Source: Leucoraja ocellata (Eukaryota). From it: 64,000 bases of DNA. The translations under genes and the position numbers were made by a program. Location: contig JAWMAR010000026.1 of the NCBI GenBank assembly GCA_036785375.1, positions 992,001 through 1,056,000 of the forward strand, read 5' to 3'. The notes beneath the pieces were generated by a model. The model was not told where the DNA came from. It ran no database searches and saw only the letters and a list, made by a program, of their open reading frames with translations. How positions within the stretch are numbered: the stretch's first letter is position 1; every line of letters begins with the position of its first letter. Positions 1 to 64,000 of this stretch are shown here, piece by piece.

Positions 1-59
1 AAAAACCCCAATGCCACTTCAATAGAGCTCTTAATTTTCCATTTAATAAAATTAATGAT

Positions 60-437
60 TTAGATACCAGGGATTTCTCTACATTCTCTGGCGTTAAAAA
101 AATAATCTTACAAAGCATCCCCTCAGGTGTGATAGGAAATACTTTGAACACAAAGTAGAACGTTCAATAAACCAGAGGACATATAGATTTAAGATAATTG
201 GCAAAAAAATGCCCAGCGGGGAGATGAGAATACTTTTGACTGTAGCATGCTATTATGATGTTTTGGCTGAATGGGTGCTGAGAACAGACTCAGCAGCAAA
301 TTTAAAAGGTAATATACTTGAAAACAGAATTAGTTTGCATGTCTGTGTGTAAAGAGAAAAGGGGATGGAGAGCTGTTGGAGGGAGATAGTGCAGACACAT
401 TTGGCTGCATGACATCATTCCATGCTGTGCCTTCTAT
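60..437 (+). mobile_element. Old, degenerate CR1 LINE 3' fragment
   Basis: Degenerate match to the CR1 ORF2 end and 3'UTR (accagaggacatatagatttaagataattgg ... catgctgtgccttcta), as seen in younger copies in this window. Confidence 0.45.
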
Positions 438-590
438 AAGTACAAAAATAAGTACTGCTCAAGTATTTTGAGAGTTTAAAAAACATTCTTACATTTTCAC
501 ATATTATACTCATCAGACAATACACGTTGGTGGACAATATGGAATATTTTTGTGAGCAGGTGCTTTACAACTAACATGAATAACAACTAT

Positions 591-880
591 GATAGACACA
601 AAATGCTGGAGTAACTCGGCGGGTCAGGCAGCATCTCTGGTGAAAAGCAGTAGGTGATGTTTCGGGTTGAGACCCTTCTTCTTCCTTTCGTCTGAAGAAG
701 GGTCTTGACCCAAAACATCACCTATTCCTTTTCTCCAGAGATGCTGCCTGACCCAGTGTAGTTATTGTCATGTGTACTGAGATATAGTGAAAAGCTTTTG
801 TTGAGTACTAACCAGTCTGAGTTACTCCAGTAAATTGTATCTATCTTTGGTGTAAACCCGTATCTGCAGTTCCATCCTAC
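591..880. mobile_element. Palindromic Penelope-derived element (inverted arms) containing a short Rex1 3'-end insert at ~755-816
   Basis: Arm gatagacacaaaatgctggagtaactc...gacccttctt is inverted as tctgaagaagggtc...ctgcagttccatcctac. Flanking direct repeat acatgaataacaact (574-588) / acatgaatagtaact (881-895). Confidence 0.75.
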
Positions 881-1069
881 ACATGAATAGTAACTGCACT
901 AGCAACCCTCTAGAGTCATAGAGCTGTACATCATGGAAACTGTCCTTAAACCCATCTTATCCATGCCGACCATATTGGCATTCTGTACTAGTCCTGTTTG
1001 CCTGCATTTGGCCGATACCTTCCTATTCACATATGTCTTTTGAAAGTTGTAATTGTATCCGCTTCTATA

Positions 1070-1383
1070 CATGGGTCGTAGAACCAGGGGACCTGGGGGG
1101 GCTGCAGCCCCTCCACTTTTTTGGTGAGACATGCTTCATAACCCCAAATTATCCAGCCCACAGACGTATTTTTTTCTTCTGCTGAGATCCGACATCCAGA
1201 ATCTCAGAACAAGCGCACAGTGAGCGCGGCAAAACCACGACCAGCCGTGGCGGAAACCGACGGCCCCCCCAAAACCCTCCCTCCCCTCAGCTCAACGGCC
1301 AATCACAGCACGGTTCACAGTCGAGGTATGGGGCAGTGAACGAAGCGATGTAATTAGCCGCCGAGCAGAAGGGAGGGAAGGTG

Positions 1384-1422
<39 letters not shown>

Positions 1423-1667
1423 CGAGAGAGAGCGAGAGTTGGCCTCAAGAGAGAGAGAGAGAGGGGGGAAGGGGGGGTTTGAGGGATATATCCCCCCCAC
1501 TTTTTGAGTTGGGGGATGGCCTGTACTATCCGCTAACTTTTGGAGGTCGAGCAATAACAAAAAATAATCATTGTGCCAACCTCCCACACCCTCCCCCCGA
1601 GGCCAGTGATCAGTGATCGCTCATCCCCCCCCCCCCCCCCACTTTCAAAAACGTTCCACCGTCCCTG
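1070..1667. mobile_element. Non-autonomous hAT-like DNA transposon (MITE)
   Basis: Imperfect TIRs catgggtcgtagaac / gttccaccgtccctg; subterminal cc(c/t)ccacttt motif present three times; interrupts a CR1 fragment; TSD degenerate (cttctata vs ctgctgta). Confidence 0.55.
1386..1462 (+). repeat. (GA)n microsatellite
   Basis: Visible GA run inside the MITE. Confidence 0.9.
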
Positions 1668-1816
1668 CTGTAGATTCCTCTGGCAGCTCATTCTAGATAC
1701 GGATCACGCTCTGAGTGAAAACGCTGCCCCTGTGAGCCTTCTTAAATTTCTCTCCTCTCTCCTTAACCCTATGCCCTCTAGTTTTAGAATCCTCTACCCC
1801 GAGAATGATTGGGCAT

Positions 1817-2881
1817 CAGGGCCGGCCTTAGGAGGTGCGAGGCCCAATTGGGAACAATTTTGGTGAGCCCCAGGTTCCCAGCCAAGGTCTGTAGATTCAT
1901 AGAAATATAATAATTAAAGTCTATTATAGACTTTATAGCTCTATGGTGGAATGGAAAGTAATCAAAATGTGCGCTTAAGAAGTGCATGCAACTTAATGGA
2001 CCAAACAGATCTAAGCTACATTATAATATAAAATTTCATACATGTAAGCCTACAAGTACAAACAAAATGTGTAAATCAACTCTGAAAAGTACAACACCAC
2101 TTGTTTTAGTGACTGTGAAATGAAAAAAAATAAAATTAAATAGATCCTGGAAAACCTATAACCATTGGTGAAAAACCAGTCCAGGCATTAAATGTTGGGC
2201 TTCAGCCCCATCCTACCCTTTGGGCTTCTATCCCATCCTAACCTAGTTGTGTGTGTTAGTTGTCTGTGCATTATGTGTGCGTGGGAGGGAGGGAGAGAAG
2301 GGAGGAAGGACAGAAGGGAGGGAGGGAAGTAGAGAAAGGAGGGAGGGAAGGAGAGAAAGAAGGGATGGAGCGAATGAGAGAAGGGAAAAGAGAGAGGAAG
2401 GAGGGAGGGAAGGAGAGAAGGGAGGGAGGGAAGAAGGGAAGGAGAGAAGGGAGGGAGAGGGCCGGCGTTGGGAGCGGATGTCGGGGTCCGGGCGGACGTG
2501 TGTGAGCTGAGGCCAATGTTTGTAAACCTTGCTCCAGCCCCGGCCCGGCCCAGCCCTCCGTGTATTGTTCACCGCGTCTCCCCGGGGAGAGAAAGAGGGG
2601 TGGGGCCGGGACTGTGTGCGTGAAGCATGGCGACTGGAGGGGCGGGAGCACTGCCGTGAGCGAACGACCCACTCCCCCTCTCCCCCTTCTCTATTCCCCC
2701 TCACACCCTCCTCCCCGTCTATCCCTTTCTTCCCCCTCCACTCCTCTACTCTCTCTCCAACCCTCTCTCCCCCCTCCACCCGGGGTACATCTACCCAATC
2801 CAAATTACTTTAGCACGGGGCCCCCTTACTCGCGGGACCCAATTGGGAGCATTCAGTCCAATCGTCTTAAGGCCGGCCCTG
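1817..2881. mobile_element. Non-autonomous hAT DNA transposon, 1065 bp
   Basis: Perfect 14-bp TIR cagggccggcctta / taaggccggccctg; 8-bp TSD ttgggcat (1809-1816) / ctgggcat (2882-2889); no transposase ORF. Confidence 0.88.
2283..2461 (+). repeat. Polypurine (GGGA/GAAG) low-complexity tract
   Basis: Almost pure A/G for ~180 nt; source of the spurious E/G/R-rich ORFs. Confidence 0.9.
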
Positions 2882-3027
2882 CTGGGCATTCACTTTATCC
2901 ACGCCCCTCATCAGTTTGTTCACCTAAGGTCACCTCTCAGCCTCCTACACGCCAAAGTAAAAAAGTCTTATCTTATCATTCCACTGACGATAACTCAAAC
3001 TGGCAAGTCCAGGTAACATCCTGGTGA

Positions 3028-3121
3028 AGAGAGACACAAAATGCTGCAGTAACTCAGCGGGACAGGCAGCATCTCTGGAGAGAAGAAATGGGTGATGTTT
3101 TGGGTCGAGACCCTTCTTCTG
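3028..3121 (-). mobile_element. Penelope-derived half element
   Basis: gagacacaaaatgctgcagtaactcagcgggacaggcagcatctctggag...gggtcgagacccttcttc. Confidence 0.7.
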
Positions 3122-3374
3122 CACCCTTTCCAACATACTTACTGCAAGGTGGAATTGAGAGGCACAATTAATATTGAATCATTCTAAAATGAAAATAAGT
3201 AATGTGTGTCAAAAGTTTCTAAATTATAACAAACTTGTGTCTGTGCCAAGAGTGTACCATGAGCTTCACTCAGAAACAATAGGTTACGTGATTGTGAGTG
3301 TGTTAGACCTTGGGGATGCTCCTTGATCTCATTGCAAATTAAACTTACTGCTTTGGGAGTTTATGCCAATCCTT

Positions 3375-3750
3375 TTTTTAATTCATTAGTAGGATGCCGA
3401 TGTCATTGGTAAGACTGGCGTCTGCTGATCATCTCTAATAGTCCCAGAAATGAATGGTTGCTTTGGCTTTCACGAGGTCAGTTAAAAGTCATCGACACTG
3501 CAATGGATCTTGAGTCACATATAACCCAGACTGGGTAAGGACTACAGATTTATTATCCTAAGGAACATTAGAGAACCAGATGGGCTTTTACACCAATCCA
3601 GTCATTTCATGGCCAAAATTACTGAGATTAGTTTTTTAATTCCAGATTTATTTAATTACTTGCATTTAAATTTTCCAGCTGTTCGGGTGGGATTTGAAGT
3701 CATGGTTTTGGATCCACTGCAGAAGATTTTGGATATTAGCCCAGCAACTT
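3375..3750 (-). mobile_element. Old tRNA-derived SINE of cartilaginous fish (non-HE1 family)
   Basis: Antisense B-box-like gtgggatttgaa near 3687; body ttttttaattccagatttatttaatt; related degenerate copy at ~18500-18850. Confidence 0.5.
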
Positions 3751-4969
3751 AATGAATGTACCATTAAACTCACCCATACTGGCTATAACATCCGTGATGG
3801 TTAAGGTAATGAAATCGCTGTTTAAAATGGGAGAGAGCTGCAGAGGCAGGAAAAGTGCCAGGTTTAATGATAGTGTTGGCTTCAGTGGAATGAATTTCAG
3901 AGGCAAAATATTATGTATCAATATGAATATATAGTATGTTTAATGCTGCTGACTGTGGAGGAATTTAGTTTAGTTTAGCTATGAGATACAGCATAGAAAA
4001 AGGCCCTTCACTCCATCGAGTCCATGCCGACCATCGATCACCCATTCACACCAGTTCTAAGCCAGGTCCACTTAAGATGTTACTCAGTTGCCTTTCGAAG
4101 CCAGCCACTTAATTGAGATCCTCAAAGACATCAGATATGGTGTGACCAAGCAAACTATCTACCTACCTACTCCACTGGATGACCTCACGCAGCTTCATGG
4201 AGTCGTTGGTATTTGGCTAAGAGAATAGGCAGGATCTCAGTTTAATTCCACGTTTAAAAGGTAGACCTTCTGGAAATGAAACAGGTACAGAACTGCAGTC
4301 AACTGAAACGTTATGCTCCATTTTCTGAGGTGTGAGAATACGCTCACAAATGGGTAACTCACGGAGTAATCCCTCACTCATTTACGCGTCACCCATTGTG
4401 AAAGAGTTGCTCGTCCAGTTCTGATTAAAGTTTCCCCTCTCACCTTACCCCTCTCTGCTCTAGTCCTCTAGTCCTTGATTCTCCAACCATGGGGAAAAAA
4501 CAAACGATGTGTATGTTGCCCTGCTACTGAAGGAGGTAAGAGAAGGAACAAGAGTGATGTCACCATTGCATCAGTCCCAAATGTGCATCAAGCATGGCGA
4601 CGGCTAGATCAGTAAAGGTCGTAGTAAAATTTTGCATCTGTATTACAAACCTGGCTCAATTTCTTTCCCACTGGAATAGGTCCTATTTATTTACATTTTA
4701 AAACTTGTCGACTCAGACAAATAGCCACAGCTTGAGAGAGCGGCGGTTTAATCAAGGTGGCCAGAAGGACAAATGTCATTGTATCCAAAGACGCACAGAA
4801 TGTAATCATACATCCCCAGAATCACCTTAAAGGGACTGCATCGCTGTCTTTGCACATGTTCTCTTTGTATCTCCAGATTCAACTCGTGTGAACTAGGAAC
4901 TGTCTTGGTTGCACTGGTGACTTCTGGCTTTTGTGTTGCACTAATATAGTTTTTATTTTAAATTTGAGT

Positions 4970-5285
4970 CATACTGCATGGAGACAGAACCTTCGGCCCA
5001 ACTTCCTTACACCGACCAACATGCCCCATCTTCACAGGTCCACCACCTTGTGTTTGGCCCGTATCATAAGTTCATAACTCAGAGGAGCAGAATTAGGCCA
5101 TTTGTTCCATCAAGTCTACTCAGCCATTCAATCATGTCTGATCCATCTTTGCCTCTCAATCCCATTCTCCTGCCTTCTTCCCATAATCCGTGGCACTGTA
5201 CCAAAATATTCCTCTAAACGTATCCTATCCATGTACCTGTCTGAATACTTCTTAAACATTGCGATAGTACCAGCCTCAACTACCT
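4970..5285 (-). mobile_element. Two nested CR1 3'-end fragments
   Basis: gagtcatactgcatggagacag...ttggcccgtat is interrupted by a cataagttcata-tailed CR1 end (~5066-5190) and resumes at ~5205. Confidence 0.6.
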
Positions 5286-5560
5286 TTTATTGTGTTATGT
5301 ATTAGTGTGTTTACAGACCTGTCGAGCTGCTGCAAGTAAAGGGCCTGTCCCATGAGCATGCGACTGCATGCGGCAAGTGCGACCAAACCGGAAGCGGGGG
5401 CCGCGCGGGGGCCACGCAGAGGTCGAGTGATCCCTGTACAGGGCCTGTCCCACCAGCATGCGACTGCTTGCGGCGAGCGCGACCAAACCGGAAGCGGGAG
5501 ACACGCAGAGGTCGAGTAATCCCGCACGAGTTGGCGTGAAGTTCGAGTGAAGGCGTATGC

Positions 5561-5630
5561 CGTCAAGACGCTGCGTACGGCGTCAAGACGCTGCATACGG
5601 CGTCAAGACGCTGCATACGGCGTCAAGACA
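5561..5630 (+). repeat. 20-bp tandem repeat cgtcaagacgctgc(g/a)tacgg x~3.5
   Basis: Directly visible inside the MITE. Confidence 0.9.
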
Positions 5631-5749
5631 TTGCGCACGCCCGTCGAGGCGGTGCGTACGGCCTCAATGTGGCTGCGGGCCAGCAGGACGTTGCCGCGCG
5701 GAATTTTTGGAAAGTGTCAGTTTTTCAGAGCCCCGCGTGATGTCGGGAC

Positions 5750-8641
5750 CATAGAAACATAGAAACATAGAAATTAGGTGCAGGAGTAGGCCATTCGGCC
5801 CTTCGAGCCTGCACCGCCATTCAATAGGATCATGGCTGATCATCCAACTCAGTATCCCGTACCTGCCTTCTCTCCATACCCCCTGATCCCCTTAGCCACA
5901 AGGGCCACATCTAACTCCCTCTTAAATATAGCCAATGAACTGGCCTCAACTATCCTCTGTGGCAGAGAGTTCCAGAGATTCATCACTCTCTGTGTGAAAA
6001 AAGTTTTTCTCATCTCGGTTTTGAAGGATTTCCCCCTTATCCTTAAGCTGTGACCCTTTGTCCTGGACTTCCCCAACATCGGGAACAATCTTCCTGCATC
6101 TAGCCTGTCCAACCCCTTAAGAATTTTGTAAGTTTCTATAAGATCCCCTTTCACTCACCTAAATTCTAGAGAGTATAAACCAAGTCTATCCAGTCTTTCT
6201 TCATAAGACAGTCCTGACATCCCAGGAATCAGTCTGGTGAACCTTCTCTGCACTCCCTCTATGGCAATAATGTCCTTCCTCAGATTTGGAGACCAAAACT
6301 GTATGCAATACTCCAGGTGTGGTCTCACCAAGATCCTGTACAACTGCAGTAGAACCTCCCTGCTCCTATACTCAAATCCTTTTGCTATGAAAGCTAACAT
6401 ACCATTCACTTTCTTCACTGCCTGCTACACCTGCATGCTTACTTTCAATGACTGGTGTACCATGACACCCAGGTCTCGCTGCCTCTCCCCTTTTCCTAAT
6501 CGGCCACCATTTAGATCATAGTCTGCTTTCCTGTTTTTGCCACCAAAATGGATAACCTCACATTTATCCACATTATACTGCATCTACCAATCATTTGCCC
6601 ACTCACCCAGCCAATCCAAGTCACCTTGCAGTCTCCTAGCATCCTCCTCACCGCTAACACTGCCTCCCACTTAGCGTCTTCCGCAAGCTTGGAGATATTG
6701 CCTTCAATTCCCTCATCCAGATCATTAATATATATTGTAAATAGCTGGGGTCCCAGCACTGAGCCTTGCGGTACCCCACTAGTCACTGCCCGCCATTGTG
6801 AAAAGGACCCGTTTACTCCTACTCTTTGCTTCCTGTTTGTCAGCCAGTTCTCTATCCACATCAATACTGAACCCCCAATGCCGTGTGCTTTAAGTTTGTA
6901 TACTAATCTCTTATGTGAGACCTTGTTGAAAGCCTTCTGGAAGTCCAGATACACCATATCCACTGGTTCTCCCCTATCCACGCTACTAGTTACATCCTCG
7001 AAAAATTCTATAAGATTCGTCAGACATGATTTACCTTTCGAAAATCCATGCTGATTTTGTCCAATGATTTCACCACTTTCCAAATGTGCTGCTATCCCAT
7101 TTTAATAACTGACTCTAGTTGTTTCTCCACTACCGATGTTAGACTAACTGGTCTGTAATTCCCCGTTTTCTCCCTCCCTCCCTTCTTAAAAAGTGGGGTT
7201 ACGTTTGCTACCCGCCAATTCTCAGGAACTACTCCAGAATCTAAAGAGTTTTGAAAGATTATTACTAATGCATCCACTATTTCTGGAGCTACTTCCTTAA
7301 GTACTCTGGGATGCAGCCTATCTGGCCCTGGGGATTTATCGGCCTTTAATCCATTCAATTTACCCAACACCACTTCCCGACTAACCTGGATTTCACTCAA
7401 TTCCTCCAACTCCTTTGACCCGCGGTCCCCTGCTATTTCCGGCAGATTATTTATGTCTTCCTTAGTGAAGACGGAACCAAAGTAGTTATTCAATCGGTCC
7501 GCCATATCCTTGTTCCCCTTGATCAACTCACCTGTTTCTGACTGCAATGGACCTACATTTGTTTTAACTAATCTCTTTCTTTTCACATATCTATAAAAAC
7601 TTTTGCAGTCAGTTTTTATGTTCCCTGCCAGTTTTCTTTCATAATCATTTTTTCCTTTCCTAATTAAGCCCTTTGTCCTCCTCTGCTGGTCTCTGAATTT
7701 CTCCCAGTCCTCTGGTATGCTGCTTTTTTCTGGCTAATTTGTACGCATCATCCTTCGCTTTGATACTATCCCTGATTTCCCTTGTTATCCACGGATGCAC
7801 TACCTTCCCTGATTTATTCTTTTGCCAAACTGGGATGAACAATTTTTGTAGTTCATCCATGCAGTCTTTAAATGTCTTCCATTGCATATCCACCGTCAAC
7901 CCTTTTAGAATTAATTGCCAGTCAATCTTGGCCAATTCACGTCTCATACCCTCAAAGTTACATTTCTTTAAGTTCAGAACCATTGTTTCTGAATTAACAA
8001 TGTCACTCTCCATCCTAATGAAGAACTCAACCATATTATGGTCACTCTTGCCCAAGGGGGCACATACAACAAGACTGCTAACTAACCCTTCCTCATTACT
8101 CAATACCCAGTCTAAAATAGCCTGCTCTCTCGTTGGTTCCTCTACATGTTGATTTAGATAACTATCCCGCATACATTCCAAGAAATCCTCTTCCTCAGCA
8201 CCCCTGCCAATTTGATTCACCCAATCTATATGTAGATTGAAGTCACCCATTATAACTGTTTTGACTTTGTCGCACGCATTTCTAATTTTCTGTTTGATAC
8301 CATCTCCAACTTCACTACTACTGTTAGGTACCCTGTACACAACACCCACCAGCGTTTTCTGCCCCTTAGTGTTTCGCAACTCTACCCATACCGATTCCAC
8401 ATCCTCCAAACTAATGTCCTTCCTTTCCATTGCATTAATCTCCTCTCTAACCAGCAACGCTACCCCACCTCCTTTTCCTTTCTCTCTATCCCTCCTGAAT
8501 ATTGAATATCCCTGGATGTTCAACTCCCAGCCTTGGTCACCCTGGAGCCATGTCTCCATGATCCCAACTATATCATAATCATTAATGGCTATCTGCACGT
8601 TCAACTCATCCACCTTATTACGAACACTCCTTGCATTGAGA
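5750..8641 (-). mobile_element. 5'-truncated CR1 LINE, ~2.9 kb, young subfamily with (CTATGTTT)n tail
   Basis: catagaaa x3 tail at 5750; complete ORF2-derived sequence; gacca at both junctions (5747-5751 and 8640-8644). Confidence 0.95.
5849..8640 (-). pseudogene. Disrupted CR1 ORF2 (AP endonuclease + reverse transcriptase)
   Basis: EN motifs LNARS, ETW, GVVYR, MGDFN, LDWV, SDH. RT motifs [36 protein letters not shown]. Catalytic FADD has decayed to LAED; the ORF is broken into five pieces by frameshifts. Confidence 0.93.
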
Positions 8642-8879
8642 CCAGCTCCGCACAACTCCATACGGCTCCGGCGATCGAAGTTGGACCGGCCCCACAAGGC
8701 CGTACGGCTCAAGCGACCACGTTAGGTTGCGCTTGCTGCATGTAGTCGCATACTCGTGGGACAGGCCCTTTAGAATTTCATTGTTCTGCTTTTGGTACAT
8801 TTGACAATTAAACACTCCTGAGTCGTGACTCTTGACGATTTGAAAACTACTGTAATTGTCTCCACTTCCATCATCTCGC

Positions 8880-9625
8880 GAAATGCCACAGTTTTTTGCA
8901 GCTAATGAAGTGTCTTCACCATCATCATGTAGGAATCACGGCAGCCATTTTGTGCACAGTAAGCTCCCATGGGTAAACGTGACTGATTCATCTGATTTTA
9001 AAGGTGTTGAATGCGAGATAAGTACTGGTCTGAACAATCGGGCAACTCTTCAATCTGCTGCAAAGTGTCCTCTGCACCTTTAGAGACTTTAGAGGTACAA
9101 AATGGAAACAGGCCTACCCAGTCCATGCCGACCAGCGATCACCCCATGAACTAACACTACCCTACACACGAGGGACAATTTACGATTTTTTACCAAAGCC
9201 AATTAACCTACAATCCTATACGTATTTGGAATGTGGGAGGAAACCGGAGCACCTGGAGAAAACCCACGAGGTCACAGGGAGAACGTACAAACTCCGTACA
9301 GGCAGCACCAGTAGTCAGGATCAAACCCAGGTTTCTGCTGCTGTAAGGCAGCAACTCTACCACTGTCCCACCTTTGGGAAAGCAGCCTCCTACTTGAGAA
9401 AGCTGAACATCACATGCCTAAGGATACAAAGTGCAATGCTACTTAAGTACTGCATTATGATATATGTGTCTAGATTTTCCGCTGTCGAGCTACTTCAGGG
9501 AGAATCCCTTTTCGTACACACAGCAGCCATGGAATCTTGTAGATCTACCAAAGACCGCAGACAAAACCTCACTGCGACGTTTGATCCAAAGAGCCGCACC
9601 TCTGACTGCGCAACAACCCTTGACA
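8880..9625 (-). mobile_element. Very old Deu-domain-like SINE relic interrupted by an HE1 copy
   Basis: Antisense tail tgtaggaatcacggcagccattttgtgcacagtaagctccca (~8928-8969) and core gacgtttgatccaaagagccgcacctctgactgcgca (~9576-9612). Confidence 0.35.
9078..9372 (-). mobile_element. HE1-type V-SINE
   Basis: tRNA-like head, V-core (gtgggaggaaaccggagcacctggagaaaacccac) and CR1-derived tail. Confidence 0.88.
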
Positions 9626-10093
9626 TTTTAAATAGTTCTCAGGTTAGTCCTAACCCAGCAAGAGGTACCACACTATCTACAATTTTAATTCACGTAGCTC
9701 CAGGAACTAGAGACTCTTCCCCTTTCCATCCTCCTCGTTTTCTCCCCTTAGGTGTTGCATTTTCACGAAGCCAAGCTATTTTTACTCGTCAACATATTGC
9801 TAGTTACCTGGTCTTCTCTCCCACTCCAGGTATTTGGCTGCTCTGAGTCTTGGCCTGTCTCCTAGGTTTCCCAATGATTGATGCTCTTGTCCGCTTCCTG
9901 CATCAGCTCAATTCTCTCTGGCTGTTACCATCCTGCCGACCACTGAGATATGAACAGCACCCAAGGGACTTGGGTTACAGCTCACGCTTTCAGTGGTCAA
10001 TCTATTGTGACAAAAGCATGCTATTCTATTCGAAGTTTTAAAAATGTTTTTAGGGTTGTTTTTTAATGCAAAGCAAAAACACAGGGAAAGACA

Positions 10094-10750
10094 CTTGGTC
10101 ACCATGTTATCGGAAAGATGTTGTCAAGCGTGAAAGAGTTCAGAGAAGATTTACCAGAATGTTGCCAGGATTCGTGCAACTGAGTGGTCGGGAGAGGTTG
10201 AGCAAACTAGGGTTTTATTCCTTGGAGCGCAGGAGGATGAGCGGTGATCTTATAGAGGTGTACAAAATCATGGGAGGAATAGATCGGGTAAACGTATTTT
10301 GCCCAGAGTGCGGAAGTTGAAATTGGGTTTAATGTGATGGGGGGGGGGGGTAGATTTATTGGGAACCCGAGGGGTAACTTTTTTACACAAAGGGTGGTAG
10401 GTGTATGGTACAAGCTACTGGAGGAGGTAATTGAGACAGGTACTATAGCAACATTTAAGAAACATTTAGACAGGTGCTTGGATAGGGTAGGTTTAAAGGG
10501 ATATGGGCCTGAAGCAGGCAGATGGGGCTACATTTTATATAGGATATGTTGGTCAGCATGCGCAAGTTGGGCCGAAGGGAATGTAACATGCTGGATGACT
10601 CTATCTATGTCTCTATGACTTGGACAGATACCTGGATAGGAGGGATATGGGCCAAGTGCGGCAAATGAGCCTAGCTTAGTTAGGCATCTTGGTCAGCATG
10701 GACGCGTTGGACCAAAGGGCCTGTTTCCGTGCTGTATGACTATGACTCTA
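10094..10750 (+). mobile_element. CR1 3' fragment with a second 3' end in tandem
   Basis: Translates WSPCYRKDVVK..VQRRFTRMLPG and RGNFFTQRVVGVW; two tails ending ~10619 and ~10750. Confidence 0.85.
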
Positions 10751-10850
10751 AATTGATAAATAGCCAGAAAAGAGCAGAAAATCAAAATCAAAATACTGCA
10801 GATGCTGGAAATATGAAATGAAAACACTCAGCATGATGTCTGGCTGGTTT

Positions 10851-11140
10851 TGTTTAGAGAGATAGCATTGAAGCTGGCCCTTTGGCTCATGGAGTCCGCA
10901 ATGACCATGGATCATCCATTCTCACTAATTCTGTTATCCCACTCTTTCATGCATTGTGTACACAATTATCCTCCAATCCCAGTCATCTTTGGTACGTGGG
11001 AGGAAACCAGAGCACAAAGAGCAACCCCATGCAGTCACTGAGAGAACATGCAAATTCCACGCAGACAGTACCCAAGGTCAGAATCGAACCCAGGTCTCTG
11101 GCACTGTGAGGCAGCAGTTCTACCCGTGCACCACTGCGCC
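10851..11140 (-). mobile_element. HE1-type V-SINE (older variant)
   Basis: V-core and antisense tRNA head atcgaacccaggtctctggcactgtgaggcagcag. Confidence 0.8.
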
Positions 11141-11739
11141 ATCCTGGCTGAGGATTTCCAGTGTTTTGATCAGATAAAAATACAAAGAGGCAATTCCATA
11201 GAAATGTTTCTTAAATTTACTTAACATCCATCAATTAGTACAATCTGGTAAGAGTCATATTCGTGAATGACGTACTACATGAGAAGGCTGGTCGGCCCAT
11301 TACATGCAGCCACAATTTTAAAGAGCAGCCCAATGAAACCCATCTCCTTTCTCATCCCAAAAGTCACCAACATTACAGAATGACACATCGCAGGAACAGG
11401 CAATAGTCCTTTCTCGTGGCATAGCTGTTCTATTAAAGATCAGTTGGAGGATAGCATGGTGATCATCTGCAAAAAAGTCTAGTCATTCTCCTGCAGTCAC
11501 CATGTTACCTAATCCAAACACTATTGCCTGTCAAAATGTGGAAGACATTTAAAATCAGAACTGACCTAAAACGAACTAAACCTCTGCCTTAAATTACAAC
11601 ATTATGTAAAATATCGCAGACAGTGAAGACTCATCAAGAGGCTTGAACATTTTAAGCCATGTGAACTCTGTTTATCTGGTTGATTGTATTAATTCCTGGA
11701 ATAAAAGGATGTACCTTTAGGAAGGAGATGATGAGAAGG

Positions 11740-11948
11740 ATTATTTTTAGTGAATGTGGAATTCATTGCCACAAGACTGTTGAGGCCAATTAATATTTTT
11801 AAGGCAGAAATTTATATTTTTGATTAATACGGGTATCAGGGGTTATGGGGAAAAGGCAGGAGAATGGGTTGAAAGAGAAAGACAGATCAGCCATGATTGA
11901 ATGGTGGAGTAGACTTGATGGACCGAATGGCCTGACTCTGCTCTTAAC
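11740..11948 (+). mobile_element. CR1 3' end
   Basis: ggttatggggaaaaggcaggagaatgg...cagccatgattgaatgg...gaatggcctgactctgctc. Confidence 0.75.
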
Positions 11949-12087
11949 ACTTAAGAACATTAATTTATTTTCATTAACTGATGATATCAAACCATTTAAG
12001 CATGTTTGACTCTCACCACACAATCCTCATCTGTGAATCCAAAATCACTATTCTGTCAGCTCTGTGGCAAAGTTATTTGGTCCACGA

Positions 12088-12399
12088 TTTAGACATTAGA
12101 CTTTAGAGATACAGCACGGAAACAGGCCCTTCGGCCCACCGAGTCTGTGCTGACCAGCAATCACCCCGTACGCTAGCACTATCCTACACACCAAGGAGAA
12201 TTTACGATTTCACTGGAGTCAATTATCCTACAAACCTGCACATCTTTGATGTGTGGAAGAAAACCGGAGCACCTGGAGAAAACTCACTTGGTCACAGGGA
12301 GAATATTAAAGTTCTGTACAAACTGCACCCGTAGTCAGGATCGAACCCGGGTTTCTGGAGCTGTAAGGTAGTAACTATCACTGTGACACTGTGCCACCC
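12088..12399 (-). mobile_element. HE1-type V-SINE
   Basis: Full head-core-tail match to other copies. Confidence 0.88.
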
Positions 12400-12539
12400 T
12401 GAAACGACTAAGACAGAGTAACAATTGCATTTGACACAAATCTGTAAAGTTATATCACTTTATTTGGGTATTCTGTTATTGTCTGTTTGTTCATTAGGGT
12501 TGATTGAGGTGGGTTCATTATGTTCATTGTTTGTTCAAG

Positions 12540-13290
12540 ACCACCATGGGCGTCGGGGAGATGGCAGCTCTGCCGGCAGTCTGTTAGTTTTTTCTTTCTT
12601 TTTGTTATTTTTTAGTGCGTTCAAAGTTTGTTTTAATGTTCTTCGGTATGTTTTATGCGGGAGGAGGGGGGAGGGGATCGGGGGGAACTTTTTTTCAAGT
12701 TCCTACCTTCCCGGAGATGTGATCAATTTTCGGATCACATTCTCCGGGCTCTGCGGCCTACCATCGCTGGAGCTGGAGCCCTCCTCAGACTGTCGTGAGC
12801 CCCATCACGGGGCGTGGACTTAACATCGGAGCGGATCCCTTGCCTGGGATCGCTCCCACCGTGATCACCGTGACTTACCATCTAGGGCTCGCAGTCTCAG
12901 GAGAGGCTAGTCGTGAGCTCCAACACCGCGGAAGGCTCGACCAGCCCTAATGCGAGGTTCGATCGCCCGGCGCGGGGGAGCTGACATTCACCTGATGCAG
13001 GAGCTGAACATCTCGATGCAGTGGGCCCGTACGCAGCCGGCTACGGGAATCAAGACCGTCCCGTCAACGGAGGGCTCGAGGCCCCTGACCGAGGAAGAAC
13101 AAAAGGAAGGATTTGAACTTTATATCGCCTTCCATCACAGTGCGGAATGTGTAGGAGTCACTGTGGTGGATGTTCATGTTAAAATGTGTTTTTGAGTGAT
13201 TTGTTGCTTTTAATTGTATGACTGACCTGGTCAATGAAATTCCTCGTATGTTGCAAAACATACTTGGCGAATAAAGTGTGATTCTGATTC
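12540..13290 (+). mobile_element. CpG-rich non-coding non-autonomous LINE derivative (Rex1/L2-type 3' end)
   Basis: No ORF; ends in stem-loop gtatgtt-gcaa-aacatac, then aataaa and a (tgattc)n tail. Confidence 0.6.
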
Positions 13291-13490
13291 ACGAGATATA
13301 GTGAAAAGCTTTTCTTTGCGTGCTATCCAGTAAAAAAAAGACTTTACATGAATACAATCAAGCCGTCACTGTGCACAGATAAAGGATAATGGGCACATTA
13401 TTTAGTGCAAGATGTAACATTAAGTCTGATAAAATCCGATTTAAAAAAGTTCAAAGATCTCCAATGAGGTAGATGGGAGGTCGGGACAGG
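13291..13490 (-). mobile_element. Rex1/Babar LINE 3'UTR fragment
   Basis: gagatatagtgaaaagctttt...ctccaatgaggtagatgggagg; same family as 57243-57770. Confidence 0.7.
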
Positions 13491-13494
13491 ACTT

Positions 13495-13650
13495 TGGCCG
13501 ATTACCCTCCAGGCTTGGTCCTGCCTCTCCTCTGTCCCAACTTCCTACCCCCACTATCAGTCTGAAGAAGGTTCCAACCCAAAACGTCACGTATCTATGT
13601 TCTCCAGAGATGCTGCCTGATCTGCTGACTTACTCCAAGACTTTGTGACC
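13495..13650 (+). mobile_element. Penelope-derived 3' end
   Basis: cagtctgaagaaggttccaacccaaaacgtcac...gatgctgcctgatctgctgacttactcca. Confidence 0.7.
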
Positions 13651-14544
13651 TTCTTTTTTCAAAGAACCAAGAAGCTCGCTTCTCAATATTATTAACAGAC
13701 CACACACCAGACCGGCCCAGTGTAGCACAGCATGGGCGTTCAGCATGTGTTCTCAGCAGTGCATGAAGTGCACTGTTGGAGGTGCCCTTATACCCTTTGC
13801 ATGGATGTAGCCAGGCCCCTGAACAGTGTATCTTGTAAACTTGTACATGATGTCATACGGATGGTTTGCGCTGTTCATTCAATCTTGTTTATGTGCGACT
13901 TGAAGGTTGATGGCTGTAACAGATTGTGATGGCAATCTCCAGTGCATACACTGTGTTGCCTGCCAGCTCCGATAATGTCATTCATCCCTGGCGTTGTTCT
14001 GCGATTCGCTTCACATGGCAGCAGTTCATGCTGATGGAATGTGCACCAGAGCTCCCTTGAAAAATATCCCTAAACTCATTGACAGTAAATGCATTACAGA
14101 AATTAACCTTTCCTTTTGGGGAGGGAAAATAAAGATAATTAATTTCACAGTGCATAAATTTAGAGTGAGCTGTGATTTGATTTTGCTGTTCATTTGTGGT
14201 CAAACACAAACAAACACAAATTGGAGGGGTGGAGTTTCCTCTCAGGGGAGTTTAAGGCAGGCTTCATTTTTGGAATTCACATTGTTTTGCTGTGTAAAAT
14301 TGGTACTGTAACAGATTTTGACATCCTTTAAATGGTGATGTCAGGTCCAAATACTTGTACATTTAAATCACTCACTTGAGATCTGTTTTTTGCTGTTTTA
14401 ACAAATGGGATAATGCCCCTGTGAAGAGTAGATGTTTGCTCAATTGAAATAATAGTACCAAGGGTCATTTCCTGGCTGGAGCTTTGAAATGGGGATGAGG
14501 CAACAAGTTTATTGTTATATGTGCAAGTACGCTCTTTAAAACCT

Positions 14545-14676
14545 CTACTCCCTTTATCATGTATCTGTACACTGTGGATGGCTCGATTGTAATCAGGTAT
14601 TGTCTTTCCACTGACTGGTTAGCATGCAGCAAAATGCTTTCTCTGTACCTCGGTACACGTGACAATAAACTAAACT
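14545..14676 (+). mobile_element. Rex1 3' end
   Basis: tgtacctcggtacacgtgacaataaactaaact tail. Confidence 0.75.
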
Positions 14677-14769
14677 TCAAAGGTACAGATAAGATAAAAA
14701 ATCTTGCTCTCAGCGGCATCACAGACACATGCACACAAAATATACAGAGGACATAGCTTTCAGTTGAGA

Positions 14770-15510
14770 GGAGAATAGTTTAAAGAAGATATGCAGGGCT
14801 AGTTCTATTACATAGAGTGGTGGGTGCCTGGAATAAGCTCCCATGGGTAATGGTGGAAAACATAGAAAACATAGAAATAGAAAATAGGTGCAGGAAGAGG
14901 CCATTCGGCCCTTTGAGCCAGCACCGCCATTCAATAGACAATAGACAATAGGTGCAGGAGCAGGCCATTCAGCCCTTCGAGCCAGCACCGCCATTCAATA
15001 TGATCATGGCTGATCATCCCCAATCAGTATCCCGTTCCTGCCTTCTCCCCATATCCCCTGATTCCGCTATTTTTAAGAGCCCTATCTAGCTCTCTCTTGA
15101 AAGCATCCAGAGAACCTGCCTCCACCGCCCTCTGAGGCAGAGAATTCCACAGACTCACCACTCTTTGTGAGAAAAAGTGTTTCCTTGTCTCCGTTCTAAA
15201 TGGCTTACTCCTTATTCTTAAACTGTGACCCCTGGTTCTGGACTCCCCCAACATCGGGAACATGTTTCCTGCCTCTAGCGTGTCCAAGCCCTTAACAATC
15301 TTATATGTTTCAAATTAATTGTGATCATGGCTGATCGCCCCAATCAATAACCCGTGCCTGCCTTCTCCCCATATCCCTTGATTCCACTAACCCCTAGAGC
15401 TCTATCTAACTCGGAGGCAGACATGATAGTGGCATTTAAGAAGCTTTTAGATGAACACATGGATATGCAGGGATTAAAGAAATATGGACCACATGCGGGC
15501 ACAGGAGCTT
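14770..15510. mobile_element. Three nested CR1 fragments: (+) host, (-) 14857-15412, inner (-) 14932-15313
   Basis: Host ...ggtaatggtgga resumes as ggaggcagacatgatag at 15413; two different tails (catagaaaa, caataga); inner copy translates LEAGNMFPMLGESRTRGHSLR. Confidence 0.85.
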
Positions 15511-15529
15511 TTGTAATGTCTTTCTTAAA

Positions 15530-15750
15530 GTCATAGTCATAGAATCATACTGCTAAGAAACAGGCCCTCTGGCCCAAATTGCCCATACTGCCCAAGATGC
15601 CCCATCTACACGAGACCCACCCGCCTGCTTGTGGAAAAAGTTGCCTCATAGGTTCCTATTAAATCTTCCCCCCTCACATTAAACTTATGTCCCTTGGTTC
15701 TTGGATTCCCCTATTCCTGGCAAAAGACTGTGCATTTACCCTATCTGTTA
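15530..15750 (-). mobile_element. CR1 3' fragment
   Basis: gtcatagtcatag tail, gaaacaggccc, aaaagttgcc...aaatctt. Confidence 0.7.
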
Positions 15751-16680
15751 TCCTACCTCTATCTTATTTTTCCCCTTTCGTTCAGGTTGCAGGGTTAGCA
15801 TTGTTCAAATAGCTTTAACGGTGAATACCATTTCAGGTGGCACCAAGATGGAAGTAAATCCGAGAGAAAATGTATCAGGTTTGGGTCCCATGAGGTTGCT
15901 AAAGACTGGTGGATGGAAAGTTGAGCATCTGAATGGTGACACCCAAAATCCCTCACCTCTCACCATGAAGGGATTATCATGGCTGATCCACATCTTAACT
16001 CTATTTCCCCACAATTCATAAACCCTCAATAATTTTCCCTTAAAATAAACAATGGTAAAAAGACATTGAGACCTTGATAGAGAACGGACATCCAGTTTTG
16101 ATATTCTTGCATCAAATGATTTTATTTAAATCTTATTTTAAGATTTATTTTAACATGTTATGGTCCTTCTAATATTCTCTATTCTCAAAGTTCTAATCTT
16201 TATTGCCATCTGTGTTCATTTTACCCTGGCCCCAGCATTCTTCTGCACAGCCTGACGTATTAATCTATTTATTGCTGTTGTGACAAGTTCAAGGTCTGAT
16301 ATCCCCCTGTGATTTTTTTTTGCCCAAGTCTCCTCCCCTGGAGTGTTCTCATTAAGCATTGGTTTGTGAAGACCTTCACTCTTGGTGCATTATATGTTGC
16401 CTTCACGTTTTGAAAGCCCCAACAACCCTCGAGTCACAAGCCTGTACAACGAGTATCACAATCGCTGTTGTTCAATAGCTGGAACTCTCTCTGCAACAGA
16501 AGCATGAGATGCTTGGGTTCAAAGTAACCAAGTGTGAAAATCCTATTTCCGGAGGTCATTTTTCCCTTTCTCTTTCCACTGCTAAGTCGGAGTGAATCTG
16601 GACGGCTAGGAATTAATGGCATTAACACTTTACACGCTGAAATTACTTTCAAATGCACACAAATGGTTATTTAGCTTCAA

Positions 16681-16993
16681 ACTTTATTTTAGACTAGAGA
16701 TACAGCCCGGAAACAGACCCTTCAGCCCAGCAAGACCGCTCCGACCAGCGTTCACTCCATACACAAACAGTGTCGTACACACTTAGGGACATTTTTTACA
16801 ACCTACTTACGCCAATTAACCTACAATCCTACACATCTTTGGAACGTGGGAGGAAACCGGAGCACCCGGAGAAAACCCATGCAGTCACAGGGAGAATGTA
16901 CAAACTCTGTATAGACAGCACCTGTAGTCAGGATCGAACCCTGGTCTCTAGTGCTGTAAGGCATCAACTCTACCGCTGCATCACTGTGCTGCC
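16681..16993 (-). mobile_element. HE1-type V-SINE
   Basis: Full head-core-tail match. Confidence 0.88.
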
Positions 16994-17399
16994 GTTTCTG
17001 AGTAAAATTCCCATCAACAAAAAAATTGGTCAAGGGAACAGGTATTTTTATGAAAAACTTGTAGAACCAGCTCTGCCATTTGGAAAGGTTGAGAATGGAT
17101 GTGGGCCAAACATGGGCAAATAGGGCTAGATTAGAATGGGCGTCTTGGTCAGCATGGGCGATTTGGGCTGAAGGACCTATTTCCGTACTGTATGACTATG
17201 GCTCAATTTTCACACCTGTCTGCTTCCTGTCATAGGACAAACTGACATTAAGAATTCCTTAAGTTACTCAACATCAGGGGCATAAAAAAAGTTAAATCTG
17301 AAATTGGCAGTAGCTTAATGCGCTGGAATGAGTTTTAAAACTCAGACTAAAAAAATATATGAAATCATGATATAATGCATTAAAACATGCACCAAACAC

Positions 17400-17950
17400 G
17401 AGGTGGTGTTTTCAGGACTGCAATGTGATCCTGCTTTGTATTAGGTGTTGCACTCCGCGCATTATTATAGAGCATCCGCTCTCCGTCGCCAATTTGCTGA
17501 CCACTCACTTATCGATTTTTCTTTCCATGTTTTAATTTGTGGGTTGTTTTTCTCTCTCTCTCTCTCTCGGAGCGAGGTAGAGAGGCAGACGCATTACATC
17601 ATGCGTACCGCTGAAGCAGAAAATGTTGCTGCAGTCCTCGGTGAGGGTTGCGGGCTGTCTGGAGGCTTGAAGGACAAGCCCAGCAGCAGATCAAAGGACG
17701 AATGCAGCCCCACACCTGACTCAGTGTAGGACAGTCGCCATGCATCTCATCCACCCATCATTTTGTGGCAATTATACACTTCTACATTTCACAAAACAGG
17801 TCTGTCCCCTTGATCAATTTTGCCGTTAATGGCAATTTTAGTCAGAGAAAACTTTCTCATTCTAGGCAGGAAATTTGTCCGAGCAATCTTTAATTTTCTT
17901 TTTTGCCAGGTGCAATTATTATTGCGATCATTCATTTAAAAAACTGCACT
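17400..17950. promoter_or_regulatory. Repeat-free, locally CpG-enriched island: candidate regulatory element or alternative first exon
   Basis: No repeat similarity seen; ATGs at 17601 and 17623 followed by donor-like G|GTGAGG at 17641; TCF/LEF agatcaaagg 17688-17697; AP-1 tgactca 17717-17723. Confidence 0.35.
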
Positions 17951-17969
17951 GACAGGTGGAGAAAACAGT

Positions 17970-18200
17970 TATACATTTTTTCTCCCAAAAGGTGGTGTGT
18001 CTATGGAACAAGCTGTCAGAGGTGGTAGTTGACTATTGCAACGTTTAAGACACAATTAGACAGGTACATAGATGGGCCAGGTTTAGAGGGATATGGGCCA
18101 AACACAGGCAAGTGGCATTAGCTTTGATGGGACAAGTTGGTCGTTGTGGGCAAGTTGGGCTAAAGGGGCTGTTTCCACACTGTATGACTATGACTCTATG
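17970..18200 (+). mobile_element. CR1 3' end
   Basis: ggtggtgtgtctatggaacaagctg...tgtttccacactgtatgactatgactctatga. Confidence 0.8.
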
Positions 18201-19109
18201 AGTTCAGGGCAGTAGTTACGTGAAGCCCTATCCAATATTGGTTTGGCTGCATCTATTCTGGTTACCTCAAAAAAGATTCTAGGGACTCGTGGTGCAAAAA
18301 AAGCTTCAGTGATTCTGAGGATAGAATGCTTTGGTTACCTTATGAGTCTGGAGAAGCTAGAAGAGATGATTTGGACAAAGTGCTCAGAAGCAAAGATGTG
18401 GACAATGGTAAACTGTAGAATGGACAGAGCATCAAGGAGGAACAAATTGCAATGCAGGGGAAATGGATTGAATGTGTAGGAAGGAACTGCAGATGCTAGT
18501 TTACTTTTTCGAACAAGATGTGGCCATCTCAGCCACTGACAACATTTATAGCCCATCTCTAATGGCTCCTGAACTGAGGTTGTAGCTGAGGGTTATATGA
18601 CTGGAGAAACTAGAGTCAGATAAAGACCAGCCTAGATAAAGAGCGGAGCTTTCCATCAGTGTCGGGGTTGAGTCTTGCAGGGAATATGTAATCATTTAGT
18701 AGCTTCCCACTGCTAATAGTAGCATGTTAACAAATAGATTTATATAATCATTTAAATAATCATTTGAAATAAAATTCCTCTGGTTCTGAATGTCTCTGAA
18801 TCGATATCCAAACCTCTGAATATTAGCTCAATGACTCAAACCATTCTGCCATTATTCTAATTTTTACTTTACTTGTAGTTTATTCAATTCACATATATAT
18901 TACGTATAAGGAGTCATCTTGCTTTTTGGTAATGGTGTGTAAAATAAACAATATGGATCCATCTATTTACATCCGGGTAGATTCTTGCTTCTAGATGTAT
19001 TTACTAACTGGAGTATGCGATTAGTGATGCAATCTCCTTTGCAAAACATCCCAACAAACAGATGGCGCCTCCACATTTGTAACCAAGAAGACCAAAGTGT
19101 TAAGTAAAA

Positions 19110-19406
19110 GTTTGATTTGTAGATACATCGAGGAAACAGGCCCTTCGGCCCATCAAATCGTGCCAACCGATGATCACCAATACACTAGCTGTATCCCACA
19201 CACTAAGGACAATTTACAGAAATCAATTAACCTTACAAATCTGCACATTTTTGGAATGTGGAAGGAAACCAGAGCACCCGGAGAAGACCCATGTAGTCAC
19301 AGGGAGAACATGCAAACTCCATACAGATAGCGGCCATAGTCAAGATCGAACCTGGGTCTCTGGTGCTGTAAGGCAGCAACTCCATCTTGGTGTCACGGTG
19401 CCTCCC
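19110..19406 (-). mobile_element. HE1-type V-SINE
   Basis: Full head-core-tail match. Confidence 0.85.
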
Positions 19407-20739
19407 TTGAACAAAAGGTGGTTGTAACTTTCTTTAATTTATTTATTCAAGGGGTGAGAGCGTCACTGATTACTTTGCCATTTTTTTACATTTTATTTGA
19501 GTTCTTCCCTGTGCATGTTTGTGGGTGTTGCGTGTACAAGGCAATGTAGAGGCCACACATTGCTTCAATTCTCCCTTACAAGTGCTGTGGTCAGCATCTT
19601 CAAATGTGGTTGTCAGGAGTGGTTTACTGTGGAGGATCTTCTATCCGACTCGAGCCTGTGGTTATGGTGGTACATCAGGTATTGGCAATCAAAACAATGC
19701 ACTGGATAATGTTTGCCCATATTAGATAATAGTGTGCATCAATCTCATTGAATTTGGTGGTTTCAGGATATGCTTATTAATGCTATGAATTAAGTGTTAT
19801 GGATTAGTGAGGCCAACTAAAAATCAACTTACCACATTCAAATGTTTCACGTTTTGCTTTTACTTTCACTCTTTACACAAAACGCTATTTAAAAAAACAA
19901 TACAAAGGAAGCGATTGAAACATTTCAATCACATTAATAATCGGCATTGGGTCATATGGTCACAGAGAGCACTTCAGCCCACCGAGTCTGTACTGACCAC
20001 CAGACAACCATTTTTTACATTAATCCTTTGCTAACCCATTCCCAGGGAAAGACACAAAGTACTGCAGTACTTCAGCGGGTCAGGCATCAACCCTAGAGAA
20101 AATGGATGGGTGACTTTTCACCTTGGAACGGTGGAACCCTTCTTCAGCCTGTCCCTCTCCCCACATTCATATTTTTAGCTTATTTGAACAGAATTGGACT
20201 GAATTTCAGATGTGGAGAATAACCCACAGCTAATGGTAGATGGGGCTTTCAGTGTAAGCAACCATGATTGAATTTCTCTCCCATTATATTTTAGTTACCT
20301 TTACTACAAGCATAGAAGCAGGTCATTAAACCCAGTTGATAGTTATGCTACAAATGAGCCTCATGCAATTCAAACAACAAACCCTTTTTTTCCTATTTTT
20401 GTACGCGTGGCTGGTAAGTTTATGCATTATTTGATTATACTATATAGAAAATGTACAAACAATTTTTCCATAAAATATCTCCATTCTTATTTTGTTATAA
20501 CCAGCATCCAGCAATGCTATATTGGGGCAGGTATTAATACTATTTCCCAATTTATTTCGCTGCAAACCATTTCTCTCACATTTTCATCTACTCCATCCTG
20601 ATTCTCCAAACGTGCACCATCACTAGAAGTAATCCACAAAAAATATTTAATCACACAAACGTGCTTAGGATGTATGTAAATCTTCTCTCACATATCTTTC
20701 AACTTAGCTCCTCTCACCTTAAAGCTAAACTTAACTCTG

Positions 20740-21208
20740 TTGCCTGGGTTTCAACAACTAAGTTACAGAGATAGGTTGAATAAGTTAGGTCTTTATTCTC
20801 TGGAGCGCAGAAGGTTAAGGGGGGACTTGTTAGAGGTCTTTAAAATGATGAGAGGGATAGACAGAGTTGATGTGGACAAGCTTTTCCCTTTGAGAATAGG
20901 GAATATTCAAACAAGAGGACATGACTTCAGAATTAAGGGACAGAAGTTTAGGGGTAACATGAGGGGAAACTTCTTTACTCAGAGAGTGGTAGCTGTGTGG
21001 AATGAGCTTCCAGTGGAAGTGGTGGAGGCAGGTTCGTTGGTATCATTTAAAAATAAATTGGATAGGCATATGGATGAGAAGGGAATGGAGGGTTATGGTA
21101 TGAGTGTAGGCAGGTGGGACTAAGGGAAAAAATTTGTTCGGCACCGACTTGTAGGGCCGAGATGGCCTGTTTCCGTGCTGTAATTGTTATATGGTTATGT
21201 GGTTATAA
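20740..21208 (+). mobile_element. CR1 3' fragment, open for 127 codons to the ORF2 stop
   Basis: LSYRDRLNKLGLYSLERRRLRGDL...RGNFFTQRVVAVWNELP; tail ttatatggttatgtggttata. Confidence 0.92.
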
Positions 21209-21311
21209 AAAAGGACGGTGACCTTGTACAAGAGAAGAAGGCTGCTTTTGATGCACTAGATATGGTTAGCTTAATGCTGTGGGTGGATGTGCAATGTACC
21301 TGTGGCCTCTT

Positions 21312-21430
21312 GACCTAGAAGAGTCTCGACCCAAAATGTCACTTACCCATGTTCTCCAAAGATGCTGCCTGACCTCCTGAGTTACTCCAGCACCTTTTGT
21401 GTATAAACTGGCATCTGTAGTTCTTTGTTT
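21312..21430 (+). mobile_element. Penelope-derived 3' end
   Basis: gaagagtctcgacccaaaatgtcac...gagttactccagcac...gcatctgtagttc. Confidence 0.7.
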
Positions 21431-21703
21431 CTAATTCTTCTGTTATGGAATGCCCCTGGATGCAATGCCTCTAGGTGCAATTCGAGGGTGGAACAAGGAA
21501 TCAGATGTGTCTTCTGGCTGGAAATCAGTGCAATCCAACCCAATATTTTTTTTAAGTTACACTACTCTGCGAAGAGGGGCCAGTGGATGAAACTTGCCAG
21601 TGATATAAACCTGCCGACTGAATGACAAAGAAAAATTGTGGAGACAAAATCTGACGAATGTTGTCTAAAATCGGGAGAGATTGAGCAGGCTGGGACACAA
21701 TTC

Positions 21704-22714
21704 TGGGTATCGCAAGGCTCGGTGCTGGGACCACAGCTATTTACAATATACATCAAAGATTTGAATGAAGGGATTCAAAATAACATTAGCAAATTTTCAG
21801 ATGAAACAAAGCTGGGTGGCAGTGTGAACTGTGAGGAGGATGCTATGAGAATGCAGGGTGACTTGGACAGGTTGGGGGAGTGGGCAGATGCATGGCAGAT
21901 GAAGTTTAATATAGATACATGTGAGGTTATCCACTTTGGTATCAAAAACAGGAAGGAAGATTACTATCTAAATAGCATCAAGTTGGGAAAGGGGGAAGTA
22001 CAACGGGGTCTGGGGGTCCTTGTTCATCAGTATATGAAAGTAGGCATGCAGGTACAGCAGGCAGTGAAGAAAGCAAATGGCATTTATAACAAGAGGAGTC
22101 GAGTATAGGAGCAAAGAGGTCCTTCTGCAGCTGCACAGAGCCCAGAGACCACACCTAGAGTATTGTATGCAGTTTTGGTCCCCTAATTTGAGGAAGGACA
22201 TTCTTGCTATTGAGGGAGTGCAGCGTAGGTTTACAAGGTTAATTCCCGGGATGGCGGGACTGTCATATGCTGAGAGAATGGAGCGGCTGGGCTTGTACAC
22301 TCTGGAGTTTAGAAGGATGAGAGAGAATCTTATGGAAACATATAAGATTGTTAAGGGTTTGGACAGGCTAGAGGCAGGAAACATGTTCCCGATGTTGGGG
22401 GAGTCCAGGGGCCACAGTTTAAGAATAAGGGGTAAGCCATTTAGAATGGAGCCGAGGAACCACTTTTTCTCACAGAGAATTGTGAGTGTGGAGTTCTCTG
22501 CCTCAGAGGGCAGTGGAGGCCGGTTCTCTGGATACTTTCAAGAGAGAGCTAGATAAGGCTCTTAAAGATAGCGCAGTCAGGGGATATGGGGAGAAGGCAG
22601 GAATTGGGTACTGATTGGGGATGATCAGCCATGATCACATTGAATGGTGGTGCTGGCTCGAAGGGTCAAATGGCCTACTCCTGCACCTATTGTCTATTGT
22701 CTATTGTCTATTGT
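21704..22714 (+). mobile_element. 5'-truncated CR1 (RT C-terminal half to tail)
   Basis: [38 protein letters not shown]; frameshifted; (ctattgt)4 tail. Confidence 0.93.
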
Positions 22715-22716
22715 CA

Positions 22717-23138
22717 ATTCCTTGAAGTGCAGGAGGACGAGGGGTGATCTTATAGAGGTGTATAAGATCATGAGAGGAATAGATCAGGTAAACACAGCGT
22801 CTCTTCCCCAGAGTAGGGGGAAACAGACATAGGTTTAAGTTTGAGGGGTTGGTGGGGAGGGGGGGGGGGGGGATTTAATACAAACCTGAGGGGTAACATT
22901 TTTACAAAATGTTGGATGGTGGGTGTATGGAATGAGCTGTCAGAGAAGGCAGGTACTATTGAGGCAGGTACTATTGCTGTGTGTAAGAAACATTTAGACA
23001 GGAACATGTTAAGGATAGGTTTAGAGGGATTCGGGCCAAACACAGGCAGGAGGGACTAATGTAGACAGGTCATGTTGGTCAGTGTGGGCAAGTTGGGCCG
23101 AAGGGCCTGTTTCCATACTGTATGACTCTGACTCTATG
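22717..23138 (+). mobile_element. CR1 3' fragment
   Basis: RGDLIEVYKIMRGID; tail ctgtatgactctgactctatga. Confidence 0.85.
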
Positions 23139-23225
23139 AAGGGTCCCGACCTGAAACGTTACCTGTCCATTTCCTACCACAGATGCTGCCTGACCCGTTG
23201 AGATCCTCCAACACTTTGAGTTTCG
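23137..23225 (+). mobile_element. Penelope-derived 3' end
   Basis: gaagggtcccgacctgaaacgttacc...gatgctgcctgacccgttgag. Confidence 0.7.
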
Positions 23226-23864
23226 CAAAGTAAAATTGTGAGTAATGATAGCGGATATAGATATGTCAAAGAGTACTTTCGCGACTAGTATTCACAATAG
23301 GCTCAGATGGTTGTACAACTGAGGGTTGCCCTGTGTGCTACAAATCCATCCTGATTCACTTTACCGTCTTATTTCTTGTTCTCTCATAGTATTGGAGCAA
23401 GACTAATCATTGATTTAGTCACCAAGAGAAGTGTTTGAAAGTATTAATGGAATACACTTTTCAGAAGTAAATTGTATCGTACGTTTTCTGTTCTGTTTTC
23501 CCAATCCTTAGATCCCACGTACAAAGCACAATCTGTTCGCACAATAGGAACTGTCTGCTGTCTGATTAATGCTTTGCCTCTTGGGGGTGCTGGAGGGAGG
23601 GGAGGAGGGGGGGGGGTGGGGGGAGCATGGCGGAAATTGAGAACTCAACAGATGGGGAATTGTTACTTTGACCAGAGTCCTATCATTCTGCAGAACACCG
23701 TGCTGTCATTTTGACACGCGTCAAATCCCTGACTCTCTCCCTTCCATCAGAAGGGAAGAAGCCACGCTTTGTGGTGAGGGGAGGCTGCTACCATCTCCAA
23801 TACAAAAAGAAAAAAGAGCTTTATGACATACAAGAACCACAATGATGAACGATAATGAATTCAT

Positions 23865-24527
23865 CATGAAGATGTGTCCTGGACCCAGCACATTGATGCA
23901 ATCATAAAGAATCCCCCCAAAATGTCTGTACTTCCTTAGAGGATTCAGTATGTCAATGAATACTAGTTTGAACGTCTACAGGTATATAGTAGAGAGCATA
24001 TTGACTGATTGCATCACGGCCTGGTTCGACAGCTCAAACAACCAGGAATAAAGAAGATTGCCAGAAATGGTGAATACTGCCCGCTCAATCATGGGTACCG
24101 ACCTCTTCGCCATCGAAGGGATCTACAGGAGGCCCTGCCTCATCATCAGGCAGCCATGCATCAGGGACCCCACACCACAAGGCCACGCTTTTGTTTCACT
24201 CCTGCCATCGAGACGAAGGTAAAGGAACCTGAAAACTGTAATATACAGGTTCGCGAGCAGCTTCTTCCCAACAACCATCAGGCTATTAAACACAACCTCC
24301 AACTAAGCTCCGTACTATATAGACTTAGGGGGCTTTGTTTTTTTTTTAATCATTTTTGTCTTTGCACCATCATTATTTTGTTTATTTTGTATATTGAACA
24401 TTTTTGTTGTTCTTAATGGTGTTTACAGATTACTCTCTTTACATATCTGTTGTGCTGCTGCAAGCAAGAATGTAATTGTTCTGTTTCAGACCATGTGACA
24501 ACAAAACACTTTTGACTCTTGACTCTA
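23865..24527 (+). mobile_element. Rex1/Babar LINE 3' fragment
   Basis: Degenerate ESILTDCITAWF / SFFPTTIRLLN-type C-terminus; tail gtgacaacaaaacacttttgactcttgactc. Confidence 0.75.
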
Positions 24528-24864
24528 GATAGGTACTGGATACCCTAAAAGGTGTACTGCCAAGTGAGAAGACATTGTTCCCACTGGTATACCAAGATCC
24601 AGATTTGATCACAACTTCCAATTCATTAATGAGAGAACGTGTATTAAAATCCATGGGTTACCTGCACTCTCTGTTGATTGGGAGTTGCCTGGGCAGCCAG
24701 TCCCAGGTAATGATCGTCAAAGCTCCCTGTGGACGCATAAAATAGGGGGTATTAGTGCAAAACTGCTGATGTCCTGCAAACCTCTGCTAGTGTTGCCATT
24801 TCTGATTGGGTGCATTGGAGGTTTCATCGCATGATCCTCCCATCCACTGCCCTATCAAGTTTGG

Positions 24865-25200
24865 GGGAACTGGATAGGCGACGTTTCAGGTCAGGACCCT
24901 TCCTCAGACTCATTGTAGTAGGGGGTTGAAAGCTGGGAAAGAGTAGTGGTGGGGGCAGGAAACATAGCCTGGCAAGTGCTCGATGGACACAGGTGAGGAG
25001 AGAGGGAGGGGGGTTCATTGGCAGATGAGTGGGCCAAGTGACAAAAGCTAGAGATGCAAATGAGACAACAGGGTGTCACATATGGAGAGATGAGGGCTGA
25101 AATGTAAAGCCAGAGGGAGGGACTTAGGTGTGAAACATCGCTTATGCCTTTCCCTCCACAGATGCTGACTGACCTGCTGAGTTACTCTGGCACTTTGTGG
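24865..25200 (-). mobile_element. Penelope-derived element with 3'UTR body and short inverted arm
   Basis: Antisense agtctgaggaagggtcctgacctgaaacgtcgcc plus purine-rich body; sense arm tgaaacatcgc...gagttactctggcactttgtg at ~25131-25199. Confidence 0.7.
24880..24907 (-). ncRNA. Minimal hammerhead-ribozyme-like core (best-preserved copy in the window)
   Basis: Minus strand reads CUGAGGA-A-GGGU(CCUG)ACCU-GAAA-CG-UC: core boxes, stem II, palindromic ACGU stem III and GUC site. Stem I is only ~2 bp, so activity is unproven. Confidence 0.5.
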
Positions 25201-25599
25201 ATCCATCAAGCTAAATAACCTTTTTTTTTTAAAGAAATCTATTAACGGATATTATTAAAATTAAATGTTGTAAATCTTGGTTTTTTTTATAATCCATTAT
25301 GATTTTTGTCAGGGATTGATTGCAGTGATCAGGAAATTTAGTTTGAATTCCTGGATAGTACAATGCATTCTTGAGTGGCTGGTAAATGTACTGTCCATCT
25401 GGTAGCACCAGAATGACCACATTAAACTCCCGACCGCATCAAAACAGTTCTTGATTAAAACATCCTGAATTCGATCTTAAAACGGTAGTTTCCAGTCTTC
25501 CATTTGTTTTCCATCTCTAGTTTCCTCTAAACTGCTGAGCTATAGCCTTGATTTTCAGAATTGTTACTGTAAAGAAGGAGGTTATTCAGCTGATTAAGA

Positions 25600-26235
25600 G
25601 TTAGAGTCACAGAGTGTCACAGTGTGGAAACAGGCCCTTCGACCCAACTTGCCCACAACGACCAAAATGTCCCAGCTACACTAGTCCCACCTGCCTGTGT
25701 TTGGTCCATATCCTTCCAAACTTGTCCTACCCATGTTTATTGGCTCTGGGTTGATCAACACTCTCACTCATATTGCTCTGCTCTTCCCCCATAACAACTC
25801 TTTACCTCAATCCCATTCCTTTCACAATGTGGAAATATAGAACTGCACATGTTAGTTTACCAAAAAAATACACAAAGTACCAGAGTAATTCAGCAGATCA
25901 GGTAGAATTTATGGAGAACATGGATAGATGACATTTCGAGTTGGGACCCTTCTACAGACTGATCAGTCTGAGCATTGAGCATTGAACATAGAATAGTACA
26001 TCCCAGGAACAGGCCCTTCAGCTCACATTATTTGTGCCGAACATGATGTCAAGTTAAACTAATCTCATTTGCCTGTACATGATCCATATGCCTACATTTC
26101 TTGCACTTCCATGTCCCTATCTAAAAGCATCTTAAACACCAATATCATAAGGTCCTGACACAAAACATCACCTATATATGTTCTCCAGGGATGCTGCCTG
26201 ACTTGTTAAGTTACTTCTGAACTTTGTATCTTTTC
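25600..26235. mobile_element. Cluster of CR1 3' ends (-) and a split Penelope-derived palindrome
   Basis: CR1 ends at ~25600-25740 and ~25975-26150; Penelope-type arms at ~25830-25968 and ~26150-26232. Confidence 0.65.
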
Positions 26236-26539
26236 CTTTTTGAATTTCCTGGTTGCCTCCTTGATCCTGTTTCCACCACCTCTATTGGTAGAAAGTTCCA
26301 GATCAGAACTACTCCTGCACAACAAAAAGGCTTTTCTTCTCAACCCCCATTTTATTGTTGCCTCAGAAATTTAAATCTCTAACTCCGGCCTTTGTTCCAT
26401 TTGTTATAGGAACAGTATCCCTCAACTTACCTTGTCTGAAGAAACATACACTTACACTTTACTATCTTATCTCCTTCTGCCCCCTCCCTTGGCAGCGTGG
26501 CCCAGGCTCCTACAATTCTCTGTATAAAAATCTATCCCC

Positions 26540-26680
26540 AATCAGTCTGACGAATGGTCTCGACCCAAAACTTCCCCTATCCGTGTACTTCAGTGATGCT
26601 GCCTGACCCACTGAGTTACTCCAGCACTTTGTGTATTATTTTGTAAACCAGCATCTGTGGTTCATTGTTTCTACGTTCCA
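26540..26680 (+). mobile_element. Penelope-derived 3' end
   Basis: caatcagtctgacgaatggtctcgaccc...gtaaaccagcatctgtggttc. Confidence 0.7.
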
Positions 26681-27396
26681 AGGGGAATTTGATTAAGTTA
26701 AAAAATGTTTAGGGTAAAGAATGTTGTGTTACTCTAGCACTTTGTGTTCTACACAAGATTCCAGCATCTGCAGTTCCTTGTGCATAAACTAGAGTAGTGG
26801 TGGGTGTATTGTAGGTGTACTTTGGTGGTTGCAGTCCCTGTTGCTTCCTGGATTGGCTTGCATTGGTGGAATGGCCACTGGTGGAATGCCAGTGATGCCA
26901 CTACCTGGTTATGTTCACACTGCGATGATTGAGGTGGAACTGAACATCGGGAAGGTTGCGGGAAAGGTTAATGGAAAAGAGCAACAAACTGACAAGGTTT
27001 ATCCTTTGAGACATTTCCTAGTGATCATCTGAATCAGGGTCTGACAGAATCATTTGCAGTCTCTTGTTTGGAAATGGTATCTTATCCTGGAGACTGGGAC
27101 ATAGAGTGGAGAAGGAACAACAACCATCAGACGTTTAAAACAAAACAATGCTGCTTTTGTAAGAGGGCAGAAATCTGTCAGTCACCTCAGTGGGGTGGAA
27201 GATTGCAACCTTCACATGGTCCGCCCTGTTTACCCGGCGGTCACAATCAAATAAGATCAAATAGAACAAGTTGTCCTATAACTTTAGGCTGTGCACGCCA
27301 TACGCAAGAAGAAGAAGTCACCTCAGTGTTGGGAATCACAACACTGAACATTGGTTGAGCTAGATTACATTTGATGCACTAACCTGCATTATTTGG

Positions 27397-27835
27397 TTCA
27401 GTTCAGTTTAGTTTAGTGTAGTTTAGTTTAGTTTATTGCCACATGTACTGAGGTACAGTGAAAAGCTTTTTGTTGCCTGTCCAATCAGCGGAAAGACTAT
27501 ACATGATGACAATCCATAGTGTACAGGTGCACGATAAAGGGAATAATGTTTAGTGCAGGTTAAAGTCTAGTAAAAACCAATTAAAGACAGTCTGAGGGCC
27601 TCAAATGAGGTAGGTGGTAGCTCAGGTCCGCTCTCTAATTGTTGATAGGATGACAGTTGCCTGATGACAGCTTAGATGAAACTGTTTTTGAATCTGGAGG
27701 TGTGCATTTTTGCACTTCTGTACCTCTTGCCTGATGGGAGAGAGGAGAAGAAGGAGTGATTGGGGTGAGACTCATCCTTGATTATGCTGGTGGCCTTGCC
27801 GAAGCATCGTGAAATGTAGATGGAGCCAATGGATT
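27397..27835 (-). mobile_element. Rex1/Babar LINE 3' end
   Basis: Translates SRCFGKATSIIKDESHPNHSFFSSLPSGKRYRS..TSRFKNSF (Rex1-type C-terminus); (aaact)n tail. Confidence 0.85.
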
Positions 27836-28371
27836 CAAGCCTTCGCAACACTTTAATATAAGGACGTAGATATTTAGATTGGATATAAGGAATGGTCACC
27901 TCTTGTGCTTCTGTCACTGGTTGGCAGTCAATGATAAGAAGGCAGTTGGCTGAAAATTGAAATGTCCTGTTCACTCACCAAAAAAAGCTGAACACTATAC
28001 TTTTAATCAGAAAAAAAAAATTGATGTTCAGTATGCTGCACGCTGCAATATGGTTAACATAGTAAAATGCCCCAAGGTTTTTCACAGAAACCCATACCTC
28101 AGCGGCTAAGCCTATTTTTAGGTTGAAGTGATGTGTGCAAGGTGCTGAGTTTTATATATAGAATTACATTGCCACTGCGACCCGCAGGCTTTTCTTAACA
28201 CATGGGATTGAGTGCCATCAACTGTTTGACTCGGACATCTTTCCTGATGTACAAGAAAATGTCTCAGCCATTGCTTTAAGTTAACACAGATAGTTAACTT
28301 CTGGCAATTACAAGTCTTACCCTAGAGAACTGATGTCACCTATTACTCCGACTATTAATACCAACAAAAAA

Positions 28372-28563
28372 AAGATACAAAGTGCTGGAGTAACTCAGCG
28401 GATCAGGCAGCATCTCTGGAGAACATGGATAGACATTGTTTCGGGTCAGGACCCTTCATCAGTCAGATCCGATATGTCGCCTGTCCATGTTCTCCAGAGA
28501 TGGTGCCTGACCTGCTGAGTTACACCAGCACTTTGTGCCTTTATTTTGTTATCCAGCATCTGC
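28372..28563. mobile_element. Palindromic Penelope-derived element
   Basis: agatacaaagtgctggagtaactcagcgg is inverted as cctgctgagttacaccagcactttgtg. Confidence 0.75.
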
Positions 28564-29020
28564 CTTCATTATTACTAATAAGAAGTGCTTTCCGGGATTC
28601 AAAACATTGCACACGTGAATGAACAAATGAGAGGAGAAAGATTGGATTTTGTTTGAATCTAAGCGTGGATTTATCCTGCTAAAAAAACAGGTATGTAGGA
28701 ATCAAATATGCATACTGCCTGGCAACAAGTTTTACTTTTCAATTAAAATAATTCCTGCTCTTTTATATTTCGTTAAATCATTCCTTTTTCTGCTGATTTT
28801 AAGAATGGGATGGTTTTAACTGATGCAGGCACCAGAAAACAATGATAGCCAAAGATAAGGCCTGATTCCAAATATAATTATAACTGCATTGAACAAGAAA
28901 TCACATGGTCTCTCAGAAAACATGAATGCCAGTATTTGAATTAATTTGAGTATGTATAAATATATTTGATATTTGATATTTCATAACTCTGAACACAAGC
29001 TTCCTTAATTTTAGTTTGGA

Positions 29021-29331
29021 GCGGCACAGTAGCGCAGTGGTAGATTTGCTGCCTTACAGCACCACAGACCCGGGTTTGATCCTGACCTTGGGCACTGTCT
29101 GAACAGAGTTTGTACGTTCTCCCTGTAAACTCATCGGTTTTCTCCAGGTGCTCCAGTTTCCTCCAACACTTCAAAGACGTGCAGCTTTGTGGATTAATTT
29201 TTCTCCTGCAAATTGTCCCTAGTCTGTACGATAGAACTGGTCTACCGGTGATCGTTGGTCAGCGTGGACTTGGTGGGATGAATGGCCCGTATCCAAGCTT
29301 TATCTCTAAACTAAACCAAATTAAACTAAAC
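29021..29331 (+). mobile_element. HE1-type V-SINE
   Basis: A box agcgcagtggt, B box gggtttgatcc, V-core, (aaact)n tail. Confidence 0.88.
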
Positions 29332-29944
29332 TTTTGTTCACTACAGATCTTAAGCGTTTTGAATTTCATTGGTCACCTTCTGCAAGACTGAAATTGATCT
29401 TGTTTCAGTTGGCCAGAAGATTTTTCAAGCTGTACACGTGAGGTTTGCCTGATATACATCAGGTAGACATAGCAAAAAGATGCCATGAAATGCAATGAAC
29501 ATATATGGGTCAGGATGCAAGGTGAACTGATGGGGCCACAACATAGGAATATGGATGAAAACTCTTGCAGAAAGTGCAGCAAAGGGGATTGAGTAGACTA
29601 TTTCATCTAAAGTTGATATCTGACAGACTATGTTTCTGGATGAGTAATCATAGAGGCTCTTTTGCTTCCATGAGGCACCTTGGGACTTTCTATAACCTTA
29701 AAGGTACCACAAAAGTACAAATTGTGTTTATTGTTAGCAACAAAATGTTTACAGTCAAAATTGATTTTTGAAAATAGACTGGTGTAGGGAGAAATGTAGC
29801 CTGGGTAGTATGGTAATAGGCAGTAATGAAGTCACTGGATTTAAAAGACACTTGGACAGGTACATGGATGGAAAAGGTTCAGAGGGATATGGACCAAATG
29901 CGGGGAATTAGGACTAGCTTAGATGAGTTGGTGTGGACAAGTGT

Positions 29945-30263
29945 GGGTGGCACAGTGGTGCAGCGGTAGAGTTGCTGGCTTACAGCTCCAGAGACCCGGA
30001 TTCGACCCGGATTACAAGTGCTGTCTGTATGGAGTTTGTACGTTCTCTTTGAACGTGTGGGTTTCCTCCGAGTGTTCCGGTTTCCTCCCACATTCAGAAG
30101 ACATGCAGGTTTATAGGCTAATTGGTCTCAGTAAAAATTGTCCTCAGTGTGTGATGGATAGTGTTATGTATGGAGTAATCGCAGGTCGGCGGGGACTCGA
30201 TTGGCCAAAGGGCCAGTTTCCGCACTGTATCTCTAAAGTTTAAAGTCTAAGATAAAGTAAAGT
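29945..30263 (+). mobile_element. HE1-type V-SINE, preceded by a CR1 fragment at ~29790-29944
   Basis: gggtggcacagtggtgcagcggtagagttgc head; V-core; tail. Confidence 0.88.
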
Positions 30264-31336
30264 TGGGGTGAACCTTCTGATTCTGTCCTGTATGACTCTA
30301 TGATTATGATTGCAGATGTTGGAATCACGATAAAAAAACAAACTGCTGGAAGAACTGAGCACATCAGGCAGCAGCAGAACTGCTGAGCTCCTCCAGCAGT
30401 TTGCTTTTTGCAATGGGCTGTAATGCATTGGTCACAGGTCAAAAGCATTAACTGATATTCCATCTTAGTAAAGCCAATGTAACTCAATGTTGTGTGTGAA
30501 GCTTTAAATGAAATAGCTTGCATTTGCATAACACCGTTAGGACCAATACGTGCTTTTAAAGTGTGGTTGTTCAAAGAGTTGTCACAGTGCAAACTCCCAC
30601 CAAATGTCATGTGATAATGACCAGTTAGTATCTTCATATGATGTTGACTGAGATGTAAGTATTGGTGAGGCGACTGGCACGAAACCCCTGCTCTGTTTCA
30701 ATATTTATATCCAGCTGAGGTTTCGTTCAGTCACTATGAAGAGGGGTCCAGGCCCAAAACGTCACCTAGCCTTTTCCTCCAGAAAAGCTGCCTGACCCAA
30801 TGAGTTACTCCAGCACTTTGTGTTTATCTTTAGTTTAGTTAAGTTTGTTTTAGTTTAAAGATACAGCAATGAAACAGGCCCTTTGACCCACCAAGTCCAG
30901 ACTGACACTTGATCACCCGTTCACAACTAGTTTCTGCGGGTTTGACATTGGCCTCATTAGCCACCCGCCAGCTCCCAGTGGATATCACAGTGGTGCCCCT
31001 TCTAGAGCAGCTGCCTCATAGCTCCAGCAATCTGACTTCCCCTGATGACTGTGTGGAGCTTGCATATTATCCCTGTGACCACGTGGGTTTCTCTCAGGTG
31101 GTTCAGTTTCCTCTCGCATCCCAAAGCAAATAGGTTAATTGGCCATGATAAGTTGCCCCGAGTGTGTAGCTGAAGAAGATGTGGGAGAACACGTTGCAGT
31201 AAAAATATGAGGGGAAATTAAATTGCTCGGTGAGCCAGCATAGAGTCGATGGGCCAAAACCGCCCTCCTTCAATGTTATAAGGTCGTTGTAATATAGAAG
31301 TTGAATTAGAGGGGACCTAATTATCCTTGAACCTTG

Positions 31337-31795
31337 GGGTGGCATGGTAGCACAGCGGTAGAGTAGCTGCCTTACAGCACCAGAGACCTAGGCACGATCC
31401 TGACTAAGGGTGCTGTCTGTTCAGAGTTTGTACGTTCTCCCCAAGACCATGTGGGTTTTCTTCAGGAGCTCTGGTTTCCTCCCACATTCCAAAGACATAC
31501 AGGTTTGTAGGTTAATTTGCTTCAGTAAAAATTGTAACTAGTGCAGAGTCTGTAGGATAGTGCTGGTGTACAGGAATTTCTGGTAGGCGCGGTCTCAGGG
31601 GGCCAAAAGACCTGTTTCCACACATTATCTCAAAAACCAAAAAGGTTAGGAGGTTAATTGGCTTTGGTAAGAATTGTAAATTGTCCCTAGTGTGTAAGAT
31701 AGTGCAGGTGTATGGGAATTGCTGATCGGCACGGACTCGTTGGGCTGAAGGGCCTGTTTCCGCCCCCATATCTCTAAACTAAACTAAACTAAACT
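31337..31795 (+). mobile_element. HE1-type V-SINE plus a second 5'-truncated copy in its tail
   Basis: 3' half present twice (31501-31640 and 31642-31795). Confidence 0.85.
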
Positions 31796-32489
31796 TAGGG
31801 CTGCCTACAAAGGAAAAAAAAGAATGAGATATTTGGAAATTTGGGTGCTTTCCCTGGAGCCTAGAGAGTGCTCAACATTAATTATTAGTGTTCTTACAGA
31901 CTACTTGCATCTGGTTTAGTTACCCACTCGTTGCCTATTTCCTGCCCCTGCACTCACAGAGCCAGATATTGAAAGTCACTGTCAACCCTTTGTGGTTCCA
32001 TTTTGATTGATGGAATAGGTAAAGGACATGACTTTGAAGAATCACTTACAGCGTCAGTTTATTGGCCTGAGACTGCTAATGGAACACACAGATGAACAGG
32101 AAAGTAATTTAAATCTTTTAAAAGGTACTGTCTAGAAGAGGAGGTATAGGCATTATCATTGAAGAGTTACACGAGGAAGCCATTTGGCCCAATGCATCCA
32201 TGCCAGCAAGCCTTCATTTCCTATTTCATTTCATATTTACACTAAGCTGAGATCTACTTTGTGTTGCTCCTGAATAAAATATATGTTGTCATTCCTATAG
32301 GAACCATGTAACCACAGCTAATATCACCAGGGCCCCTGATCAATGATCAGCACATTTGTATATTGGAGCCAGAAGCAGATTTTCTTTTTAAATTCCAGAT
32401 ACTTTTGGTGCCCAGCATGATTTGGAAACTATGGAATGGAAGGGTCCCTGAAATACAAGGTATGAGATGTCAACTATTGTTTAACAGTG

Positions 32490-33030
32490 CTTAACGCAGC
32501 GCCTGAGACCCTGGTTCAATCCTGACTATAGGTGCGGTCTGTACAGAGTTTGTACATTCTCCCTGTGCCCACGTGGGCTTTCTCTGGGTGCTCCTGTTTC
32601 CTCCCACGCTCCAAAGACATGCAGGTTTGTTGGTTAATTGGCTTCTGTAAAAATTGTCCCTAGTGCGTAGGATAGAAACGCCTCCAGCCCACTGAGTCCA
32701 TGGCACCCATTGATCACCCATTAGATAGATGTAAAATGCTGGAGTAACTCAGTGGGACAGGCAGCATCGAGAGTTCTGGATCATCCGTTAGCACTAGTTC
32801 CATGTTATTCTACTTCCACATCCATTCCCTACCCCACTAGAAGCAATTCACAGAGGCCAATTACCTTACAAACCTGTACGTCTTTGGGATGTGGTAGGAA
32901 ATGGGATTACCCGGAGGAAACCCACGCGGTCACAGGGAGAGCATGCAAACTCCACACAGACACCATCTGAAGTCTGGATTGTCCCGAGGTCTCTGGCGCT
33001 GTGAGGCAGCAGCTCTACCGCTGCGTCTCT
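32490..33030. mobile_element. Inverted pair of HE1-type SINEs ((+) 32490-32675, (-) 32676-33030) with a Penelope-derived insert at 32725-32778
   Basis: V-core on both strands; insert flanked by gatcacccattag / gatcatccgttag. Confidence 0.8.
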
Positions 33031-33983
33031 GCGCTGTCCAAGACCATAAATGTCATGGAAATCTTTCTCCCCTCCTCTGAAAGAAAGTATTCTTGAGGCT
33101 TTCAACACTGTTCATAAATAACGATCAAACAACCTACGTACTGGAATAAGATGAGTTAAATAAGCAATGCAAAAGGGAATAGCTGCAATGATGTGCATTG
33201 TTAAGAACTGGGATGAGTAATTACACTAAGCAACATTATTACAGATGTGTTTCAAGATCTTGCCTCAGGCCATTCTAGTGATGTCTGTATATTCTTGAGA
33301 TTGTTGATTAATGATTTTGCTTGTAAAAATCAAATGTAAATGATGAGGGAAAATTCATTTAATTTGAACCTAATCCAAATTTCAACTGCTTTATTTACGG
33401 TTCTGGTTTCACTCTGAAAAATATATTGAAACCTTAAAAAAAACATTGTAAAGATGACACCTTAAGATAAATAACACAAATACGGTTCCCATATTTTGCT
33501 TCTCTATGCATATCATTAAATTAGGCACCAATGCCTTGAGAAAATATTGTGTCTACATAATAAATGGAGTTGAAAAAATAAATCTATCAGATCTATATGC
33601 CCCTTTACAATGGTCACTGTCCTTTCAGCTTTAGGTCATGGATTTCGATTTGATCCAGTTTAATGGAATGAAAGCTTTCTTATTTTGCCAGTAGTAACGA
33701 TGCAACATAAAATTAGATTAGTCATCCATGGCTAATGGATGCAAAACTGCCTGTAAGTATGCACTGTTCAGAGTACCAATGCAGAGTTAAGTCTCAGTCA
33801 TCTCTTGTGTGGTAGTTCTCTTGTTTTGTAGATTGTGAGATAAGGACTGCTCCAGAGAAATGTATGCAAGAATCTACAGTATGTGTGCACTCCGAAGCTG
33901 TGTTACAGAGAATTGCACTGTCAGAACTTTGGACTGCCAGATGAAATATTAAACCGAGACATTATTCTCTTTTGCTGTCGAGT

Positions 33984-34335
33984 CTCAGAGATATGTGGCA
34001 TGGAAACCGGCCCTTCAGCCCACTGAGTCTGTACCGACCATCAACAGTTAATTTACAGCTATCCTACATCAATCCTATTTTATATTCGCCCCAGATTCTC
34101 TGCAGCTTCTACCACTCATCTACGCACTAGGGGCAATTCACAAAGGGGTGGGGTTGGGGTTCAATTAATCTAGTATTCTGTACATTTTAGGATGTCGGAG
34201 TGAACCATTAAACCAAGGGGGAACCCACAAAGTCTCAGAGGATAATGTGCATAGTTCACGTATTCAGCATCCGAGGTCAGAATTGGACCTGGGTCCCTGG
34301 TTGCAAGGCAGTGTCTATATTAGCTGTGTCACTGT
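33984..34335 (-). mobile_element. Older HE1-type SINE within a Deu-like SINE relic (~33790-34390)
   Basis: V-core variant; flanking gcactgtcag...cagatgaaatattaaaccgag resembles the Deu core. Confidence 0.65.
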
Positions 34336-35063
34336 ACCTGGTGTAAACTCTTGCATTGCCCAATAATTAACCCTCTATCCACAACATTTAATTACATAAT
34401 AGTCTATAAAGATGTGGGATGATCAAAGTTACTATATAAATGTATGTATTTCTTTCTTACTGGAAACTAGTTGATTTTGGAAATATATTTCTGGCATTTG
34501 TCCCTTGGCAATATGACCATAAGCCTTACTCTTGTACCCAGCCTACACTAGTGCCAACCCTGGATCTGTAAAATTTGGGTAACTTACAGTATTTATTTCC
34601 TTAGCAAGTGCAGCTTCCAACATGCTATGCACCAAACTCTTGAAAGCCCAAATATATTCATGTCAAAATCCACAATTCAGATTGGGCAGAAGCCGAGGCA
34701 GGAAGTCCAACATTTTCTGCTTTCAAACAAGTCGGTCTTGTTTAAGGTCCCTGACGATTTGAACTTTGGAGAACCGAAAATATTGGGAAGATCCCAAGAC
34801 TTGGCTTCCGCAACCCAATTTCTGTTCAAACCAAATTCCAAAGCTGCATCCCAGACTAAACCCTTGAATGTCACGGTTTACAACTAATGTCTGATAGTTA
34901 GTAGAAATGTTCCAGTTCAACTTAGATGAGGACAAGCTTCCGAATGCAAAGTATTTCAAATTCCTGAAGGTACTTCAGGTAACACATATTAAAGCAGCGA
35001 TTAGATAAAGACAGAATTATCTCCGTATGCCTAAAGTAACATTGATGTTAACCACAAGGCTAT

Positions 35064-35360
35064 CACAGTGGCACAGCTGGTAGAGTTGCTGTCTTACAGC
35101 ACCAGAGACATGGGCTCAATCCTGCCCTCGGGTGCTCTCTGTGTGAAGTTTGCACGTTCTCCCTGTGACCACATGGGTTTCCACCGACAGCTCTGGTTTC
35201 CTCCCGCATCCCAAAGACACGTGTCTGTAGGTTAATTGGCCTGCGTAAACTACACCTGATATGTAGGAGGTGGATGTGAGAGTGGGACAACTTAGAACTA
35301 CTGTGTGAATGGGTAATCGATGGTCGATGTGCACTTGCTGTATCTCTGCACTAAACTCAA
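35064..35360 (+). mobile_element. HE1-type V-SINE
   Basis: Head cacagtggcacagctggtagagttgc; V-core. Confidence 0.85.
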
Positions 35361-36072
35361 CAAACCCAGTCTTATGATGAAGTTTCATTTTGTTTATGGT
35401 GCTGTTTTCTTTTAAAATTGACCCACCTAAGGTTGTTGCATCGAATGTGTAAAAGATAGGAATATGCTAAATATTGTTGAGAATAACGTGCGGTTTGGAT
35501 TCAGAATCGTCTATTATTAACCGCATTGTGATCAAAAACGTTAATTCGGATTCTTTAAGTTATCAGCTATGAGTTCTCCCTTCCTGCTTGAGAGCAGAGG
35601 AAGGCCCTCAGTTGCCAAACCCTTCTAAGCTAGTGACTTAAAGTGACCTCAGAGTATTGGTGAAATTATGACCACAGTATAATGGTTTAAAAAAAACTAT
35701 AAAGCACTGGATTTGATCGTTCTTGTGCTACATCATCCCCTTCCTGCTTCATGAAAATTTAAACAAGCATTTAAAATAAATAGCTTTGCTTAGTCTCTAT
35801 TCCTTTTGAATGAGATGTGCGAGTAAAATGATAGGGGAGAGTCCTTGAAAGCATTAAATGGGCCATCTTAGCTCAATGGAAAAGAAAATGAACAGTGTTC
35901 CTTTTAGCCATTGTGTCCACAGGGAACTGTTTTTTCTTTAAACAACATTGAGGGCTGCATGCCTTCACAGTGCATTGAGGGATACAGACTACACCACAAA
36001 TAAAAGAATTAATTTGTCTTGTATTGTATTTACCGCTCTTATAGGAGGATTCTGTAAAACTCAAAGCAGATG

Positions 36073-36136
36073 GAGGGTGCGGGGGTGGGGGGGTGGGGGA
36101 GGGGTGGGGGGGTGGGGGAGGGGGGGGGGGAGGGGG
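36073..36136 (+). repeat. G-run tract (G-quadruplex-forming potential)
   Basis: More than eight runs of >=3 G. Confidence 0.8.
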
Positions 36137-36752
36137 CACAATAATTGTGCACCTCAATACATGAGATTTAAGACATATCACAAACTTCCAAAAACAGCGA
36201 GGAACTCCTTCAACTTACTCTCTAATAGCTTGGAAATGTTTGCAATTTTTCAACAGGATAAGCATATTACGAGTTTAAGTGAATTAGCGGGGCAGAGGAT
36301 TGGCTTGGGTATTAGCCGCAAGACATGTTTTGTGGGACAATAACTCTCCTGTCTCTGTATGCTGTCTATATTTTTCACATTTACGAAAAAAAATGTGCAT
36401 TCAAAATAGAGTTACCTCTGTGCAGGCAAAGGACAAAGTATGAAGGCACTGAGTGAATTAGCAGAAAGCTTTGTGATTTTAAGCCAACAGTCATAATTGC
36501 GCCTGATTTCTCTGGAGCATAAATGACATCATGATTCGCGAGTAACACTAGCCCGTGTTCAGACGTGTATGTTTATAGAAAAGCTGGGATCAACCAACAA
36601 AGGAGAAAGATTAAGTGTGGACAACTTCAATCAACCAGTTAGCTGCATCCTTACACAGCATTTTCCTTTGCTCAACCTCAGTTTGCCAGTGGGTTCAAAT
36701 CATCTCACATTCAGCCAGGGGAAGAATCCAACGGCAAACTTAAATAAACTTA

Positions 36753-36936
36753 TGTGTAGGAAAGAACTGCAGATGCTGGTATACACCGAAGATAGACACA
36801 AAATGCTGGAGCAACTCAGCGGGTCAGCCAGCATCTCTGGAGAAAAGAAATAGGAGACGTTTCAGATCCGAAGAAGGGTCTCGACCCGAAATGTCACTTA
36901 TTTCTATTCTCCAGAGATGCTCATTGTCCCACTGAA
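36753..36936. mobile_element. Palindromic Penelope-derived element with 13-bp TSD
   Basis: TSD ttaaataaactta at 36740-36752 and 36937-36949; inverted arms. Confidence 0.85.
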
Positions 36937-37235
36937 TTAAATAAACTTAAGTTGCTCACCATTTATTGTTGCAGTTCTGAGTCTCTGAGAAGGTAATGCC
37001 CTTCACTGACACTGCAGCCCTGCACATCCCAATTTTGGGCACCCCTGCTGGATAAATATGATCATCAACATATATGACAGATTTTCTCAACATTATCTCA
37101 AGTACATTATTTTTGGATGGGAAATCAGTATTGCATGTGCTACCCTTAGAAGCACTTACAGATGCACCATTGGATGCATTCTGTTGGGTTACATCGCAGC
37201 TTAGGTTTAAAATAGCTCTGCCCAAGACCACAATA

Positions 37236-37685
37236 AATTGTAGGGAGTTGTGGATGTAGCCCAGTCCATCACACAGATCAGCCTCCTCACCATTGACTCC
37301 ACTGTAACTATATTCAGTTCACTCTGCCTCACAAAAGCAGCCAACATATTTGGATGAAAGATATGGACACTTGAAAGCAGTCACCACCAGCCACATAAAC
37401 AGCTTCTTCCTTTCGATTATCAGTCTTGTGAATGGTCCTCCTGTTAGCTAGAGTGCAGTCCTGATTCTCCAATCGACCTCAATGCGGACATTGCACTTTA
37501 TTTTAGAACAGTTACACTACAATGCAGAGAACTCCATTCTGCACAATGGTATATTTCTCTTTGCCATACCTTTTGTGTTTGGCCTGAATATATGGAAGTA
37601 GAGTATCGTCTGATTTGATTTATAGCACACAAACAAAAGGTTTTCATTTTACCTCAGTACATGTGACAATAATAAACCTAAACCT
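37236..37685 (+). mobile_element. Rex1 3' fragment (older)
   Basis: aaattgtagggagttgtggatgtagcccagtccatcaca...catgtgacaataataaacctaaac. Confidence 0.7.
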
Positions 37686-37799
37686 CAGCGTAATGGTAAC
37701 TGCATTCACAAAAATACTATATTGGTTGTGTAGCAACTTACAGTATAAGAATCAGGTTCGTTAAACATATTGTATAAATTTGTCGAAAAAGCTCTTCTA

Positions 37800-38160
37800 A
37801 ATACTCTGGAATTTCGAAGGATGAGAGGATATCTTATTGAAACATATAAGATTATTAAGGGTTTGAACACGTTAGAGGCAGGAAACATGTTCACGATGTT
37901 GGGGGAGTCCAGAAGCAGGGGCCACGGTTTAAGAATAAGGGGTAAGCCATTTAGAATGCAGAGAAGGCAGTGGAAGCTAATTCTCTGGATGCTTTCAAGA
38001 GAGAGTTAGATAGAGCTCTTAAAGATAGCAGAGCCAGGGGATATGGGGAGAAGGCAGGAACGGGGTACTGATTGTGGATGATCAGCCATGATCACAGTGA
38101 ATAGTAATGCTGGCTCGAAGGGCTGAATAGCCTACTCCTGCACCTATTGTCTATTGTCTA
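37800..38160 (+). mobile_element. CR1 3' fragment with internal deletion
   Basis: TLEFRRMRGYLIETYKIIKGL..; (ctattgt)n tail. Confidence 0.9.
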
Positions 38161-38718
38161 ATATATCAACAACTCTTAACATAAATACACTATTTGTGGC
38201 TGCCTTGCTGGAACTTATAATGCATAGATTAATTTTCTCTTGGACTGCGGTATGTTTTAAAAGACCCTCATTTAACAAATGCTGCACTCTTCCAGAATTT
38301 TCTGTTTCTAATTTTTGTCAAATAGGCTTTACAATCTCTAAAATGCCCAAGTACTTTGATTTAGACAACTAAATGGGAGAAAATAATTATCATTGCTGAG
38401 AAGCTATTCTTTTCATCAAGCAGACAAATGATCGGACTAATTAATGCCATCTATGGTAAATGCCATCTGTGGGACGATGCAAGTAATATACAATTATGGA
38501 ACTAAATTCAGAACGAGCAATTGCATCTGAATTGAAAAGCTAGCTATATACACAGGCCACCTTAATTTGGTTTTAAACATGGCCTTCATAATAAAACTTG
38601 TTGGCATTCTTAATGCTGCTTCTTTTTTTCCAATGATGGCATTTTTTTAAAACTAGGTCACCATTAAAATGAACAGCTGAGAAAACTGCAAAAGACTTGT
38701 TGTATTCTAGAAATCTAA

Positions 38719-39020
38719 GGGCGGCACAGTGGCACTGCGATAGAGTTGCTGCCTTACAGCTCCAGAGACCTGGGTTCGATCCTGACGACAGGTGCTGTCT
38801 GTATGGAGTTTCTACTCGTTGGGTTTTCCCCGGGTGCTCAGTTTCCTTACACACTCCAAAGATGTGCAGGTTTGTAGGTTAATTGGCTTTGGTTAAAATT
38901 GTAAATTGTCCTTAGTGTGTAGGTTAGTACTAGTGTACTGGGTGATCGTTGGTCTGCGCGGACTCCATGGACTAAAGGCCATGTTTCTACGTTGCATAAA
39001 GTATAAAGTCCAAGGTCTAA
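38719..39020 (+). mobile_element. HE1-type V-SINE
   Basis: Head with B box gggttcgatcc, V-core, tail. Confidence 0.88.
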
Positions 39021-39244
39021 ATTGGATGAAAAAACAGAAAATACTGGAAATGTTCCTGATATGACTCACCATCTATTGAGGGAGAAACAGGGTAATGTCT
39101 CAGCCCAGGAATTTTTCATTCGAAACGATAAATGCTTAGTACAGTTTGACAGCATTTTCTGTGTTTAGATATTTTCTGTGAAATGTTTTAGTGGATTTTG
39201 CCAAAAGTGATCAATATTGAATTGTTACATGTCATTTATTCCAT

Positions 39245-39470
39245 TTAGGTTTACGTTTATTATACTCAGATCTACTGAGATCCAACGAAAATCTCAGTTT
39301 TGCTTGCTATAATCAAATCAGATAATACTATGCATTAAAATATTAAAGCCAAACTCAAGTACAATAGCTAGAGCAAAGGGAAAGATATGGAGTGCACAAT
39401 ATAGTTCTCTGCATTGTAGAGCATCAGTTCCAGAGACAAAGTCCAAGGCCTGAAATAGATTGTGCCATAG
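39245..39470 (-). mobile_element. Rex1-type 3'UTR fragment
   Basis: tttaggtttacgtttatt tail; gagtgcacaatatagttctctgcattgtag. Confidence 0.5.
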
Positions 39471-39866
39471 CTTATGTGAGCTACGCTGTAGCTTATCCCT
39501 GTTGAAATATTAGTGAGAAATAATAACATATAAAATATGCAGCAACTCAGAAATATAATAATAATATACTGACAAATAAACTTTCCACTTTCCAACAAAG
39601 AAATTGCAGTACTGGGTAAAAGGGAGGTGAGCTACATAGATGTTAATTAATATCATAATGTCATTGATAATTTGGATGTTGACGTTACTAAGCTTGGATT
39701 TTATGCTGAATAAATGTAGCCTTTGTCATTCTTCTGCAATCGCCTCCATCTATCATTGATATTTCCATTCGTCATTCAAAAAGACAGACCTGGAATTAAA
39801 ATACTGGCATAACTCAACGGGTCAGGCAGCATCTCTGAAGAACACGGACATTAGTTTATACTGTAT

Positions 39867-39990
39867 TTACACAGCATTTTCCTTTGCTCCACCTCAGTTT
39901 GCCAGTGGTTCAAATTATCTCACATTCAGCCAGGGGAAGAATCCCCTGGCGCAAACTTAAATAAACGTATGTGTAGGAAAGAAATGCAGA
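39867..39990 (+). repeat. Dispersed copy of 36651-36773 flanked by a 16-bp direct repeat
   Basis: About 90% identical to 36651-36773 by eye; gtttatactgtattta at 39854-39869 and 39995-40010. Confidence 0.92.
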
Positions 39991-41134
39991 CCCTGTTTAT
40001 ACTGTATTTAATATTATTATTCAGACTGGAATAGTGTTGCAGTTTTTAACTTCACAAATATTCATCCAAACATTAATCAATGTTTTAACCATTTTCGCAA
40101 AATCAACTATATTTTACTTGTACCATGCTTTCGAATGCATTTCTACTGGCAACTTTCCAGAGAGGAAGGAAATTACCAGCAAACCATAGGTGTAGTCTTT
40201 GAAGGCTTTTAATTGTTGCGTAATTGATCAGCTGCACATTATCTCTTGAGGAAACACGGACCTCAGAGACTTCAGTAGTTGCTTAACCCACAATATTTTG
40301 AGCAGCAACGTGCAAATGTGTTTTATGTACTGTTAGAACAGACTACAGGACAGTAACATGCTTCTAGGGAGCTTTGCTCTTTCAAAAAAAAAAAAAAAAA
40401 ATAGAGTGCACTTGCCAATGTGATGAATGTTAATGCTAGTAAAAGGCAGAAGATCATCTTTCTTTGCAGGCAGTCCCAGTTGCCAGCCTTCTTTGGTCAG
40501 GTATAACATGGATTAGTTGCAGGGCAAAATTCACATTATGCTGCTCTAATCAAGCATTTTCCTTGTTTTGCCTGTGGAATATTTCAATCCCCTGCATCCG
40601 CTATGCTTGAATGCTGAATTATTGGCAGCTTGATGCTGCAAATTCAAAGCAGGTAATGGGTGAAAGGGCCAAAAGCGGAATGGCAGCAGGTTCGAAAGGA
40701 TTTTAACAGGGCAATGCACACTAAGAAATAACAGTTTGTGAATGCCAAATCTGTCCAATTCATTCTCCTCTCACCCCTAATAGTGAAATTAAGTTCCCCT
40801 TTCCCGGCAGTGATATCTTCTACTGCACCTAACACTGACACGTGGTTCCAGTACAGATTACAGCTCCTCAGTATTGCAGGGATATCCTCTTAGCACTGCA
40901 TCAGTGTCAGATAGCATGTCACTGCATCAGTGTTACATTATTGAGATGCCTGTGGGAGAGAGAGAGTTTAACTGATGAACTAAATTCACTGCTTCGCTGC
41001 TGTGCTGCCTAACATGGGGAGAGAAAATAAAAGAGGCTGATACATCACCTGCTCACTGCCACAAGTGTGGACCATTTTCTCATGTAGCAGGCAGCAAAGG
41101 TTCAGAGATAGAAACAAAGTGTTTTGTTTAAATA

Positions 41135-41517
41135 TGTAGGAACGAACTCCAGATGCTGGTTTAAACCGAAGATAGACACAAAAAGCTTGAGTAATTGGAG
41201 TCAGGATGTTTTCAGTTGGTACCCTTCTTCAGACTGGAGATGCTGCTTGACCCGCTGAGTTACTCCAGCACTTATGTGTCTATCTAAGAATTTAGTTTAG
41301 TTTAGTTTAGAGATACAGCATGGAAACGGGCCCTTCAGCCCATCGAATCCATGCCGACTAGCCATCCCCACACACTTGCACTATCTTACACACACTAGGA
41401 ATAATTTATAATTTTAACAAAGCCAGTTAACCTATAAACCTGTACATCTTTGAGGTATGGGATGAAACCGGAGCTCCCAACAAAAACCCATGCAAGTCAC
41501 AGGGAGAACGTACAAAC
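41135..41517. mobile_element. Palindromic Penelope-derived element (41135-41285) abutting an HE1 SINE 3' part (-, 41291-41517)
   Basis: tgtaggaacgaactccagatgctggtttaaacc arm and its inverted arm; tttagtttagtttagagatacagc tail. Confidence 0.78.
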
Positions 41518-41547
41518 CAGTGTCTACATTTAAATGCCTCAGGTTTA

Positions 41548-42092
41548 AGGGGCTGTCCCACTGCGGCAACCTAATTGGCGAGTTTAGGAGAGTTTGAAAA
41601 AGTGTCATGGTAAACACCTCCTTCGACTATGTAGAAGACCTCCTTCGACCTCCTTCGACAATGCTGAAGATTAGCTTTGACCAGCTTTGGGGAAATTGGA
41701 GACCGAAAAGTCGAGAGTGAAGACGATCTCCTTCGATCTCCTTTCGACCGTCCTTCGACTATGATGAAGACTATCTACGACTACCTTCGACTACCCTCGA
41801 TTATCTACGAATAACATGCCAACCTACAATGACCTACTTCGACTAAACCTACAAGTAAAAAAAATATCAATTTTTTCCATGGCGACCTTTTTTTACTTCT
41901 GGGCATTTTTCAGCATGTGTTGAAAAATACGCCGCGTCCTAGCTGAGGCCTCGAGTACGCGGGGACTACTCTCGAGCATGAAGGAGAGTTACAAAGACCT
42001 CCTAGGACCTCGTTTCGACCATGCTGCGAGTATGAGTCGAGGGCAAACTCTTCTAAACTCGCCAATAAGGTCGCTGCAGTGGGCCAGGCCCT
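41548..42092. mobile_element. PIF/Harbinger-type MITE, 545 bp
   Basis: ~49-bp imperfect TIR aggggctgtcccactgcggcaacctaattggcgagtttag...; TSD tta (41545-41547) / tta (42093-42095); interior made of cttcgac/ctacgac repeats. Confidence 0.88.
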
Positions 42093-42256
42093 TTACTTCA
42101 TTAACAACCTTTCTGCAATTGGATAGAGTAAACCCAGCACTAACATGAAGGCACCATCATCTCCAAGGCTATGCCTATCCACCCATCATTCTGACATGGG
42201 TGGTGGATGTCACCATTCCTCAAACCCCATTAGAGCTAGTATGATCAACAGAACAC

Positions 42257-42510
42257 TTGTTTGTGTGGAGTCTGCATGTTCCCCTGTGTGCCTGGGTTTC
42301 CTCCTGGTGCTCCGGTTTCCACCCACATCAACAAGACCTGCCGGTTTCTAAGTTAATTGGCCTCTGTAAACTGCCCCTAATGTGTCAGGAGTGGATGAGA
42401 AAGTGTGAGAGCATAGAACGAGCATGAACCATGATAGCACCATAGGTCAGGATCAAACCTGGGTCTCTGGCACTGTGAGACCAGCTCCACTGGCTGTGCC
42501 ACTGTGCCGC
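42257..42510. mobile_element. HE1-type SINE fragments in opposite orientations
   Basis: (+) V-core 42257-42425; (-) tRNA head 42435-42510. Confidence 0.7.
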
Positions 42511-42528
42511 TCATTCCTTACAACATAT

Positions 42529-42758
42529 AATCTCTGGAACTCTCTGCCACAGAGGGTAGTTGAGGCCAGTTCATTGGCTATATTTAAGAGGGAGTTAGAT
42601 GTGGCCCTTGTGGCTAAGGGGATCAGGGGGTATGGAGAGAAGGCAGGTACGGGATACTGAGTTGGATGATCAGCCATGATCATATTGAATGGCGGTGCAG
42701 GCTCGAAGGGCCGAATGGCCTACTCCTGCACCTAATTTCTATGTTTCTATGTTTCTAT
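42529..42758 (+). mobile_element. Young CR1 3' end, same subfamily as 5750-8641
   Basis: Near-identical to the reverse complement of 5750-5980; (tttctatg)n tail. Confidence 0.92.
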
Positions 42759-42917
42759 AAGGAAGGAATTCAGCCCATCAAATCTATTCTAGCTCTTGGA
42801 ATAACCACATCAATCCCATTCCCCCAATTATTTCACTTCAACTTATTCTCTCCCACATACTCATGAACTTCACCCTGATCATCCTTCTATACTAGGGACA
42901 ATTTGCACAAAGATCAA

Positions 42918-43013
42918 AGTCTGAAGAAGGGTTTCGGCCTGAAATGTTGCCTATTTCCTTCGCTCCATAGATGCTGCTGCACCCGTTGAGTTTCTCCTGC
43001 ATTTTTGTGTACC
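42918..43013 (+). mobile_element. 96-bp solo Penelope-derived unit with 15-bp TSD
   Basis: ttgcacaaagatcaa at 42903-42917 and 43014-43028; starts agtctgaagaagggtttcggcctgaaatgttg. Confidence 0.85.
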
Positions 43014-43689
43014 TTGCACAAAGATCAATTCACCAAGCAGGCTGGTGGTAAATAACTCAGTTCCAACTATTGCCACCTCCGGATAAAAGGAAGGTGCTCC
43101 CAAATGCATCTTCAAATGATGAAGGAAAAGCCTTGGCCAACAGGTGAACCATCATGCAGAGAAACATCTACATCAGAGCCTTATTATGTTTCTGACATTT
43201 ACCCTGCACACGCAGGTAGAGTCTCCCATATAGACCTCACTGGGTCAACGGCCAGATGGATTATAGGAATCAATATGAATACAATGTAGCAACATCTTGC
43301 ATTGATACCTCCTTTAACATAATGAGATGTCCTAAAGCAGCTCACTGGAGAATTTGTCAAACAAAAATTGACACCAAGCCACACAGCAGATATTTTCAAG
43401 TGGCCAGAAGCTTAATCAGAACTTAGAAATAACTAAAATGTATGGAATTCAGGCACTTATGGCTTATGCAGCTGAAGATATGGCTATCGATACAGTACCA
43501 ATACTGTACACAGAGGGAATGCACGAACTCTGTACAGATAGCACCCATAATCAGGGTAGAATCGGGGTCTGGAGTTGTAAGGCAGCAACTCCATTGTTGT
43601 GCTACTGTGCTGCCATTACAGCTGCAGTGAAAGCGCAGACAAGAAATAAGTGCATGGGCCACGATGAGATAAGTAAGAAGACTGGGATG

Positions 43690-44185
43690 ACATTCTGAGC
43701 TGATGAGAGGTCTGTTCAACAGTGTGATAACAGCGAGGAAGAAGCTGCTCTTGAATACTGTGGTAGGTACTTTCAAACTTTTGTATCTTCTGCCTGATGG
43801 AAGAAGGAAGAAAAGGGCATGACTGGGGTGTAAATGGTTCTTCATTCTCTTGGCTGCTCTTCCGAGACAATGTAAAGTGTAGATGGAGTTGATGGAGGGT
43901 TGTGTGGGTAGGTGAGGGGCAGCCAGTTTTAATTTAGTTTAATTCTGTTTAGTTTATTGTCACATGTACCGAAGTACAGTGGAAAACTTTTGTTGCATGC
44001 TGTCCAGTCAGCGGAAAGACGATACATGATTGGTTTGTGATTGTGTGGTGGACTGGGCTGTGCCACAGCTGTCTGCAATTCCTTGTAGCCTTGTGCAGAG
44101 CAGTTACCAAACAAAGCCATGACGCATCCTGTGAGGATGTTTTCTGCCGTGTGTCTGCGGAGATTGGGAAGAATAGTTGGAGACA
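43690..44185 (-). mobile_element. Rex1 3' region with a second Rex1 tail nested at ~43928-44032
   Basis: HPSHALFFLLPSGRRYKSLK..SSFF..ITLLN and ENILTGCVMALFGNCSAQ. Confidence 0.8.
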
Positions 44186-46079
44186 TACCGATCCTCCTGC
44201 TGAACATCTCCAGCTTGTTCATGCAACAGAAACAGCAAATCTGCCTGTGTTGTAATATTGAGCCTTCTGCTTGATGAGTTATTAATACCTTGACATAGAC
44301 AATGAAGGTTGCGGTTCAGCCTCCATTTAAAATTCTATTGCACAGGTCCATGCATTACTGGGATACTACTGCATTGCTGGAAGTTTTATGTCACTGATTT
44401 CTACCTTTACTAACACTGTGATAAAAGCCTTTCCAATTTGTGGGAGATTTGGTGTAAAACCCCTTTTCAATCTAGTGGGAGCTCTGGATGCTGTATTCGT
44501 TCATTTAACTCATTCATTACTCTTCCTAAAAATGACACATCGACTACACCATGTTTTGCAAAGATTTGAAGGTTTGGTAAAATGCTGTGTAAATGCCTAT
44601 ATTTTATGACCATGTACAGTCCTGTCGTAAAATATGTGGTGATCATGCTGCAAAATGAATGACTTCCTTCAAAAGTGGATAAGTCAACAAAAAAAATCTA
44701 TTAAAAATGCGTAAAGTGTTGAGGCTGGATGACAACGTCTCTACTGACCCTTCCTTTTATTCAAGTGCTAATCCCTTCAGCTAAATTCACTCTCAACGAT
44801 TCAGTGTCGATCCCCTATTTATTAGTCATTCCATTAATCTTTCCTTCAAAGTTTTTGTACATTCTCCTTAAATATAGCCATACAGACAAATACATCTTTT
44901 AAACCAGTTGTCCTTTCTTCTTTCTTTTAGTCATCCAACAATTCTTTTTCCTGAAACTGTTCTATCCTATGGACCATAGGTAAATCTCAAGTATCGATAT
45001 CCCAGTGACTATCTCTTACTCCTGGGACATCTTAAACTTTTAATGGTACAATTTGTTGCCTTTGTGACGGGTGGACTTCGGGAGTGGATAATCTGAACCC
45101 CTAAATTTTGCAAATAAATCAGAAGATTTATAAACCTGAATCATGGGCTTTGGATAATGGAAGCAAACAGATCCAGTCATGTTCTGTGCTGTACTTTCAT
45201 CAACATTTTGTTCAATGAGAACATTGCTCCTATCTGGTTTATCTTGGCATCTTGTTCTGCACAATTGTGGGCCGAAGGGCTTGTTCCTGCGCTGTACTTT
45301 TCTAGGTTCTATGTTCTGTCTGACTAGCGAAGGGAAGTGATGATCTGTAGCCTGTAGCTGTCGTTGTGACAGAAATTTCCTGTTGAGTGACTGTACGGAC
45401 ATGTGGTATTTACAAGTAAACAGAAAGGAACTGTTCAAATTGTACTGGAGACTTTGTGGGTGTCACTGTGCACTAAAATGGCCGACTTTGATGTTACATT
45501 AATTGATAATGGACTAATCTACAAATTCTCTGACTCCTTGAATGTGAATACGGTCTGGATTTGTGTTTCTGTGTAGTTATTTGTGACCAGGAGTCGTTAA
45601 AATATGCCTTATACTCTTGCGTCATTCAACACCCCAAAACGCTTCTCTAATGTGGTTGTAGCGTAATTAGAATCAAAAAGAAGAATGGAAAGTCTAAGAT
45701 GTTTGCAGATTGTGATGGGTAAGATCTGACTCTTTGTTAGTTTCCTTTTGAGCATAAATTTATTGACCCTGTTATCTTAGAATTCCGTTGGGTATTTTCT
45801 CCCCTATTTATGATTTTTTTTCAACAAAGGTTAATTTAATGTGATGTTCTACGCATTGAATTCTGTTAGAAACACATACTCTTTGCTATTTCCACCATGA
45901 GGCGGTGGAATATTTGAGGCTACTTTTGACTTACTAACCAGAAACAATCTTCATTGTAATGATTGGTGATGAGCCAAGAGTTCCAGCAATATCCCAGACT
46001 TGATTCCCCCTGATTAATATCAGCTAAAGGCTGGAAAAGTTGTAGCAATGAACATGAAGACAATACCTCCCTTTTTTTT

Positions 46080-46560
46080 AAGTTCATAAGTTCTAGGAGC
46101 ATAGTTAGGCCATTTGGCCCATCAAGCCCACTCCGCCATTCAATCATGGCTGATCTATCTTTCCTTCTCCATTCCATTCTCCTGCCTTCTCCCCATATCC
46201 CCTGACATCCTCTCTAGTCGAGAATCTGTCAATCTCCTCCTTAAAAATATCCATTGACTAGGCCTCCACAACCTTCTGTGGCAATTAATTCCACAGATTC
46301 AACACCCTCTGACTAAAGAAATTCGTCATCATCTCCTTTCTAAAGGTATGTTTTTTTAATTCTGAGGCTATGACTTCTCGTCCCAGCCTCTCTTACTAGT
46401 GGAAAAATTCTCTCCACATCCACTGTATCCTGGCCTGCCACTACTCGGTAGTTTTCAATAAGGTTCCCCCTCATCCTTCAAAACTCCAGCGAATACAGGC
46501 CCAGTGCCGTCAAAGGCTCATCATAGCCCAATCATTCCTGAGATTATTCTTGTAAACCTT
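46080..46560 (-). mobile_element. CR1 3' fragment
   Basis: aagttcataagttc tail; ccattcaatcatggctgatc; aattccacagattc. Confidence 0.85.
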
Positions 46561-46980
46561 GTAGTAAATCCTACGGTAAAAGCCTGTTTCTGCAGTAAAT
46601 CCTGTTAGAAACCAAGCATGTAAATATTGGATGTTGGAATTAACTAAACTCTGAAGACGTTAACACCGAAAGAGATTTCTGTCCACATCCACAGTTCAAA
46701 TGACACACGGGGAGCTTGTTCCTGTCTAGGATACTGTTCCCTGTTGGGAAAAAGACATCATGCATTGTCTCCAAATTATCATTTGTTCCATATCTGGATT
46801 TGTCTGCAAACTCCACTCCTTTCAAAATCAGAATTATGCCAAATAACATTACCCAAAAATGTAATGAGGGAACAGCGGGAAACTTTCCCCTCGTTTCTTA
46901 CACGTCCCAGCATCTACTGCCAATGCACAAAGTGTTATTACTTTGTGTGAGTAATTAATTTATATTACAGCATGACAGTA

Positions 46981-47308
46981 GGGTGGCACAGTGGAACAGA
47001 GGTAGAGTTTGCTGGCTTACAGCGCCAGAGACCCAGGTTCGATCCTAACTACAGGTGCTGTTTGTATGGAGATTGTATGTTCTCCCTGGGACCGAGGGGA
47101 TTTCTCCGGGTGCTCCGGTTTCCTCCCACATCCCAAAGACGTGCAACTTTGTAGGTTAATTGACTTCTGCAAATTGCACGTTGTTCCCAGTGTGTAGGAT
47201 TGCGCTTGAGTATGGCGTGATTTCTGGTCGGCGCGGACTCGTCGGGCCGAAGGTAGGTAGACTAGGTAGACTGAAGGGCCCGTTTCGGCTTTGTATCTCT
47301 AGTCTAAA
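46981..47308 (+). mobile_element. HE1-type V-SINE
   Basis: Head with B box aggttcgatcc; V-core; tail. Confidence 0.88.
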
Positions 47309-48324
47309 ATAGTGAGGAAAAGTTGGAGGCTATCAGATCATGTTGTAAAGCAGACTAGGGCATTCATAAGAAAGGATCAAGATGATTTAATGGGCACTGG
47401 CTTCGCAGAAGAAATTGGTACACTTAGAATAAAGGAGAGGATTCAGGAATGGCAAAGAAGTTTATATATCGTTGCAAAGCTCAGTTGGTTAACTATTAAT
47501 TATTGGGATCTATACGCTGGAACTGACTCAAGTTTGGCCAAATTGTCTTGTACCAATTCATTTCTGAGCCAGCAGAGTGAGCTCTGCAGCAGTGCTCAGC
47601 TAATATTGACATCCCAATCGACAATCAATGTGAGGTGCAGTCTTTTGGGTTGTTCTTTGAACTTGGAGGCAATCTTTTAATATCAGTCCACCCCTCAAAC
47701 TTGATGCAACTTTACTGCATTGTATACGGCTGAATCCTGATCCCGTTCCATCGCGCACAGCTACATAAATAAAATTCTGGACCAAGAGCTTTCTGCACAC
47801 TGACTGTACTAAATAGTGCCTGATGCATTTGAAATAAAAACAGAGAATACTGGAAATGCTCAGCAGACTACCTTACATCAACGGAGAAAGAAACAGAGCT
47901 AGTCTCCACAGATGGAGCTCAGCGTGTTCTGCCTTTCCTGTTTTATTTGTGTTAAGTATTAGCTTTGGATGTTGAAAAGTGGAGCTTTGTAATCATCAAC
48001 AAGGAACTGCATGTTAGATACAGTAGATTGCAGCCTATTAGTCGCAAATAGTTAATGCTTCAATAAACATCCTTCTGCTCTATTTTACCAAACCCTAACA
48101 GCATCTGCTCCTGTTCCTTTCTCACTCATATGTTTATCTGACTCTCTCTGAAAAGTGAACGTGCAGCCTGTGTTGGAAACAATGCTGTCACCTGCTAGAT
48201 CATGTTAGCTCAATGATGAGTGCTTAAAATGGCTGCACTGTTTCCAGTGAACCGTGAAAACTATATAAGCAAATCCAAGATATCTCCTTCCAAGCCTTGT
48301 GTTGTGTGTGGAAACAGTAGTCAG

Positions 48325-48470
48325 AGTTCTTGATTAATAATGGGCATCAAAGGTTATGGGGAGAAGATAGGAGAATGGGATTGAGAGGTAAAAATAGATC
48401 AGCCACGATTGAATGGTGGAGTTGATACGATGGGCTGAATGGCCTAATTGTGCTCCTATATCTTATGGTC
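48325..48470 (+). mobile_element. CR1 3' end
   Basis: aaaggttatggggagaag...gatcagccacgattgaatgg...ctcctatatcttatgg. Confidence 0.75.
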
Positions 48471-48502
48471 TGATAAAGTAAGTGTCATGTCGGGCTTGTC
48501 TA

Positions 48503-49033
48503 TAGTTTAATTTAATTTAGTTTAGAGATACTGCGTGGAAACAAGCACTCCGGCAAGCTAAGTCCACGCCAACCAGTGATCACTCATACACTGGGATTAT
48601 TCTACACAGTAGAGATATGTTCCAGAAGCCAATTAACCTGCAAACCTGCCTGTGTCAGAAGGAACTGCAAATGTTGTTGTATGTGGAAGATAGACACAAA
48701 AGCTGGAGGAACTCAGCAGGTCAGGCAGCATCTCTGGTGAAAAGGAATTGGTTTGGGATGGAACCCTTTTCAGATCAAAGATTGAAGAAAGGTTCTGGCC
48801 TTATAGGTCACCTATTCCTTTTTCCAGTGATGCTGCCTGACCCGCTGAGTCATTCCAGAATTTTGTGTCTACAAACTGGCGCATATTTGGAAATGGGAGG
48901 AACCGGGAGCACCCGGAAAAATCCACGCGGTCACAGGATGAACATACAAACTCCTTACAGATAGCACCCATAGACACGATTGAACCCGGGTCTCTGACAC
49001 TGTCAGGCAGAAACTCTACCGCTGCGCCACTGT
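48503..49033 (-). mobile_element. HE1-type SINE interrupted by a palindromic Penelope-derived element (48651-48868)
   Basis: SINE is co-linear across the insert; degenerate TSD ctgcaaacctgc / ctacaaactggc. Confidence 0.82.
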
Positions 49034-49227
49034 GCAGCACAGCTGACACCCGAGCTGATGATAATGAACACAGTTTGCAAGATCATTCAAGGGTTTAACA
49101 CAAATTATTGTACTGTCCAAACTACGTTTCCTTTCAATGCACTGGCCCCGATAACATAAAGTGTCAACGTTGATGAGAAATATCTTCCAGTTTCTCTCAG
49201 TGCCATGGCGTCACTGTGTTTCATGTT

Positions 49228-49390
49228 AGCTATGGCTCAGTGGTTGACACACTAGCCTCTGAGCCAGAACAACGTGGAATGAAGTTCCGCTCCATAGACA
49301 ACTCCAGGGTGACTCTTCAGCGCAGAATTGAGGGCACTGCACCTTCAGAGGTATCATCGTCTAGATGTAATATGGAGTCCTGCCTCATTC
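49228..49390 (+). mobile_element. Old tRNA-headed Deu-like SINE relic
   Basis: A box tggctcagtggt, followed by ttgagggcactgcaccttcagaggt. Confidence 0.45.
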
Positions 49391-49399
49391 CTTCGGTGT

Positions 49400-49765
49400 T
49401 TAGAGTTTAGTTTATCATCACAGTTATCGACGTACAGTGATAAGCTATTGTTGCGTGCTAACCAGTCAGCGGAAAGAGGATACATTGTTACAATCAAGAC
49501 GTCCACAGTGTACAAATCAATGATAAAGAGAATGAGGTGAATAACGTTTAGTGCAAGATAAAGCCCAGTAAAGTCCGATCAAAGATAGTCGGAGGGTCTT
49601 CACTGATGTAGATAGTAGCTCAGGACAACTCACTAGGTAGGATGGTTCATTTTTCTGATAATAGCTGGGAAGAAATTGTCCCTGAATCTGGAGGTGTGCT
49701 TTTTCACACTTCTATACCTTTTGCCCGATGGGAGAGGAGAGAAAGGGAGTGGCCAGGCTTGATGG
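49400..49765 (-). mobile_element. Rex1 3' end
   Basis: FSPLPSGKRYRSVKKHTSRFRDNFFPAIIR. Confidence 0.85.
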
Positions 49766-49859
49766 GTGCATGCAAGAAATCCCAAAACACTTCTCTCAAA
49801 CAAAAAATGTTGCTGTTTACCAGAGCTTGCCATGCATAAAAGGGCTGCATGTTTTTTTA

Positions 49860-50182
49860 CGCAGTGGCACAGCGGTAGAACTGTTGAGGCTGCTGCCACA
49901 CAGCACCAGAGAGCCTGGTTTAATCCTGACCTCGGGAGCTGTCTTTGTGGAGTTTACAGGTTCTCCTTGTGACCATGTGGATTTCCACCCGGTGCTCCGA
50001 TTACCTCACACATCATAAAGATGATGGGGCTTGTACATTAATTGACCCCTGGTGCAAAGTGGTTGGTTGAGAAAGTGCAGTAGCATAGAATTAATGTGAA
50101 CGGGTGATCGATGGTCGGCGTGGACTAGTCGGCCCAAGGGCCTGTTTTCACGCTGTGTCTCCAAATTAAACTAAACTAAACA
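49860..50182 (+). mobile_element. HE1-type V-SINE
   Basis: Head, V-core, aaactaaactaaac tail. Confidence 0.82.
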
Positions 50183-50619
50183 AGTAATTTCACTTTAAAA
50201 AACCATTTTTCTGGCAATAAAACAATTGGGAAATTCTGAAAGGAGTATGAAAAGTACTTACACGGAAGTCTTTCCATCTGTTACATGTAATTGAAGATAT
50301 TCTCTCCAAAGATCCCTCGTGAAATCATTGTTTCTCACTCAGGAGCACCTCAGAGAATCAGTGTGGAAAACACACACCTGGTTCATGTGTTGCTTGTGTG
50401 CAGGTTATTAATTTTATTCTACGCACTGAGCTGTTAAGATTGTGCAAAATACCAGTAAAGCAATCAACATCCTCTGCTGTTCAATAATATGTATAAACCT
50501 ATTTAGATTTTCTATTCTGCTTAACATTAACGCACTAGCATTGTTCACAGAATTCACGATATTGCAACTCCTAATTTATTTCACCAATCTGATTCCCTAC
50601 ATTTCAACCGTACACAGAC

Positions 50620-51125
50620 CAGAGAACTGTACAGCACATGAACAGGCCCTTTGGCCCAAGATATCTGTGCTGAACATGATGCCAAGTTAAACTAATCACT
50701 GCCAGCATGCGATTAGATCCCCCCATTTCCTGCATATTAATGAGCCAATCTAAAAGCCTTTTGAACACTATTATCTTACCTGCTTCCCCCATCATTTCTG
50801 GCAGTGGGTCCCGGACACCCACCGTTCTCTGGGTAAAAAGCTTGTCCTGCAAGTCTTCTTTAAACTTTCTCCCTCTGACCTTAAAGCTATGTCCTCTAGT
50901 CTTTGATATTTCCCCAATGGGGAAAAAGAACATGAATCTCCCCTTTCCATGCCTCTCGTAACTTTATATACTTCTGTCAGGTCACCCTCAGCCTCCAATG
51001 CTCCAGGGAAAACAATTCAAGTATGCCATACCTCTTCTTACATCTAATACAGACAGCATTCTGGCAAATGTCTTCTGCACCCTCTCCAAAGCCTCCACAT
51101 CTCTCCTGTAGTAGGGTTACCAAAT
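50620..51125 (-). mobile_element. CR1 3' fragment
   Basis: SKTRGHSFKVRG..LFTQR; GDLTEVYK. Confidence 0.82.
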
Positions 51126-51534
51126 CTGTACGCAATACATGGGATAAATGTAGTGAACTCAATTATAGGCAATACTATTTTGTTTTGCCTGAAGGAATGA
51201 ATAGAAAAGAACTTGGAAGCTGGCAAATTACACCTGCTACCGAAAGTGTTCTTTAAAAAGATGAATATGTTTCAATTTTGCTCTAGTTATTCTGGGTTAC
51301 TCACAGTGCCCCAGTTACTAAGTTCCATAAAGTTTTTCCACATATTCAATCTGGACTGTCCTAGTGACTTAGTCACTAACACATGGCCAATGGCCAATGG
51401 CAAAAGTGGGCCAAGGTCCCTAATTCCATTTCTGAATGTTGTCAACTACACTGACGGTAGGCTCAATAATTGCCTTTGATGACCCTGGATATCATCAAAC
51501 AACTTCAGAAGAGAGAAATCAGGAGACCATATGC

Positions 51535-52020
51535 CAGTTTTATTGATGGGTTAATGGTGGAGAGAGTTAGCAGATTCAAATTTCTGGGCGTTAACATCTT
51601 GGACGATCTGTTCTGGAACCAACACATAAATGTTTTCATTAAAAGAAGGCAGGCCAGCACTTCTACTTTCTTAGAAGTTTAAAGATATTTGGTTTGTCTC
51701 CAAACACACTAACTTTTACAGATGTACAGATGTATGAAATAAACTATCCCGATTGACTGCATCATGGCCTGGTATGGCAATTCCAAGGCACATGAATGCA
51801 AGAGCTGCAGAGACTGGTGGACACAGCCTGGTAAATCAAGGGCACTGAGGCACTGCCTCAGTAAGATGACATTAATCATCAAGGATCCCCACCATCCGGG
51901 CCATGCCATCTTCTCACTGATTCTGGATGATCAGCCATAATCATATTGAATGGCAGTGCTGATTCGAAGGGCCAAATGGCCTACTAATACACCTATTTTC
52001 GATGTTTCTATGTTTCTATG
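51535..52020 (+). mobile_element. Rex1 fragment (51535-51920) followed by a CR1 3' tip (51921-52020)
   Basis: VERVSRFKFLGVNILDDLFWNQHI; atcaaggatccccaccatccgggccatgcc; tttctatgtttctatg tail. Confidence 0.8.
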
Positions 52021-53099
52021 ACACATGCCTCTGGAACGGATATGGAACTGAAGCAAAAAACAAATCAAACTTGATTGAAATGAAAACACCCAAAGGGCAT
52101 GATGAAGGTTGTGAGCACAACAAACTCATCTCATAAAGGTTTCTTGGAATCAATGTTAATATCAAATTTTGAATATAAACATTTTATGCTATTTCAAGCC
52201 AAACTAAAGATGAAAGCTCAAGGCTTGTTTTGCTTAATCATCGCATGTGAATTGTACGTTGTGGAGCCAATGAGGAATAGGATGTTTTAAAAAATATATT
52301 GGATTGTGCTATTAGCAAGAATAATTAAGGGTCCTTTTTTTAGGGAAGAGAGATTATAATATTATAGAATTTAATACAACGATCGAATAAGATTTAGTTT
52401 AATCTGAAACAAGAGTCTTGAATCTAAACAAAGCAAACTATGGAAGCAGATACAGAAGAAGTTGTTGAGGCAACATCTAAAAGACATTCAGACAGGTATG
52501 TGGATTGGAAACATTATGAATGATACAGGTCAAATATGGTAAGTGGGACCAGCTTGGATGGGGCATCTTTGATGAGTTGGCTGGATGGGCCTGATGTATG
52601 ACTCCATTACTCTGATTCTAAAAACCACAATCAAGTGAATCCATAACCCATACCCTCTGGAATGCCAACAGAAGGCTTCTATGGTTAAAAAAAAGTCCTT
52701 TACCGGACAAGAAGAAACGTTTCAGGGAGATACAAGAGACTATAAATGCTGAAATCTTGAGCAAAATAAAAACAACCTGCTGGAGGAACTCAGCCTGCAT
52801 CAGAAGTGCAAAATGGACAATTAATGTTTTGGGAAAAGTCCCTTCCTCTGTTTCACTAATTGTGAAATCATGGTTCAACTCCAGTTCTTCATAAAATCTA
52901 TCATCTCATTGTCTTCCTGCAGGAGATTCACTGGGGATGTTGCCACACAGAGCAACGTGATGAACATGCACCCAGAGCTGTGATAGAACACGAGAGGCAA
53001 CACTTCTTGTTTACTTTAATGCTACACAAGTCTTTTAGAAGATGCATATCTATGAATGAAAGACTTTTATTCGACCTTCCAAGTTATTGCAGTGCTCTT

Positions 53100-53279
53100 T
53101 AGTGTACAGTGCTAGTGTACGGGGTGATTGTTGGTCGGCATGGACTCGGTTGTCCAAAGGTTTCCATGCTGTATCTCTAAAGTAAAATACTAAAGTTTTA
53201 TGTGTAGAAAGGAACTGCAGATGCTGGTCTATAAAACAAAGTGCTGGAGTAACTCAGCAGTTCAGGCAGCATCTCTATC
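53100..53279. mobile_element. HE1 tail (+) with a Penelope-derived half element (-) at 53201-53279
   Basis: Degenerate flanking repeat aagtaaaatactaaagttt / aagtataaaactgaagttt. Confidence 0.65.
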
Positions 53280-53958
53280 AAGTATAAAACTGAAGTTTAA
53301 TACTTTCTCCACTCATTATCATATTGCTAAAAACAAATCACAAGCTTTCTCAAAATTCTTCACCCTGTAACAATATCAATCTTCAGTTTCTGGTTTAGTC
53401 GAAACCAAAAACAATTCTGACTTTCAATCGCTGTACAGGCTTCAAATCATGTGTTTGACAAAAGTAAAAGACCCATTATGCGCACTTAACAGTCTGAATT
53501 TCTTCTCTTTGTGCATTAATGCTTTCTGCCATCTGAGTTCTGCCAGGCTCTCTCATATGATTTCCCAGAATCTTTGGATGATTCTTCTGAAACAGATTAT
53601 CCCTGCGGCCACAATGGGATTCTACCAAAGTTGGTTTAGGCTTACTTACTCAAAGTGGACTTCACTTGAAAATGCCTCTTCAAATTTCTAGTATCCGCTT
53701 AATCTATTTTTCTCTTAATTCCACAACCAGACCACGGACACAACATTACAATGAATGCACTCACATATCTACCACCATGTAATGCCTCCCCTGACTGCCC
53801 CCTACCACTCCCCCAACCTCACCCCTAGCAGTGCACATATGTGAATATTTCAAGAGAGTCATCACCAGGCGAGGAGATCAGATCAACAGGGGAGAAACTA
53901 TTTCCTGTAGTCATAGAATCATTGATGAGACTCCATTAATTTAAAACAGACAGTAAAA

Positions 53959-54265
53959 GGGTGGTACAGTGGTGCAATGTTAGACTCACTGCATTACAGC
54001 ATCAGAGACCCAGGTTTGATCCTTATATGGGTGCTGTCTGTATGGAGTTTGTACGTTGTCCCTGTGACCACGTAGATTTTCTTCGGGTGCTCCAGTTTCC
54101 TCCCTCGCTCCAAAGATGTACAGGTTTGTAGGTTAACTGGCTTTGGTAAGTTGTAAAATTGTCTCTGGTGTGTGTAGGTTAGTGTACGAGGTGATCGTTG
54201 GTCGGCACAGATTCGCTGGGCCAAAGGGCTTGTTTCCGCGCTGTATCTCTAAAGTCTATTGTCTG
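53959..54265 (+). mobile_element. HE1-type V-SINE
   Basis: Full head-core-tail match. Confidence 0.88.
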
Positions 54266-54529
54266 AAATAGCAAAGAGGGAGGGTCAAAGTCACATCTTG
54301 GTGCTAAGTTAGATCATGAGCTGCTTTATTGCAGGAAATGGTCATGGTAGAACCATTTAGGACAGGGAACAGTCCAGCACAGGAACAACCCCTTCTGTAA
54401 AGTCTGTTCTGAGCTGATGCCAAATTAAAGTAATCACTTCTGCCTGCATGTGATCCATATTCCACTGAAGATTCATGCGCCTATCCAAAAGCCTTTTAAA
54501 TACCACGATAGTATCTGCTTCCATCCTTT

Positions 54530-55750
54530 TTATATGAAAAATATGTTTGGATCAGAGGAATAAGCACAAACAAAGCAGGGTAGTAAAGTCAGTTCAGCAA
54601 AGGACTAACATAACAATGGAAAGTGGACTATTTGTATGATTACATGTTAATTAGGTTTAACTATAAAAAAAAAGCATAAGGTTGTGGTCTCAACCACAAC
54701 ACTTGACTTTTTGTTGTTGATACACCATTGTTTATTGAACAAGGTTAACTTCTATTTTCATTCTCTATATATTTTTCCTTCCCTTTGAATTTTGCGGTGT
54801 AGGTCAAATTTAGCAAACCCGACGATTTTATAAAGAAATAGCTCACTTGTATATGTTTCAAAATCAATAGTAAAACACTTTTATGCACAATTTGTGACTT
54901 GGAACCATTTTGTTAAATTAATGATTCGCTTTATTCTCTCTACCGCACATTTATTTGAAACATGTTTGCCAGAGTTAGAGTGGTGCATTTCTCCTTGAAT
55001 TTATTTTAACTCAAAGGGAACTGTTATACACTGTGAGATTAGTAACGACAGGAAAAAAATTGCAGCTTTCAAAGACCATTAATTCCATAAACCAAAAGAT
55101 TGCAATTAGCAGTCTGATCGAGCTAACAAAGATGCCTAATAAAATGCAATATGCGCTATTTTATGACAGTTTGAGGTTCTTATTTCCCTGAAAAATTTGG
55201 TGGAATTCAAATGACTCCTTTTCCGCCATACCTTATTGGAAAAGTATTCAGATGGATGGTTTGCACACGCAAATGGAAATTCGTATTAAAAGGAAATCAC
55301 ACATCGGCTTAAATGAATAATCAAAGTTGTTAGATATTACGTGCAAAGAAAATGAAAGGTCATTTCCCCCGCTCTCCTCCATTTCAGAATTGATATTTTC
55401 ACTTCGATAATGATTAGGTTGCACAATGCTTTTGCAAATTACGAATTATATATTAACACTGAAGGGTTATATTTATATGAACCCGCTGAATTAGTTTCAT
55501 GCACTCAAATCCAATTTTCTCTCTCAATAAGATCTGAAGCTCACAGAAAAATATTGCAAAATAGATTGCGTTAAGACGTGTTTGTTCGTTAATGTGAGGA
55601 TGTTTATGATATTAAATGGAATACTTTCCATTTTGGACTTCCTGCATTAAGATAAACTGATATCAGCTAGTAGGTAGACACAGTGCAAAGGTTCTTTTGC
55701 TCAACGTCCCTCCATTCACCTTCAAAATAACTCTTCCTACTTCAACGGTG
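54530..55750. promoter_or_regulatory. Long repeat-free AT-rich island: candidate conserved enhancer
   Basis: ~1.2 kb with no recognisable repeat in a repeat-saturated region; clustered homeodomain, SOX, TCF and MEIS-like words. Confidence 0.35.
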
Positions 55751-55764
55751 TTACTTGAAAGTTA

Positions 55765-56192
55765 AAAAAGATACAGAATTGAAACAAGCCCTTCAGCCCA
55801 CCAAGTCCACGCCGACCATCAATTAACCCACTTTCGCATCCACTCCCTGTGCACAGGGGGCAATTTACAGATACCAGTTAACCTACAAATCTGCACGTCT
55901 TTGGGATGTGAGAGGAAACCTTACCTTGGGAGCTATCCTGCATGTTCTCCCCACGACTGCATGGGTTTCTTCCAGGTCCTCCAGTTTTCATGCGTATCCC
56001 AAAGATGTGCAGATTGGTAGGTTAATTGGCCACTGCAAATTGACCCGAGTGAGCAATGTAATTACAGAATCTGCAGGGAGTTGATAAGAATGTGGGGAGA
56101 ATGAACCAATATGGCATTAATGTAAATGTGTGATTAATGGTCAACCTGGACTCAATGGACCGAAGAGCATGTTTCCATGCTATACTGTATCC
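55765..56192. mobile_element. Two HE1-type fragments in inverted orientation
   Basis: (-) 55765-55920 and (+) 55935-56192. Confidence 0.72.
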
Positions 56193-56489
56193 CTCTGACC
56201 CTGAAAGAAAGGGATTTATCTATATGTGTGTGTGTACATCTGTGTTCACAAATTTGTGCTTTAGACCCACTGTTTTCACAGCTATGAAGTCAGTTTTTGC
56301 TGTCTCAGCAAAATCAATTGATCAGCAGACGTGTGCAATGGGAGCTTTATGCATGGAAGGTGCGATGAAAAGTGTGTCAATAATCTCGTGAAATGGGGAT
56401 GATCCATAAGGTAAGATCACTGAATTTTATTTTAGAATAAATGCATTAAAATTAATGTGATTGAAGCTGTATTTTATATGTGTTTTAAA

Positions 56490-57130
56490 GAGATTCTGAG
56501 AAATATTTTTTTTACCCCCGGAGGGTGGTTACAATCTGGAATGCACTGCCTGATAGGTTTGTGGAGACAGGAACTCTCACAATACTTCACACGCATCTGG
56601 GCGATCACATGTATGGCCAATGTGTAGAAGGTGACAAACCAAGTGCTGGCAAATGGGATTCGGACAGAATGTCACTTGATGGTTGGAAACATACAAAATG
56701 CTGGAGTTAATCAGCGGGTCAGGCGGCATCCATGGAGAACATGGATGGGTGACGTTTCGAGTCGAGGCCATTCTTCGGACTGATTGTAGGTGGGGGGGGG
56801 AGGGAAGGGAAAGCTGGAAAAGAGAGATGGAGTGGGGGTGGGACAAAGCCTGGCAAGTGGTAGCTGGAAAAAAGACACAAAGTGCCTGAGTTACTCAACG
56901 GATCAGGCAGCATCCCTGGAGCACGTGGATGGGTGATGTTTTGAGTTGGGACCTTTCTTCAAACCCGAAAGTCACCTACGCATGTTCTCCAGGGATGATA
57001 CTTGACCCATTTAGTTAATCCAGCGTTTTGTATCATTCCTTGGTAAACTAGCATCTGCAGTTGCTTGCTTCTATTCGATGGTTGGTAAGTCTGTGCTCGG
57101 GTTTAGTGCCTGTATCTCTGCTGCTCTATC
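56490..57130. mobile_element. Old CR1 3' end (+) interrupted by compound Penelope-derived elements (56688-57075)
   Basis: gatggttgg repeated at 56678 and 57077 on either side of the insert. Confidence 0.72.
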
Positions 57131-57242
57131 TTCCAGGTAAGGCAACTATAGGAATACTTAATATATTACATTTAATTTGTTTGAAATATTAGGCATGTAT
57201 TAGAAAGATGTTTTTTTAACAAAGAAAAATGTCTCCAGGTAA

Positions 57243-57770
57243 TTTAGTTTAGTTTAGTTTATTGTCACGTGTACCAAGGTGCAAGGAAAACCTGTTGTTG
57301 CATGCTAACCAGTCAGCTGAAAAACAATACATGATTATAATCAGTTGTCCACTGTGTACGATACATGATAAAGAGATTAACATGAATAACGTTTAGTGCA
57401 AAATAAAGTCCAGTAAAGTCCAATCAAAGATAACCAAGGGTCTCCAATGAGGTAGATAGTAGTTCATGACTGTGCTCTAGTTGTTGGTAGGATGGTTCAG
57501 TTGCCTGATAACAGCTGGGAAGAAACTTTCCCTGAGTCTGGAGGTGTACGTTTTCACACTTCTATAACCTTTGCCTAATGGGATAGTGGAGAAGAGAGTG
57601 TGGCCAGGGTGCGGCTCATCCTTGATTCTGCTGGTGGTCTTGCTGAGTCAGCGTGAGGAAGGGAGGTCGGTTTGTGTGATGCTCTGGGCTGCGTCCACAA
57701 TTCTCTGCAATTTCTTGGATGGAGCTGTTCCAAAGCCATGCAGTGATGCATCACGATAAAATGCTTACTA
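57243..57770 (-). mobile_element. Rex1/Babar LINE 3' end
   Basis: tttagtttagtttagtttattgtcacgtgtacc tail; body as in 27397-27835. Confidence 0.85.
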
Positions 57771-58542
57771 GAGCAATGTGCAAAGAGATGTGGAAATTTT
57801 AATCATAGTTAATATTAAGCAAGATGCCGAGGTTCAGGGAAGATAGCCACGGTTAAATGGGGAAGTGCTGCATTGGGTCCACTGCCGTTTTCCTTGACTG
57901 TTCTCATGATTGCATGGTCTGCTTTGTTTCTGATACTGACACTTCAGTGGTGTGTTGGTTGAGTGAGTCACTGTCGTATTTCCTATATGCAAAACAAGTA
58001 GGAGGTGATGGGTAGTTTCTAATCAACCACTCACAGCAAATGCTGTTAAAAACCTCGCCTGGCTTTCTAATGGGAACTTTGTAAGAGAGCTAATAAACCC
58101 TCTTGGTTAAGGGCTTGAAATACATTTGGCTTCTGACTGCAGTGAGAGAGTAAGGTCACTGGGGAAGTTACTGAGATTCGTGGAGTACTGAGGCAAAACA
58201 AAAACCCCTCTAATAGGTCACGACAACTGTTTGATGAATCATTCTCACAGCTAGGATCAGAGAGACTACTTTAAGGATTTTGTTCCTAAAACACTGTGCT
58301 CAGTAACGGCCGCCCACAATGTATTGATGCAGTGCAGAACCTTGTGGGTGTAGTTACTGGAATCTGGTCTCTAAAGCGAACATTACACACATAGAAGTAC
58401 AAGAATAGGATCAAGAAACAAATACACCGCTCACACTTCTTGCCCCAACAAAAATTAAGTGCTAGAGCTATTTTCCTGGTTGTCTATTTTTTGTTATCCT
58501 TGTTCTCTCTACCTTGGAAAGCACTGACCTGCGGAGGCAATA

Positions 58543-58836
58543 ATTTAGTTTTGTTTAGAGATACAGTGTGGAAACAGGGCTGTCGGCTCACCGAGTTCAC
58601 GCCAACTAATGATCACTTGTACACTAGTTCTATCCTACAAATAGGGACGATTTACAGAAGACAATTAACCTACAAACCTGCATGTCTTTGGAATGTGAGA
58701 GGAAACCGGATCACCTAGGGAAAAGTCATGGGGTCACAGGGAGAATGTACAAACTCCACACAGGCAGCACCCATAATCCGGATTGAACCAAGGTCTCTGG
58801 TGATATGAGGCTGCAACTCTATCACTGCACCACAGT
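58543..58836 (-). mobile_element. HE1-type V-SINE
   Basis: Full match. Confidence 0.85.
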
Positions 58837-59549
58837 GCATGCCCAGCAAAATCATCAGCAAAATTGACCATGAACCAAAGCAGACAGTGTGGGCAAGCTG
58901 ATTGATTGTGAAAAGTGTAGTAGCTGAACTTTAATCCAAACGAGTACTCTCACACACATCATACAACAAACAGAAAAATAGGAGTAGACTATTACTAGTT
59001 GTAGAATATCTCACAAACGTTGATGGTTAAAAATGAAACATTTAAGGTCTTGTTGCATTTTGTGCATAAAATAAGCAGCAAAGTGATCAGCAAGCCAGGG
59101 CCACAATCCATAAATCTTTCCTAATAAATCCCACCCAAACAGTTTGCGAATTCAGCCTTATATATTATAAAAAATGACTGTACATCTGCTAATTGTGGTA
59201 AGACAACAATAGTTTCACATTTACTGTTTCTTTGTATAGGAAGGAAATACAGATGCTGGTTTATACATGCAAAAATATAGTCACATATTGCTGGAGTAAC
59301 ACAACAGGTCAGGCAGCATCTCTGGAGAACATGGATAGGTAATGTTGTGGGTTGGGACACTTATTTATTGTAAGGGATGGGTGTTCATAAGTTCGTAAGA
59401 TGTAGGAGCAGAATTAGGTCCATCAGGGAGAATAGGTGACGTTTTGGGTTGGAAACCTTCTTCAGACTTGTTTTCTTTACTCCTTGCTTGATTAGTTTGA
59501 AATTGTCTAAAGAAAACGATTATGCCACTGATCTGAACAGTTAACATGT

Positions 59550-59769
59550 GTAGGAAGGATTTGCAGATGCTGGTTTAAACTGAAGATAGACACAAAATGC
59601 TGGAGTAACTCAGTGGGATAGGCAGCATCTCTGGAGAAAAGGAATGGGTGACATTTTTAGGTCAAGGCCCTTGTTTAGAAGAAGGATCTCGGCCCGAAAC
59701 GTCACCCATTCCTTCTCTCCAAGTCTGTCTGTCCCACTGAGTTACTCCAGCAGTTTGTGTCTATGACTA
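59550..59769. mobile_element. Palindromic Penelope-derived element with perfect 16-bp TSD
   Basis: tgaacagttaacatgt at 59534-59549 and 59770-59785; inverted arms; further half elements at 59236-59365 and 59425-59468. Confidence 0.88.
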
Positions 59770-60674
59770 TGAACAGTTAACATGTTCTCTTTTCATTGAA
59801 CTGCCTGAATGCCTGCGTTTCCAGCATTTATTGGGGGGGGGTTCTGATTTCCAGCAATGGCAGTGTTTTGCCATTGCAATATTGCAGTAAACCACTGCAT
59901 TGTTGCAATTGGGCTCAAGGGATGGGCATTAAATGTTGGTCTTTCCAATAATTAATTAAAATAATATGCATGCAAATGCCCAGCAGAAATCACTAGAAAT
60001 TAATGAGTAATAAATCCCTGAATAACTGTTTTCCTCACCATAGCTCAAGGGCATTATCATTAGTTGTAGGTCTCCCACAATCATTCAGGATCTGAACCAC
60101 TGTTCAGTTAGTCCATTGCATGGACATGGCTTTCTTCAACTTCATTTTTAAGTTGACCACTCATATCTGAACATTCTCAATTACAAAAAAACAAATCAAC
60201 TTCCCTCTCTGTGCCCTCTTGTTAAATTAGTCACTTTTCTTCCTCATGGAGGGAATGCCAAAGACCCGAGGACAGAGCATTAAGGTGAACATCTCTTCAA
60301 TGACAGTTTGGAAGGTTGTCCACACTCAATCACAGTGATCATTATTTATCATCAATATTCTGGCTTGACATAACCCAGCAGAATAAAGATGCTACTGCCT
60401 CTTATTATCTAAAATTAATTGCACAAAGTGGTGCAATATACTGTAACTGTTTTTTTTCCTTTCCACTATTCAACAACTCTACACATTTACAGGCAGTATG
60501 TTATTTTCAGAAGGAGTGGAAAAAGGGACATTGCATGTGTTAGATTCTGGGAAATTTAACAACATCCAGTCTTGTGTCATGTACACAAAGCAAAAAACTG
60601 TTCTGAGTCACTGACCAAAGAACTAAAGCTCTCCAGTGAGTCAACACTTGATCTCTGCTATGAAAAAACTTGAG

Positions 60675-61420
60675 TAAAACACTAAGTGCCGGAGGAACTC
60701 AGGAAGTTAAGCATCTGTTGAGTGAATGGAAAGACGATGTTTCGGGTCGGAACCCTTCTTCAGATTGGTAAGGGAAGTGGGGGGGGGGGGGGGGGGAGCT
60801 GGAAAAGAGAGATGGAGGCAGGACAATATCTGGCAAGTGTTAGATGGATACTGGAAGCAGGGAAGGGGAGGGAGAGTTTGATTGGCAAATGGGTGAAGTA
60901 AATGACAAAGGTTACAGGTGAAATTGAGCCACAAGGGTGTCGGACAAGGATTGAAATATAAAGCCAGAGGGAGGGATATCAGTAACAGGGCACAAAGTGC
61001 TGGCGTAACTCAGTAGGTCAGGCAGCATCTCTGGAGAAAAATAATAGCTAAGGTTCTGACCCGAAACATCACCCGAGATTCTGCCTGACCCGTTGAGTTA
61101 CTCCAACATTTTTTGTCTATCTTCAGGGTAAACCAGCATACAGTTCCTTCCTACACATGGGCAGGTGACATTTCAGACCAAGAGCCTTCTTCACACTGAG
61201 AGATAACATTTTGGGTCGAGTCCCTTCTTCTAAATATAGGGATATAGGTGGCAGTGTCAGGGGGCAGAAGAGGGGTAGGATAGTGGGCAGAATAGGTGTG
61301 CACCAGGGTGGAATGGGGCACAAGATGGAGGGAGATGGTGATGGGGGGGGGTTATTCACTAAAGTAGAGAAATCAATGTCCTTATGCCCTCGATGTTCAT
61401 GCTGTTGGGCTGTAAGCTCC
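60675..61420 (-). mobile_element. Compound Penelope 3' relics, including the GIY-YIG C-terminal tip and an internal palindrome (~60990-61156)
   Basis: Minus strand ~61418-61355 encodes SLQPNSMNI / DIDFS (Penelope xLxPxGxN-type terminus), followed by a C-rich 3'UTR and hammerhead-like motifs. Confidence 0.65.
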
Positions 61421-62231
61421 ATTGCTGCAGGACACCCCGACCACTGTGAAGTACAACTAAAGTACAGCTCTAGTTGAACAAATGTGGCAGCCAATTTGTA
61501 TATGACAAACAGGGACATGAAAATGGGCAGAGTATAGCTGAAACTTTGATGTAATGGCAACTCATGCCTGACCAAATAGTCAGGCATTTTCTTGTACTAT
61601 TCTGCTCAAATGTCCCATAAATTGGTGGAAGTTGAAGGTAACATTGCAACTGGGACTCTGGTGAACGATGGAACCAACTGCCTGCCTCCTTAACCAATAC
61701 TATTAATGAACTTTTCAAGGAAGGGCTGAAAAAGAAAATTGAATTAAAGTGAGTGGATTTACTGCATTCAGATACAGAGAGGGGTGAGATTATTTGGTTA
61801 AAAAGAGGAATAAATTGCAGGAAAGCAAAGCAAGCTGAAAATGATACATTGTAAATCGTTACCAATTGACCACCTAAAGGAATAAGACAACACACTTTTA
61901 ATTGCTCGTGTTCTGAGGAGGAGAGTTTGATTGGCAATCATTAACAATTATCCCTTCATTAAAGGATAGTTACACTATTAATTACCAGATGAACTTCTTG
62001 TAACATCTTTAATGGGCAATTAACATCCATGAGGAGCAACTTTGTGAAACTCACAGGGCAGGACAATGCTTTTACAAAATGAACGCCTGAAAGATAGACA
62101 TAAAATGCTGGAGAAACTCATCGGGTCAGGCAGCATCTCTGGAGAAAAGGGATAGGCAACATTTTAAGTAATTTTGATTGAAATCTAAATGTTCTGCACA
62201 ATTCCTTCACACTGCTTTTAAGTGCAAAGAG

Positions 62232-62510
62232 GAGCACGGTGGCACATCAGGTAGAGCTCCTGCATCAGCTCCAGAGATGTGGGCTTGATCCTGACCTTTG
62301 GTGCTCTCTGTGTGGAGTTTGCATGCTCTCCCTGTGACCATGTGGGTTTCATCTGGGTGTTCTGGTTTTCTCCCACTGCCCAGAGATGTGCGGGTTTGTA
62401 GGTTAATTGGCATTTGAAAAGTGTGTAGAGAGTGAATGCAAAAGTTGGATATCATTGAACGTGTGAACAGGCGATCGATGGTCTGTTGTGTATCACGATG
62501 GGTTGGAAAC
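62232..62510 (+). mobile_element. HE1-type V-SINE, preceded by a Penelope half element at 62092-62165
   Basis: gcacggtggcacatcaggtagagc head; V-core. Confidence 0.8.
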
Positions 62511-62965
62511 CACAATATTTTCATTGGGAAACGTCTTGTAGTTATTCTGATTCTCCCTCCCCCGATGCTGCGCGAACTGCTGAGAAATGTGAGTAGTTTG
62601 GGGGTTTAGTTGGTATTTTCGCCTTTGGTCATGGTTTGCAATTGCAGAGAACGTTGTTCATTGGAGAGGGTCGAGGGGGAGGAGATGTGGGGGGTGGGGG
62701 TGTTGATCTAATCGCAGTTTACAATGCTGGATATCGCGGCCAAATTGCCAGTATCGGGACAAAGAATGGACTCTCAATTTAGGATAAACCTACATTGAGT
62801 TTAAACGTCAACTCTGCTCCATTCTTCTCAGATGCTGCTTGGCTTGCAGACTCTCTCCAGCAGTTTTACGTCAGTTTTGCTTTTGTTTTGTTTTAATGTT
62901 TTCATCGGATGATTCTATCCCTATCTATTCCCTCTACAGTGCGTCAGGCAGAGCTGTAAGCCATC

Positions 62966-63060
62966 AGTCTGAAGGGTTTCGGCCCGAAACGTTGCCTATT
63001 TCCTTCGCTCCATAGATGCTGCCGCACCCGCTGAGTTTCTCCAGCACTTTTGTCTACCTT
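62966..63060 (+). mobile_element. Solo Penelope-derived unit, same subfamily as 42918-43013
   Basis: agtctgaagggtttcggcccgaaacgttgcctatttccttcgctccatagatgctgc...tacctt. Confidence 0.82.
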
Positions 63061-63349
63061 AAATAAATGCAAGGTTTATTTTTCAAAAAAGATACAAGGT
63101 TTGTGTAGATGGAACGAGTAGTGTTATTGATTGTTTAAAAACTGCCTGAGATAGAATGGGCCGCATAGCAATTATTTGGTTATTTGGCGTTACAATGCTA
63201 AAATCTACACAGTTTGCACTTTTTACTTCTCGGTGTCATATTTCTAGGACTTAGCGATTTGTGATATTAGTCCCAAACATCGTTATATTGCTTTGATGCA
63301 CGAAAGTTTTATAACAGAACATGTTAATATCATTTGGTCAAAGACTATG

Positions 63350-63600
63350 GAGCAGAGTGGAAACGGTTTAAGGGGTCCTTTTTTACAGAGGAATATCTGA
63401 ATATCTGCTATGGGCGGCGGAGGCAGAAAAGGTAATCGCGTTGAAGAGTCTCTTGAATAGGCACGTGGATGTACAGGAACTGGAGGGGTATGAATCAATG
63501 GCAGGCAGAGACCATTAATTTATCTTGACATCATGTCCCGCACAGACATTTCGGACCGAAGGGCGTGTTCCTGTGGGGTTTTTTTTTCTGTATTCTATGT
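63350..63600 (+). mobile_element. Old CR1 3' end
   Basis: tttttacagag...ggaggcag...ggaccgaagggcgtgttcctgtg. Confidence 0.65.
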
Positions 63601-63694
63601 CATATAGTCACTGCAATTCCAGAACGGCAAATTTCTCACCATTTCTGCAGAGCGCTCACCTTTTCAGTTCTAAATGAAGGACCATGATATCGTA

Positions 63695-64000
63695 AATGCA
63701 AGGAACTGTAGATACTGGTTTACAAAGAAAGACACACAGTGCTTGAGTAACTAATTGGGTTAGGCAGCATTTCTGGAGGAAAAATATAGGTGACGTTTCG
63801 AAGGTAGACAAAATATGCTGGAGAAATTCAGCGGGTGAGGCAGCATCTATGGAGAGAAGGAATGGGCGACGTTTCGGGTCGAGACCCTTCTCCATAGATG
63901 CTGCCTCACCCGCTGAGTTTCTCCAGCATTTTTGTCTACTTTCGATTGTTCCAACATCTGCAGTTCTTTCTTAAACGTGACGTTTCGAGGCGGGACCCTT
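63695..64000. mobile_element. Penelope-derived element with a younger palindromic one (63802-63976) nested inside
   Basis: 12-bp TSD gtgacgtttcga at 63790-63801 and 63977-63988. Confidence 0.85.

Follow-up and report, generated by a model that had tools for sequence, protein, structure and literature searches.

Minimal type I hammerhead ribozymes (min-HHRs) are known from the pseudo-LTRs (pLTRs) of metazoan Penelope-like elements (PLEs) in about 40 animal species, and the survey that catalogs them describes minimal hammerheads as inactive when monomeric and as having low activity when dimeric (PMC4209133). Insertions of endonuclease-bearing PLEs, as characterized in PMC8557442 and PMC3846280, show 5' truncation, partial tandems, an adjacent inverted 5'-truncated copy and solo pLTRs, with tails of 30–40 bp that are often found at one end only and target duplications of 8–10 bp; for the inverted arms, Arkhipova et al. 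2013 prefer self-priming on an antisense template (PMC3846280). In the Poseidon element PAc of Anolis, two internal start sites of reverse transcription, 85–92 nt past the hammerhead cut, define the tail; the main template is uncut RNA, the hammerhead cleaves only with protein, and hammerhead mutants transposed normally in vitro in the experiments reported there (PMC11167929). The Penelope pLTR is also described as holding an internal promoter and Naiads as thriving without hammerheads, and animal retrozymes, including one from a chondrichthyan, are characterized as non-autonomous PLE derivatives (bioRxiv 10.64898/2026.07.22.740005).

We analyzed a 64-kb stretch of Leucoraja ocellata DNA from contig JAWMAR010000026.1 (the window), which is AT-leaning and CpG-depleted (observed/expected 0.41). 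We consider it very probable that the motif at 24880–24907 on its minus strand is a minimal type I hammerhead in the end (pLTR plus tail) of an endonuclease-bearing PLE, and that the copies of this family are decayed fragments derived from uncut RNA. A literature search on Penelope hammerheads, on sharks and skates and on twin priming, which covered few subscription papers and did not extend to Repbase, found neither this family nor the two-primer model considered below described.

The motif at 24880–24907 and its core

The sequence at 24880–24907(-) has a complete CUGANGA core, an extra A, a 4-bp stem II (24899–24896 with 24891–24888), GAAA and CG-UC, with C3 at 24907 and C17 at 24880. Its ACGU palindrome lies at 24884–24881 and the predicted cut falls between 24880 and 24879; positions in the family are numbered from this predicted cut after GUC. 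Including the stem I flanks, the motif extends over 24877–24910(-). The initial annotation had given stem I 2–3 bp, and very short it is, but only two pairs form (here U2.1-G1.1 and G2.2-C1.2) and mismatches follow. The main arm of the insertion, 24860–25124(-), is 69% identical to 60718–60976 and consists of ~230 nt of pyrimidine-rich upstream sequence, likely a pLTR, followed by the hammerhead and by a tail that ends early, at +20. Head-to-head with it stands an inverted arm, a short end running from about -9 to +65 (25131–25205(+)); the unit, the tenth inverted pair examined, has one short arm and one truncated arm.

Alone among the 26 copies that span the core, the 24880 copy has all core letters together with the ACGU palindrome, which could be taken to mean that it has been exapted and cuts a host RNA. 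We find this scarcely credible: its conserved G10.1-C11.1 pair has been replaced by G10.1-U11.1 via CpG decay, its active-dimer fold lies 14.3 kcal/mol above two monomers versus 4.9 for the family majority, its inverted neighbor is unable to act as a same-strand partner, and one near-intact survivor is expected among 26 copies. All core letters were intact in four of the 26 aligned copies, one of these having a stem II insertion, none of the 26 core-spanning copies was fully intact, and copies in the window likely do not cut host RNA.

Across the family the majority letters fit CUGANGA...GAAA...UH, in type I order, at every core position, and the motif equals the consensus of the 56 metazoan motifs aligned by Cervera and De la Pena (CUGANGAH, G...C, GAAAN, palindrome, NUH; PMC4209133 Fig. 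S3), which upholds the earlier assignment to minimal type I hammerheads of the PLE kind. Common to the family and the min-HHRs of that source are type I order, an extra nucleotide before stem II, G10.1-C11.1, a palindromic 15.2/16.2 and a short helix I, and the min-HHR copies described there are likewise mostly single and dispersed. The nearest rows are those of Culex (2-bp helix I) and of the Acropora Neptune element (4-bp stem II), although the Culex and Drosophila rows have two G-C pairs in helix I and thereby a stronger helix than the window family, with its one U-A and one G-C pair. No cartilaginous-fish row was present among the min-HHR rows compared (PMC4209133), and the window family is without an ORF in the window. 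The extra A between positions 9 and 10.1, which had been pointed out before, was found in 28 of 29 copies, while the 10.1-11.1 pair was G-C in 18 and G-U in six of 31. Palindrome 15.2-16.2 has the majority ACGU (C in 26/37 and G in 24/38 copies, other letters being mostly CpG transitions), and the two pairs of stem I were U-A or U-G in 17/23 copies and G-C or G-U in 15/21. Stem II had been described as retained; its pairing is indeed kept, but the changes we saw were one-sided wobbles only, with no recurrent double-sided change within the family copies.

One might suppose that the tail of an unrelated SINE or LINE fits so short a hammerhead pattern by accident: however many copies it has, the family counts as a single observation in evolution, and a search of the window with Rfam covariance models returned eight matches at E ≤ 10, none of them a hammerhead (the MIR2118 matches were inverted pairs). 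We strongly disfavor such a chance resemblance and regard it as very improbable, since a strict minimal-hammerhead descriptor matched three window sites versus 0.07 expected per shuffled 64 kb (30 dinucleotide shuffles, maximum 1), independent PLE hallmarks surround the motif, and conservation is higher in the core than in the tail. A relaxed descriptor matched 12 window sites versus 2.5 expected by shuffles.

Conservation was calculated from copies within the 64-kb window. Identity at non-CpG core positions was 273/288, with a mean of 0.939 versus 0.842 at base-matched tail positions; the best-conserved part of the tail reached 0.884, and none of 20,000 draws reached the core value. Since 129 of 133 interior core positions were identical, alignment-edge bias is not the cause of the high core identity. 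Copies decay neutrally once inserted, so it is the recurrent variants, which mark source lineages, that carry the signal; these occurred at none of 10 core sites versus 17 of 57 tail sites (one-sided p 0.041, a modest value). That the core is less variable than the adjacent repeat, as the hammerhead reading had anticipated, fits selection in the source elements. Recurrent non-CpG changes in the motif were confined to loop II, to H17 (C to U) and to pairs of stem II and stem I that went from U-A to U-G. Most of the damage had been ascribed to CpG decay, which is the largest single class of in-motif mismatches yet, at 63 of 157 (40%), accounts for under half of them. G12 was changed to A in 16 of 35 copies.

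A more serious alternative, to which we give an appreciable though clearly smaller chance, is that the motif is catalytically vestigial, its core having been kept as a promoter, for protein binding, for RNA pairing or by descent; this would be compatible with a PLE origin. Stem I is 2 bp, yet the positions that are fixed are the catalytic ones, and the recurrent non-CpG changes are confined to the few kinds just listed. As single strands none of five folded window copies formed a hammerhead or gave a significant z-score, which is expected without stem III. For the window majority, the active-dimer fold is less stable than the cofold minimum by 14.7 kcal/mol, a gap exceeding that of about four fifths of 94 metagenome examples, whereas against two monomers the dimer's 4.9 kcal/mol is mid-range (metagenome median 6.3). 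The transposing Anolis mutants and the Naiads introduced above also speak for a vestigial motif; against it, the Anolis motif cleaves when protein is added, as described in PMC11167929. In RNA reads from a related organism (two runs, 1–5% of each) we saw the family on both strands and no pile-up of molecule starts or ends; given the library type and the small share of reads mapped, this is a weak test, and we give it no weight as evidence. Cleavage is demonstrated for PAc (PMC11167929) and predicted only, from sequence, for the window family; by analogy with tested relatives alone, the ancestral RNA would have cleaved itself.

Copies in the window and their ends

Iterated profile searches of the window gave 45 matches, and 47 with a longer model, these being arms and pieces and not 47 separate insertions. 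Self-BLAST coverage in the window peaks at this family (33–34, versus 20–22 for the next one), in agreement with its earlier description as one of the most abundant short repeats, and the seven copies singled out in the initial annotation, as well as the 42918/62966 subfamily, were all present at or within 1–2 nt of where it had placed them. Copies measure 95–370 nt and are decayed, nearly all of them ORF-less stubs.

There were 10 inverted head-to-head pairs, and two units with an additional direct partial copy. Inverted pairs lie at 580–883 (short arm 580–685(-); long arm 678–883(+), split by ~58 nt of foreign sequence and scored as long across this interruption), 28364–28575 (short arm (-), long arm (+)), 36753–36939 (long arm (-), truncated arm (+), with a 16-bp flanking direct repeat with one mismatch), and, each with a long arm (-) and a short arm (+), at 41134–41286, 48650–48872 and 59545–59768, the last with an 18-bp direct repeat with one mismatch. 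At 56689–57073 two short-ended copies (-) in partial tandem are joined by an inverted long-tailed arm (+), with a 12-bp direct repeat with one mismatch, and at 60670–61158 a partial tandem (upstream region, hammerhead 60736–60763 and short end, then a second short copy) is likewise accompanied by an inverted long-tailed arm. In the copy at 13496–13657(+) a damaged hammerhead (13562–13588) stands between ~90 nt of upstream region and a short end; a single copy of the UUCG-loop subfamily, 42918–43013(+), starts exactly at -31 and has a perfect 15-bp flanking direct repeat. The core of the 62966 copy lacks 3 nt, and that of the 36868 copy carries U4C. Within 63692–64000 a younger inverted pair (63799–63978) interrupts an older copy at its hammerhead, where 14 bp spanning the cut-site region of that copy are duplicated; this fits insertion of a PLE into its own pLTR. 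Diverged relatives of the tail at 30306–30409, itself a short inverted pair, and at 52726–52855 likely represent an older or separate subfamily.

The family layout is a pyrimidine-rich upstream region extending to about -260, the motif from -28 to -1 and ~63 nt of body, which an optional stretch of ~38 nt may prolong. The 3' ends are bimodal, ~38 nt apart: 21 of the 47 matches end at +56 to +77 and 17 at +100 to +106, with three in between and six shorter, so that two ends are favored, near +63 and near +103. Among 5' ends, 27 of 47 fall at -42 to -21, eight at -15 to -7 and seven further in, with four beyond -100; two copies begin exactly at -31. Of the 47, only one comes as close as 6 nt to the predicted cut, and one end at -9 belongs to a copy split by a later insertion and is no true end. 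With a single end near the cut, the inserted copies likely derive from uncut RNA, as in the Anolis PLE.

The concentration of 5' ends at -42 to -21, and the exact -31 start of the copy with the perfect 15-bp duplication, would also suit a self-standing non-autonomous element of 95–135 nt, SINE-like or retrozyme-like, that begins at the hammerhead and whose short masters were copied by a PLE protein in trans; the retrozymes described as PLE derivatives, one of them chondrichthyan, lend this some plausibility. We nonetheless think it quite unlikely, as four of the 47 matches run 116–260 nt upstream with sequence in common, several subfamilies have the identical boundary, and the whole motif is retained instead of a start at the cut. 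Non-LTR retrozymes and the window family are both non-coding and hammerhead-bearing, but the retrozymes are defined by tandem arrays (bioRxiv 10.64898/2026.07.22.740005), whereas head-to-tail tandem arrays are absent here: units have at most two direct partial copies, and copies are mostly dispersed or inverted. Read depth in the DNA runs X1 and X4 was 30–307 times as high over the hammerhead as over the upstream region, and although depth is not copy number, this ratio makes 5' truncation at the same point likely genome-wide.

The arms of a pair are unequal. Exactly one long arm was present in nine of the 10 inverted pairs and two long arms in none (p 0.011), and in five of the nine pairs having a long arm neither arm was contained in the other. 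Both arms had 29 of 142 non-majority sites in common, versus a mean share of 0.10 when arms were re-paired (none of 1774 re-pairings reached the observed value), and both arms therefore likely came from one source. Direct repeats of 12–18 bp abutted five of 22 units tested, the other 17 having no qualifying repeat, versus six of 300 in a control. Truncation, tandems, an inverted arm, a tail at one end, solo pLTRs and target duplications are thus found in the window family as in the PLE units described in PMC8557442 and PMC3846280; the window family differs from those descriptions in its stubs of 95–370 nt, its duplications of 12–18 bp and the piling of its 5' ends at the front of the hammerhead.

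We also observed that in long-tailed copies about +19 to +26 can pair with about +79 to +87 of the optional tail in an 8–9-bp helix (e.g., 36753–36855(-) and 59546–59650(-)). This helix formed in two of five folded copies, with similar pairing in two more (best z -2.2), and as a folding prediction it could set the start sites of reverse transcription.

Several other repeats share the window. LINE remnants with RVT_1 and Exo_endo_phos domains occur at 5747–8721(-), where endonuclease and reverse transcriptase frames extend over ~3 kb, and at 21626–22715(+); we take both to be CR1-like. A second dispersed family, SINE-like, of ~300 bp and 70–77% identity, is found at 9084–9372, 12072–12401, 16683–16996 and ~20 more places. 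There is a weak tRNA match at 46990–47050, and ARAGORN found no tRNA in the window. Members of a third family (350–420 bp; 27407–27833, 49404–49757, 57240–57717) start after TTTAG repeats; related sequence lies at 13293–13485, and the 58 nt inside the 678–883 arm appear similar by eye. At 1180–1400 a short stretch rich in CpG precedes a GA microsatellite and is possibly promoter-like.

Metagenome relatives and the search for a linked ORF

A core-pattern scan found 123 metagenome loci in nine of 64 collection parts, and the 122 loci analyzed contained 127 matches in 101 distinct contexts; the scan pattern was derived from the window motif, and these matches have the same motif pattern and not the family sequence. 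At the H position, which lay outside the scan pattern, C, U or A was found in 99 of the 101 contexts. Stem I, likewise outside the pattern, had at least two pairs in 87 of 101 contexts versus 47.8 on re-pairing, and was 3–6 bp long in 75 of 101 examples versus 2 bp in the window family. Thirty-five of the 127 matches lay no more than 600 nt downstream of the end of a PLE ORF (RT/GIY-YIG) on the same strand, 34 of them within 66–164 nt; of the remainder, four had a PLE match elsewhere and the rest were without any.

One locus, L005, contains a complete PLE unit (1061–3608) with an inverted arm, an RT/GIY-YIG frame of 595 aa with a CxxC linker, and a hammerhead 133 nt past the frame end. The Pfam matches of this ORF to RVT_1 (E-value 5.4e-5) and GIY-YIG (0.001) were both under the curated cut-offs, and the unit can serve as a reference for the Neptune-like layout. 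Two further loci, L037 and L044, have head-to-head stubs as in the window.

The profile of the window family itself matched none of the 122 metagenome loci. Within the window, tblastn with six PLE peptides found no remnant of a PLE ORF (best E-value 0.30), and scans of metagenome, viral and genome contig collections with the family pattern gave no match and no locus joining the family to an ORF. It is layout and motif, and not a joined ORF, that make the window family a likely member of the PLEs.

A model of insertion and the value of the family

On our preferred reading, that the copies are fragments of a PLE end inserted from uncut RNA, the RT/GIY-YIG protein of the element would nick AT-rich DNA and reverse transcription would begin at either of two internal positions 3' of the hammerhead, the two 3' ends being either such start sites or ends trimmed by the endonuclease. 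Reverse transcription would mostly pass the cut site and halt 20–40 nt further upstream, likely on reaching the 5' end of the RNA; transcription may start where the 5' ends gather, near -31. The hammerhead of the source element likely cut weakly after GUH, either assisted by protein or in dimers joined at the ACGU palindrome, and such weak cleavage would explain a fixed core beside a diverging loop II and tail. An initiator-like TCAGTCT lies at the point three bases ahead of C3, the initiator consensus being YYANWYY. We rejected this sequence as independent support, as 17 of 106 metagenome contexts carry such an initiator-like motif at the corresponding position, roughly the number expected from their base composition.

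PAc and the window family are alike, so far as PMC11167929 describes the former, in their two 3' sites beyond the hammerhead, uncut template, lack of ends at the cut site, AT-rich targets and insertion into the element's own pLTR. They differ in that the PAc ORF starts in stem II, where the window family has no start codon, and in the position of the ends (about +63 and +103 in the window versus +85 to +92 in PAc).

We also considered a more speculative scheme, which we think unlikely, in which each nicked strand is primed separately, at +63 or +103, with two uncut pLTR RNAs as templates that the ACGU dimer helix keeps paired, the hammerhead then being a pairing scaffold or cap-proximal switch more than a processing ribozyme. 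Both cDNAs would run off at the RNA 5' end beside TCAGTCT, and the 2-bp stem I would be explained too. The arms that are not nested in five of nine pairs fit two priming events better than fold-back of a cDNA, which needs later trimming.

Whichever way the arms arise, the feature presented as notable in the initial annotation is likely the ordinary pLTR end of an element of known class, and as a ribozyme discovery it has little weight, because minimal hammerheads in PLE ends are already published. What is new is a family, likely of a cartilaginous fish, in which stem I is unusually short. Its value is as a natural data set, being a very abundant family with sharp paired ends, and it could be used to test how PLEs make their inverted arms and tails, and what role the hammerhead plays when the template is uncut.

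Follow-up and report, generated by a model that had tools for sequence, protein, structure and literature searches.

A segment of ~125 bp in the genome of Leucoraja ocellata is a local copy, taken from a donor 3.1 kb away that straddles the end of a Penelope-like element and inserted between direct repeats of 13-16 bp. The window analysed is a stretch of 64,000 nucleotides (contig JAWMAR010000026.1, positions 992,001 to 1,056,000), and all positions below are counted from its first letter. The duplication is real and well beyond chance. The donor, the direction of copying, the target-site duplication (TSD), the microhomologies at the two junctions and the conversion of a hairpin within the copy can all be read from the sequence (Table 1). 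It is probable, though by a modest degree, that the segment arose as a DNA-templated proximal repair duplication at a staggered break, plausibly one cut by a Penelope endonuclease; a single locus fits an RNA or a DNA template. The chance that a Penelope-like protein had some role, as cutter or as copier, is a little better than even.

Table 1. Features of the donor, the source element and the insertion site
Feature	Position	Strand	Basis or remark
Donor: 102 bp of unique flank and 21-26 bp of tail	36651..36778	+	
TSD of the source element, 13 bp, left copy (the right one at 36937-36949)	36740..36752	.	
Source element, Penelope-like, non-coding, 184 bp; tail on the left, 5' half inverted and with a hammerhead-core-like motif	36753..36936	-	
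Donor bases matching the first 10 TSD bases at 7/10 (right-junction microhomology)	36779..36788	+	null P 0.015-0.045
Older, decayed fragment of the Penelope-like family, ending ~3 bp before the insertion site	39798..39851	-	
Left TSD of the insert, 13-16 bp; 3-base overlap (microhomology) of its end with the start of the copied source	39854..39869	.	
Copy of the unique flank, with the left TSD of the source element changed at one base	39870..39969	+	sequence comparison
Perfect 9-bp inverted repeat with a 4-nt loop, in the copy only	39929..39950	.	z -5.3 vs -2.1; 6 in 64 kb
Copied tip of the element 3' tail; last four bases diverged, leading into the right-TSD microhomology	39970..39994	-	
Right TSD of the insert	39995..40010	.	

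The copied segment and its donor

Alignment of the donor (36651-36773) with the copy (39867-39990) within the window gives 115 of 125 identical columns (92%; BLAST E ~1e-43), in agreement with the ~90% given in the original prediction. The differences comprise 7 substitutions, one 1-bp deletion and one 2-bp insertion. The unique 102 bp of the donor occur in two copies in the 64-kb window, with no third. The copy includes the left TSD of the source element (36740-36752) with one base changed, and its tail portion has the same variant base as the source tail; thus, the copy derives from the 36651 locus. Because the copy encloses the left TSD of the source element as well as the beginning of the tail, the copying came after the insertion of the element, and the direction from donor to copy is fixed. 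The earlier reading of a copy that spans the junction of element and flank and is younger than the element is therefore borne out. Inspection of the insert showed no poly(A) or poly(T) tract, also as stated before.

The source element and its family

The source element consists of an inverted, 5'-truncated copy joined to a direct copy, with self-inverted hits at 36813-36938 that are found in other copies as well. Its hammerhead-core-like motif is located at 36868-36892 on the + strand and has one core change. The family comprises 37 fragments, or 6.3% of the window, and its copies are built of an inverted half and an optional tail of ~33-37 nt, with tailed and tail-less copies both present. 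A pattern search for the intact hammerhead core gave five matches in the window, four of them in family loci; an Rfam search returned no hammerhead hit (none at the gathering level, and four chance-level hits at the source). PMC8557442 and PMC4209133 give such an inverted half, optional tail and hammerhead core as features of Penelope-like elements, and by its structure the source behaves like a non-autonomous Penelope-like copy. In the copy at 563-890 the core and the tail share a strand. The source is accordingly a minus-strand element whose 3' end is at 36753, as originally proposed. A partner ORF with reverse transcriptase (RT) and GIY-YIG domains is absent among the 271 frames of the window scanned with Pfam, which gave LINE endonuclease and RT only, plus three sub-threshold hits.

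The exact TSDs of the family measure 12, 13, 15 and 16 bp, and one copy has a degenerate 19-bp repeat. Long TSDs (score of at least 10, null rate 0.5%) were detected in 5 of the 38 other family rows (37 loci and one merged duplicate row) and in none of the 81 SINE/CR1-type rows, in row sets that overlap partly and whose ends were set by BLAST. The TSD length of the insert thus matches that of the family, for which 12-16 bp had been claimed. The labels CR1/L2-like, RTE-like and SINE for repeats of the window are presumed here. The fragments of the Penelope-like family cluster (7 gaps of at most 100 bp vs. 2.2 expected, P 0.004), an excess partly confounded by split elements. Since elements are split and the pair closest in identity is 20 kb apart, the clustering does not demonstrate local re-insertion.

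Two other copies show details of the family. At 63790-63988, a Penelope-like copy is nested in another family copy and has a 12-bp TSD. A solo tail of 33 bp at 18472-18504, for which no TSD was found, breaks off almost at the tail position where the copy at 39867 does. The left end of the donor (36625-36660) weakly resembles the element tail in sense orientation (P ~0.05) and is missed by the tail profile. It was rejected as a decayed tail or a tail-pairing stem (P ~0.05-0.07, fold z -1.0 and -1.3).

The target-site duplication and the junctions

The 16-mer at 39854-39869 is identical to that at 39995-40010, and these are the only two places in the window where it occurs with at most two mismatches (0.05 expected; 0 of 100 shuffles reach 2). 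A perfect 16-bp TSD had been described. The exact match on both sides stands, but three nucleotides of the left repeat overlap the start of the donor, as the microhomology claimed for this junction requires, so that the TSD is 13-16 bp long. Four extra bases (ccct) noted at the right junction are probably not filler, as the tail profile aligns the copy through 39995. They probably represent diverged element sequence running into a microhomology. Past the tail, the donor continues with five bases and then with the 10-mer 36779-36788, which matches the first 10 bases of the TSD at 7/10. Family copies match these 10 bases at up to 9/10, and 8 of 18 motif hits start with the same five bases as the TSD. 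The right junction is thus probably an imperfect, modest microhomology (null P 0.015-0.045), and it has no donor specificity, as 60 other 10-mers within 5 kb match the start of the TSD about equally well. Together, the 3-nt overlap on the left and the 7/10 match on the right give microhomology at both junctions. A 7-mer on the opposite strand at 36875 could also have templated ccct, but such a match has a chance probability of a few percent and was not relied on.

The target is located ~3 bp from the end of the older, decayed family fragment at 39798-39851; an acceptor touches a family fragment in 6.8% of cases by chance. On the donor side, 1.6% of the eligible windows straddle a family tail end, whereas 18% contain some repeat. 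An 11/12 direct repeat (39785-39796 and 40022-40032) flanks the old fragment together with the entire insertion site. This repeat may be the TSD of the older insertion; alternatively, the element may extend, in decayed form, into the right part of the repeat.

A hairpin perfected in the copy

Six perfect 9-bp inverted repeats occur in the 64 kb. One of them lies in the copy, at 39929-39950, whereas the corresponding inverted repeat of the source (36714-36733) is imperfect and pairs at 6 of 9 positions. Three neighbouring substitutions in this region, each to the complementary base, and the 2-bp insertion alongside account for 5 of the 10 differing columns. The remainder, four substitutions and one deletion, corresponds to ~4% divergence. 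Both substitutions that can be polarised, in the element TSD and in the tail, fall on the side of the copy. We read half of the differences as a single quasi-palindrome template switch that would have perfected the hairpin. Perfection of quasi-palindromes is described as a by-product of break-repair synthesis in yeast (bioRxiv 10.1101/2023.08.09.552703), where, as here, an imperfect inverted repeat is perfected in the new copy and the donor is unaltered. However, the yeast switch is reported from gene conversion and in both orientations, so that it does not fix the direction of synthesis here. Two points weaken the use of the hairpin as support for repair: the 2-bp insertion is not explained by a simple switch, and the switch could be later or the work of a reverse transcriptase.

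Probable duplication by break repair

The repair reading can be laid out in four steps. Judging from the TSD, nicks 13-16 bases apart in the AT-rich stretch 39854-39869 would have left 3' overhangs. One overhang would then have annealed by microhomology to DNA 3.1 kb away, at 36779-36788 or at 36651-36653, and a repair polymerase would have copied ~125 bases from DNA. During this synthesis the nascent strand may have switched template at the imperfect hairpin and made it perfect; the product of the switch is seen in the copy, and its timing is conjectural. Finally, the new strand would have been released, the other end caught via microhomology and the target duplicated by fill-in. The likeliest cutter would be a Penelope-like endonuclease, since TSDs of 12-16 bp in the window come mainly from this family and a fragment of it adjoins the site; the alternative would be an enzyme of the L1/RTE type. 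Cleavage by the family endonuclease would account for both the TSD length and the position of the acceptor at a family fragment. The overlap of the copy with the element tail would be incidental.

On this reading, the insert adds a further example to a class already described. Pace et al. (2009, PMC2671141) report 824 human duplications with donors within 5 kb and a median length of 147 bp. Among 39 examined, poly(A) is given for none and a TSD for six, five of these with microhomology, and the class is also reported from zebrafish and chicken, at a rate that the authors link to L1-made breaks. Row 15 of their Table S1 is a human case of 91 bp with a donor 1.5 kb away, a 13-bp TSD, microhomology at both ends and no poly(A). 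The present insert resembles the class in its size (50-600 bp), its two copies (by the window count), its microhomology, the TSD that some members have and an acceptor in or at a repeat. It differs in a TSD at the long end and in a donor that includes a repeat end, which the published pipeline excludes (PMC2671141). Its donor distance (3.1 kb) lies within the 5 kb, its length (~125 bp) within the 50-619 bp and its ends without poly(A) or poly(T) within the definition of the class, as do its junctions (3 nt on the left; 7/10 on the right, null P 0.015-0.045). To our knowledge, humans have no active Penelope-like elements. In the literature searched, no minimal-hammerhead family is reported from mammals.

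Several observations count against repair. TSDs of 13 bp or more are uncommon in the class (lengths of 4, 5, 10 and 13 bp, that is one of at least 13 bp among four of the six TSD rows of PMC2671141), and the TSD here is at the long end. Neither the straddled tail end (1.6%) nor the acceptor at a family fragment (6.8%) is predicted by repair alone. The right microhomology is modest and, with its 60 similar 10-mers within 5 kb, not donor-specific, and Penelope insertions are themselves described as having junction microhomology.

Possible read-through from the Penelope-like element

The original prediction explained the copy as a 3' transduction by the element. In the form weighed here, which we hold to be possible but doubtful, a minus-strand read-through RNA was taken up by a Penelope-like RT/endonuclease acting in trans, primed 100 nt past the normal start and inserted near its own locus. 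With the same doubt attached, priming would have used the 3-nt match, and copying would have been cut short inside the tail at a microhomology. The insert does join an element 3' end and its own downstream flank within one TSD, the arrangement of a 3' transduction. The orientation of the element is the correct one, the TSD length is that of the family and not that of the SINE/CR1 rows, and the donor straddles the tail end, which is met in only 1.6% of windows by chance. The acceptor abuts a family fragment, in a window where such fragments cluster (7 vs. 2.2, P 0.004, partly from split elements). These features keep the proposed transduction in play, but no sign of an RNA intermediate was found to complete it.

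The marks in question, poly(A) and its signal, are absent from the insert, and the source has no poly(A) signal on the minus strand. Penelope-like inserts need no poly(A), so that this absence counts against the L1 form of transduction only. Base skews are near zero in the window and Pfam found no exon; hence neither a host exon nor a clear strand skew is at hand to supply a minus-strand transcript, although this is absence of evidence only. The minus-strand transcript thus found no backing from poly(A), signal, exon or skew. A plus-strand poly(A) model was rejected: an AATAAA at 36743 precedes the right end by 25-30 nt, yet a tail is missing and the nick motif falls on the opposite side from the one required.

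The proposed reverse transcription from within the flank is at odds with in vitro work on the purified anole enzyme of PAc, a Poseidon-type element (Frangieh et al. 2024, PMC11167929). There, two fixed internal start sites define the tail, initiation is dominant at these sites and proceeds without homology to the cut DNA, and longer RNAs give only a faint product from their 3' end. The faint product, primed from an extended 3' end, is a point for read-through; the fixed internal priming argues against it as a routine event. PAc is like the element here in its tail of 30-40 nt and its hammerhead motif, and like the insertion site in its AT-rich target with both strands cut. It differs in that RT starts at the tail ends without target homology, whereas the insert would start 100 nt beyond with a 3-nt match (PMC11167929). 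Earlier work cited in the same paper describes the tail as needed for DNA recognition by the Drosophila enzyme. A protein that engages the tail at its own locus, cuts nearby AT-rich DNA next to a second copy of the family and primes beyond the fixed start on read-through RNA would produce a one-sided, local, poly(A)-free 3' transduction, a combination that we offer tentatively and consider unlikely.

Penelope elements are known to move host DNA between their repeats. In Adineta vaga (Arkhipova et al. 2013, PMC3846280), as here, host DNA is found with element sequence and a TSD, the enzyme acts in trans and poly(A) is lacking; the cargo there lies between pLTRs and reaches kilobases. In contrast, the cargo here lies outside the element 3' end, with a tail of 21-26 bp and a local landing. 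Captures of host DNA as published in the sources available need flanking pLTRs, which are absent at the source. L1 3' transduction (PMC6431247, PMC5110952) likewise combines an element 3' end, downstream flank, a TSD of ~15 bp and 5' truncation, but the present insert has no poly(A) or signal, is local and involves an element other than L1. No report of a one-sided local Penelope 3' transduction was found in the literature searched, which included few subscription papers, and the available text of PMC9977147 has nothing on transduction.

Landing within 5 kb would occur by chance in ~1 in 100,000 cases or fewer. In a rough estimate with 16 parameter sets, repair is favoured 1- to ~800-fold over a transduction that lands at random (repair at 0.19-0.62 per Mb, a long-TSD share of 1/39-6/39, read-through assumed at 1-10% and a genome assumed at 1-4 Gb). 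Parity is reached if just 1 in 100,000 to 1 in 500 read-through events land locally. High-identity family pairs give no indication of local re-insertion, the closest lying 20 kb apart. Displaced TSDs at the 38 other family rows are not above chance (best score 10, the chance level over 76 tests); this is a weak test, with five rows having a readable TSD. The description of the family as local shufflers of host sequence thus comes down to one event, with no second case among these rows. A masked self-BLAST of the window (36 pairs, 19 within 6 kb) likewise gave no other strong direct pair; the other strong pairs are inverted terminal repeats or belong to a repeat family.

The history of the insert is unusually readable, through its TSD, two microhomologies and a template-switch scar. 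Its value is that of a pointer: long-TSD local copies enriched for tails, if truly present, would indicate a read-through or local mode unpredicted in vitro. If read-through were the true origin, a family with ~37 fragments per 64 kb would drive short local duplications throughout the genome, and part of the class of repair duplications would be tied to retroelement machinery.

Other origins and other features of the window

It is quite unlikely that a LINE enzyme of the L1/RTE type nicked the site and copied an unspliced RNA, or left an RNA-patched break, with the Penelope-like element as a bystander. The bases at 40006-40011 read ATTT/AA, one base off the L1 site 5'-TTTT/A-3', and a cut there would yield a 15-bp TSD; the AT-rich site makes this nick motif weak. 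RNA-derived break patches are on record, but class 1 templated insertions are described as having poly(A), a signal and distant origins, and neither poly(A) nor a signal on the required strand is seen here. The LINE ORFs detected in the window are all CR1/L2-like, and copies of these have no long TSDs (0 of 11 rows). An insert at 27180-27328 indicates another long-TSD element in the genome. This insert of 123 bp is flanked by an exact 13-bp TSD, ends 3' in AAG repeats, is without a second copy in the window and looks like a truncated LINE of another long-TSD family. An assembly artefact, or a low-copy repeat taken for unique DNA, is very improbable, since a mis-assembly would hardly give a copy at 92% identity whose differences are structured, with a clean TSD outside and the source TSD within, and a repeat family would not carry the private flank and TSD of one insertion. 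The target fragment and the body of the source share homology, but on the wrong flank of the copied stretch, and the fragment is similar to an older subfamily; a conversion driven by this homology was therefore rejected.

Unique segments of 148 and 380 bp lie between exact 12-bp direct repeats at 35578-35749 and 13914-14317, respectively. The repeats (35578/35738 and 13914/14306) were rejected as further cases, with no donor in the window and 12-mers near chance. A LINE with endonuclease and RT domains is located at 5747-8721 on the minus strand and is broken into several frames; its 3' 230 bp recur at 42529-42758 with 99.1% identity, indicating a young LINE family. Two inverted-repeat pairs, 41547-41596/42044-42093 and 16997-17066/17780-17846, are 450-700 bp apart, and the first encloses short internal repeats; both are likely the ends of non-autonomous DNA transposons. 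The segments at 1200-1450 and 2280-2900 are GC-rich, contain CpG and include purine-rich tracts of low complexity; they may be promoter-like or repeat-derived.
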